A DNA stretch of 32,000 nt from Anaeroplasma sp. (GTDB lineage Bacteria; Bacillota_I; Bacilli_A; Acholeplasmatales; Anaeroplasmataceae). The stretch is from contig JBJEFS010000119.1 in NCBI GenBank assembly GCA_051874325.1, forward strand, positions 865-32,864, written 5' to 3'. The notes below the pieces were generated by a model. That model was not told where the DNA came from and ran no database searches. It was given only the letters and a program-made list of their open reading frames with translations. Positions 1 through 32,000 of this stretch are shown in pieces; positions within the stretch are counted from its first letter, which is position 1, and each line of letters opens with the position of its first letter. Made by a program: the position numbers and the translations under genes.

Positions 1-2
1 TA

Positions 3-311
3 ACTTCATATTTTAAAGGAACAATTTATTTGAAGGATGCTATTTTATTAGCATATTCTGATAAAAGTTTATTATTAGATATGAATGAGCTTATAATAGA
101 AGTTGCTAAAAAAAATGAAGTTATGAATTATAAAGTTGTAAGATCTGCAATGGACAAATCTTTAAATACTATGTTAGATAATACTGATATTAAAGTTATT
201 TATGAGATTTTTAATGAAGATTACGATGGAAGAAAAATTAGTTTAAAATATTTCATTGATTTATGTATTCGTTTTTTAGAAAAACAAAGATATTGCTGTT
301 TAGAAAATTAA
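3..311 (+). CDS. Spo0A C-terminal (Spo0A_C)-like DNA-binding domain protein, 5'-partial
   Basis: The frame is open from nt 3 to the window edge. FKGTIYLKDAILLAYSD...VVRSAMDKSLNTML...RKISLKYFIDLCIRFLEK aligns by eye with the Spo0A effector domain (IKGYLYLREAI...VERAIRHAIEVAW...KPTNSEFIAMVADKL). The TTG at 30 is probably not the real start. Confidence 0.6.
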   Translation, partial: TSYFKGTIYLKDAILLAYSDKSLLLDMNELIIEVAKKNEVMNYKVVRSAMDKSLNTMLDNTDIKVIYEIFNEDYDGRKISLKYFIDLCIRFLEKQRYCCLEN

Positions 312-353
312 AAAAGGAACTACCCTCCTACAAGTAGCTCCATTGAATAAATT

Positions 354-396
354 ATTGTATAATGTATTATTTTTCGTGCCATTATACAATTTTTTT
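354..396 (+). terminator. Rho-independent terminator after the Spo0A_C-like gene
   Basis: Perfect 11-bp stem attgtataatg (354-364) / cattatacaat (380-390), followed directly by TTTTTT (391-396). Confidence 0.6.
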
Positions 397-514
397 ATTA
401 GGTACGAAAGTACCTAATAAAAGGGGATGTTTGTGCTAATTGCTTCACTACAATTAGCACATTTATATTCTAACAATTCGTTAAAATATTAACAATTTTA
501 TTTATTCTTTCATT

Positions 515-916
515 TTACAATAGATTATATTCTTCATCACTTACAGGTTCACACCAATCTGTTCCAGTATTTTCTCCTGGTACTTCTATTGCAATATGAG
601 TAAATTCACTATCTTTTGTAGCACCATGCCAATGTTTTACCCCTACTGGTATGTTAACTATATCTCCTACCTTTAGTTTTTGAGGTTCTTTTCCTTCTTC
701 TTGATACCAACCTTCTCCTTTAGTTACCATTAATATTTGTCCTCCGCCTTTTGTAGCTTTATGAATATGCCAATTGTTTCTACATCCTGCTTCAAAAGTA
801 ACATTAGCAACGCTTACGCCTAATTCTGTTGACAACATTTTTAAATAACTTTGTCCTATAAAATATTTTCCAAATGGATTTGGCTCTCCTTTTCCAAATA
901 ATACTTCGTATTCCAT
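515..916 (-). CDS. cupin domain protein
   Basis: 133 aa. Cupin motifs are visible: NNWHIHKATKGGGQILMV...GDIVNIPVGVKHWHGA. Last gene of the minus-strand operon. Confidence 0.85.
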   Translation of the reverse strand: MEYEVLFGKGEPNPFGKYFIGQSYLKMLSTELGVSVANVTFEAGCRNNWHIHKATKGGGQILMVTKGEGWYQEEGKEPQKLKVGDIVNIPVGVKHWHGATKDSEFTHIAIEVPGENTGTDWCEPVSDEEYNLL

Positions 917-928
917 AATAAATCCCTC

Positions 929-1543
929 CTAATCTACTCTTTCAATTCTAACTGTAAAATCTACATTCATATTTCCTAGTTTTTCAATACCAGATTCAAA
1001 TGTTCCTAATTTAACAAGAGAATTTGAATATCTAAAATCTTTATAAAAAACTGATAAATTTCCCCATGGTGCATAGTATGAAAAATCTCCTATTTGTGGA
1101 TCATAACCTGAAGGAGCTCCTTCAGTTGATAATTTTTCTGGTAAATTTGCAATTTTTTCTGTGTTATTATAATCTTCAAAAGTTAATGTTAAAGGTAACA
1201 TTTCTAAAAAATCTTTGCTTGATTGATTATTATCTAGTTTTACATATACTTCTTCATTATTAAAAGTTAATTTAATTCTTGTATTTTGCATATCTTCATT
1301 ACTATTCCCTTCATTGGTTTGTAGGCTGCTAGTTGTTTGTTCAGTTGAATTATTACTTTGCAATATTTCATTGTTATTTGTTATATTAGAAATTGTTTCA
1401 TTATCTTGCTCATACATTTGACTTGTGTTAGTATTATTATTTGTACCTTCTGTTTCTTTTGAATTTAAAAATACTATTCCACCAACAATTGCTGATATTA
1501 CTAAAATAGAAATTATAATTATAACTATTTTTTTCAATTTCAC
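929..1543 (-). CDS. cyclophilin-like fold protein (Cyclophil_like2 type) with N-terminal signal-anchor and N/Q/T-rich linker
   Basis: N-terminus MKLKKIVIIIISILVISAIVGG. C-terminal IKLTFNNEEVYVKLDNNQSSKDFLEMLPLTL...GDFSYYAPWGNLSVFYKDF matches the cyclophilin-like family commonly linked to flavodoxins. Confidence 0.7.
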   Translation of the reverse strand: MKLKKIVIIIISILVISAIVGGIVFLNSKETEGTNNNTNTSQMYEQDNETISNITNNNEILQSNNSTEQTTSSLQTNEGNSNEDMQNTRIKLTFNNEEVYVKLDNNQSSKDFLEMLPLTLTFEDYNNTEKIANLPEKLSTEGAPSGYDPQIGDFSYYAPWGNLSVFYKDFRYSNSLVKLGTFESGIEKLGNMNVDFTVRIERVD

Positions 1544-1565
1544 TCTTCTCCTTTATTTACAATTT

Positions 1566-2276
1566 TTAGAATCCTATTTTAGATAACCAATTTTGTACTG
1601 TACTTTTAGAATTACCTGCTGATGAACCACTTACTGCTAATCCTTCTGTTACAGTAGCATTTGGTTCTTCTTTTTTTATTTTATTAGGTGTTCCTGATAG
1701 TCCTGATCCTCCATGTGTAATAAATGGAGCTATTGTTTTTCCTGATAAATCATATTCATCTAAAAATGTATATAGTGGCATTGGCATATCTGCCCACCAG
1801 TTTGGATAACCTAAAAATATTGTGTCATATTGTTCTATATTATCAATTTTAGTTTTCAACTCTGGTCTTGCATTATTTCTTTGTTCTTCTTGTGCATAAT
1901 TTACTAATTCATTATAATCACTTGGATATGCTTTTGTTGTTTCTAATTTTATAATATCTCCTCCAACTTCTTCATGAATGAAATTTGCAACTTTTTCTGT
2001 GTTTCCACTTTGTGAAAAGTATAATACTAATACCTTTCCTTTTTCTTGTGTGTTTGTGATTATATTTTGTTGTTCATTTTCATTATTATTTGTATTTTCT
2101 TCTTGTTTTGCAACTTGGCTATTATTCTTATTATTTTGATTTGCTGTATTTAATGTGTTTTCTTCTGTATTATTGTTATTTTTATTTAAATTCATGGCTG
2201 CAAATACACCTCCTACTATAATTAATAAAATTACTACTATTATTAATGCTATAACTTTATTGTTCATTTTTATCAT
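1566..2276 (-). CDS. flavodoxin (Flavodoxin_4 type) with N-terminal signal-anchor and N/Q-rich linker
   Basis: VLVLYFSQSGNTEKVA...YDTIFLGYPNWWADMPMPLYTFLDEYDLSGKTIAPFITHGGSG. N-terminal hydrophobic segment KVIALIIVVILLIIVGGVFAA. Confidence 0.85.
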   Translation of the reverse strand: MIKMNNKVIALIIVVILLIIVGGVFAAMNLNKNNNNTEENTLNTANQNNKNNSQVAKQEENTNNNENEQQNIITNTQEKGKVLVLYFSQSGNTEKVANFIHEEVGGDIIKLETTKAYPSDYNELVNYAQEEQRNNARPELKTKIDNIEQYDTIFLGYPNWWADMPMPLYTFLDEYDLSGKTIAPFITHGGSGLSGTPNKIKKEEPNATVTEGLAVSGSSAGNSKSTVQNWLSKIGF

Positions 2277-2823
2277 CCTTTCCTTTTTTTAGATTCAAAC
2301 AATTTCCCATTGTTTCCCCTGTTTTTAAATAAGTATAATTAGGAAACTCAAATAATATTGGTTTAAATTTTGTATAATCTATTTTGCCTTTTTCGTTTAA
2401 ATTTTCCTCTTGTGCATAAGTATTCTCTATCTTCAAAATAAAATTTTCAAATGTATCAGTTTCATATATATCATCTACTTTACATTCCATAACAACTGGT
2501 GCTTCATTAATTATTGGAGCTCCTGCATCTCCTATGTGGTATTCAAATGTTTTTGATTTATCTACTTTACTACCACTTATACTTCCTACATAATCTGCCT
2601 TTTCTAACATTTTTTCATCTACTATATTTATAGAAAGTGTCTTTGTTTCTTTAATTCCTTTATTAGTATAATGTGGTTTTGCAAGACTAACCATAACTCT
2701 ATCATGTCCTATAATTCCACAATGTCCTACTAATACCCAATTAGCTTTTCCTTCTACCATTGTACCTACTACTATTACTGGCATAGGATATAATGCTAAT
2801 TTTGCTCCTATGTTTTTTTGCAT
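2257..2823 (-). CDS. flavin reductase-like FMN-binding domain protein
   Basis: 188 aa. LALYPMPVIVVGTMVEGKANWVLVGHCGII... is typical of the Flavin_Reduct family. Overlaps the next gene by 20 nt, suggesting translational coupling. Confidence 0.75.
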   Translation of the reverse strand: MQKNIGAKLALYPMPVIVVGTMVEGKANWVLVGHCGIIGHDRVMVSLAKPHYTNKGIKETKTLSINIVDEKMLEKADYVGSISGSKVDKSKTFEYHIGDAGAPIINEAPVVMECKVDDIYETDTFENFILKIENTYAQEENLNEKGKIDYTKFKPILFEFPNYTYLKTGETMGNCLNLKKGKDDKNEQ

Positions 2824-2835
2824 ATCAAAACCTCC

Positions 2836-3582
2836 TTATTTTGCAACTTCATTAATACATCTAATTGCATTTAAAGTTCTTGGATAACCCACATAAGGCA
2901 ATAATGCAGTTGCAGTATCTAATAATTTTTGCTTATCGTTTCCAACATTTAGATTTCCTTGAATATGTCCTTTTAATTGTGGCTCTAAACCACTTTGAGC
3001 TAAAAGTATAGAAAATGTAATTAGCTCTCTTGTTTTAACATCTAATCCATTTCTTGTATAGTAATCTCCAAAACAGTTATCTGACAAAAATTTTTGAATG
3101 TGTACTTGTTCTTTTGGAGAACTCTCGTATGCTTTATCAATTACATCTCCGAATATTGATTTTTGTACTTCTAATCCTTTATCAAATCTATTTTCCCTTG
3201 TTGTTGTACCTTGTTTTTCTAATGGTAATTTTATTCCTCTTTCTTCAAATATCTTGTTTGTTGGTTCTAATAAATCTAATACTTTTAATACTCCCACATA
3301 AGGCACTGATTGATATAAGATTTCTTTTATTTCAATAGGTGTTACGCCTACATTTAAAGCTGCTTTTAAAAATATCTCATATCTTTTTGGTGTTTGAGAT
3401 GCTATTGTTACTGCTAATATTACCATCTGTCTAGTTCTTTCATCCAAGCTCTCGTGTTCTAATACTTCATCAAAATTAAAATTTAATAATATTTCTATTA
3501 GTTCTTCATCTAGTGTATCTGTAACTCCTATTTCTGGAAATAGTTTTTCATGATTTTTCATTGCTTTATCTGTAATATTCAT
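2836..3582 (-). CDS. carboxymuconolactone decarboxylase (CMD/AhpD-like) family protein, two CMD repeats
   Basis: Two repeats of the CMD helix pattern (LDERTRQMVILAVTIA; LDVKTRELITFSILLAQ). Confidence 0.8.
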   Translation of the reverse strand: MNITDKAMKNHEKLFPEIGVTDTLDEELIEILLNFNFDEVLEHESLDERTRQMVILAVTIASQTPKRYEIFLKAALNVGVTPIEIKEILYQSVPYVGVLKVLDLLEPTNKIFEERGIKLPLEKQGTTTRENRFDKGLEVQKSIFGDVIDKAYESSPKEQVHIQKFLSDNCFGDYYTRNGLDVKTRELITFSILLAQSGLEPQLKGHIQGNLNVGNDKQKLLDTATALLPYVGYPRTLNAIRCINEVAK

Positions 3583-4256
3583 CTATCTTTCTCCCTTCTT
3601 GAGCGGTTGCTCTTAAATTTATTTAATATTTTAAAAATAAAATAAATAACTAGTTCTATAAATAGTATTGCTCCAATATATTTCAAATAAAATATAATTG
3701 TATTTTGGTTATAATCATAAAATTTAAAATCATTCAATAAAAACATATCTTCCCAAAGTTTTAATGATATAAATGAGTATAGTCCCAATCCCATTAAAAC
3801 TACTTGCATAAAGTAATATACATATTCAAATGTGCTATTTTTCATTTTTTTATTTATTTTACTCATCATACTATTTAAGTGTAATCCAACATGAATTGCC
3901 ATTAGTACAAATCCCCACGAAGTAGATGCCATATGCAACCTTCTTCCAAACATAGTTGTTTGTATATTTAAAAAAGAAAATACTGTACTTGAAATCATTA
4001 TGCCACTTATTATCATTCCAATCATTGCAATTAGTAACAATAAATTAATGATAATATGAAATGTTCTTTGGAAGTTGTGCTTTCCTTTTACTATACTTTT
4101 ATACCATTTGATATTCAGAATGTTGTGAATAATAAATAATATAAATGTAATTGTTCCTAATATTTCGTGTATCTTATTTCCTGTTGCGAAATATCCCATA
4201 AGAATGATAAAAAATATTGTCATTGCTATATCTATTATGCTTCTAAATTTTTTCAT
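3579..4256 (-). CDS. DUF4405-like integral membrane protein
   Basis: 225 aa, multi-TM. N-terminal IIDIAMTIFFIILMGYFATGNKIHEILGTITFILFIIHNILNIKWY resembles the His-containing DUF4405 signature. ATGA overlap with the next gene. Confidence 0.6.
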   Translation of the reverse strand: MKKFRSIIDIAMTIFFIILMGYFATGNKIHEILGTITFILFIIHNILNIKWYKSIVKGKHNFQRTFHIIINLLLLIAMIGMIISGIMISSTVFSFLNIQTTMFGRRLHMASTSWGFVLMAIHVGLHLNSMMSKINKKMKNSTFEYVYYFMQVVLMGLGLYSFISLKLWEDMFLLNDFKFYDYNQNTIIFYLKYIGAILFIELVIYFIFKILNKFKSNRSRREKDR

Positions 4257-4265
4257 ATCATCACC

Positions 4266-5765
4266 CTACCTTTCAGATATTCCGTTTTTAGAAAGCCAAT
4301 TTGAAATATCATTTGATAAAGTTGATCCACCTGAATAGTGAATACTTAATCCTTCTCCTATTTTTGAATTTGGTGCTAATTTTGATATGTCTGAAATACT
4401 TTGTCCGAATTCTCCTCCTCCATGACTACAAAATGGTAAAATTGTTTTTTCTGATAAATCATATTCTTCTAAAAATGTAGCAACTGGCATTGGAATTGTT
4501 GCCCACCAATTTGGATACCCTAACATGATTACATCATATTGTTCAATATTTTCTACTTTATTTTTTAGTTCTGGTCTTGCATTTGAGTTTAAATCTCTTT
4601 GTGCTTCGTCTAATACTTTATTATAATTTGAAGAATAAGGATTTACTAATTCTAATTCAAATAAATCTGCTCCTGTCTTTTCTTGGATTATTTGTGCTGC
4701 TCCTTCTGTATTTCCACTCCAAGAAAAATATACTATTAATGCTTTTTGATTATCATTTTGTGTTTGAGCCAAATTTTTATTTGTATTTTCAACTATTTCA
4801 TTACTTGAAGTATTATCTACATTTCTTGCAATTCTAAATCCAGTATTATTCATTTTTTGATTTGGTGCTAACGAAGATCTATATGCACTTCTCATGTGTT
4901 TTGCATAATCGTTCCAACTTCCTCCACGATTAATTCTTAAACTTCCAGTTGTTACTCCTGATGGATTATCTGTATTTTGTGTGTCATATTCTCCATAATA
5001 GTCAAAACACCATTCTCTTACATTTCCATGAATATCATACAATCCCCATTTGTTTGGAGAAAAACTACCTACTTTAGTTGTTGTTTGTCTATATTCTCCT
5101 GGTTTGGTTTCAAGATTACTTTGTGAAAAATAATTTTCTTCTATTCCATAAGGATAATGTCCATAAAAATTAGCTTCGTCTGCACTTATTGAATTTTCTG
5201 TGTTAAATGGAGTTGTTGTTCCTGCTCTTGCTGAATATTCCCATTCTGCTTCTGTTGGAAGTCTATATCCATTGTTTGCTCTATTCCAAGTTACATTTTC
5301 TCCATTTATAGTGTAAACTGGTGTAAGTCCTTGTTTTTCACTTAAACGATTACAATATTCTATTGCGTCATACCATGTAATATTTTCAACTGGTAAATCT
5401 TCTCCTTTAAAATTGCTTGGATTTTCTCCCATTATTTCTTGATATTCTTTTTGTGTTATTTCATATTTTCCTATATAGAAATCATTTAATGTTACTTTAT
5501 GTTGCATCTCATCTTGTTCTCTTTGTGCTTCGGTTTCTGGACTTCCCATTTCAAATGTTCCACCTTTTATAAGAATAAGTCCATCTGTTCCTTCAGTAGT
5601 ATTCATATTATCACTTCTTTCTTGTTCATTATTTGCCTGAGCTGGATTGTTTGTTTCGTTTTTTACTTTATTATTATTCGTTAGTGCAAAAATTGTAATT
5701 CCAACTGCTAATACTATTAGAATACTAATTAATAAAGCTATTACTTTCTTATTCATCTCTTTCAT
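4266..5765 (-). CDS. signal-anchored FGE-sulfatase (SUMF1/EgtB/PvdO) domain fused to a C-terminal flavodoxin domain
   Basis: FGE-type motifs: GGTFEMGS, ITWYDAIEYCN, RLPTEAEWEYSARAG, WGLYDIHGNVREWC, RGGSW, FRIAR. These are followed by ALIVYFSWSGNTE...GYPNWWATIPMPVATFLEEYDLSEKTILPFCSHGGG. Confidence 0.85.
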   Translation of the reverse strand: MKEMNKKVIALLISILIVLAVGITIFALTNNNKVKNETNNPAQANNEQERSDNMNTTEGTDGLILIKGGTFEMGSPETEAQREQDEMQHKVTLNDFYIGKYEITQKEYQEIMGENPSNFKGEDLPVENITWYDAIEYCNRLSEKQGLTPVYTINGENVTWNRANNGYRLPTEAEWEYSARAGTTTPFNTENSISADEANFYGHYPYGIEENYFSQSNLETKPGEYRQTTTKVGSFSPNKWGLYDIHGNVREWCFDYYGEYDTQNTDNPSGVTTGSLRINRGGSWNDYAKHMRSAYRSSLAPNQKMNNTGFRIARNVDNTSSNEIVENTNKNLAQTQNDNQKALIVYFSWSGNTEGAAQIIQEKTGADLFELELVNPYSSNYNKVLDEAQRDLNSNARPELKNKVENIEQYDVIMLGYPNWWATIPMPVATFLEEYDLSEKTILPFCSHGGGEFGQSISDISKLAPNSKIGEGLSIHYSGGSTLSNDISNWLSKNGISER

Positions 5766-5992
5766 CCTTTCTTATTTTTAGTTTTTTCTAAATCTACTAA
5801 TAAATAATCGAGAATATCCACCTCCCTTTGACTTTGGTGCATTCGTTCTAATATTGTCTTTCTATGTTTTGCAAGTAAAATTAATATTCTTTCTATGTCA
5901 TTTTGTTCTAATAGCTTAAAAAATTCTTTTATAATTTTATCATTGCAACCTGCATCTTCTAGGTTTTGTTGTAATCTTTCTTTTTCTTCCAT
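5762..5992 (-). CDS. small helical hypothetical protein (first gene of the operon)
   Basis: 76 aa ORF with ATGA overlap to the next gene and a GGAGG RBS (plus-strand cctcc near 6000). No recognisable domain. Confidence 0.55.
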   Translation of the reverse strand: MEEKERLQQNLEDAGCNDKIIKEFFKLLEQNDIERILILLAKHRKTILERMHQSQREVDILDYLLVDLEKTKNKKG

Positions 5993-6029
5993 TTAAAACC
6001 TCCTACCCATTTAATTATCTTTTGATATT

Positions 6030-6058
6030 ATTATATGACTTATATTTTAAAATAACAA
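6030..6058 (-). promoter_or_regulatory. candidate sigma-A promoter of the flavodoxin/FGE operon
   Basis: Minus strand reads TTGTTA-N17-TATAAT (-35 at 6053-6058, -10 at 6030-6035), about 40 nt upstream of the start at 5992. Confidence 0.45.
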
Positions 6059-6085
6059 ATACTTATTTTGAATAGTTAGCCATAG

Positions 6086-6114
6086 TTGACAGGAATAGCA
6101 AAAAAAATTATAAT
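6086..6114 (+). promoter_or_regulatory. consensus sigma-A promoter of the LysR gene
   Basis: TTGACA (6086-6091), N17, TATAAT (6109-6114). GGAGGG RBS and ATG at 6146 lie downstream. Confidence 0.65.
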
Positions 6115-6145
6115 TAAATTGTATATTGAAAATGGAGGGTTATTT

Positions 6146-7043
6146 ATGGAATTAAGAGTTTTGAGATATTTTTTAGCAGTTGCAAGGGAACAATCCATAA
6201 CAGGTGCTGCTGAAAGTTTACATGTAACACAACCCACTCTTTCAAAACAATTAATGGATTTGGAAGATGAACTTGGAAAAAAATTATTTATTCGTGGGAA
6301 TAGAAAAATCACTCTTACTGAGGATGGAGTTTATTTAAGGAAAAGAGCTCAAGAAATAATAGATTTAACTGATAAAACTGAAGCTGAATTTCATTCTTCA
6401 GATGAAATAATAACTGGAGATATTTATATAGGTGCTGGTGAAACAGAAAGTATGAGAATTGTCGTTAAAGTAATTACAAAATTACAAGCAAAATATCCTC
6501 GGAATACACTTTCATTTTTTAAGTGGTAATGCAGATTCAGTTATGGAAAGATTAGATAAAGGACTTCTTGATTTTGGTGTATTAATAGAACCTTCTGATA
6601 TAAAAAAATTGGATTGTTTATCGATTCCTTATACTGATAATATGGGATTATTGATGAGAAAAGATTCTCCTTTAGCAAAACAGAATTATATTTTACCAAA
6701 GGATTTAATTGATATTCCTATAATTGTTCCTGCTTCTATTGTTAATTATAATAGTTTTTTTAAATGGATTGGATCTGATTTTGAAAAATTAAATATTATT
6801 GCAACTTGTAATTTGATTTATAATCCTTCTTTATTAGTAGAAGAAGGTAATGCCTATGCGATTTGTATTGATAATCTAATTAATACTACTGGAGATAGTA
6901 ATCTATGTTTTAGACCTTTTACTCCTAGTGTTAATCTTTCTTCTGTAATTGTATGGAAGAAATATCAAGTTTTTTCCAAGGCTTCTCAAAAATTTTTAGA
7001 TGAGTTAAAAAAAGAATTTAAAAACAATAAAGATGCTTTTTAA
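6146..7043 (+). pseudogene. LysR-family transcriptional regulator, interrupted by a 1-nt frameshift
   Basis: MELRVLRYFLAVAREQSITGAAESLHVTQPTLSKQL is a LysR HTH. The frame ends at 6529 (KYPRNTLSFFKW*). Deleting one C near 6497-6500 gives KYPGIHFHFLSGNADSVMERLDKGLLDFGVLIEP, continuous with ORF 6543..7043. Confidence 0.8.
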
Positions 7044-7068
7044 AGTCATCTTTATTGTTTTATTGTTT

Positions 7069-7452
7069 TTATGGTTGCTCCATAAAATCTTTTCTTTTCC
7101 CTGCTTCTATTTCATTATATAATTCTATTTTATAATCTAATCTTTCTATTGTCTTTTTTATTTCTTCTTGTTTATCTAGTAGTACCTCTCTTTGTTCAAT
7201 TAATAATTGTTTTCTAGCTGTTACTGTTTCTTTACCTTGTTTAAACAAAGTCATATATTCTATTAGTGCTTCAATTGGCATTCCAGCAGATCTCATACAT
7301 TTTATAAATTCAACCCATTTACATGATTTTTCATCAAAATCTCTTATTCCTGATTTTGTTCTTGGAATTTCTGGTAACAAACCAATTCTCTCGTAATATC
7401 TAATTGTATCTTGTGTTAAATCATATTTTTTACTTACTTCTGCTATTGTCAT
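7069..7452 (-). CDS. MerR family transcriptional regulator
   Basis: MTIAEVSKKYDLTQDTIRYYERIGLLP plus a C-terminal coiled coil. Sits immediately downstream of the DXS-like gene. Confidence 0.9.
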   Translation of the reverse strand: MTIAEVSKKYDLTQDTIRYYERIGLLPEIPRTKSGIRDFDEKSCKWVEFIKCMRSAGMPIEALIEYMTLFKQGKETVTARKQLLIEQREVLLDKQEEIKKTIERLDYKIELYNEIEAGKRKDFMEQP

Positions 7453-7466
7453 ATAATTTCTCCATC

Positions 7467-9227
7467 CTATATCATTTTTTCTATATCTTTAATTATTTGT
7501 TCTTTTGTTATTCCATTTTCTTTTAATAATTCATTTACATCATATCTATCATAAAATGATTTAGCAATTCCATAATTTTTGACTTTTACTGAACTTTCTC
7601 CATAAAATCTTGCAATTTTTTCTCCGAATCCACCTTCTAGCATTCCATCTTCTAAAGTTATAACAACATTATGGTCTAATTCTAATTTTTTTAGTAATTC
7701 TTTATCTAATCCAGTAATATATCTAGGATTTATTAAAGTAGCTTGTATATTTAATTTTTCATGCATCTCTTTTTGTATTTCTTCTCCTAATTGGTAGAAG
7801 TCTCCTAATGCTATAATTGCAACTTTATTTCCTTCCTTTTCTATTTTATATTTGTTTAAATCATTATAATCTGTATCAACTTTTCTTCCATCTGATATTA
7901 CACCATTACATGGAATTCTAATTGCTACTGGATGTTCATTTTGTTCTATGCTCCACTCTAACATTGCAAAATATTCTTCTTTTGATGTTGGTGCTAAATA
8001 GACCATATTAGGTATATTTGATATTAAGGCAATATCATAGATTCCTAAATGAGTAACATCATTCATTCCATATACTGAAGCTGTATTTATTAAAATTGTA
8101 GCAGAATTATTGTTTATAGATAAATCTTGTGATAATTGATCATAGGTTCTTTGCATAAAGCTAGAATGTGTAGCAAAAATAGGTTTTCCACCATTTTTTG
8201 CAATTCCAGAAGCCATTGCTATACCATGTTCTTCTGCTATTCCAACATCTACAAATTGTTCTCCAGCAAGTTCTCTTTTTTCTTTTGTAAATCCTATATT
8301 GGTTGGTACACCTGCAACTATTGCAACTACCTTTTCATCTTTTTTCATTTTTTCTAATAAATAATCTGCTGTTAATGTCCCATAATCTTCTCCATCAAAA
8401 TTAAATTTTGATTTTCCTGTTTCTATATCAAAAGGCATTGTCCAATGCCATGTTTCTTTGTTTTCTTCGGCTGGTTTATATCCTTTTCCTTTTTCTGTAT
8501 TGATATGAACTACAATTGGATGTTTTATATCTTTTACATTTTCAAATGCTTTTATAAGTTCTTCTATATTATTTCCTTCGTTTACATATATATAGTCTAA
8601 TCCCATTGCTTTAAATAAATTACATTCACAAGTTCCATTTGACTCTCTTAATTGTTTTAAGTTTTTGTATAATCCCCCATGATTTTCTGCAATAGACATA
8701 TCATTATCATTTACAACAATTATAAAATTACTTTTTTGCTCTCCTGCAAAATCAAGTCCCTCTAATGCTTCTCCTCCACTTAAAGAACCATCTCCTATAA
8801 CTGCTATTACATTATAGTTTTCTTTCTTTAAATCTCTTGCTTTTGCTAATCCTGATGCTAAACTTATGGATGTTGATGTATGTCCTATTTTAAAGAAATC
8901 ATGCTCACTTTCATCTGGGTCAGAATACCCTGTTACATCATCATATTTTTCTTCGTAAATAAACGCATCTTTTCTTCCTGTAAGGATTTTGTGTGGATAG
9001 CTTTGATGTGATACATCATATACTATTTTATCTACTGGTGAATTAAATACATAATGCATAGCTATTATTGCTTCTACCATACCGAAATTTGGTCCAAAAT
9101 GTCCTCCATGAATACTTAATTTTTTTAATAAGATTTCTCTTATTTCTTCAGCAAGTTTGTTTAATTCTTCACTTGATAAATTTTTTAAATCCTTTGGCTC
9201 ATTTATTTTATTTAATATACTTAACAT
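7467..9227 (-). CDS. 1-deoxy-D-xylulose-5-phosphate synthase-like thiamine-diphosphate enzyme (divergent DXS/transketolase paralog)
   Basis: 586 aa. DXS-like N-terminus (PKDLKNLSSEELNKLAEEIREILLKKLSIHGGHFGPNFGMVE...SHQSYPHKILTGR), a GDGSLSGGEALEGL ThDP motif, and pyrimidine-binding and C-terminal domains. Confidence 0.7.
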   Translation of the reverse strand: MLSILNKINEPKDLKNLSSEELNKLAEEIREILLKKLSIHGGHFGPNFGMVEAIIAMHYVFNSPVDKIVYDVSHQSYPHKILTGRKDAFIYEEKYDDVTGYSDPDESEHDFFKIGHTSTSISLASGLAKARDLKKENYNVIAVIGDGSLSGGEALEGLDFAGEQKSNFIIVVNDNDMSIAENHGGLYKNLKQLRESNGTCECNLFKAMGLDYIYVNEGNNIEELIKAFENVKDIKHPIVVHINTEKGKGYKPAEENKETWHWTMPFDIETGKSKFNFDGEDYGTLTADYLLEKMKKDEKVVAIVAGVPTNIGFTKEKRELAGEQFVDVGIAEEHGIAMASGIAKNGGKPIFATHSSFMQRTYDQLSQDLSINNNSATILINTASVYGMNDVTHLGIYDIALISNIPNMVYLAPTSKEEYFAMLEWSIEQNEHPVAIRIPCNGVISDGRKVDTDYNDLNKYKIEKEGNKVAIIALGDFYQLGEEIQKEMHEKLNIQATLINPRYITGLDKELLKKLELDHNVVITLEDGMLEGGFGEKIARFYGESSVKVKNYGIAKSFYDRYDVNELLKENGITKEQIIKDIEKMI

Positions 9228-9260
9228 TTTTTATCCTCCTATAATAAAATTTTCTATTAT

Positions 9261-9291
9261 TATATATCACTTAGAGTTAACTCGAAGTCAA
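9261..9291 (-). promoter_or_regulatory. MerR-type promoter/operator of the DXS-like/merR operon
   Basis: Minus strand reads TTGACT-N19-TATATA. The 19-nt spacer carries the dyad ACTTCGAGTT/AACTCTAAGT (9269-9288, 18/20 symmetric). Confidence 0.65.
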
Positions 9292-9311
9292 GAGTTTTTA
9301 TGAAATTTTTT

Positions 9312-9355
9312 AAAAAAGTTAGATTAGTTATTATCTTAACTTATCTAACTTTTTT
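9312..9355. terminator. bidirectional hairpin terminator after the NAD(P)-binding gene
   Basis: aaaaaagttagat (9312-9324) pairs with atctaactttttt (9343-9355). A/T runs lie on both sides. Confidence 0.6.
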
Positions 9356-9361
9356 GTATTA

Positions 9362-9967
9362 CTATTGTTTTATATTTTTAGTTATACTTATATTTTCATA
9401 AGAATATAAATCTTCATTATTCATTATTTCAAGAGCGATTTTTATAACAGATGGAATAGTAGTAATATATCCTTTTGCGTTTTCATTTTTTCTTGTAATA
9501 ACATAATCATCTTCTTTCCCATCTCTTAAATATCCAGGTCTAAAAATAGTATATTTAATTTTACTATTTTCAAGTATATCTGCTGCCTTACGATTAGGTA
9601 CTTGATCTGGGTTATTATCTACATTATCCTCATCGTCCATATCTTTTGGAATTTCATTATATATTCCTACTGCTCCCATAAATAATAATCTTTTTATCTT
9701 ATCTTCACATTGAACAAGATTTTCAGCAACTATTGGAAGGTCATCTCCAGATATAGTACAATAAACAATATCTTGATTATCTAATACTTGTTCTAATTCT
9801 TTCTTTTTCGTTGCGTCTATATTAAACACTTTAATTCTATCATTATCCTTATAAATTTCTTTTGCATTTCTTGAAACTAATGTTAATTTATATTCAGTAT
9901 CTCTTAACAATTTGTTTGTAAGTTCTTTTCCAAATGTTCCAGTTGCACCCAAAATTAATACATTCAT
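9362..9967 (-). CDS. NAD(P)H-binding (NmrA/SDR-like) oxidoreductase
   Basis: MNVLILGATGTFGKEL is a Rossmann GxxGxxG motif. 201 aa. Confidence 0.8.
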   Translation of the reverse strand: MNVLILGATGTFGKELTNKLLRDTEYKLTLVSRNAKEIYKDNDRIKVFNIDATKKKELEQVLDNQDIVYCTISGDDLPIVAENLVQCEDKIKRLLFMGAVGIYNEIPKDMDDEDNVDNNPDQVPNRKAADILENSKIKYTIFRPGYLRDGKEDDYVITRKNENAKGYITTIPSVIKIALEIMNNEDLYSYENISITKNIKQ

Positions 9968-10065
9968 ATGTTTCTCCTTTTTTTATAATTTAGTAACTTT
10001 TAATTTTTTGCTTTTTTTACTTTTATATTATTTTTAGCATAACCTATTGTTGCCATTTTTCCTCC

Positions 10066-10905
10066 TTACCAGTTAAAAGACATTTCAACTAAATTTGGAT
10101 TTTCTGAGCTTCCAACTACTGGTGTCTTTTTGTCTAAACTTTCCATTGCTTTAATTTCATCAGTTGTTAAGCTAAAATCAAAAATATCAATATTTTCTTT
10201 CATTTTTTCAATATCAGCAGTTTTTGGAATAACTACAATTTTCTTTTGAGTAAAATATCTTAATACTATTTGTCTTGTTGTCTTATTATATTTTTTAGAA
10301 ATATCTACTAATATCTTATCTTCATATACTTCATTTATTTTTCCTTGTCCAAATGGTGCATACCCCATATGTGCAATGTCATATTTGTTTAACCATTTAT
10401 TATTTTCAAATTGTTGATTTAAAATGTTCGTTTCAATTTGATTTATGCAAGGTTTTATTTCACTATAATGTGCTAAATCTATAAATCTATCTGCCTCAAA
10501 GTTAGATACTCCTATTGCTTTTATTATATCTTTTTTGTAGTATTCTTCTAAAACTCTATATGCTTCATAATAATTTGCAAATGGCCAGTGCAATAGCACA
10601 AGATCAATATAATCTGTTTGCAAATTTTTAAGTGATTTTTCAATAGTAGTTATTGCTTGTTCTTTCTCATAATTTTTGTAGTTCAATTTTGTAACAATAT
10701 AAAATTCTTCTCTTGAAATTCCAGAATTTTTAATTGCATTTCCAACCTCTTTTTCATTTCCATAAGCCTCTGCTGTATCTATAAGCCTGTATCCACATTT
10801 TATTGCATTTAAAACTGCATTTTCGCAATCTTCTCCATTTAACAAAAATGTTCCAAATCCTAACAATGGCATTTCTTTGCCTTGATTTAACTTTAAATAT
10901 TCCAT
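10066..10905 (-). CDS. aldo/keto reductase
   Basis: LGFGTF...GYRLIDTAEAYGNE...LHWP...IGVSNF are classic AKR motifs. Confidence 0.9.
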   Translation of the reverse strand: MEYLKLNQGKEMPLLGFGTFLLNGEDCENAVLNAIKCGYRLIDTAEAYGNEKEVGNAIKNSGISREEFYIVTKLNYKNYEKEQAITTIEKSLKNLQTDYIDLVLLHWPFANYYEAYRVLEEYYKKDIIKAIGVSNFEADRFIDLAHYSEIKPCINQIETNILNQQFENNKWLNKYDIAHMGYAPFGQGKINEVYEDKILVDISKKYNKTTRQIVLRYFTQKKIVVIPKTADIEKMKENIDIFDFSLTTDEIKAMESLDKKTPVVGSSENPNLVEMSFNW

Positions 10906-10947
10906 AATTTCACCCTTTCTTTTTAGCTTTTTTTATGCTATAATGAT

Positions 10948-10978
10948 ATTATATTTTGTTCGAGTTACTCGAAGTCAA
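10948..10978 (-). promoter_or_regulatory. MerR-type promoter/operator of the aldo-keto reductase operon
   Basis: Minus strand reads TTGACT-N19-TATAAT. The spacer contains the perfect dyad TTCGAGT-A-ACTCGAA (10959-10973). Confidence 0.7.
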
Positions 10979-11005
10979 TAGTTTTATAGAAAAGAGTTGA
11001 AAAAA

Positions 11006-11413
11006 ATGAAAAAAGATTTTTATACTATTAAAGATATAACAGAAATGTTCGGCTTAACAGAACATACTGTTAGGTATTATTGTGATATGGGCTTACTTCC
11101 AGTTCAAAGAGATAAAAATAATCGTAGAATATTTAATCAAGAATCTTTAAATTGGTTTGAAGGTATAAAATGTTTAAGAGGTTGTGGCATGTCTATTGAA
11201 GCAATTAAAAAATATTCTGATTTATGCTTAAATGGTAATTCTAATTTAGAACAAAGGTATGAAATTATAAAAGAGCAATTACCTAATGTTCAAAAGCAAT
11301 ATGATGAGGCTAAACAAAGATTAGATTATATAAAACATAAAATCAAAGATTATGAAGATATGCTTTCTGGAAAGATTCCTGATAAATCTAATCCTTCTGA
11401 ATGGAAAAAGTAG
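11006..11413 (+). CDS. MerR family transcriptional regulator
   Basis: YTIKDITEMFGLTEHTVRYYCDMGLLP. The ATG at 11006 has better RBS spacing than the TTG at 10997. Divergent from the AKR operon. Confidence 0.85.
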   Translation: MKKDFYTIKDITEMFGLTEHTVRYYCDMGLLPVQRDKNNRRIFNQESLNWFEGIKCLRGCGMSIEAIKKYSDLCLNGNSNLEQRYEIIKEQLPNVQKQYDEAKQRLDYIKHKIKDYEDMLSGKIPDKSNPSEWKK

Positions 11414-11435
11414 TACAAAAATGTACTACTTTTCT
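11405..11435 (+). terminator. rho-independent terminator
   Basis: gtagtaca (11410-11417), aaaa loop, tgtactac (11422-11429), then TTTTCT. Confidence 0.7.
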
Positions 11436-11607
11436 AGGCTGTTAACAAAAATATTTTTTTGATACTTTGTCGTCAGTCTGAAGGAAATAGTAGTTAAACT
11501 ATTCCCTTAATTTATTATAAGAGCAAATTTTTATATAAATTACTATTCTTCTGTAACTATAATATCATAAAGGTGAATAGTTTTCAAATGTTATTCGACT
11601 TTATAAT

Positions 11608-12117
11608 TTATTCAAATAATATTCTTTTTATTTTCTCCAAAATACTACCATTTTTCTCTTCTATTAGCTTTTGCTGCAATAATTCTTGTTTTTCTTTCAA
11701 TATAGTTCTTTTAGCACAAATAATTTTATATGCAAGTTCTGCTCCATTTATTTTAGGATATTTATACAAACAATCTGAAATATTTTTATATCTATAACAT
11801 AAACCTGGATCTGGAGTAAATGATACGACTATAAATTTTGGGCTTTCTTTCTTCTCACTATAATTTTTTATTATATCAAGTCCTGTAAATTGATGATTTC
11901 TCATTAAATCAGTAATTACAACATCAGGCTTTAACTCCTCTATCATTCTAATCTCTTCATCATCATTATTGGCAATTCCAAGTATTTTTATTTGGTTGTA
12001 CTCGCTTAAAATTTTTTTGATTTCTTCACATGTTTTTATTTCATCATCTGCAATTATAATATTTATTTCATTTATCTTTACATCATTATCAGTTTGTTTT
12101 TCTATCTCCTCTTTCAT
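11608..12117 (-). CDS. receiver-domain-only (CheY-like) response regulator with a C-terminal helical tail
   Basis: IIIADDE acidic pair, PDVVITDL phospho-acceptor context, FIVVSF, then a K-x-P region. No output domain. AGGAG RBS 7 nt upstream. Confidence 0.6.
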   Translation of the reverse strand: MKEEIEKQTDNDVKINEINIIIADDEIKTCEEIKKILSEYNQIKILGIANNDDEEIRMIEELKPDVVITDLMRNHQFTGLDIIKNYSEKKESPKFIVVSFTPDPGLCYRYKNISDCLYKYPKINGAELAYKIICAKRTILKEKQELLQQKLIEEKNGSILEKIKRILFE

Positions 12118-12220
12118 ATTTTTGCTCCTTTCGTTTATTGCTAATTGGTACGCAACACTTAATTTAAAAAAATATTATATTATTATTAAAAATTATATTT
12201 ACAGGAGGAGTAATAATATA

Positions 12221-12478
12221 ATGAAAACTAAGGACTTTAACGGCTATCAAAACATTGTCGGCAAAAATATTAAAAAATATAGAGAACTTAAAGGTCTATC
12301 TCAAAGAGAACTTGTAAACAAAGTTGCTCTTTTAGGTGTTACACTTTATAATTCTGATATTTCAAGAATTGAAAACAATACATTATTTATTCGTGATTAT
12401 GAAGAATACGCAATATGTAAAGTTTTAGGGATTTCTATTGCCCAATTACACGAAGATAGCGATAAATTTTTTAAATAA
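12221..12478 (+). CDS. XRE-family helix-turn-helix regulator
   Basis: ATG at 12221 is preceded by AGGAGG (12203-12208). IVGKNIKKYRELKGLSQRELVNKVAL...SRIENN is the HTH_3 pattern. The 11969 start in the ORF track is a spurious extension. Confidence 0.85.
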   Translation: MKTKDFNGYQNIVGKNIKKYRELKGLSQRELVNKVALLGVTLYNSDISRIENNTLFIRDYEEYAICKVLGISIAQLHEDSDKFFK

Positions 12479-12516
12479 AACAAATTTCTATTACTATGTA
12501 GTAGTAATTTGTTTTT
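12477..12516. terminator. bidirectional terminator between the convergent XRE and AbrB-like genes
   Basis: aaaacaaatt (12477-12486) pairs with aatttgtttt (12506-12515), with further inner pairing and T-runs on both strands. Confidence 0.55.
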
Positions 12517-12931
12517 ATTTAATTTTTATTAAAATAATCATATTATCTTTTATGCATATTTTCATTTTATCATTTTCCATTATATTTAATTCTTTCCTTA
12601 ATTCTATTGGAATAATTACTCTCCCTAATTCATCAATAGTCCTTAAAGAATGATCTTTATTATAACTTTTATCAATATTAGTCTTAATTCTCTTAACTTT
12701 AATATCAAGTTCTATTTCATTATTAATAATAGCTTTTACTTTTTCAATTATATCTTTGCGTATATCTACCTTAATTTTTTTTAATATAATATTATTTCCA
12801 CTTCTATATATTTCTAATTTATCTCCAGCATTAATTTTTAATTCTTTTCTTTTGACTAATGGTATTACAATTTGACCTAATTCACTAATTGTTCTAATTT
12901 CATTTTTTCTTCGTACTTTTAAATTCTCCAT
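12515..12931 (-). CDS. protein with two tandem AbrB/SpoVT-type swapped-hairpin DNA-binding domains
   Basis: RTISELGQIVIPLVKRKELKINAGDKLEIYRSGNNIILKK and RTIDELGRVIIPIELRKELNIMENDKMKICIKDNMIILIK both match the AbrB N-domain (VDELGRVVIPIELRRTLGI...). Confidence 0.85.
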   Translation of the reverse strand: MENLKVRRKNEIRTISELGQIVIPLVKRKELKINAGDKLEIYRSGNNIILKKIKVDIRKDIIEKVKAIINNEIELDIKVKRIKTNIDKSYNKDHSLRTIDELGRVIIPIELRKELNIMENDKMKICIKDNMIILIKIK

Positions 12932-13201
12932 AACATTTTCCTTTCTTTTATTAAATTTCTATTTAATGTTGAAAAACTATTATGGCTTTTAATTTTATTT
13001 ATTACTATATTTAAACAACTTCTATTATCTTAATAAGCCATTTTTAATATATAATCCTCCCTTCCATTTTGAATGTCATACTTTTATTTTCATTTAGCTA
13101 TTAATTGTATTGAAATCTATTATTAGTACATATAAAGTTCGTATATTTCCTAATTAATTGCTGTTTCTCCTTTTTTCTACTAAATATGATTAATTTTTTA
13201 T

Positions 13202-13230
13202 ATTATACTTACTTTCTCTTTTATAGTCAA
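13202..13230 (-). promoter_or_regulatory. consensus sigma-A promoter reading toward the AbrB-like gene (long leader)
   Basis: Minus strand reads TTGACT (13225-13230), N17, TATAAT (13202-13207). This lies about 270 nt upstream of the start at 12931. Confidence 0.55.
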
Positions 13231-13255
13231 CCCTTTCAGTAGTCAAAACAACTCT
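13231..13255 (+). repeat. inverted-repeat arm A (ccctTTCAGTAGTCAAAAcaactct)
   Basis: Matches the reverse complement of 13734-13758 at 20 of 25 positions, with a perfect 14-nt core (13235-13248). Confidence 0.7.
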
Positions 13256-13347
13256 TTTACAGTTATATCAAGTTTAAAAAATTTTTCGACTTTTTTCTAC
13301 AATTTTAGCAAAAAAAGAAACTAGAATTTCTCTAGTTTCCATTATTT

Positions 13348-13683
13348 CTAACTATTTAAAGCATTATATATTGCTATATTTGTTAGTTTATATATTGATA
13401 ATCCGTATTTATTTTTCAGTTCTTCCAACTTGTTATATAAGGTTTCTCTTATTGCAAAGTTATGTGCCTCAACTATTTCATTGTCAGATCTTTCATATAG
13501 TTTTACATTTTCAGTATTTATCATTTCTATAATTGCTGCATTAACTAATTTGTTTATTGATGCATCATAAATTTCTGCTAGTTCTGTAAGTTTTTCATAT
13601 AATGAGTTATCTATTTCAATTCTTCTTTTTAAAAGATTATCTTTTTTTAGAAAGTATTTATCAAAAGTATTCAATTTAACCAC
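13348..13683 (-). CDS. protein with two tandem ribbon-helix-helix (CopG/Arc-like) modules
   Basis: RRIEIDNSLYEKLTELAEIYDASINKLVNAAIIEMI and HNFAIRETLYNKLEELKNKYGLSIYKLTNIAIYNAL each show a strand-helix-helix pattern. The start is uncertain: GTG at 13683, or TTG at 13674 behind a GAGGTG RBS. Confidence 0.65.
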   Translation of the reverse strand: MVKLNTFDKYFLKKDNLLKRRIEIDNSLYEKLTELAEIYDASINKLVNAAIIEMINTENVKLYERSDNEIVEAHNFAIRETLYNKLEELKNKYGLSIYKLTNIAIYNALNS

Positions 13684-13733
13684 CTCGCAATACTATTATA
13701 ATGTCCTTTTTTCTGTATTTTAATTCCTGCGTG

Positions 13734-13758
13734 GTAGTTATTTTGACTACTGAATGGT
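13734..13758 (-). repeat. inverted-repeat arm B
   Basis: Plus strand reads gtagttaTTTTGACTACTGAAtggt, the reverse complement of arm A. It lies between the alpha-CTD-like gene and the RHH gene promoter region. Confidence 0.7.
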
Positions 13759-13769
13759 ATATTTAAAAA

Positions 13770-13976
13770 TTAGTTTTTTAACCCAAGTCCTAATAGTTGT
13801 AATTCTGTTTCAATCTTCTTTATATCAAATTGTACAATTTCTAATTTTCTTAAATCACTTTTATTTTTTTTGCATAATAGTCCAATAGTTTTTATATTAT
13901 TATCTTTTAAAGTTTTTATTGTATTATCACTTATATCTAATCTATCAATACTTTGGTTATTTAATTTATCATCCAT
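13770..13976 (-). CDS. stand-alone RNA polymerase alpha-subunit C-terminal-domain (alpha-CTD, HhH)-like protein
   Basis: SIDRLDISDNTIKTLKDNNIKTIGLLCKKNKSDLRKLEIVQFDIKKIETELQLLGLGLK aligns by eye with E. coli RpoA [60 protein letters not shown]. Confidence 0.7.
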   Translation of the reverse strand: MDDKLNNQSIDRLDISDNTIKTLKDNNIKTIGLLCKKNKSDLRKLEIVQFDIKKIETELQLLGLGLKN

Positions 13977-13991
13977 TTTTTACATCCTTTT

Positions 13992-14258
13992 TTAATCCTT
14001 TATCGCTATCATTAGTTCATTTGATTCTACTTTTCTTTTTGCATTTTGATATTCAAATTCAGCATTTGTAAAGTAAACTCTATATCCTTTGTTTTCAAAA
14101 TAATCTCTACTTACCCTCAATACTTCATCTATTTCTTTTTCCGTTAATCCACTTTTCACTTTTAGTTCAAAATAGGAATATCTAATATAATTTTCATTTT
14201 CATTTTCTTTTTGATTTATAAAATTTATTGTAAAAATTTTTAGTTCTTTGTCTGTCAT
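13992..14258 (-). CDS. hypothetical protein
   Basis: The ATG at 14258 (MTDKELK...) has a GGGAG RBS 8 nt upstream. The GTG at 14279 in the track is less likely. No recognisable domain. Confidence 0.5.
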   Translation of the reverse strand: MTDKELKIFTINFINQKENENENYIRYSYFELKVKSGLTEKEIDEVLRVSRDYFENKGYRVYFTNAEFEYQNAKRKVESNELMIAIKD

Positions 14259-14286
14259 TATATTCACTCCCAATCTCACGACAGTT

Positions 14287-14316
14287 ATTATATCATATTT
14301 TTATTTTTTTGTCTAA
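14287..14316 (-). promoter_or_regulatory. candidate promoter for the 13992-14258 / alpha-CTD gene pair
   Basis: Minus strand reads TTAGAC-N18-TATAAT. Confidence 0.4.
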
Positions 14317-14327
14317 AAAATAATTTT

Positions 14328-14726
14328 TTAATGTAAAATTTCTATAATTTCTTTTATAGGTATTTCTGTTTTATCATCTAATACAAGTAATTGATTATAT
14401 TCATCTATCTTTTTTAAGTTACCGACTTTAGTTAGATATTCTCCTCCAGATTTTCTTATATCTGGCACAAAATATGTAACTATAACTTTAGGTTTATTTG
14501 AAATATTATTTTGTATTTTTTTTAATTTATTATCTAATTTTATTTTTTCCTCATCATCAAGTTCAATTCTATCTTCAGTTATTCTTGCTGTTTCTTTTAT
14601 GGCATCTCCATATCCTGTAAGTGCGGCAAAAGGTGCAAATTGAGCAGCTCTTTGTTCCATACTTAATCTTTGATGCTTCGTTGATACATGATGAGGTAAA
14701 TTTATAATATCATCATATTTTTCCAT
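14328..14726 (-). CDS. YolD-like protein (Y-family polymerase accessory)
   Basis: LSMEQRAAQFAPFAALTGY is the YolD-like signature. Lies immediately downstream of the Y-family polymerase gene. Confidence 0.8.
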   Translation of the reverse strand: MEKYDDIINLPHHVSTKHQRLSMEQRAAQFAPFAALTGYGDAIKETARITEDRIELDDEEKIKLDNKLKKIQNNISNKPKVIVTYFVPDIRKSGGEYLTKVGNLKKIDEYNQLLVLDDKTEIPIKEIIEILH

Positions 14727-14735
14727 ACTTCTCTC

Positions 14736-16235
14736 CTATTCTTTATGACCACCAATTTGAGAATTTCTTTCTATTGTCGTAGCACCTTCTTCTAGATTCA
14801 TTCCTTTTAAAATTGCATTTTTCCCAAATTTCTTTTTTATGTATATAATTGCATGTTGTAAATTATTTTCATTCTTTCTTTTTTGGTTTTCTTTTGCTTT
14901 TTCTTGTTCTTGTTTTTTATAATCAATAAATAGACTGATTTGTTCTTCTTGCTTTTTATTTTCAATTTCTGATTCATTTACTACATTATTAGCAACAACA
15001 TTTATTCTTCTAATTAATAAATTTCTATTTATAATCCTATCATATAATTCTTCTATTGCTTCCATTATAACTTTTGTAGAAGATGTATGTTCCTTTAAGT
15101 TAATTGTTCCATGTGCATGTTTGGGGATTTCTCTACCATACCTATCAGTTGTAATTTCTCCATTATAAGAATCTCTTATTTCTGAATTAGTCAAATTATA
15201 TATATCATATCCTATTGTTAATACAAGTTGATTTGTAACCAAATGTTTTTCTACTAAATCAAGTACAAGTAGGTCTGTCATTTCTTTTACAATAAGTTTT
15301 GTTTGCTCATAATTATAAGGGCAATGTAACACTTGTCCTGAACTCAAACTATTTGTAGCTGGTTTAAATGATTTTACATCTTTCATAGTACATGGTTCAT
15401 ATCCCCAACTATGATCTATTAAAAATTCAGCATTAACTCCAAATAATTTATACAATAATTCTTCATTTTTTACAGAACATCTTGCTACATCTCCCATTGT
15501 AAACATATTATGAGCTTCAAGTTTTTTTGCATACCCTTTTCCTACTCTCCAAAAGTCAGTAATAGGTTTATGATTCCATAATAATTTTCTATAACTTATT
15601 TCATCAAGCTCTGCAATTCTTACTCCATTTTCATTTGCTTTAACATGTTTAGCTTCTATATCCATTGCAATTTTTGCTAAATACATATTTGTTCCAATTC
15701 CACCTGTAGCTGTTATTCCTGTTGTTTTAAAAACATCTTGTATCATTGTTGTAACTAATTGTTTTGGTGTCATTTTAAGTGTTTTAAGGTACTTCGTTAT
15801 ATCACAAAAAACTTCATCAATAGAATAAGCATAAATATCTTCTGGAGCAATATATTTTAAATATACATTATATATTTGTGTACTATATTTCATATAAAGA
15901 GACATTCTTGGAGTAGCTGCAATATAGTCAAGTTCTAAACTAGGATTATTTTGTAATTCAATATTATCAAAGGATTTTCCTTCAAGTTTATGATGAGGTG
16001 CTTTATATCTTCTTTGAAAATTTATATCTTTTACTTTTTGAACAACTTCAAATAATCTTGCTCTTCCAGGTATTCCGTATTGTTTCAATGAAGGACTAAC
16101 TGCAAGACATATTGTTTTTTCTGTTCTTGCTTTATCTGCTACAACTAAATTTGTTTGTAAGGGATTTAGTTTTCTCTCTATACATTCTACAGAAGCATAA
16201 AAACTTTTTAAATCTATGCAACAATATATACTCAT
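14736..16235 (-). CDS. Y-family (UmuC/ImpB/UvrX-like) translesion DNA polymerase
   Basis: MSIYCCIDLKSFYASVECIERKLNP...SIDEVFCDIT...GIGTNMYLAKIA. GGAGG RBS. Confidence 0.9.
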   Translation of the reverse strand: MSIYCCIDLKSFYASVECIERKLNPLQTNLVVADKARTEKTICLAVSPSLKQYGIPGRARLFEVVQKVKDINFQRRYKAPHHKLEGKSFDNIELQNNPSLELDYIAATPRMSLYMKYSTQIYNVYLKYIAPEDIYAYSIDEVFCDITKYLKTLKMTPKQLVTTMIQDVFKTTGITATGGIGTNMYLAKIAMDIEAKHVKANENGVRIAELDEISYRKLLWNHKPITDFWRVGKGYAKKLEAHNMFTMGDVARCSVKNEELLYKLFGVNAEFLIDHSWGYEPCTMKDVKSFKPATNSLSSGQVLHCPYNYEQTKLIVKEMTDLLVLDLVEKHLVTNQLVLTIGYDIYNLTNSEIRDSYNGEITTDRYGREIPKHAHGTINLKEHTSSTKVIMEAIEELYDRIINRNLLIRRINVVANNVVNESEIENKKQEEQISLFIDYKKQEQEKAKENQKRKNENNLQHAIIYIKKKFGKNAILKGMNLEEGATTIERNSQIGGHKE

Positions 16236-16267
16236 TTACAATTACCTCCATCATCTTTACTTTTTTC

Positions 16268-16305
16268 ATTATACAACTTTTTTTCTAACTTGTAAACACT
16301 TGTTT
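16268..16305 (-). promoter_or_regulatory. promoter of the polymerase operon with an overlapping SOS-box-like dyad
   Basis: Minus strand reads TTTACA (16291-16296), N17, TATAAT (16268-16273). The dyad AAAC-AAGT-GTTT (16294-16305) overlaps the -35. Confidence 0.45.
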
Positions 16306-16312
16306 GTATTGA

Positions 16313-16368
16313 AATAAAAAAATAATAATACCAAGCAAAGTATTTTAACTTTACCTGGTATTATTATT
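16313..16368 (-). terminator. strong rho-independent terminator ending the T4SS operon
   Basis: 13-bp stem aataataatacca (16321-16333) / tggtattattatt (16356-16368), followed on the minus strand by TTTTTATTT. Confidence 0.7.
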
Positions 16369-16372
16369 ATTA

Positions 16373-17566
16373 TTATTCATATTTTGGAGTACCATAGCCC
16401 ATAACTTGTACATCATCAAATAAGTACATTCTTTCAGCACATTTATTACTTGTGTTTCCCTCTATTGTATATATATTTCTATTATCTATGTCTGTTCTTG
16501 TAACTATACCAACATGATCAGAATTTCCATCTTGATTTCCATTTTCATCATACCAGTCAAAAAATATTATATCGCCAACTATTGGATAGTAACTTTCTCC
16601 TCTATCATGCCACTCATTTTTTTCTTTAAACCAATTTATACCATCAGTACAAACAGAAAATTTAGGTATTATTCCTTTATCTATGTAGCCACATTCGTTC
16701 GCGCACCAACTTACATAGCAAGCACACCATGCAACATGTTCTTCAAAACCATACCATTTCCAGAACTTATCTCCTCCCTCATTTCCTATTTGTGCTTTTG
16801 CAACTAATATGATTTCACTATTAGGAATTTGAGAAGTATCATAATCAGCATCTCCATTGCTATTGAAAATTGCAGCTATGAATCCTCCAATTATAGCAAT
16901 TACTAAAATTATAACAACAGCTACCCATCCTCCAGCAATTATTGCAGATATAAGAGCTTTTGCACCAGCAATTATTGCCTTAGCAGCTTTGATAGTTGCT
17001 TTTATTGCAACTTTAGTAGCTTTCACAGTAGTTTGAATAGCTTTTTTTGATGCTCGTACAGCTCGCTGTGTCATCTTAATACTTTCTTTTGCAACTCTTT
17101 TGCTATTTTTAGCTATTTGCTCTGTTGTTTTAATTCCTTTTTTAGTGAGTGTTGTTGTATTTTTTGCTGTTTTTATACTTCTTCTTGTTCCAGCTTTTAT
17201 AGTTTTATTAGATTTTTCTACTACATTTTTCAAATCTTTCGCTTGTTTTTGCTTAATTTTTGATTTTAATGATTCTACTTTCTGCTTGCCTTTAACAAAG
17301 TTTTCTTGTGTTTCTTTTAGTGATTTTTTACCTATTTCATTTGCTCTTGCTGTTCCATTTCTTGAAATATAGCTTATATCATTTTGTATTTTACTGCTTG
17401 CATAATCTTCTGCTGTGCTATTATCTTCATTTATAGTAAATTCATTTACTTTTTCTTTAGCTGTTATTAAATTGTTTTTGAATTTTTGTACCTGTACGAC
17501 TTCTTTTTCTAATTTCTTTATTGTGCCTTTTGGCTTAACTTTTATTTCTGCCATTTGTACCACCAC
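16373..17566 (-). CDS. conjugation-associated cell-wall hydrolase (CHAP/NlpC-P60 C-terminal domain, N-terminal coiled-coil and TM)
   Basis: C-terminal HVAWCACYVSWCANECGY...SDHVGIV... is a Cys/His papain-like amidase pattern. A central TM segment (AGGWVAVVIILVIAIIGGFIAAIF) is present. Confidence 0.8.
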   Translation of the reverse strand: MVVQMAEIKVKPKGTIKKLEKEVVQVQKFKNNLITAKEKVNEFTINEDNSTAEDYASSKIQNDISYISRNGTARANEIGKKSLKETQENFVKGKQKVESLKSKIKQKQAKDLKNVVEKSNKTIKAGTRRSIKTAKNTTTLTKKGIKTTEQIAKNSKRVAKESIKMTQRAVRASKKAIQTTVKATKVAIKATIKAAKAIIAGAKALISAIIAGGWVAVVIILVIAIIGGFIAAIFNSNGDADYDTSQIPNSEIILVAKAQIGNEGGDKFWKWYGFEEHVAWCACYVSWCANECGYIDKGIIPKFSVCTDGINWFKEKNEWHDRGESYYPIVGDIIFFDWYDENGNQDGNSDHVGIVTRTDIDNRNIYTIEGNTSNKCAERMYLFDDVQVMGYGTPKYE

Positions 17567-17576
17567 CTCCAGACTT

Positions 17577-18356
17577 TTATATTTTCTTTGCTATTATTAC
17601 CATTCTTCCATTTTTCTGCGAATATTCACAAGTAGATAAAGTAAGTAATTTATCTCCATAACTTATTTTTGTTCCTGTGTTATAAAATTCTAAATTGCGA
17701 CAATTATCTACAAAAGTATTTAATTCTTGCTCATCATAAAAATTTGTATAATTATAATATTTGAAACCACTATTTGAATAAGCAACAGTTTTAAAAGCAA
17801 TTACTATTTCGTAAGTGCTTTCTATGGTTTGTCCATCTTTTAATGTATAAAAATTGATATATTTATGATTTTTATAGAATTGATAATTCTTGTAATTTAC
17901 TAAACCAGAAAACATAGAGTTATCATTCATGTGATGTCCATAAATAATTAAATTATCACTTGTTCTTAAATTACAATTTTCAGCTAAATATGGTGTACCA
18001 TGACTTGAATAATTTTTATAAATATTTCTATGAAGATAATAATTACCATTTTGCATAACAGGGTAATTAATATTTGTTTCATTTATTTTGATCCACCCTA
18101 TTGTGTCAGCATTTATTTTTGCTATATTTTCTAAATTGTAGTTATTATTGTTTGATGAATTACTGGTTTTATTATTTAAAATGGCTGTATTGCCATTCTC
18201 GTTGGTCGAAACTTCTTCATCTTGCACTATTTCTTGTAAATCCTCAAATAAATCATTTTCTTTTTTGTTTTCTGCAAATTCTTTAACAAAAAAATAGCTA
18301 CTAATAGCAAATATAACTATTAGCAGCATTAAAATAATTTTATATTTCTTATTCAT
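17577..18356 (-). CDS. srtB: class B sortase
   Basis: GWIKINETNINYPVMQ, IIYGHHM, LLTLSTCEY and RMVIIAKK supply the His/Cys/Arg catalytic context. An N-terminal TM anchor is present. Confidence 0.8.
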   Translation of the reverse strand: MNKKYKIILMLLIVIFAISSYFFVKEFAENKKENDLFEDLQEIVQDEEVSTNENGNTAILNNKTSNSSNNNNYNLENIAKINADTIGWIKINETNINYPVMQNGNYYLHRNIYKNYSSHGTPYLAENCNLRTSDNLIIYGHHMNDNSMFSGLVNYKNYQFYKNHKYINFYTLKDGQTIESTYEIVIAFKTVAYSNSGFKYYNYTNFYDEQELNTFVDNCRNLEFYNTGTKISYGDKLLTLSTCEYSQKNGRMVIIAKKI

Positions 18357-20691
18357 TTAATCCTTCTCCTGGTTTTGTTGTCATTAACTTATAAAGTTCT
18401 GTATTTTTTGGGAATTTATTAACAAAAGGAACTAAAGATGAACCTACTTTTATAAGTCCTTCTCCAGCTCCTACATTTGTTATATAACTCATCTGTAAGT
18501 CAGAAATATTAAGCAATTTTGCTAGCTCTATTCTGTCTGTACTTGCTTGATTAAGCATTATTATAAATTCAGAGTTTGCAAGCATTGTTCTTGCTGTGTG
18601 GCTTTGCAATAAATCTTCTACATTTTGAGTAATACCAGTACAGAAAGCCCCATATTTACGCACTCTTTTCCAAAGTGTGAATAAGAAATTTGCAGAATAT
18701 TCATATTGAAATAAAAGATATATTTCATCTATAAAAATATATGTATTCTTTCCTTTTGTTCTATTAGCTGTTATTCTATTTAGTATAGAATCTAAAACAA
18801 CTAACATTCCTATTGGAAGTAGTTGCTTTCCTAAATCTAAAATATCATAGCAAATTAAACTGCTAGATGTATTAACATTTGTATTCATTGCAAATGTATT
18901 TAAAGAACCATTTGTAAATAATTCTATTGCAAGAGCAATTTCTTTTGCCTCTGGCTCTGGCTGTTTTAATAGTTCTTCTCTAAAATCTTGTAAAGTTGGT
19001 GGTATTCCTTGATAATTTCCTTGTTGGAATATTCTATATACACTTGCCGTACATCTATCTATAATAGATTTTTGTTTAGGTCCAAGATTACCACTGCCTA
19101 TAAGTTGTTCGCATAAAGATAAAATAAACTCTGATTTTAGGATTACAGGATTTGCTCCATCTCCATATTCAGAGTTCATGTCCATAGCATTTATATGATT
19201 ATTGCTTGTTGCAGAAATTTTAATTACCTCTCCACCTAAAGACTTAACTAATGGAGAATACTCGCGTTCTGGATCTATGATTATAATATCTGCATTCGGA
19301 TCTCTTAATCTTATAGAAGTTATTTCTTGTTTTCCAGCAAATGACTTACCACTACCAGATACACCTAAAATAAATGAGTTACCATTTAATAATTGTTTTC
19401 TATCTGCAATAATCATATTCTTGCTAATAGTATTTTGACCATAAAAAATACCATTCTCGTGCCTTATTTCTTGCACTTTGAATGGCATAAATACTGCTAA
19501 ACTTTCTGTTGTTAAAGTTCTTACTGCATCTATTTTTCTTACTCCAAAAGGTAATACTGTATTAAGTCCATCTATTTGTTGGTATCTTAATATTCCAAGC
19601 TGACATCGATTTTTACTTGCTATTTGTAAAATTGACTCTGTATCACTTTCTAATTTTTCTTTTGTTTCATCTGTAATAACAATTGTCAATACTGCTGAAA
19701 ACATCCTTTGATCTCGCAAAGTTAAATCATCTAAAAATTCTTTTGAATCATTTCTTTGTTGCTCCATATCATAAGGTATAATGCTACTCCAATTATTATT
19801 TGCATTTTGTTTTCTCTGCCAATTTGTTATATTTGTTTCTACTCCAAGTCGGCGATTTTCTGCCTCTTTTACTGCCTCGTCCATTGGTATTGGAATAACA
19901 TCTATTGATAACATCATATTTCTATTTAAGTCTGTAAGTTCTGCAACCATATCATCATTGATATAACTAGCATATTCTTTTAAGAAAAATACTCTACCAT
20001 ATCTATCTCCTACTCTAAAATAATCTCTTTCGTGTTCAAATGTATCTGGACAAATGAAGTCTTTGAAATTATGTCCCTTTCTCATGGTTTCGTGTATGTC
20101 AAAGTGGAATGATGTTTCCTCTCCTGTTCTATAAAAATCGTGTGCTATTCTTAATCTTTCTTTTGCATCTAATTCAATACATTTAGAACCTAATGTATTA
20201 AAGTGATTTATTAAGTCTGTACCAGCTCTTGTAAAATAATTTCTTGCCTCCTCTACAGATTTTTTATAAACAGATATTGTTATTATTTTTTCTTGCACAA
20301 TTTCATTTGCATTTTTTGCTTGAGATATAAGCATTTGATTATATTCTCTTCTATATCTATCTAACTCATCTCCAGAATCTTTTAATAATATTGTTTTTTC
20401 AAAATCTAATTTGTTTATTCTTCTATTGTTTATAGTAATTTTAGTAGTAGCTCCAGCATCTAAAGAATTAAGTAATGCAGAATAATCTAAAAACATTGCC
20501 TCTTTATCTTCTTTACTTGCAACTGCATAATTTATATCTATAAATTTAAAAGATTTTGAATATTTATTATTTCCTACAAGAAATATGCCATCTTCCCATA
20601 TAGCCTTAACAGGAATAACATCTTGAACAGATCTAGGTACTTTAAATTTTTCTTTGTCTAGCTTAAATATCTTTTTTAGTGTTTTCATCAT
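18349..20691 (-). CDS. VirB4-like conjugal transfer ATPase (CD1110/TcpF/PrgJ type)
   Basis: 780 aa. Walker A GVSGSGKSF, Walker B IFIDEIYLL. Typical position after PrgI. Confidence 0.9.
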   Translation of the reverse strand: MMKTLKKIFKLDKEKFKVPRSVQDVIPVKAIWEDGIFLVGNNKYSKSFKFIDINYAVASKEDKEAMFLDYSALLNSLDAGATTKITINNRRINKLDFEKTILLKDSGDELDRYRREYNQMLISQAKNANEIVQEKIITISVYKKSVEEARNYFTRAGTDLINHFNTLGSKCIELDAKERLRIAHDFYRTGEETSFHFDIHETMRKGHNFKDFICPDTFEHERDYFRVGDRYGRVFFLKEYASYINDDMVAELTDLNRNMMLSIDVIPIPMDEAVKEAENRRLGVETNITNWQRKQNANNNWSSIIPYDMEQQRNDSKEFLDDLTLRDQRMFSAVLTIVITDETKEKLESDTESILQIASKNRCQLGILRYQQIDGLNTVLPFGVRKIDAVRTLTTESLAVFMPFKVQEIRHENGIFYGQNTISKNMIIADRKQLLNGNSFILGVSGSGKSFAGKQEITSIRLRDPNADIIIIDPEREYSPLVKSLGGEVIKISATSNNHINAMDMNSEYGDGANPVILKSEFILSLCEQLIGSGNLGPKQKSIIDRCTASVYRIFQQGNYQGIPPTLQDFREELLKQPEPEAKEIALAIELFTNGSLNTFAMNTNVNTSSSLICYDILDLGKQLLPIGMLVVLDSILNRITANRTKGKNTYIFIDEIYLLFQYEYSANFLFTLWKRVRKYGAFCTGITQNVEDLLQSHTARTMLANSEFIIMLNQASTDRIELAKLLNISDLQMSYITNVGAGEGLIKVGSSLVPFVNKFPKNTELYKLMTTKPGEGLNE

Positions 20692-21115
20692 AGTTAGCTA
20701 CCTCCTTTTTAGCTTTTTTTGGTTTTTTGATTTTTCTTTCTTTATTCTTTTTCTGTGGCTTTAATATTCCTTGTTTTAACTTTCTGTCTATTGTTGGTTT
20801 AAATACTTCTGCATATATATTTTTAGATTTAAAAGTCAATTTCTTTGGAATAATAAACTCTGATTTTATAAAAGCCATAATAAACTTTTCTGCTGTCATT
20901 CCGTTGTATTTTACAAAGCCTAATACTGCAAAAGGTACTGCTCCTAAAATACATACCCAGCTTAATGTTTCAATTCCAAAGAATGGTTTTAAAACAAAGT
21001 ATAAAATTACTGCTACAATACAAGCCAAGACAGAAAAAATGAACTGCCTTAATGACAGCCCAAAAAATATGTTTTCACTAAATTCTCTAATATCTTTATT
21101 TATTTTTACTTCCAT
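20663..21115 (-). CDS. PrgI/TcpE family T4SS membrane protein
   Basis: IFFGLSLRQFIFSVLACIVAV motif plus a second TM segment. Sits upstream of and overlapping virB4. Confidence 0.7.
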   Translation of the reverse strand: MEVKINKDIREFSENIFFGLSLRQFIFSVLACIVAVILYFVLKPFFGIETLSWVCILGAVPFAVLGFVKYNGMTAEKFIMAFIKSEFIIPKKLTFKSKNIYAEVFKPTIDRKLKQGILKPQKKNKERKIKKPKKAKKEVANYDENTKKDI

Positions 21116-21943
21116 CTACCTTGCCTCCTTGTTCTTCTTTTTCTTTTCTTGTTTAAATTCTTTTAAATCTTCTTCTATTGGCTTTATAGTGTTTTCTTTA
21201 TCTCTCAAATTCAACTTATCATCATTAATTGATAAGTTATCTATGTCATAAATAAAATCCAATATTTTTTGTTTTAAATCTTTATTATCAATAGTTTTTA
21301 ATGAAGTATTATTTAATTTTTCTAATGAAGATATTGTAATTTCATACTTATCAAATAATTCTTTAAATTTTGTAATAGTTTCTTTAAGCAATTTATCATC
21401 ATATTTATTATCTATTTCTAAATATAAATTAATCATGTCTTTGAATAACCCATCTCCAGAGCCATTGCCTATATCTAGTTCTGTTTCAATACCTGATTTC
21501 ATATCTTCATCAAGATATAAATTATCCCAATATTCATTAATTATATTGTGAAATTTTGTATCAACTTTTATAAAAGTCATATTTGCCAACATTGGATAAT
21601 ATGGAGATACCATTTGTCCCATGTTATATTTAACTACATATTCATCTTTCTCTTTTGAACAAAGTATTAGTCCTTCTGGATCATCTCCAAAATATTCTTC
21701 CAAATGCTCATTTTGCTCATGTAAATATCTGTCAATTTCATCATCTCCATAGAAATCTTCTGGAGCAACGCAATAAGCAGGTTGTATTTCTCTAATTCCT
21801 TCATCTATGTAATTTACTTTATAAGTAATTCCTTTAATACAATCTTCTTCATTTCCACTATTAGCTTTAATAAATCCTAAATCTTCTATTTTGTCTTTTG
21901 CATAATCATTGTATATTTTTTTAAAATTAACATTAACATTCAT
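21116..21943 (-). CDS. hypothetical Asp/Glu-rich protein
   Basis: 275-aa ORF abutting neighbouring genes in the T4SS operon. No recognised domain. Confidence 0.55.
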   Translation of the reverse strand: MNVNVNFKKIYNDYAKDKIEDLGFIKANSGNEEDCIKGITYKVNYIDEGIREIQPAYCVAPEDFYGDDEIDRYLHEQNEHLEEYFGDDPEGLILCSKEKDEYVVKYNMGQMVSPYYPMLANMTFIKVDTKFHNIINEYWDNLYLDEDMKSGIETELDIGNGSGDGLFKDMINLYLEIDNKYDDKLLKETITKFKELFDKYEITISSLEKLNNTSLKTIDNKDLKQKILDFIYDIDNLSINDDKLNLRDKENTIKPIEEDLKEFKQEKKKKNKEAR

Positions 21944-21954
21944 TATTGCATTTC

Positions 21955-22227
21955 CTACCTTTCCTTAAATCTATTTTTTATTCTTTCTTTTAAATCAAAT
22001 TGAGAATATGATTTATAATTTCTTGTATTATAATTTTTAAAATAATCCTTATTATTATTTGAATACATATACATCCAATCATCAGGATTTTTCATTCCTC
22101 TTTTTATTGCATTTTTAAATGCATCATCTGGATTTTCTCTTATTTTCATACCCTCAAATATACTCCCAGCTGGGTGTACTAAATATTTAATTCCATTTTC
22201 TTCTGTATGTGTAAAATCTGAACTCAT
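21955..22227 (-). CDS. hypothetical protein
   Basis: 90-aa ORF in the operon. No recognised domain. Confidence 0.5.
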   Translation of the reverse strand: MSSDFTHTEENGIKYLVHPAGSIFEGMKIRENPDDAFKNAIKRGMKNPDDWMYMYSNNNKDYFKNYNTRNYKSYSQFDLKERIKNRFKER

Positions 22228-22246
22228 AGTTACTGCTCCTTCCTTT

Positions 22247-23074
22247 TTATATTCCCATCATTTCTCGTACGATTTTATCGGACAGCCTTATTGTTCCCAC
22301 CAGAACTAGCATATTGAATATAAGTTCTCCTACATATTTCCAAACCATAGTAACAGTAGCTGCACCTGTATCTACTGATGGCGAGCTTGTTACAAATGCT
22401 GAAAATATTACACATGCCAGTACAATTATTGCTCCCTCTAAACATACTGCTATATAACTTTTTAAAAAACTCTTACCAATATTTTGTGTAGTTTCTCCAG
22501 CAAATGATGCCAAAGGTATTGGAGCTATCGCTGTGTACATATATAATTTAAAGAATCTACCATATACAGTAAGAATTAAAATAAATGACAATACTGTTAC
22601 AAAAAGTCCTCCAAGCAATGTAACTGCCCATAATGGAATACTCTCAAAAAATCCACAATTATTAACTGCATCTATTATTGATTGTGGTAATGACATGCTA
22701 CTTGCTTGAAATGAGCTTTTTGCCATTATAGTTGTTACTATTCCCTGAATTATTTTAAATACTGCAAGCATTAACTCTAGTCCATAAGTAACAATTCCTT
22801 TTGCTATTGCAAATCTTAAAAATAGTTTTACTGCTTGTTCTGGTCTTTTTAATTCTGAAAAATTAGTACATGTTCTAACTACTCCAACTACAAAAAATAA
22901 TACAAGCAATGCTAACCCTATTGCCTGTAATGCACCATTTATATTAAGAATAATATTCCATATAGCCCCACCTTTAAAATCTGCTGGACTTTGTGTAACT
23001 AATGTATATATTTCTGACAGTTTTCCATTCCAAGTATCTAATGCGTTCTGTAAATTTCCTACAATCCAATTCAC
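22247..23074 (-). CDS. VirB6/TrbL-like polytopic T4SS membrane protein (CD1112 type)
   Basis: 275 aa with about 6 hydrophobic segments. The position between maff2/methylase and prgI/virB4 is typical. Confidence 0.65.
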   Translation of the reverse strand: MNWIVGNLQNALDTWNGKLSEIYTLVTQSPADFKGGAIWNIILNINGALQAIGLALLVLFFVVGVVRTCTNFSELKRPEQAVKLFLRFAIAKGIVTYGLELMLAVFKIIQGIVTTIMAKSSFQASSMSLPQSIIDAVNNCGFFESIPLWAVTLLGGLFVTVLSFILILTVYGRFFKLYMYTAIAPIPLASFAGETTQNIGKSFLKSYIAVCLEGAIIVLACVIFSAFVTSSPSVDTGAATVTMVWKYVGELIFNMLVLVGTIRLSDKIVREMMGI

Positions 23075-23076
23075 AT

Positions 23077-23652
23077 TTAAGCACCTCCGTTCTTATAATC
23101 TTCTATACTAATGTCGCTCTCGATTTCATCTCCCCAAGAATCCCAACCTTGCACCTTTTTTCGTGCAAAAAGTTCTATTCTTGGTAAATCGCCAACGAGT
23201 TCTACAATTTTTTCTCTAACAATATCTGGTTTCTTACTATGTTCTTCTATTGGAGTATCAATAATTTGATGTACTTTTCTGCTTATTCTTTGAATTTTGC
23301 CTTTTGTTGCAATTAAACAAAGCTCTGAATTGGCTCTTGTCCAATAACCCATACCCCAAAACCATGAGTTAGACTTTCTGTTTTTCTTTACCCATGCAAA
23401 ACCGCATGTTTTATAAGTAAATCCCCATGCTTCAATGACTTTTATTGCTTCTTTTAAGCATGGATAAGTAATCCAGATAAACAAAATACAATTTTCATCT
23501 GAAATATAATTTATAAACTCTTTTAAATTGATAATGTCATCAATGCTCATTGTCTTATAATGGCTTTCTGCACTCCTACCACTACCTTTTTTAGACCATA
23601 CTTTATATTGCCAGGGGGGATCTGCATATATGATTTGATATTTTTTTGCCAT
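23077..23652 (-). CDS. MT-A70 family N6-adenine DNA methyltransferase (orphan)
   Basis: YQIIYADPPWQY is the DPPW catalytic motif. 191 aa. No adjacent nuclease ORF. Confidence 0.85.
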   Translation of the reverse strand: MAKKYQIIYADPPWQYKVWSKKGSGRSAESHYKTMSIDDIINLKEFINYISDENCILFIWITYPCLKEAIKVIEAWGFTYKTCGFAWVKKNRKSNSWFWGMGYWTRANSELCLIATKGKIQRISRKVHQIIDTPIEEHSKKPDIVREKIVELVGDLPRIELFARKKVQGWDSWGDEIESDISIEDYKNGGA

Positions 23653-23679
23653 TAAATCGCCTCCTTAAAATAAATTTAG

Positions 23680-23713
23680 ACAGGTAAAATATCAAAATTG
23701 ATAAATTACCTGT
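23680..23713 (-). terminator. hairpin (possible partial terminator/attenuator) after maff2
   Basis: acaggtaa..tatcaa aa ttgata..ttacctgt is a two-segment stem (8 + 6 bp). It is followed on the minus strand by a T-rich tract that is not a clean T-run. Confidence 0.4.
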
Positions 23714-23721
23714 TGCTAATA

Positions 23722-24072
23722 TTAGCCTCCTGTTATAATGTTTAAAATTTCTTTAGCAAATGTGATTACTATACCACCAGCCAAAGTCATTATTCCATTA
23801 GCTCTTTGTGTAGGATCATGTGATTTTAAACTCATTCCAACTTGTACAACTCCAAAACCTAAAATAATCATACCAACTGCTCTAATCAAACCAAAAATAA
23901 AATTTGATAAATTGTTTACTACACTTATTGGATCATCAGCTGCAAATACATGTGATGCTTGTGCTACAAATAAAGCTACTACATAACCAATAATTATCGC
24001 TATTCTCTTTAAAATTTTCTTAAATGTTTTATTTCCTTTTCTAATTTTTCTATTATCTTTTAATTTTTTCAT
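23722..24072 (-). CDS. Maff2 family (VirB2/TrbC pilin-like) mobile element protein
   Basis: 116 aa. A signal-like TM (IAIIIGYVVALFVAQASHVFA) is followed by two hydrophobic helices and HDPTQR. Confidence 0.7.
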   Translation of the reverse strand: MKKLKDNRKIRKGNKTFKKILKRIAIIIGYVVALFVAQASHVFAADDPISVVNNLSNFIFGLIRAVGMIILGFGVVQVGMSLKSHDPTQRANGIMTLAGGIVITFAKEILNIITGG

Positions 24073-24120
24073 GATATTTTCCTCTCTTTCTTATTTACAT
24101 AATATTTGTTTTTAGGCACA

Positions 24121-24163
24121 AAAAAAGCCCAGAGTATTATTTAATAAAAAATAAACTCTGGGT
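24121..24163 (-). terminator. terminator after the coupling-protein gene
   Basis: acccagagt...actctgggc stem with an AT-rich loop, followed on the minus strand by TTTTTTT. Confidence 0.5.
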
Positions 24164-24165
24164 TA

Positions 24166-26019
24166 CTAGATATTGTTAGCAATGTCAATATCTTCTTTGT
24201 ACATATTCTCAATTTCTTCATCTGATAATAATTCAATACCAGACTCTTTTGTTTCTAAATCTATAATATCTTTTGTATCAATTTGTATATCATCTAAATT
24301 AAATGATATTGTTCCTATCGAATTCTCTGTTCCGCCATGTAAATATGGTTTTACAGCCTTATTTCCAATAGGTGTGTATATACTATTAAAATGTTCTTTT
24401 AGATTAAATTTAAAATCTTTTACAGGTCTTTCTCCTCTAATGAATAATAAAGCATAGTTATTATCTAACATTCTAACCTCATCTGGAGTCAATAGTTCTC
24501 TTCCAGCCATCTGGTCATTTTTAGAATAATTACCATGTGAACCATAGCTCCTACCATAGGTGTTGGTATCTATTGTTTCTTTGCCTAAAAGTTCTGATAC
24601 ATACTTGTGCGTACTTTGTTCGTTTCCGACCGCAAGTATAAAAATTCATCACAATTTCCAACAATGCTCTCCCATTGTTTCTCAAACAATGCTTTAAGTT
24701 GTGCTAGGTTTTGTAAAATGATACTTACAGAAACTTCTCTTGATCTCATTACAGACAATATTTTATCAAAATCATCTGGTAAGCTAACATTCGCAAATTC
24801 ATCCATCACAAAATGTACATGAACTGGTAAACTCCCATTATATTTATAGTCTGCTAGATAAAATAATTGCTGAAATAGTTGTGTATAAAGTATGCTTACA
24901 AGAAAATTAAATGATGTATCATTGTCTGGTATTATCGCAAATAATGCTACTTTCTTTTCCCCTAAACTTGGTAAATCCAATTCATCTGTTTGTGTTAGCT
25001 GTGCCATACTTTCTAAATTAAATTTTTCAAGTCTTGATGCTAATGTTACTTGAATAGATTTTAATGTTTTAGCTGAGCCAGAATGATATGCTCTATAATA
25101 TTTTAGTGCTATATGTTCTGGGTTTTTTGTTTCTAATCTATTAAAAAGCATATCAAGTGGACTTACATAGTCATCATCATCTTCTTTTACATCTCCAGCT
25201 CTTAACAATTCCATAACCATAACAAAGTTTTGTTCTTCCTCTGGAGCTTCGTATTTCAAATAAAATATTAGTGCTAAAAGTAACATACTTGCAGCAGTAT
25301 CCCAAAAGGGATCGTTTGTTGTGCTTCCTTTTGGAGTAGTAGATTTAAACAAGTTAGTAGATAGCTTTTGAACATCATTATCAGTTTTTATATATACAAA
25401 TGGATTATAACAATGTGATTTTTCCATATTGATTAAATCTAATATTCTAACTTCATATCCGTTCTTTTTCTAGTAGATAACCTGTATCTCTAACGATTTC
25501 CCCTTTAGGATCTAGTATAACATAAGAACTTGTGCATTGCATAACATTTGGTTTGCAATAACTAAATGTTTTACCAGCACCAGAACCACCTATTACTAGA
25601 ACATTGACATTTCTTCTATGCTTTTTTCCATTTAATCCTACAGAAACATTTTTAGTTAGTATCTTATTATAATTATTAGGTTGCTTATATTTTTTATTTA
25701 GTTCTTTAGCTTCGCCCCATTTAGCTGAACCATTTTCCTCTCTCCTCCTGTAATTTTTTCTTGTAGATTCATATACTAAAATAACTAAAATATAAATTAG
25801 CCAAAAAATAAGAATAGTTTTTATACTATTCTCTGACCATATTATATTAAATGGATTTGAAATGGCTATACTACCATTTTTAATTATTTCTATTATTCCA
25901 CCTTTAGTATATGGTGCTAAAAGGAGAGCTAACCAAGTAATCGGTACAATACCAATTATATATAAGGCTCTAGTAATTTTCTTTTCATCTTCCCTCACGA
26001 ATATACTTCCCTTTTGCAT
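24166..26019 (-). pseudogene. VirD4/TraG-type coupling protein (CD1115 type), split into three ORFs by two frameshifts
   Basis: ORFs 25453..26019 (TMs plus Walker A VLVIGGSGAGKT), 24585..25427 (HVHFVMDEFAN) and 24166..24510 (GRELLTPDEVRML) join into one roughly 615-aa T4CP once frames are shifted near 25465 and near 24630. Confidence 0.85.
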
Positions 26020-26197
26020 TCTTATTTAAAGATAATGCTCTTTTATTGGTTGGGGCATTAAGTAAATGTACAATTAACTTGTCAATAATTTCTGTATCAA
26101 TGTTTTCTTGTAATTTTGCATTTCTAAATTCATTTAAAGCATTTAACATTAACTTATAATCATACTTATCTAAAGTAATAGTTCTTGTTTCTTCCAA
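25985..26197 (-). CDS. small hypothetical protein
   Basis: 70-aa ORF between pcfB and the T4CP. Overlaps the T4CP start by 35 nt. Confidence 0.45.
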   Translation of the reverse strand: MEETRTITLDKYDYKLMLNALNEFRNAKLQENIDTEIIDKLIVHLLNAPTNKRALSLNKNAKGKYIREGR

Positions 26198-26211
26198 TTT
26201 AAAGTACCTCC

Positions 26212-26985
26212 TTATCTATTAAATTTTACTTTTTTATTAGTTTTCTTTGGAGTTTGCACTACATCTTTACTAATAGTTTTTTCTTTTGTTTTTAGTTCAT
26301 CTAATTTCTTTGCTTCTACTTTAAGCTCTGCAAGTTCTTTCTTTACTGAAGGTTTTTTAATTCCTTTAGATACCCCTTCTTGCATCTTTGAAGTCATTAA
26401 GGAAGGCTCTGACAGAGGGCTTTTTTCTGTCTTTGCCACTTGGAAATTTTCTTGTGATATTTGCTCCTTTTGTATAGGCTTTTGTGCCAGTATATCTTCT
26501 AACTGTTCCTCTTTTGATTTTTCTTGTACTCCTTTTTCTTTTTTTTGTGCTTCTCTGTTTTCAATAGATTTTGTAACTTCTGTTTCAATTCTTGTTGTAT
26601 CTACTGTTGTTAGCTTAAATCTTTCAACTATTCTATTTATTCTTGATGCATCTTCCTCTTTTACCATAATGTCCACCATACCATCTAGCTCTTTATTGTT
26701 CTTATCTACCAATGCACAATATGAAATTCCATAGTTTTTAGCTTCTTTTGCAAATGTTTTTAAATCTTCTTTCTTAATTGTAAATATTTTTAAAGGCTTG
26801 CCAGCTCGTAGCATATTATTCAGTTTAGTTTTGCCTTTTGTTTGCTTTTTATCTTTCATTATTGTATAGAGCATTGCAGCTACATTTTTTGCACCACTAC
26901 CTGTTAGTCTTGCTAAAACCTCAAAACCCTCTAAACTTAGTCTTACAACTTGTTCTGATACATCTCCATTTACACTCATAAACAA
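26212..26985 (-). CDS. PcfB (DUF3801) family protein
   Basis: VVRLSLEGFEVLARLTGSGAKNVAAMLYTI...LKIFTIKKEDLKTFAKEAKNYGISYC. An alternative ATG start is at 26979. Confidence 0.75.
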   Translation of the reverse strand: MFMSVNGDVSEQVVRLSLEGFEVLARLTGSGAKNVAAMLYTIMKDKKQTKGKTKLNNMLRAGKPLKIFTIKKEDLKTFAKEAKNYGISYCALVDKNNKELDGMVDIMVKEEDASRINRIVERFKLTTVDTTRIETEVTKSIENREAQKKEKGVQEKSKEEQLEDILAQKPIQKEQISQENFQVAKTEKSPLSEPSLMTSKMQEGVSKGIKKPSVKKELAELKVEAKKLDELKTKEKTISKDVVQTPKKTNKKVKFNR

Positions 26986-28374
26986 TTACTCCTTTCCTTT
27001 TTTATTTTTCTCTTTTTTCTTATCTTTAGTTTCTTTTTCCAATTCTTCTTGCGTATCTAATTCGGTTAAGTTCTCATCTATCTTTGGTACTCTTGTTTTA
27101 ATATCTTCGCATAGTTCCACCTTCTTTCTCAATTTGATTATTTTATCATTTAAAGATGAAATTTCTTCTGCTATTTTGTGCATTTCGTTTCCATCTTTTG
27201 ATAACTTTCTTCTTGCCCAAAGTCTTTCTCTTTGGCTTAATAATTCATTTATTTTGTAATTTGTTTCATCTTTATAATTTATTAAATCATCTAATGTTTT
27301 TATATTATGAGCATGCAAAAATCTTGCTTCATTTGATAGTTCCTCCATTCTTGATACATCTGCTCTTATACTTGCTGGTAATTTTTGTTGTGGTATATTA
27401 CTTGGAAATACTTTAAGCAAGTAGCAATAGTGATAATATAAAGCAACAAACCCTTTTGCTTTGGCTCTTTTATGCCTTTTAGCAAAAGGGTATTTAACTT
27501 TTCTATAATTATAAACACTTTCTATAAATGGAACACGAACCGCTTGCTCCTCTAAAATTCTTCTTTTGATATTTTCTATTGTGTAATTCTCTCCGTATCT
27601 TCTTTCTATTCTAATATTTCTCTTATAAGGTTCTTTTCTAATACTTATTTTATTAGCTCTAAATGTAATTTCATAATCTAATTTTTTCATTAAGTATAAA
27701 AAGTCATCATAAGAATATGCTTGTCTAATTGCAAGATCTAAATCTCGTTTTGCATTGTTAGAATAGTTATCTGTATATAGAGATTTCTTATAGTAATTAT
27801 CAAAATTTATCTTGCTTTTCTTACATGGCTTTTCTTCCAGAACACTTAATCCATATTCTCTACAAATTTCATCTGAAATATGTCTTAATCTTGCTGTATT
27901 GGTTCTATTACTATAATATTTTAATCCATCTTTAAAAGATACTGAATTGAGAACCAGATGATTGTGTATGTGATTAGTATTAAGATGAGTTGTAACTATC
28001 ACTTGAAATCTATCTCCCCACATTTCATTCGCAAGTTGTACGCCAATTTTATGTGCAAGTTCTGGACTTACCTCTCCCTCTACGAAAGATTGATATGCAT
28101 GAAAAGCTAAAATCTTATCTTCTTTATGATAGAACTTTTTTGCATCTTGCATTTCTTCATAAGCTGAATCTGGTTCACAATTTACTCCAGAAACATAATA
28201 TTCTTTTTCTGTTTTATCTGCATTTCTTGCATAGTCAATTACATTTCTTAAATCATCTACAATCATTTCATAACGATTATTAAATTCAATAGCTTTTGTT
28301 TTTTCTTTATTAGTTGCATAGTCTATAACATGATCCATTCGTTTTACAACTTTCCATAGACTTGTAGTTGCCAA
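26986..28374 (-). CDS. relaxase/mobilization nuclease (MobA/VirD2, Pfam Relaxase type)
   Basis: MATTSLWKVVKRMDHVIDYATNKEKT N-terminus, HLNTNHIHNHLVLNSVSF histidine cluster, C-terminal coiled coil. Confidence 0.9.
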   Translation of the reverse strand: MATTSLWKVVKRMDHVIDYATNKEKTKAIEFNNRYEMIVDDLRNVIDYARNADKTEKEYYVSGVNCEPDSAYEEMQDAKKFYHKEDKILAFHAYQSFVEGEVSPELAHKIGVQLANEMWGDRFQVIVTTHLNTNHIHNHLVLNSVSFKDGLKYYSNRTNTARLRHISDEICREYGLSVLEEKPCKKSKINFDNYYKKSLYTDNYSNNAKRDLDLAIRQAYSYDDFLYLMKKLDYEITFRANKISIRKEPYKRNIRIERRYGENYTIENIKRRILEEQAVRVPFIESVYNYRKVKYPFAKRHKRAKAKGFVALYYHYCYLLKVFPSNIPQQKLPASIRADVSRMEELSNEARFLHAHNIKTLDDLINYKDETNYKINELLSQRERLWARRKLSKDGNEMHKIAEEISSLNDKIIKLRKKVELCEDIKTRVPKIDENLTELDTQEELEKETKDKKKEKNKKGKE

Positions 28375-28386
28375 TTATAACACCTC

Positions 28387-28698
28387 CTACAAATATTTAC
28401 TCTTAACTTCTCTAGCAAATTTGTGCCATTTTTCTGCCTCACTTTTATAGAAATCTTTATCAATATTATTTGTACTATTTGCCTTATGTGCTATTTGATT
28501 AAGATTAACTCCTATTTTAGAAAGTTGTTTCATTACCTCATAAAATTGTATATCTGGTTTTTCTTTTATTTGTTCTTCCATTAGGAGCTTTCTAAAATAT
28601 TCGCCATAAGAAATGTTACACTTTTTACAATCTGCTATCAGTTTTTCATTTTCTACTTCATTAAGCATTATATCTTTTCTTATATATCTTTTTCTCAA
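28387..28698 (-). CDS. mobC: MobC-family relaxosome accessory protein
   Basis: LSKIGVNLNQIAHKANS motif. TTG at 28698 sits 6 nt after GGAGGG and gives MRKRYIRKDIMLNEVE.... The ATG at 28797 in the track has no RBS. Confidence 0.7.
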   Translation of the reverse strand: MRKRYIRKDIMLNEVENEKLIADCKKCNISYGEYFRKLLMEEQIKEKPDIQFYEVMKQLSKIGVNLNQIAHKANSTNNIDKDFYKSEAEKWHKFAREVKSKYL

Positions 28699-28833
28699 AT
28701 TTTTCCCTCCTTGATTTTCAAACTTGATAATGGGGATTGGGGCTTGCCCCATTGTATAGAATTTTGAAACACGATATTTTCGTGTGAACAAATTCATTGC
28801 TTGCTAGGACAAGAAATCTAATTTTAACATATT
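28699..28833. other. candidate oriT region
   Basis: Intergenic, upstream of mobC/relaxase. Inverted repeats: aatgggg...ccccatt with nested tggggc/gcccca (about 28729-28753), acacga-tattt-tcgtgt (about 28773-28789), and tttcaaa/tttgaaa flanks. Confidence 0.45.
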
Positions 28834-29829
28834 TTATCGTACTGATAATTGTTCCTTATTTTGTACTTTTTTCATTTTATACTGGTCAATTTCTTGTCTT
28901 TTTTTTAATCCCAATTTGAAACATAAATAGTCATTTATATCTTTTCCATAAGGAGCTGGAATATCATAAATATTGTACCTATTTAAAGCTATAATAAGTG
29001 CTTTTGTTGCATCTCTGCCAGCTCTATCATTATCAAAATGTAATACAATATCTTGTATATTCTTATTTTCATCTAAAAAATTCTGTACTGCTATAGGTAC
29101 TTTGCTATTTTCTATATTTTTACTTGATTGATATACTCCAGCTAGTGCTAAAAGGTTCTGATTTTGATAATCATACCCTTTTAACTTTAATAATGTTGCA
29201 TAAGATAATAAATCTATACTACTTTCAAAAATATGTATTGAATTATTAGTTATCTTACTTAACAGTCTAAAAGAAAATTCTTTTGAACTCCCTTTTGCAT
29301 CTCTCATTATCTTTTTTTCATTCGTACTTCTGCACCCAGCATACTTGATATTGTGTTGGTTATCATACCCTAAAAACACTACATTGTTTGTTTTATTCTC
29401 CTGGTATATAAGGTTATTAGTTATACAATAATTTATTATATCTTCATCAATTCCTCTATTTTTAAGGTACTCTATAACCTCTTTATTAGCGGCTGCTTTT
29501 TCTGGAATAGCCAATACTCGTGGTTCGTTATTGTTTTTAATTTCTATTCTTGTATAGGATTCAATATTTCTATTTAAAACAGAGCTTACAGCCTCTTGTA
29601 ATGTCATTTTTTCTACTTTCATTAAATAATCTACTGCTGTTTTTCCAGCCTCATTAGTAGAAAATCTATGCCATAAACCATTACTTATAATTACACTATC
29701 ATGTGTTTTTAATGAATATGTACCAGCACCTTTTTTTACAAGTTCTGATGGATTATTATTCATAAAATATGTTAATAAATCAATTTGTTTTGCTTGTTTT
29801 ACAATTTCTTTAGGTACAAATTTTGACAT
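28834..29829 (-). CDS. DUF3991 + Toprim domain protein (TraC-like conjugative primase)
   Basis: N-terminal IDLLTYF...GAGTYSLKTHDSVIISNGLWHRFS. Toprim part IHIFESSIDLLSY...VLHFDNDRAGRDA. Confidence 0.8.
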   Translation of the reverse strand: MSKFVPKEIVKQAKQIDLLTYFMNNNPSELVKKGAGTYSLKTHDSVIISNGLWHRFSTNEAGKTAVDYLMKVEKMTLQEAVSSVLNRNIESYTRIEIKNNNEPRVLAIPEKAAANKEVIEYLKNRGIDEDIINYCITNNLIYQENKTNNVVFLGYDNQHNIKYAGCRSTNEKKIMRDAKGSSKEFSFRLLSKITNNSIHIFESSIDLLSYATLLKLKGYDYQNQNLLALAGVYQSSKNIENSKVPIAVQNFLDENKNIQDIVLHFDNDRAGRDATKALIIALNRYNIYDIPAPYGKDINDYLCFKLGLKKRQEIDQYKMKKVQNKEQLSVR

Positions 29830-30264
29830 TTATACCACCATACCTTCATCTTGCATTAAGTTTTCTAGATTTTTTATTTGTTCATTATATTGTTTTATTA
29901 AATCATATTTTTTTAATGTTTTTTCTAAATATTTTAATGCTTTTTCAAAGATATTAAGTTCCAATAAAAGAACAAAAGAATTTGGCAATCCATACATCTT
30001 TAACCATAACCTAAAATGTTCTGATGCATATAATAAGTCATTAGATTCAATAAATTCATTTATATCTATTTTTTTAAATTCATTGTTTTTACATAACAAT
30101 TTAAATGCAATTTCAATTTTATTAATAACTAATGTATATGAATATTCCATTCCCCCTCTATCAGAAATATAATCTTCTAAACATTGTTTATTTCTAATAA
30201 AATTCTTTATTCTTATATTATCTAATTTTTCAAATTTCCAAATCAATTTTTCTTTTTTCTTCAT
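29830..30264 (-). CDS. hypothetical protein
   Basis: 144-aa ORF abutting the primase gene. No recognised domain. Confidence 0.5.
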   Translation of the reverse strand: MKKKEKLIWKFEKLDNIRIKNFIRNKQCLEDYISDRGGMEYSYTLVINKIEIAFKLLCKNNEFKKIDINEFIESNDLLYASEHFRLWLKMYGLPNSFVLLLELNIFEKALKYLEKTLKKYDLIKQYNEQIKNLENLMQDEGMVV

Positions 30265-30280
30265 AACAATTCCTTTCCAA

Positions 30281-30308
30281 TAAAAAAGAAGTTGATATAC
30301 TCAACTTC
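30281..30308 (-). terminator. rho-independent terminator
   Basis: gaagttga (30288-30295), tatac loop, tcaacttc (30301-30308), followed on the minus strand by TTTTTTA. Confidence 0.55.
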
Positions 30309-30324
30309 CTATTATTATTTAATT

Positions 30325-30942
30325 TTAAAAGTTTAATACTTCTTTCATACCTAACTTAAAACATAAATCTTTTTCCATATATCCCATGTCAATATCTATT
30401 TTTCGTAATTTTACAAGGGCTTTTATTTCTTCTTTATTTAAGCTAATTGGTTTTAAATCTTCAAATACCTCTATAGCATTTGGATGTTTTTCGCTTATTT
30501 CATTATACTTTTTCTGTAACTCTTTATATTCTTTTGTTTCAAATGTATATTTTCTTTTTTGTTCTTCTAACCAATCTGAAAAATTATTTGCTTCATAGTT
30601 AAGAAATGTATCATTGTCTTTTATTTCCATCTTATTAGCAAAAAATTCATTTCTTATTTTTTCTCTTTCTAACATACCTAATTTAAAATATATTAAACTC
30701 CAAAACTCTATTTCACTACCAAACTCCAATTCATAGTTATCCAACATTTTTACTGCTTTTTCATACTCTTTTGTGTTAGGAATAATCTTTTTAAGGAACA
30801 TCATAAGTTCTTCAGACAAATCACAAATTTTAAGTTCAATATCTCTTATTTCTTTATTATTCTCATATACATATTGTTCAAAATCTTCCTTTCTAAATTC
30901 ATACATCTGATCTAAAATTGGTTTATTAAATAATCCTTCCAT
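30325..30942 (-). CDS. hypothetical protein with an internal repeat ending in (Y/C)FKLGM
   Basis: 205 aa. IYFKLGMLERE and LCFKLGMKEVL close two helical repeats. GGAGG RBS. Confidence 0.55.
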   Translation of the reverse strand: MEGLFNKPILDQMYEFRKEDFEQYVYENNKEIRDIELKICDLSEELMMFLKKIIPNTKEYEKAVKMLDNYELEFGSEIEFWSLIYFKLGMLEREKIRNEFFANKMEIKDNDTFLNYEANNFSDWLEEQKRKYTFETKEYKELQKKYNEISEKHPNAIEVFEDLKPISLNKEEIKALVKLRKIDIDMGYMEKDLCFKLGMKEVLNF

Positions 30943-30971
30943 TTCTTTTTACCTCCTAAAAACATTTAACC

Positions 30972-31000
30972 ATATTACTTTTGAAATTAGAAATGTACAA
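30972..31000 (-). promoter_or_regulatory. candidate promoter
   Basis: Minus strand reads TTGTAC-N17-TAATAT, upstream of the 30942 start. Confidence 0.4.
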
Positions 31001-31024
31001 ATTATTTTTTTATATAATTGACAT

Positions 31025-31063
31025 TAAAAATAAAAAAGATATGAATTTCTTTATTCATATCTT
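31025..31063 (-). terminator. rho-independent terminator
   Basis: Perfect 11-bp stem aagatatgaat (31036-31046) / attcatatctt (31053-31063), followed on the minus strand by TTTTATTTTT. Confidence 0.7.
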
Positions 31064-31077
31064 CTTACATCATAATT

Positions 31078-31302
31078 CTATTGGTTATCATTATTTTCTT
31101 GTCTTTCTTTATTTTCAAGAATATTAAGACTATTAGATAGAGATTTTATAAAATCATCTTTTGTCATATTATGTCCTTTTATATACTCATAGGCTAACAT
31201 GCTTATAAATACGCCAAGTTCTTTTGAATCTGCTTTTAAAAGTTGGTCTATTGCTTTTTTAGCTTCATCAGCAATTATAGGTTTTCCATCAAATTGAAAC
31301 AT
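31078..31302 (-). CDS. hypothetical protein
   Basis: 74-aa ORF with a GGAGGAG RBS. No recognised domain. Confidence 0.5.
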   Translation of the reverse strand: MFQFDGKPIIADEAKKAIDQLLKADSKELGVFISMLAYEYIKGHNMTKDDFIKSLSNSLNILENKERQENNDNQ

Positions 31303-31350
31303 TTTTACTCCTCCTTTGAATTATATTCTTATTATTGTGTAGAAATTATT

Positions 31351-31650
31351 TTAGTTATCTCTAATTACCTCAATTCCATATTCCATTAATATTTCTTCTA
31401 ATGGTTCTTGAATTTCTTTCATTCCGCATTCAGTACATATTAAAGTCTTGTTATCTTTTCTTGAAATGGATGAGTAGTCTATATATATTTTTTTACAAAT
31501 AGGACAAACCTTTTTGCTAGTATTATCATTTTTTATATTATTAAAATAAATAATATTATTATTACTTGTATCTATTTCTGGGCTACCATCTTTGAAAATG
31601 CAATATTGACACATTATACGATCTGCTCTACATTTTTCACATTCAGTCAT
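31351..31650 (-). CDS. cysteine-rich (four CxxC) zinc-ribbon protein
   Basis: CEKC, CQYC, CPIC and CTEC pairs. The C-terminal half CPICKKIYIDYSSISRKDNKTLICTECGMKE looks like a rubredoxin-type zinc ribbon. Confidence 0.6.
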   Translation of the reverse strand: MTECEKCRADRIMCQYCIFKDGSPEIDTSNNNIIYFNNIKNDNTSKKVCPICKKIYIDYSSISRKDNKTLICTECGMKEIQEPLEEILMEYGIEVIRDN

Positions 31651-31706
31651 TTTTTATGCACTCCTCTTAATTTAACTATGGGATATTCTATCACAAAAAT
31701 TTGATT

Positions 31707-32000
31707 TTAGCAACGCTCTGGCGATTTTTTATCTGGAGATTTATCTTCTTTTTCTTCATGTTCATCTCCAAGCATTTCATGATCATTATCATTTATTTTT
31801 AGTGCTGCATTTATTTCGTCTAGCTTTTTTAATTTTTCCTTTAACTCTTGTTCCTGTGGAAATTCTTTTTGTATTTCATTTTTTGCGTTTTCTAATTGAA
31901 AATTAGTATTGTCCAGTTTTTCCCTTTCATGTGGTATATCTCTTGCTATATTTTCTAAACAATTATTTATTCTAGTTATATTACCATTTGTGTCAGTTCC
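31707..32000 (-). CDS. C-terminal end of a larger protein (5' part beyond the window), coiled-coil tail
   Basis: The frame is open from the window edge to TAA (31707-31709): ...NCLENIARDIPHEREKLDNTNFQLENAKNEIQKEFPQEQELKEKLKKLDEINAAL.... It resembles the tail of the very large helicase/methylase proteins of such elements (from memory only). Confidence 0.5.
   Translation of the reverse strand, partial: GTDTNGNITRINNCLENIARDIPHEREKLDNTNFQLENAKNEIQKEFPQEQELKEKLKKLDEINAALKINDNDHEMLGDEHEEKEDKSPDKKSPERC

Follow-up and report, generated by a model that had tools for sequence, protein, structure and literature searches.

A conserved internal segment of six small genes, a probable on/off switch, in CD1110-type ICEs of uncultured gut Firmicutes

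The stretch of DNA analysed here (the window: 32,000 nucleotides of the Anaeroplasma sp. contig JBJEFS010000119.1) carries transfer genes of the clostridial 'CD1110/CD1115' type, i.e., VirB4, VirD4, PrgI, sortase, CHAP, PcfB/DUF3801 and a MobA/VirD2-type relaxase. The VirB4 shares 77% identity with a protein annotated as 'CD1110 family' in a record of the same gene order, and the hosts of the element are uncultured low-GC gut Firmicutes. Six ORFs encoding small DNA- or protein-binding modules without enzymes (Table 1) lie between two cargo slots, one occupied by a Y-family polymerase and the other by an 11-kb redox island. All six are present where an earlier, sequence-only reading had placed them, and the domains it assigned were upheld by profile searches and by AF2 and structure comparison. 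That reading had also put the segment beside the polymerase cargo, which holds, and at the left end of the element, which does not: the gene cut by the window end (Spo0A_C-like C-terminus, 26.5 bits versus a cut-off of 25) is 63% identical to the backbone gene found beyond the receiver gene in related elements, and the intervening island, which has almost no similarity to these elements, is therefore inserted cargo. Since the coupling protein is split into three separate ORFs, this copy of the element may be defective, and the window shows nothing of the distal module (sigma-like protein, integrases); both points weigh against the switch reading given below.

Table 1. Genes and non-coding features in and beside the six-ORF segment (positions in the window)
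Feature	Position	Strand	Basis or remark
3' part of Spo0A_C-like regulator gene, cut by window end	3..311	+	next conserved backbone gene of the element
Cargo island between ORF1 and Spo0A_C-like gene	330..11600		Pfam: redox enzymes, two MerR and one LysR regulator
ORF1, 169-aa receiver-only response regulator with C-terminal helix	11608..12117	-	Pfam
Control region between the divergently oriented ORF1 and ORF2 (imperfect palindrome TTGC-N10-GCAA, 12138-12155)	12118..12220		sequence reading
ORF2, 85-aa XRE-family HTH, putative repressor, opposite to all neighbours	12221..12478	+	Pfam, PHROGs
Hairpin between convergent 3' ends of ORF3 and ORF2, bidirectional-terminator-like	12470..12522		repeat I10
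ORF3, 138-aa single-chain tandem AbrB/SpoVT-type	12515..12931	-	Pfam, NCBIfam TIGR01439
Leader of about 270 nt: strong RBS, mini-ORF (MAY-stop, 13041 to 13030), small hairpin then U-run	12932..13201	-	sequence reading
P2, strong promoter-like site (TTGACT, 17 nt, TATAAT), facing ORF3, ORF2, ORF1	13202..13230	-	score 11/12
O2, left arm of inverted repeat	13223..13253		repeat search
Intrinsic-terminator-like hairpin 3' of ORF4	13316..13340	-	11 pairs then T-run
ORF4, 108-aa single-chain tandem ribbon-helix-helix (RHH), TraY-like fold	13348..13674	-	AF2 + Foldseek
ORF4 promoter-like site (TTAAAA, 17 nt, TATAAT)	13695..13723	-	promoter scan
O1, right arm of inverted repeat, palindrome GTAGT-N7-ACTAC containing TTGACTAC	13733..13757		just upstream of ORF4 promoter
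ORF5, free 68-aa alpha-CTD-like protein	13770..13976	-	Pfam PF03118
ORF6, 88 aa, acidic, unnamed family, winged-helix-like topology, partner of ORF5	13992..14258	-	AF2, homologue search
ORF6-ORF5 promoter-like site (TAGACA, 17 nt, TG-n-TATAAT, extended -10)	14287..14315	-	score 11/12 with TG

ORF1 passes the gathering cut-off of Response_reg (34.1 bits, cut-off 30.2) and has no output domain; its translation has an acidic pair (D24/D25), D69, S98 and a Lys near 119, and its best NCBIfam match is the Spo0A receiver, at a score far below that model's own cut-off. Homologues were found in the related loci L009, L019, L114 and L122. L122 keeps the control region between ORF1 and ORF2; at the position of its palindrome, L114 carries another one, which is perfect. 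ORF2 reaches 25.3 bits against HTH_19, below that model's cut-off of 30.2, and matches PHROG repressor families at 1e-8; an HTH gene in opposite orientation beside a receiver gene is recurrent in relatives. The hairpin on which ORF2 and ORF3 converge has 25-nt arms, 80% complementary, and a 3-nt loop. Two covalent duplications had been proposed in the segment, and ORF3 is indeed one: two AbrB/MazE-type stretches are recognised in its single chain by both Pfam and TIGR01439, with halves 51% identical to each other. Its identification as MraZ was rejected, matches to that family being weak and far below cut-off. ORF3 is an optional member, present in L049 and L122/L123 and absent from L019. The leader upstream of it has no Rfam match and a folding z-score of -0.3, and its mini-ORF has a counterpart at the same place in L122 (MAYLVIDVV-stop).

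ORF4 is the second duplication, with two beta-alpha-alpha units in one chain (AF2 model, pLDDT 91.9). It has 223 homologues and no Pfam match. In Foldseek, the best matches are chains E/F/G of the F relaxosome, which fit TraY (TM 0.70-0.72, best rmsd 2.4-2.9 A); VirC2, DndE and single-chain Arc come next. The closest structural matches are accessory proteins of relaxosomes and not repressors, which counts against the reading of the segment as a switch that is developed below.

The inverted repeat said to bracket one of the genes is real and lies on either side of ORF4, with 22-nt arms (13232-13253 and 13736-13757) complementary at 20 of 22 positions. The 19-nt core has exactly two occurrences in the window, where 0.06 would be expected, and two matches were obtained in 0 of 100 shuffles. 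The arms are two copies of a conserved TTGACTAC site, O1 and O2, each a short way upstream of a conserved promoter, O1 before that of ORF4 and O2 before P2; the exact 10-mer TTTTGACTAC is found only at these two sites, in the window and in L019. On the minus strand, O2 consists of TTGACTAC (13246 to 13239) and, 16 nt on, TTGACTAT (13230 to 13223), which contains the -35 of P2. L019, L049 and L122 all keep O1, although its flanks diverge, the -10 and spacing of the ORF4 promoter, a hairpin equivalent to the ORF4 terminator, the pattern TTGACTAC ... TTGAC(T/A)A and P2. The array formed by O1 with the ORF4 promoter, the terminator, and O2 with P2 is conserved in four diverged elements, with drifting flanks.

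ORF5 exceeds the cut-off of RNA_pol_A_CTD (25.2 bits versus 23.8) and its best matches among solved structures are alpha-CTD chains of B. subtilis, over 66 residues. At the DNA-contact positions of alpha-CTD, equivalent to E. coli R265, G296, K298 and S299, it has N, V, F and D. At 50% identity its family falls into about 99 clusters, most of them, with few exceptions, of 65-75 aa. ORF6 has no family match in Pfam, PHROGs or NCBIfam, and none of its 456 homologues carries a Pfam domain. Structure searches with its AF2 model (pLDDT 82, topology H-S-H-H-S-loop-S) returned nothing significant (best E 0.34 in the PDB and 0.017 in the viral library), and on these weak matches the fold may be described as weakly winged-helix-like. 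The protein has a pI of 5.3 and its putative recognition helix a net charge of -3; this acidity, too, counts against the switch reading.

An ORF6 homologue adjoins the alpha-CTD-like gene in 26 of the 31 distinct sequences with an examinable flank (34 in all: 24 with ORF6 upstream, 2 with it downstream, 5 lacking it, including two truncated fragments, and 3 with no room to tell), and the two genes are a co-inherited pair. Motif TATGATATAAT and the RBS GGAAGTGA precede ORF6 homologues in most loci, and the sequence further upstream, i.e., cargo, differs. No tblastn match to ORF5 or ORF6 was found among 72,556 plasmid records. ORF6 is also found where ORF5 is missing and no T4SS lies within 10 kb, and may therefore serve a function unrelated to ICE control.

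The linkage of the six genes is conserved in other genomes. In L019, L020, L035, L049 and L080, the T4SS and cargo are followed by ORF6, the alpha-CTD-like gene, ORF4, the optional AbrB gene, the HTH gene in reverse orientation and the receiver gene, and then by a 107-aa ORF, Spo0A_C (reverse), SigR4, a 71-aa ORF, PemK and two Int genes. In these complete relatives the layout is Tn916-like, with a sigma-region-4 protein, then a toxin gene and finally a pair of tyrosine recombinases beyond the segment. All six genes are present in the same order in the divergent element L122/L123 (identities of 31, 45, 91, 61, 92 and 70% from ORF6 to ORF1, hence 92% for ORF2), order and orientation being kept even though ORF6 is only 31% identical; L114 has the alpha-CTD-like gene, ORF4, XRE (reverse) and the receiver gene. 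The linkage test proposed with the sequence-only reading is positive for these small non-enzymatic modules, but the set is not a single unit: ORF6 with ORF5 and ORF4 to ORF1 are two sub-modules that recombine independently. Searches of Pfam, NCBIfam, PHROGs, PADLOC and the literature brought up no characterised system with the same gene set, and the set matches no known defence family. Overall, the sequence-only reading is partly confirmed in its observations and partly supported in its interpretation.

We consider it somewhat probable (about 0.55) that the six ORFs constitute a conserved segment for transcriptional control within a CD1110-type ICE, and probably its on/off switch. Such a segment is most likely of an uncharacterised kind, in which a free copy of an RNA-polymerase domain is paired with a protein from an unnamed family. 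How the proteins are assigned to the sites, in which direction they regulate and how this connects to excision is what we infer in the following scheme. ORF6 and ORF5, expressed from their own extended -10 promoter, would act jointly through protein-protein contacts, ORF5 being alpha-CTD-like but having lost the DNA-binding residues of alpha-CTD; their target may be RNA polymerase or one of the element's own regulators. In the second sub-module, ORF4 would bind both TTGACTAC sites of the inverted repeat and, given the position of O1 just before the ORF4 promoter and of O2 across the -35 of P2, would both autoregulate and gate P2. Transcripts from P2 would pass through the leader and, where present, ORF3, meet the oppositely oriented ORF2 head-on and proceed toward ORF1; in complete relatives, they would continue to the Spo0A_C-like regulator, the sigma-region-4 protein and its small partner, the PemK toxin and the two tyrosine recombinases. 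By analogy with Tn916, this read-through would counteract the XRE repressor and turn on the distal genes, leading to excision and transfer, with the receiver ORF1 possibly adding a phosphorylation input. The bidirectional-terminator-like hairpin that separates ORF3 from ORF2 speaks against such read-through, whose extension into ORF2 and ORF1 is for this reason putative.

An unlikely alternative, compatible with ORF4 to ORF1 being the element's switch, is that ORF5 and ORF6 form a device directed at the host, with ORF5 as a mimic of the RNA-polymerase alpha-CTD and ORF6 as an adaptor; ORF5 might titrate host factors whose normal docking site is alpha-CTD, or take the place of that domain at selected promoters. 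The end-to-end alignment of ORF5 with Firmicute alpha-CTD, without the DNA-contact residues, fits a protein-binding mimic, and its family is almost wholly stand-alone. Likewise, the 65-100% identity of ORF6 amid differing neighbours would suit a host target that is itself conserved, the promoter of the pair is its own and looks strong and constitutive, and sigma-like proteins recur in these elements. However, contact of either protein with RNA polymerase is hypothetical, and the Tyr by which B. subtilis alpha-CTD binds Spx is replaced by Ile in the ORF5 alignment. ORF6, moreover, is often accompanied by other partners (f10_84 or f6_70) instead of ORF5. Takeover factors are typical of phages, yet no ORF5 relative was found in viral contigs, and the host takeover suggested earlier is left without direct support.

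Somewhat less probable still is a role in DNA processing, in which ORF4, perhaps with ORF6 and ORF5, would bind the repeat, either as part of a relaxosome (the repeat then being a second oriT) or in the role of recombination directionality factor to the element's tyrosine recombinases. TraY and VirC2, the top matches of ORF4, are both relaxosome accessory factors, oriT and att regions typically contain inverted repeats, and many excisionases have the winged-helix topology that ORF6 resembles. The relaxase, however, already has its own adjoining NikA/MobC-type RHH accessory gene, 13 kb from the cluster, and each copy of the repeat is placed exactly at a conserved promoter, either upstream of its -35 or on it. 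In addition, ORF4 is only 10-12% identical to TraY-like chains, and ORF6 accompanies more than one type of recombinase, in some cases a tyrosine pair, in others a large recombinase-like protein of about 550 aa. Finally, that the genes are unrelated passengers, i.e., toxin-antitoxin remnants (MazE-like ORF3, Arc/HicB-like ORF4) and stray regulators that share no task, is very improbable: ORF3 and ORF4 do match antitoxin-type PHROG families, ORF3 is optional and PemK is encoded elsewhere in related elements, but no toxin gene adjoins either ORF, order and orientation withstand strong divergence, and the non-coding sites are conserved as well.

Compared with known systems, the control segment shares with ICEBs1-type ImmR/ImmA switches an XRE-type HTH near transfer and recombination genes, and the nearest annotated T4SS relative carries HTH and ImmA/IrrE genes together with two sigma-70 genes at the equivalent place. 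Here, in contrast, the partner of the XRE protein is a receiver domain, and no ImmA/IrrE-type protease was found in family scans of the six ORFs and their neighbours, in agreement with the original view that the segment is unlike such switches. ORF5 resembles alpha-CTD as described above, but is a stand-alone protein with a family of its own and without the alpha N-terminal domain. Like MraZ, which has two AbrB-type repeats in one chain, ORF3 has two domains of the AbrB/SpoVT/MazE swapped-hairpin regulators; it does not lie beside a toxin gene and is optional within its module. TraY, which also regulates a promoter, and pTi VirC2 share with ORF4 two RHH units in one chain. F TraY is a monomer with the RHH-dimer fold in a single chain (PMC12117103). 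The ORF4 gene is not beside the relaxase gene, and its presumed sites are promoter-proximal rather than at an identified oriT.

The regulatory region of Tn916 comprises tetM, orf6, orf9 (reverse), orf10, orf7, orf8, xis and int, and read-through antisense to orf9 releases orf7/orf8 and then xis/int (PMC5812530). Tn916 has Orf16/Orf21/Orf20 types in place of the CD1110-type VirB4, the VirD4-type coupling protein and the MobA/VirD2 relaxase, and is not known to have an alpha-CTD-like protein, tandem RHH, tandem AbrB, receiver or Spo0A_C-like protein. The likeness of the complete relatives to Tn916 is one of layout: conjugation genes, a cargo slot and small genes come first, then an HTH repressor in opposite orientation, a sigma-region-4 protein accompanied by a small partner, and recombinases, with an upstream promoter, here the promoter-like P2, directed toward, and antisense to, the repressor gene.

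The six ORFs described in the sequence-only reading are present at its coordinates and its domain calls proved correct; the best explanation so far is that they form an internal control segment of a CD1110-type ICE (coordinates in the table). With 21-32% GC the window is strongly AT-rich, and almost all genes from about 32000 down to 11608 lie on the minus strand. Pfam scans showed that it encodes a Gram-positive-type conjugation system, with genes for DUF3991/Toprim primase-like and NikA/MobC-like proteins, a MobA/VirD2-type relaxase, DUF3801 (PcfB), a VirD4-type coupling protein, pilin-like proteins, an MT-A70 methyltransferase, a VirB6-like protein, PrgI, VirB4, a sortase and a CHAP hydrolase, after which come a Y-family polymerase and its 132-aa partner. 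Its VirB4 shares 77% identity with a protein from Monoglobus pectinilyticus, annotated as 'VirB4-like conjugal transfer ATPase, CD1110 family' in a record whose gene order is that of the window. Relatives come solely from gut metagenomes and MAGs labelled Clostridia or Clostridium sp., and because every sequence is metagenomic the host assignment is uncertain. The VirD4-type coupling protein, divided among three ORFs here, is a single 601-aa protein in the related locus L022; the split reflects either a pseudogene, and hence a defective element, or assembly errors. Since the coupling protein and a LysR gene are both split, this copy of the element may be defective. No restriction partner for the MT-A70 methyltransferase was seen nearby. 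The 132-aa gene also travels with the Y-family polymerase in diverged elements (loci L030, L043, L087-L096 and L108).

Features of the control segment and its surroundings in the window
Feature	Position	Strand	Remarks
Spo0A_C-like regulator gene, 3' part	3-311	+	102 residues; cut by the window's left end
Cargo island	330-11600		Redox and detoxification-type enzymes (Pfam)
LysR gene	6086-6529 and 6543-7043		Split into two ORFs
ORF1, receiver	11608-12117	-	
Palindrome at receiver gene	12138-12155		TTGC-N10-GCAA
ORF2, XRE HTH	12221-12478	+	
Hairpin in ORF3/ORF2 gap	12470-12522		Like a bidirectional terminator
ORF3, tandem AbrB	12515-12931	-	
Leader between P2 and ORF3	12932-13201	-	Strong RBS; 3-codon mini-ORF MAY* (13041->13030)
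Leader stem region	12982-13061		7 bp, AUGGCUU/AAGCCAU
P2, promoter-like site	13202-13230	-	TTGACT, 17 nt, TATAAT
Inverted repeat, left arm	13232-13253		22 nt
ORF4, tandem RHH	13348-13674	-	
Inverted repeat, right arm	13736-13757		22 nt
ORF5, alpha-CTD-like	13770-13976	-	
ORF6, 88-aa protein	13992-14258	-	
132-aa gene after Y-family polymerase	14328-14726	-	No match in Pfam or NCBIfam
MT-A70 family methyltransferase gene	23077-23652	-	Within T4SS operon
VirD4-type coupling protein	24166-26019	-	In three ORFs (188, 280 and 114 aa)

The cluster had been taken to mark the left end of the element, at about 11.6 kb. This boundary is rejected: when the fetched loci were compared by blastn and tblastn, window 3-323 proved to match a gene of the backbone of related elements, the Spo0A_C-like gene. 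The partial product shares 63% identity with the C-terminal region encoded by the relatives' gene and exceeds the Pfam Spo0A_C threshold. These matches show that the ICE extends past the window's left end. In relatives the Spo0A_C-like gene is found shortly beyond the receiver gene, and the roughly 11 kb between the two here are therefore cargo. This island encodes a cupin, a cyclophilin-like protein, flavodoxins, a flavin reductase, CMD and DUF4405 proteins, an FGE-sulfatase/flavodoxin fusion, a DXS/transketolase-like protein and an aldo-keto reductase, together with two MerR and one LysR regulators. When the MerR and receiver genes were looked up by exact protein match, the same arrangement alone came back, from one study, and no empty site, so that the insertion junction could not be mapped in this way. 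In these ICEs (L019 12733-13491 and relatives), the Spo0A_C protein carries a Spo0A_C DNA-binding domain behind a degenerate receiver-like N-terminus, and it adjoins a separate receiver-only protein, a pair that resembles a split or mimicked Spo0A.

No tRNA gene was found as an integration-site marker, an oriT search near the relaxase gave small hairpins only and did not locate the site, and no att sites were located. The distal part of the element falls outside the window. Nucleotide searches with the 3-kb region gave no match in plasmid and phage collections. In relatives, the cargo slots flanking the module hold an Erm-type rRNA methyltransferase (RrnaAD), a BlaR/BlaI-type beta-lactam sensor and repressor, and tet genes; ICEs with this T4SS type carry antibiotic-resistance genes between gut anaerobes.

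The non-coding sites of the segment are centred on ORF4, which is enclosed, as had been noticed, by an inverted repeat whose arms are 20/22 complementary and whose core occurs twice in the window against 0.06 expected. Read in the gene direction, the right arm contains a palindrome, GTAGT-N7-ACTAC, and ends about 10 nt ahead of the ORF4 promoter-like site (TTAAAA, 17 nt, TATAAT), and a terminator-like hairpin follows ORF4. The left arm provides TTGACTAC, and 16 nt further on comes a second copy, TTGACTAT, which includes the -35 element of P2, a near-consensus promoter-like site. The whole arrangement (right arm, ORF4 promoter, terminator, left arm and P2) is kept in the related loci L019, L049 and L122, and nearby non-coding sequence drifts; in both the window and L019, the exact 10-mer TTTTGACTAC is restricted to the two arm sites. 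The idea that the repeat delimits a mobile cassette was considered and rejected, there being no target-site duplication and the arms belonging to conserved promoter regions. P2 faces an approximately 270-nt leader, and ORF3 where that gene exists; in L019, which lacks ORF3, it faces the 3' end of the opposite-strand HTH gene, with the receiver gene beyond. The start codon of the mini-ORF lies within the leader stem, after which comes a U-run, and at the equivalent leader position of L122 the mini-ORF has 9 codons. The leader could be an attenuator, but it has no Rfam match and its folding is not unusual (z = -0.3); a riboswitch or leader RNA was discarded on these grounds. Further upstream, the ORF6 promoter, with an extended -10 (TATGATATAAT), and the RBS are kept across many loci, and the cargo sequence upstream of them differs.

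ORF4 itself was modelled by AF2 with a pLDDT of 91.9 as two RHH (beta-alpha-alpha) units per chain (E14-22/H23-35/H40-54 and E68-76/H77-90/H94-106), and has no family match in Pfam or NCBIfam. In Foldseek its best PDB matches come from the F-plasmid relaxosome, chains E/F/G (TM 0.70-0.72, best rmsd 2.4-2.9 A), followed by VirC2, DndE and an engineered single-chain Arc. The F relaxosome structures contain three molecules of TraY, a monomer in which one polypeptide holds the entire RHH-dimer fold (PMC12117103). ORF4 is predicted to fold likewise as a single-chain RHH pseudo-dimer, with an identity of just 10-12% in the structural alignments, so that the likeness to TraY does not extend to the sequence. 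The TraY and VirC2 matches suggest that ORF4, and perhaps ORF6, act in DNA processing. However, unlike the relaxosome TraY, ORF4 is separated by 13 kb from the gene for the relaxase, beside which lies a dedicated NikA/MobC-like accessory gene, and the repeat sites are located on promoters. The features of the segment fit a role in transcriptional control of the ICE.

The three remaining regulators are of recognisable type. ORF1 matches the receiver family PF00072 in Pfam (34.1 bits; cut-off 30.2), its translation shows the phosphorylation residues (IIIADD with D24 and D25, VVITD with D69, VVS with S98, and the Lys of YKYPK), and its top NCBIfam match is the Spo0A receiver, at a score far under that model's own cut-off. 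Pfam detected no output domain, and no histidine kinase for it was detected in the window or in the relatives' gene tables; the receiver domain might connect transfer to host signalling. ORF2 is an XRE-type HTH protein (Pfam, PHROGs). Upstream of the receiver gene, a palindrome separates its RBS from the promoter region; the counterpart of this palindrome at about 2520-2540 in the related locus L114, where the XRE protein is 42% identical, is perfect (TGGCAAAC-TGA-GTTTGCCA), making these palindromes candidate XRE operators that may vary together with the XRE protein. ORF3 carries two AbrB/MazE-type domains within a single chain, matched in two stretches by both PF04014 (54.1 bits; cut-off 24.7) and TIGR01439 (58.4 bits; cut-off 28.3). 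It has no toxin gene beside it: its neighbours are ORF4 and ORF2, and no toxin family was detected.

The free alpha-CTD-like family, together with its partner ORF6, is the most unusual component of the segment. ORF5 is a stand-alone ORF of 68 aa with its own RBS (65-75 aa in relatives), which matches PF03118 (Pfam, 25.2 bits; cut-off 23.8) and, in a phmmer search of the PDB, the B. subtilis alpha-CTD over residues 2-67 (66 residues aligned, E 6e-4); a full RNA polymerase alpha subunit has in addition an N-terminal assembly domain and a linker, both missing from ORF5. The '265 determinant' for alpha-CTD DNA binding comprises R265, N268, G296, K298 and S299 (E. coli numbering). Aligned to the B. 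subtilis alpha-CTD, ORF5 has N at the first-hairpin Arg and V-Q-F-D at the second-hairpin G-R-K-S, and the determinant positions are not kept basic across its family; for these reasons, ORF5 probably does not bind DNA in the manner of an alpha-CTD. ORF6 starts with ATG after a GGGAG RBS and belongs to no family in Pfam, PHROGs, NCBIfam or PADLOC. Its AF2 model (pLDDT 82) runs helix-strand-helix-helix-strand-loop-strand and is winged-helix-like, with no significant structural match (best E 0.34 in the PDB, TM <=0.56, and 0.017 in a viral library, TM <=0.61). The protein is acidic (pI 5.3; net charge -3 in helix 40-56). With an acidic partner, action of the pair through protein contacts seems more likely; possible targets could be RNA polymerase, the element's sigma-like protein or a host regulator. 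A tblastn search of the plasmid collection gave no match for either protein, nothing relevant on free alpha-CTD proteins of mobile elements turned up in the literature, and as far as found a free alpha-CTD paralogue without the DNA-binding residues has no characterised counterpart. Tandem alpha-CTD-like repeats, 2-9 in number, make up nearly the whole of some proteins of 260-900 aa (P0279, P0292, P0340 and P0350); as these consist of the repeat only, domain fusions proved uninformative as a clue to function.

The host takeover envisaged for the cluster found no direct support, and as a role of ORF5/ORF6 it is possible. A more far-reaching proposal, which we regard as rather improbable, is that the pair represents a new class of element-encoded transcription factor, in which ORF5 would mimic the alpha-CTD without binding DNA and ORF6, as acidic partner of an unseen family, would dock with it on RNA polymerase or on the sigma-region-4-only protein, redirecting transcription to ICE promoters or away from alpha-CTD-dependent host promoters. 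Should the pair make contact with RNA polymerase, this would represent a new means for a mobile element to steer transcription.

Conserved linkage, on which the sequence-only reading had made its proposal depend, is found on contigs with relatives. A shared plan in L019, L020, L035, L049 and L080 starts with PrgI, VirB4, sortase, CHAP and a 60-aa gene, then cargo; continues with ORF6, the alpha-CTD-like gene and ORF4 (78-81% identical), with tandem AbrB solely in L049, and with the opposite-strand HTH gene, the receiver, a 107-aa protein and the opposite-strand Spo0A_C-like gene; and ends with a 143-aa sigma-region-4 protein, its 71-aa partner (matched weakly by HTH_16, at 16.7 bits; cut-off 22), a PemK toxin, two tyrosine recombinases and a 111-aa protein. 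L122/L123 have all six genes in the order and orientation of the window, at identities of 31% (ORF6), 45% (ORF5), 91% (ORF4), 61% (ORF3), 92% (ORF2) and 70% (ORF1); with these identities, low for ORF6/ORF5 and higher for the rest, the set consists of two independently recombining parts. A scan centred on the alpha-CTD-like gene, with a narrow alignment as query, added 47 metagenome loci, and none from viral contigs. Over all loci, an ORF6 homologue lies directly upstream in 24/34 distinct alpha-CTD-like sequences and directly downstream in 2/34; three are too near a contig end to judge and five have no ORF6 homologue, two of these being truncated fragments. ORF6 is more widespread than ORF5 (456 clusters; 48 loci in species-representative genomes), and is also found where no T4SS lies within 10 kb and where the small downstream partner is a different one. 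Such non-T4SS contexts (L030, L033, L052 and L072; L036-L045) include one type in which the ORF6 homologue comes after genes for an XRE and a 70-aa protein, with a gene for a large recombinase-like protein of about 550 aa nearby, and another in which it precedes an 84-aa membrane-like protein, two HTH genes, a double receiver and tyrosine recombinases. As order and non-coding sites are conserved, random cargo or toxin-antitoxin remnants are unlikely. A defence system was dismissed, all PADLOC matches being under a convincing level.

The individual folds and the general logic of ICE switches are already known, and the combination of six modules is not described in the family libraries and literature searched. 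The parts of this control module include a tandem RHH protein of TraY-like fold, for which two candidate operators were mapped, a receiver, and a strong promoter that points towards an opposite-strand repressor gene. As had been claimed, the set differs from the ImmR/ImmA switch: the nearest annotated T4SS relative has sigma factors and ImmA/HTH at the equivalent place, whereas no ImmA/IrrE metalloprotease domain was found in the window's scanned ORFs. In the proposed mechanism, ORF4 would bind both TTGACTAC sites, autoregulate and repress P2; firing of P2 would send transcription against the XRE repressor gene and then on into the receiver gene and, in complete elements, onward to the recombinase genes by way of those for the Spo0A_C-like and sigma-region-4 regulators. 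A Tn916-type order (cargo, opposite-strand HTH, sigma-region-4 protein with small partner, recombinases) is present in L019, L035, L049, L080 and L040, the likeness being one of gene order, which the window shows only as far as the Spo0A_C-like gene. In Tn916, read-through from a cargo gene yields RNA antisense to orf9, whereby orf7/orf8 are derepressed, and then xis/int (PMC5812530). By analogy, the proposed read-through from P2 would be antisense to the repressor gene, as with orf9.

Follow-up and report, generated by a model that had tools for sequence, protein, structure and literature searches.

What is a free-standing copy of an RNA polymerase domain doing on a conjugative element? The question is raised by a protein of 68 residues (MDDKLNNQSIDRLDISDNTIKTLKDNNIKTIGLLCKKNKSDLRKLEIVQFDIKKIETELQLLGLGLKN, as given by the list of open reading frames and its translation) encoded in the window, the 32,000-nucleotide stretch of Anaeroplasma DNA that was analysed here. 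Activators and UP elements in bacteria recruit RNA polymerase chiefly by docking on the domain that this protein resembles, the alpha-subunit C-terminal domain (alpha-CTD).

Several searches identify the 68-residue protein as a diverged single-domain paralogue of the alpha-subunit C-terminal domain. It matches Pfam PF03118 (E 1.4e-5) with 25.2 bits, above the gathering threshold of 23.8, and all 14 of the 14 close family members match the same model individually, the best at 5.6e-8. The NCBIfam rpoA models align their C-terminal ends with residues 3-67. TIGR02027, the RpoA equivalog, gives 23.8 bits against a cutoff of 227.8 with model positions 231-296 alone matched, so that the protein is not a full-length RpoA. 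When the PDB was searched by phmmer with the 68-residue query, only RpoA alpha-CTD chains were returned, the B. subtilis chains of Spx complexes being matched over the full length; a profile built from 14 family members also recovered RpoA chains only (best 3e-6). Identity to the alpha-CTDs of Firmicutes, Proteobacteria and Actinobacteria is 24-30%. The AlphaFold2 model, calculated template-free with the family alignment as sole input (pLDDT 94, pTM 0.80), superimposes on the B. subtilis alpha-CTD (1z3e_B) with an rmsd of 1.6 Å over 67 residues (TM 0.85/0.86), and with this model as the Foldseek query the first ~41 PDB matches are all alpha-CTDs. A resemblance to alpha-CTD along the whole length had been proposed in a sequence-only reading of this DNA, and it is borne out by the PF03118 match, the PDB profile matches and the superposition.

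The same reading had named a merely generic helix-hairpin-helix (HhH) match as the result that would count against it; the Pfam and structural comparisons are both significant, and that objection fails. We likewise reject a generic (HhH)2 DNA-binding protein of the ComEA, RuvA or UvrC type, since sequence and profile searches recover alpha-CTDs only and alpha-CTDs are the top structure matches. The second hairpin has no glycine at the canonical HhH position. No alpha-NTD was found in the 68-residue protein or in the gene upstream of it, which encodes the unrelated p88, and the earlier expectation that the protein cannot assemble into RNA polymerase through an alpha-NTD therefore stands. The 32,000 nucleotides of the window include no host rpoA gene. 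The protein has a pI of 8.8 and a net charge of +2.

The family to which the gene belongs is large. When 1.84 billion representatives were searched exhaustively with HMMER, at least 276 clusters (formed at 50% identity) reached E<=1e-3, and 79 reached E<=1e-10. Most members are 65-75 residues long (61-80 residues in 93 of the best 150 clusters), and the close homologues are all stand-alone proteins of 59-73 residues. When the window gene is compared in turn with 15 homologues, dN/dS ranges from 0.10 to 0.66 and is mostly below 0.4. We conclude that this is a real gene under purifying selection. Conservation as a stand-alone gene, the dN/dS values and a one-residue deletion common to the whole family rule out an rpoA pseudogene or fragment, which had been the other outcome foreseen as a refutation. 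A mobile-element decoy or adaptor of this kind had also been called unusual, a word that should be moderated given the number of clusters and the existence of an NCBI name for the protein.

The genomic context was surveyed at the loci of close homologues and by a scan of 185,579 species-representative genomes. In both, every carrier of the alpha-CTD-like gene is a MAG of uncultured gut Clostridia, Bacilli or 'Tenericutes', and wherever the flank extends that far the gene lies downstream of VirB4, sortase and CHAP genes. The family is located in the accessory and regulatory part of Firmicute-type integrative conjugative elements (ICEs). Searches by tblastn of the PLSDB plasmids and the INPHARED phages gave no match for either the alpha-CTD-like protein or p88, PHROG and PADLOC contain no family for the alpha-CTD-like protein, and IMG/VR gave one match among 2.9 million contigs, in ICE-like surroundings. 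The gene is abundant in metagenomes of human and animal guts, one variant being present on 351 contigs. In the most abundant lineage (L013-L015, 329-351 contigs), a resistance-carrying ICE found widely in the gut, the genes immediately upstream of p88 are cargo and encode an rRNA adenine dimethylase (Erm-like, RrnaAD) and an ABC transporter; PemK and an integrase lie farther downstream.

In the window, the location on a conjugative element that had been read from the sequence is confirmed by a Firmicute-type conjugation module (Table 1). It includes genes for DUF6664, a DUF3991/Toprim primase-like protein, a NikA/MobC-like protein, a MobA/VirD2 relaxase, DUF3801, a T4 coupling protein, pilin-like proteins, an MT-A70 methylase, PrgI, a VirB4-like ATPase, a sortase and a CHAP hydrolase. 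The coupling protein (T4SS-DNA_transf/TraG-D_C) is divided between three consecutive open reading frames of 188, 280 and 114 residues in different frames; in L001 and L003 it is likewise fragmented, beside a group II intron-type reverse transcriptase. Decay of the element, frameshift errors made in assembling the MAG or a gene that is truly in pieces could each account for this. The MT-A70 adenine methyltransferase gene lies inside the T4SS operon, between VirB6-like and pilin-like genes, and may have an anti-restriction role. Beyond the response regulator at the other end come cargo genes for redox and detoxification functions, accompanied by MerR and LysR regulators. One LysR regulator is split into an HTH_1 reading frame of 147 residues and a LysR_substrate reading frame of 166 residues, 13 nt apart; a frameshift in a pseudogene or a mistake in assembly is the probable cause. 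Scanning the window for Rfam families and for tRNAs gave no matches.

Table 1. Positions, within the window, of the predicted transcription unit and of the features around it.
Feature	Position	Strand	Remarks
Firmicute-type conjugation module	~31650 down to 16373	-	
T4 coupling protein, three reading frames	24169-26019	-	
MT-A70 adenine methyltransferase	23077-23652	-	inside T4SS operon
Strong terminator of T4SS operon	16321-16368		precedes Y-family polymerase region
Y-family (ImpB/MucB/SamB) polymerase and overlapping 132-aa gene	14328-16235	-	interval between T4SS terminator and p88 promoter
Sigma-A-type promoter-like site heading the unit	14287..14315	-	TAGACA, 17 nt, extended -10 TGaTATAAT
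p88, first cistron, 88 aa	13992..14258	-	ATG at 14258, GGGAG ribosome-binding site
Stand-alone alpha-CTD-like gene, 68 aa, second cistron	13770..13976	-	15 nt past p88 stop
Weaker promoter-like site	13695..13723	-	TTAAAA, 17 nt, TATAAT; scan 10/12; in 95-nt spacer before RHH gene
Tandem ribbon-helix-helix (RHH; Arc-like) protein, ~108 aa	13348..13674	-	TTG start after GAGGTGG
Intrinsic-terminator-like hairpin closing the unit	13316..13340	-	11-pair stem then TTTTTTT
Two tandem AbrB/SpoVT (MazE_antitoxin) domains in a 138-aa chain	12515-12931	-	just downstream of RHH gene
Single-domain response regulator	11608-12117		downstream of unit
Split LysR regulator, two reading frames	6086-7043	+	

The alpha-CTD-like gene is predicted to be the second cistron of a small unit that has p88 as its first and is headed by a conserved, putative sigma-A-type promoter with an extended -10 element. 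This operon setting, with p88 on the upstream side and the RHH gene on the downstream side, had gone unremarked in the earlier reading. In a consensus scan the promoter-like site scores 11/12 with the TG, and the layout TAAGACA...TGATATAAT...GGAAGTG...ATG upstream of p88 is kept in most related loci, whatever precedes it. Homologues of p88 begin MTEKELK, supporting the start assigned to this gene, and the alpha-CTD-like gene has its own ribosome-binding site (AAGGA, 7 nt 5' of the ATG) inside the short spacer that follows p88. The weaker promoter-like site farther along may be a chance occurrence in AT-rich DNA. For the RHH gene the list of open reading frames offers an alternative start, a GTG at 13683; its product matches Arc-like repressor families of PHROG (8.8e-6 and 5.9e-5). 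The tandem RHH and tandem AbrB proteins are two 'single-chain dimer' DNA-binding proteins encoded in succession. Upstream of the unit, the 132-residue protein whose gene overlaps that of the Y-family polymerase is YolD-like by eye and has no Pfam match; the same pair of genes directly precedes the alpha-CTD-like gene in L024, where p88 is absent.

A residue-level comparison was made by aligning E. coli RpoA (NC_000913) and the B. subtilis and M. smegmatis CTDs with 82 family members in MAFFT. In alpha-CTD, R265 and N294 enter the minor groove and K291 and K298 contact phosphates (PMC7822876). In the window protein, R265 of E. coli corresponds with N18 (Arg in 3 of 82 family members), N268 with K21 (mixed in the 82), N294 with E46 (Gly in 38/82), G296 with V48 (Gly in none of the 82), K297 with Q49 (Gln in 33/82), K298 with F50 (Lys in 16/82) and S299 with D51 (Glu or Asp in 66/82). 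The residue equivalent to P293 is deleted in the window protein and in 82/82, and the second hairpin is one residue shorter than that of alpha-CTD throughout the family. None of the residues R265, N294, G296, K298 and S299 that make up the UP-element-reading set is present in the window protein. The earlier reading was right that these contacts are replaced, and the replacement extends to the whole family rather than to this copy alone; its assignment of Gln and Phe to K298 and S299 was one position off. Because the residues that read the minor groove and backbone of UP elements are all replaced family-wide, in part by acidic ones, and because the hairpin is shorter, these proteins probably do not bind DNA in the manner of alpha-CTD, and canonical UP-element reading is very unlikely.

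Conservation across the 82-member alignment extends to the hydrophobic core and to the G-L-x-L motif at the C-terminus, and the first hairpin (I-x-T-I/L-G) is kept in 46/82. The protein surface shows charge reversals specific to the family, D259 being replaced by Arg in 49/82 and E286 by Lys or Arg in 68/82. Basic residues are also found at the positions of L290 (67/82), K271 (48/82) and, as Lys, E302 (42/82). The position of B. subtilis Y263, a residue reportedly critical for Spx binding, is occupied by Ile, Leu, Thr or Val. Since the surfaces that contact sigma region 4 and CAP in E. coli are charge-reversed and Y263 is replaced, the protein is unlikely simply to mimic the surfaces by which alpha-CTD is known to contact sigma-4, CAP or Spx. 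A decoy directed at Spx, in particular, was considered and judged unlikely on account of the aliphatic Y263 equivalent, and the Spx-type contact surface that had been suggested to survive is thus unlikely to be retained as such.

The RpoA alpha-CTDs (PF03118; 1z3e_B, 3k4g, 1lb2) are the closest known system, and with them the family shares the fold and homology over the whole domain, including the core and the G-L-x-L motif. In contrast to RpoA, the window protein is untethered from any alpha-NTD and lacks R265, N294, G296, K298 and S299, the family has D259 and E286 charge-reversed, an aliphatic residue for Y263 and the shorter second hairpin, and the gene is carried by a mobile element, whereas rpoA sits in an operon with ribosomal-protein genes. 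The same family profile also recovers multi-domain proteins. Two of these, P0084 (263 residues) and P0141 (279 residues), are non-RpoA proteins with a Cys-rich, Zn-ribbon-like N-terminus and two canonical alpha-CTD copies, and five others, P0047 (736 residues), P0074 (900), P0147 (1031), P0066 (491) and P0113 (277), contain 3-9 tandem alpha-CTD-like repeats. Unlike the 68-residue family, the multi-domain proteins keep the DNA-contact motifs L-S-V-R-x-x-N-C-L and N-L-G-K/R-K-S in many of their repeats.

A precedent for HhH-type modules that have given up DNA binding and make protein contacts only is provided by NusA, whose acidic repeats AR1 and AR2 have an (HhH)2 architecture and bind lambda N as well as alpha-CTD. 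These repeats are part of a large host protein, whereas the 68-residue protein stands alone, and NusA gave no sequence or structure match in the PDB search with the family profile or in the Foldseek search. The TraR protein of the F plasmid (PMC6970531), an RNA polymerase-directed regulator, is likewise a small protein of a conjugative element, and the likeness lies in a plausible action on the transcription machinery rather than on DNA. TraR has an unrelated, DksA-like fold and a demonstrated mechanism through the RNA polymerase secondary channel; for the 68-residue protein an action on transcription is a proposal only.

The first cistron of the unit, p88, forms a family of more than 456 clusters at 90% identity, all labelled 'hypothetical', and its sequence matches nothing in Pfam, PHROG, PADLOC or the PDB. 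Its AlphaFold2 model (pLDDT 96.6) has the topology a1-b1-a2-a3-b2-b3-b4-b5, and its structural neighbours are insignificant and loosely winged-helix-like (CodY-C, CtsR, RepE and phage 'transcriptional regulator' proteins; TM 0.4-0.6). The protein is mildly acidic (pI 5.3), as against the basic alpha-CTD-like protein. In 17 of the 21 species-level loci with a full-length alpha-CTD-like gene, that gene is directly preceded by p88 on the same strand, 9-24 nt away; loci with the alpha-CTD-like gene and no p88 are L002/5/6, L021, L024, L033, L038 and L047. The converse does not hold, as a p88-centred scan of metagenome contigs found 68 of 71 evaluable loci without the alpha-CTD-like gene, the genes that follow p88 in these 68 loci belonging to ~27 unrelated families, of which an 85-residue membrane protein is the commonest. 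An obligate complex of the two proteins is therefore rejected, the co-occurrence being 17/21 in one direction and 3/71 in the other. Because most p88 loci carry something else next, p88 is best regarded as a backbone gene bordering a variable region, with the alpha-CTD-like gene as an optional first occupant, and the adjacency of the two may in part come from a fixed site of insertion where that region begins.

Three observations nevertheless argue for more than a positional linkage. The pair has co-diverged to 45-57% identity with the tight spacing retained. At L049 the same slot, 13 nt after p88, is occupied by a 149-residue protein in which a helical N-terminal extension of 79 residues precedes an alpha-CTD-like domain (residues 80-147, E 2.9e-15). 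P0286 (L044/L045, from one study) is a true in-frame fusion of p88 and the alpha-CTD-like protein, one T->C change from the two-gene state. The support that fusion lends to a p88 complex is weak, coming from this single lineage. A candidate second fusion, P0080 (L046:535-1014), was rejected: an in-frame TAG overlaps a GGAGG ribosome-binding site that is followed by a GTG start, and the protein is a gene-calling artefact of a recoded table (TAG=Q) by which translation was carried across the p88 stop, there being two genes under table 11. Other proteins from the same source may share the TAG=Q problem. The second hairpin of the L049 protein (E-I-N-G-V-S) looks more canonical.

The genes downstream are regulatory in character. 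The RHH gene accompanies the alpha-CTD-like gene in 7 of 21 genome loci and in L013-15, L050 and the window, and in none of the 77 loci that have p88 alone. It thus goes with the alpha-CTD-like gene and not with p88, being present solely in loci of the former. The window RHH protein is 81% identical to the product of a 109-residue gene at the same position in L013, and RHH proteins are ~90% conserved beside alpha-CTD-like variants that share only 52% identity. A homologue of the single-domain response regulator of the window is found downstream in 12/23 loci, and HTH and sigma-70-region-4 genes are common nearby in related loci. A different neighbour is seen in L038, L040, L041 and L042, where the alpha-CTD-like gene abuts another 88-residue gene that is GNAT-like by eye (...QGQGIAKKLVE...). 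In L040-L042 the alpha-CTD-like gene ends after ~33 residues, next to chromosomal genes (dUTPase-like, CarD-like), and these look like remnants at an element boundary.

How, then, might the protein act? We tentatively favour, at somewhat less than an even chance, a role as a transcription-regulatory adaptor or decoy that works through protein-protein contacts. An alpha-CTD-shaped surface would be offered to a partner. Candidates within the element are its RHH protein, its single-domain response regulator and p88; another is a host factor that has alpha-CTD as its usual contact. The partner would be held away from RNA polymerase, or coupled to other proteins, and the outcome would be a tuned expression of element or host genes. 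The neighbourhood of regulators (RHH, response regulator, HTH and sigma-like), the loss of the DNA contacts and the retention of the core are consistent with such a role. Against it stand the non-obligate relationship with p88, the possible slot effect, the charge reversal of the sigma-4 and CAP surfaces and the replacement of Y263. A more specific version, in which the proteins are mobile-element mimics of alpha-CTD, DNA-blind and re-charged, that intercept or re-route alpha-CTD-dependent regulators or serve as a surrogate alpha-CTD for the RHH protein or response regulator of the element, we regard as doubtful.

The mild basicity of the protein and the conserved lysines of helix 3 also count against a purely adaptor-like role, in that they leave room for nucleic-acid binding of another kind. 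An HhH protein with a new basic surface might be a small architectural or accessory DNA factor, for instance a co-factor of the RHH repressor at promoters of the element or a participant in conjugative DNA processing. Such a function would fit the pI, the Lys and Arg residues conserved at the E286, L290, E302 and K271 positions, the first hairpin where it is kept, the linkage to the gene of a DNA-binding RHH protein and the location on a DNA-transfer element. The canonical minor-groove and backbone contacts are, however, all lost, position 299 is acidic in most members, the net charge is small and a long distance separates the gene from the end of the element that holds the relaxase and oriT; we consider a DNA-binding function of this kind rather improbable.

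HhH and SAM-like folds commonly serve as protein-protein modules, and the contacts of the protein need not involve transcription: it could be a scaffold unrelated to RNA polymerase, interacting with p88, for example, or with the Y-family polymerase and YolD-like pair. Translational coupling to p88 and the one fusion lineage would agree with this, as would the polymerase and YolD-like genes that precede the unit in the window and the alpha-CTD-like gene in L024. The polymerase pair is missing from most loci, however, p88 and the alpha-CTD-like gene are each dispensable to the other, and the recurrent neighbours are regulators rather than repair or transfer enzymes, making a scaffold of this type unlikely. 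Finally, that the gene is a functionless, decaying rpoA duplicate or capture fragment, or a chance reading frame in AT-rich DNA, is scarcely credible, for its short length and modest single-sequence Pfam score are the only points that suggest so, against conservation of a 65-75-residue stand-alone gene in hundreds of clusters, dN/dS well below 1, a ribosome-binding site of its own, a conserved operon position with no alpha-NTD remnant upstream, 24-30% identity to the alpha-CTDs of three phyla, a family-wide deletion and a confident folded model.

The assignment of the domain is not in itself new. The automatic NCBI name of this exact protein is 'DNA-directed RNA polymerase subunit alpha C-terminal domain-containing protein'; the label 'RNA polymerase alpha subunit' given to one relative by JGI is a mis-annotation. 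Literature searches that covered stand-alone alpha-CTD proteins, PF03118, alpha-CTD decoys and the product name used by NCBI turned up no account of mobile-element paralogues of this kind. New here are how large the family is, its confinement to the ICEs of gut Firmicutes, with no match in PLSDB or INPHARED and one in IMG/VR, the family-wide loss of the DNA contacts and the cassette formed by p88, the alpha-CTD-like gene and the RHH gene.

A free, DNA-blind copy of alpha-CTD on conjugative elements would be well suited to the manipulation of the docking point at which activators meet RNA polymerase. If these proteins act on transcription, they would represent a new type of element-encoded regulator, and would provide a small, easily expressed probe of alpha-CTD-dependent regulation in Firmicutes. 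If they are indeed mimics of alpha-CTD, gut ICEs, some of which carry the alpha-CTD-like gene together with erm-like resistance cargo, would gain a previously unrecognised means of takeover or insulation of transcription in donor or recipient cells. Even otherwise, the analysis defines p88 as a large unannotated family, and the cassette of p88, alpha-CTD-like and RHH genes marks the boundary between backbone and cargo in these elements.
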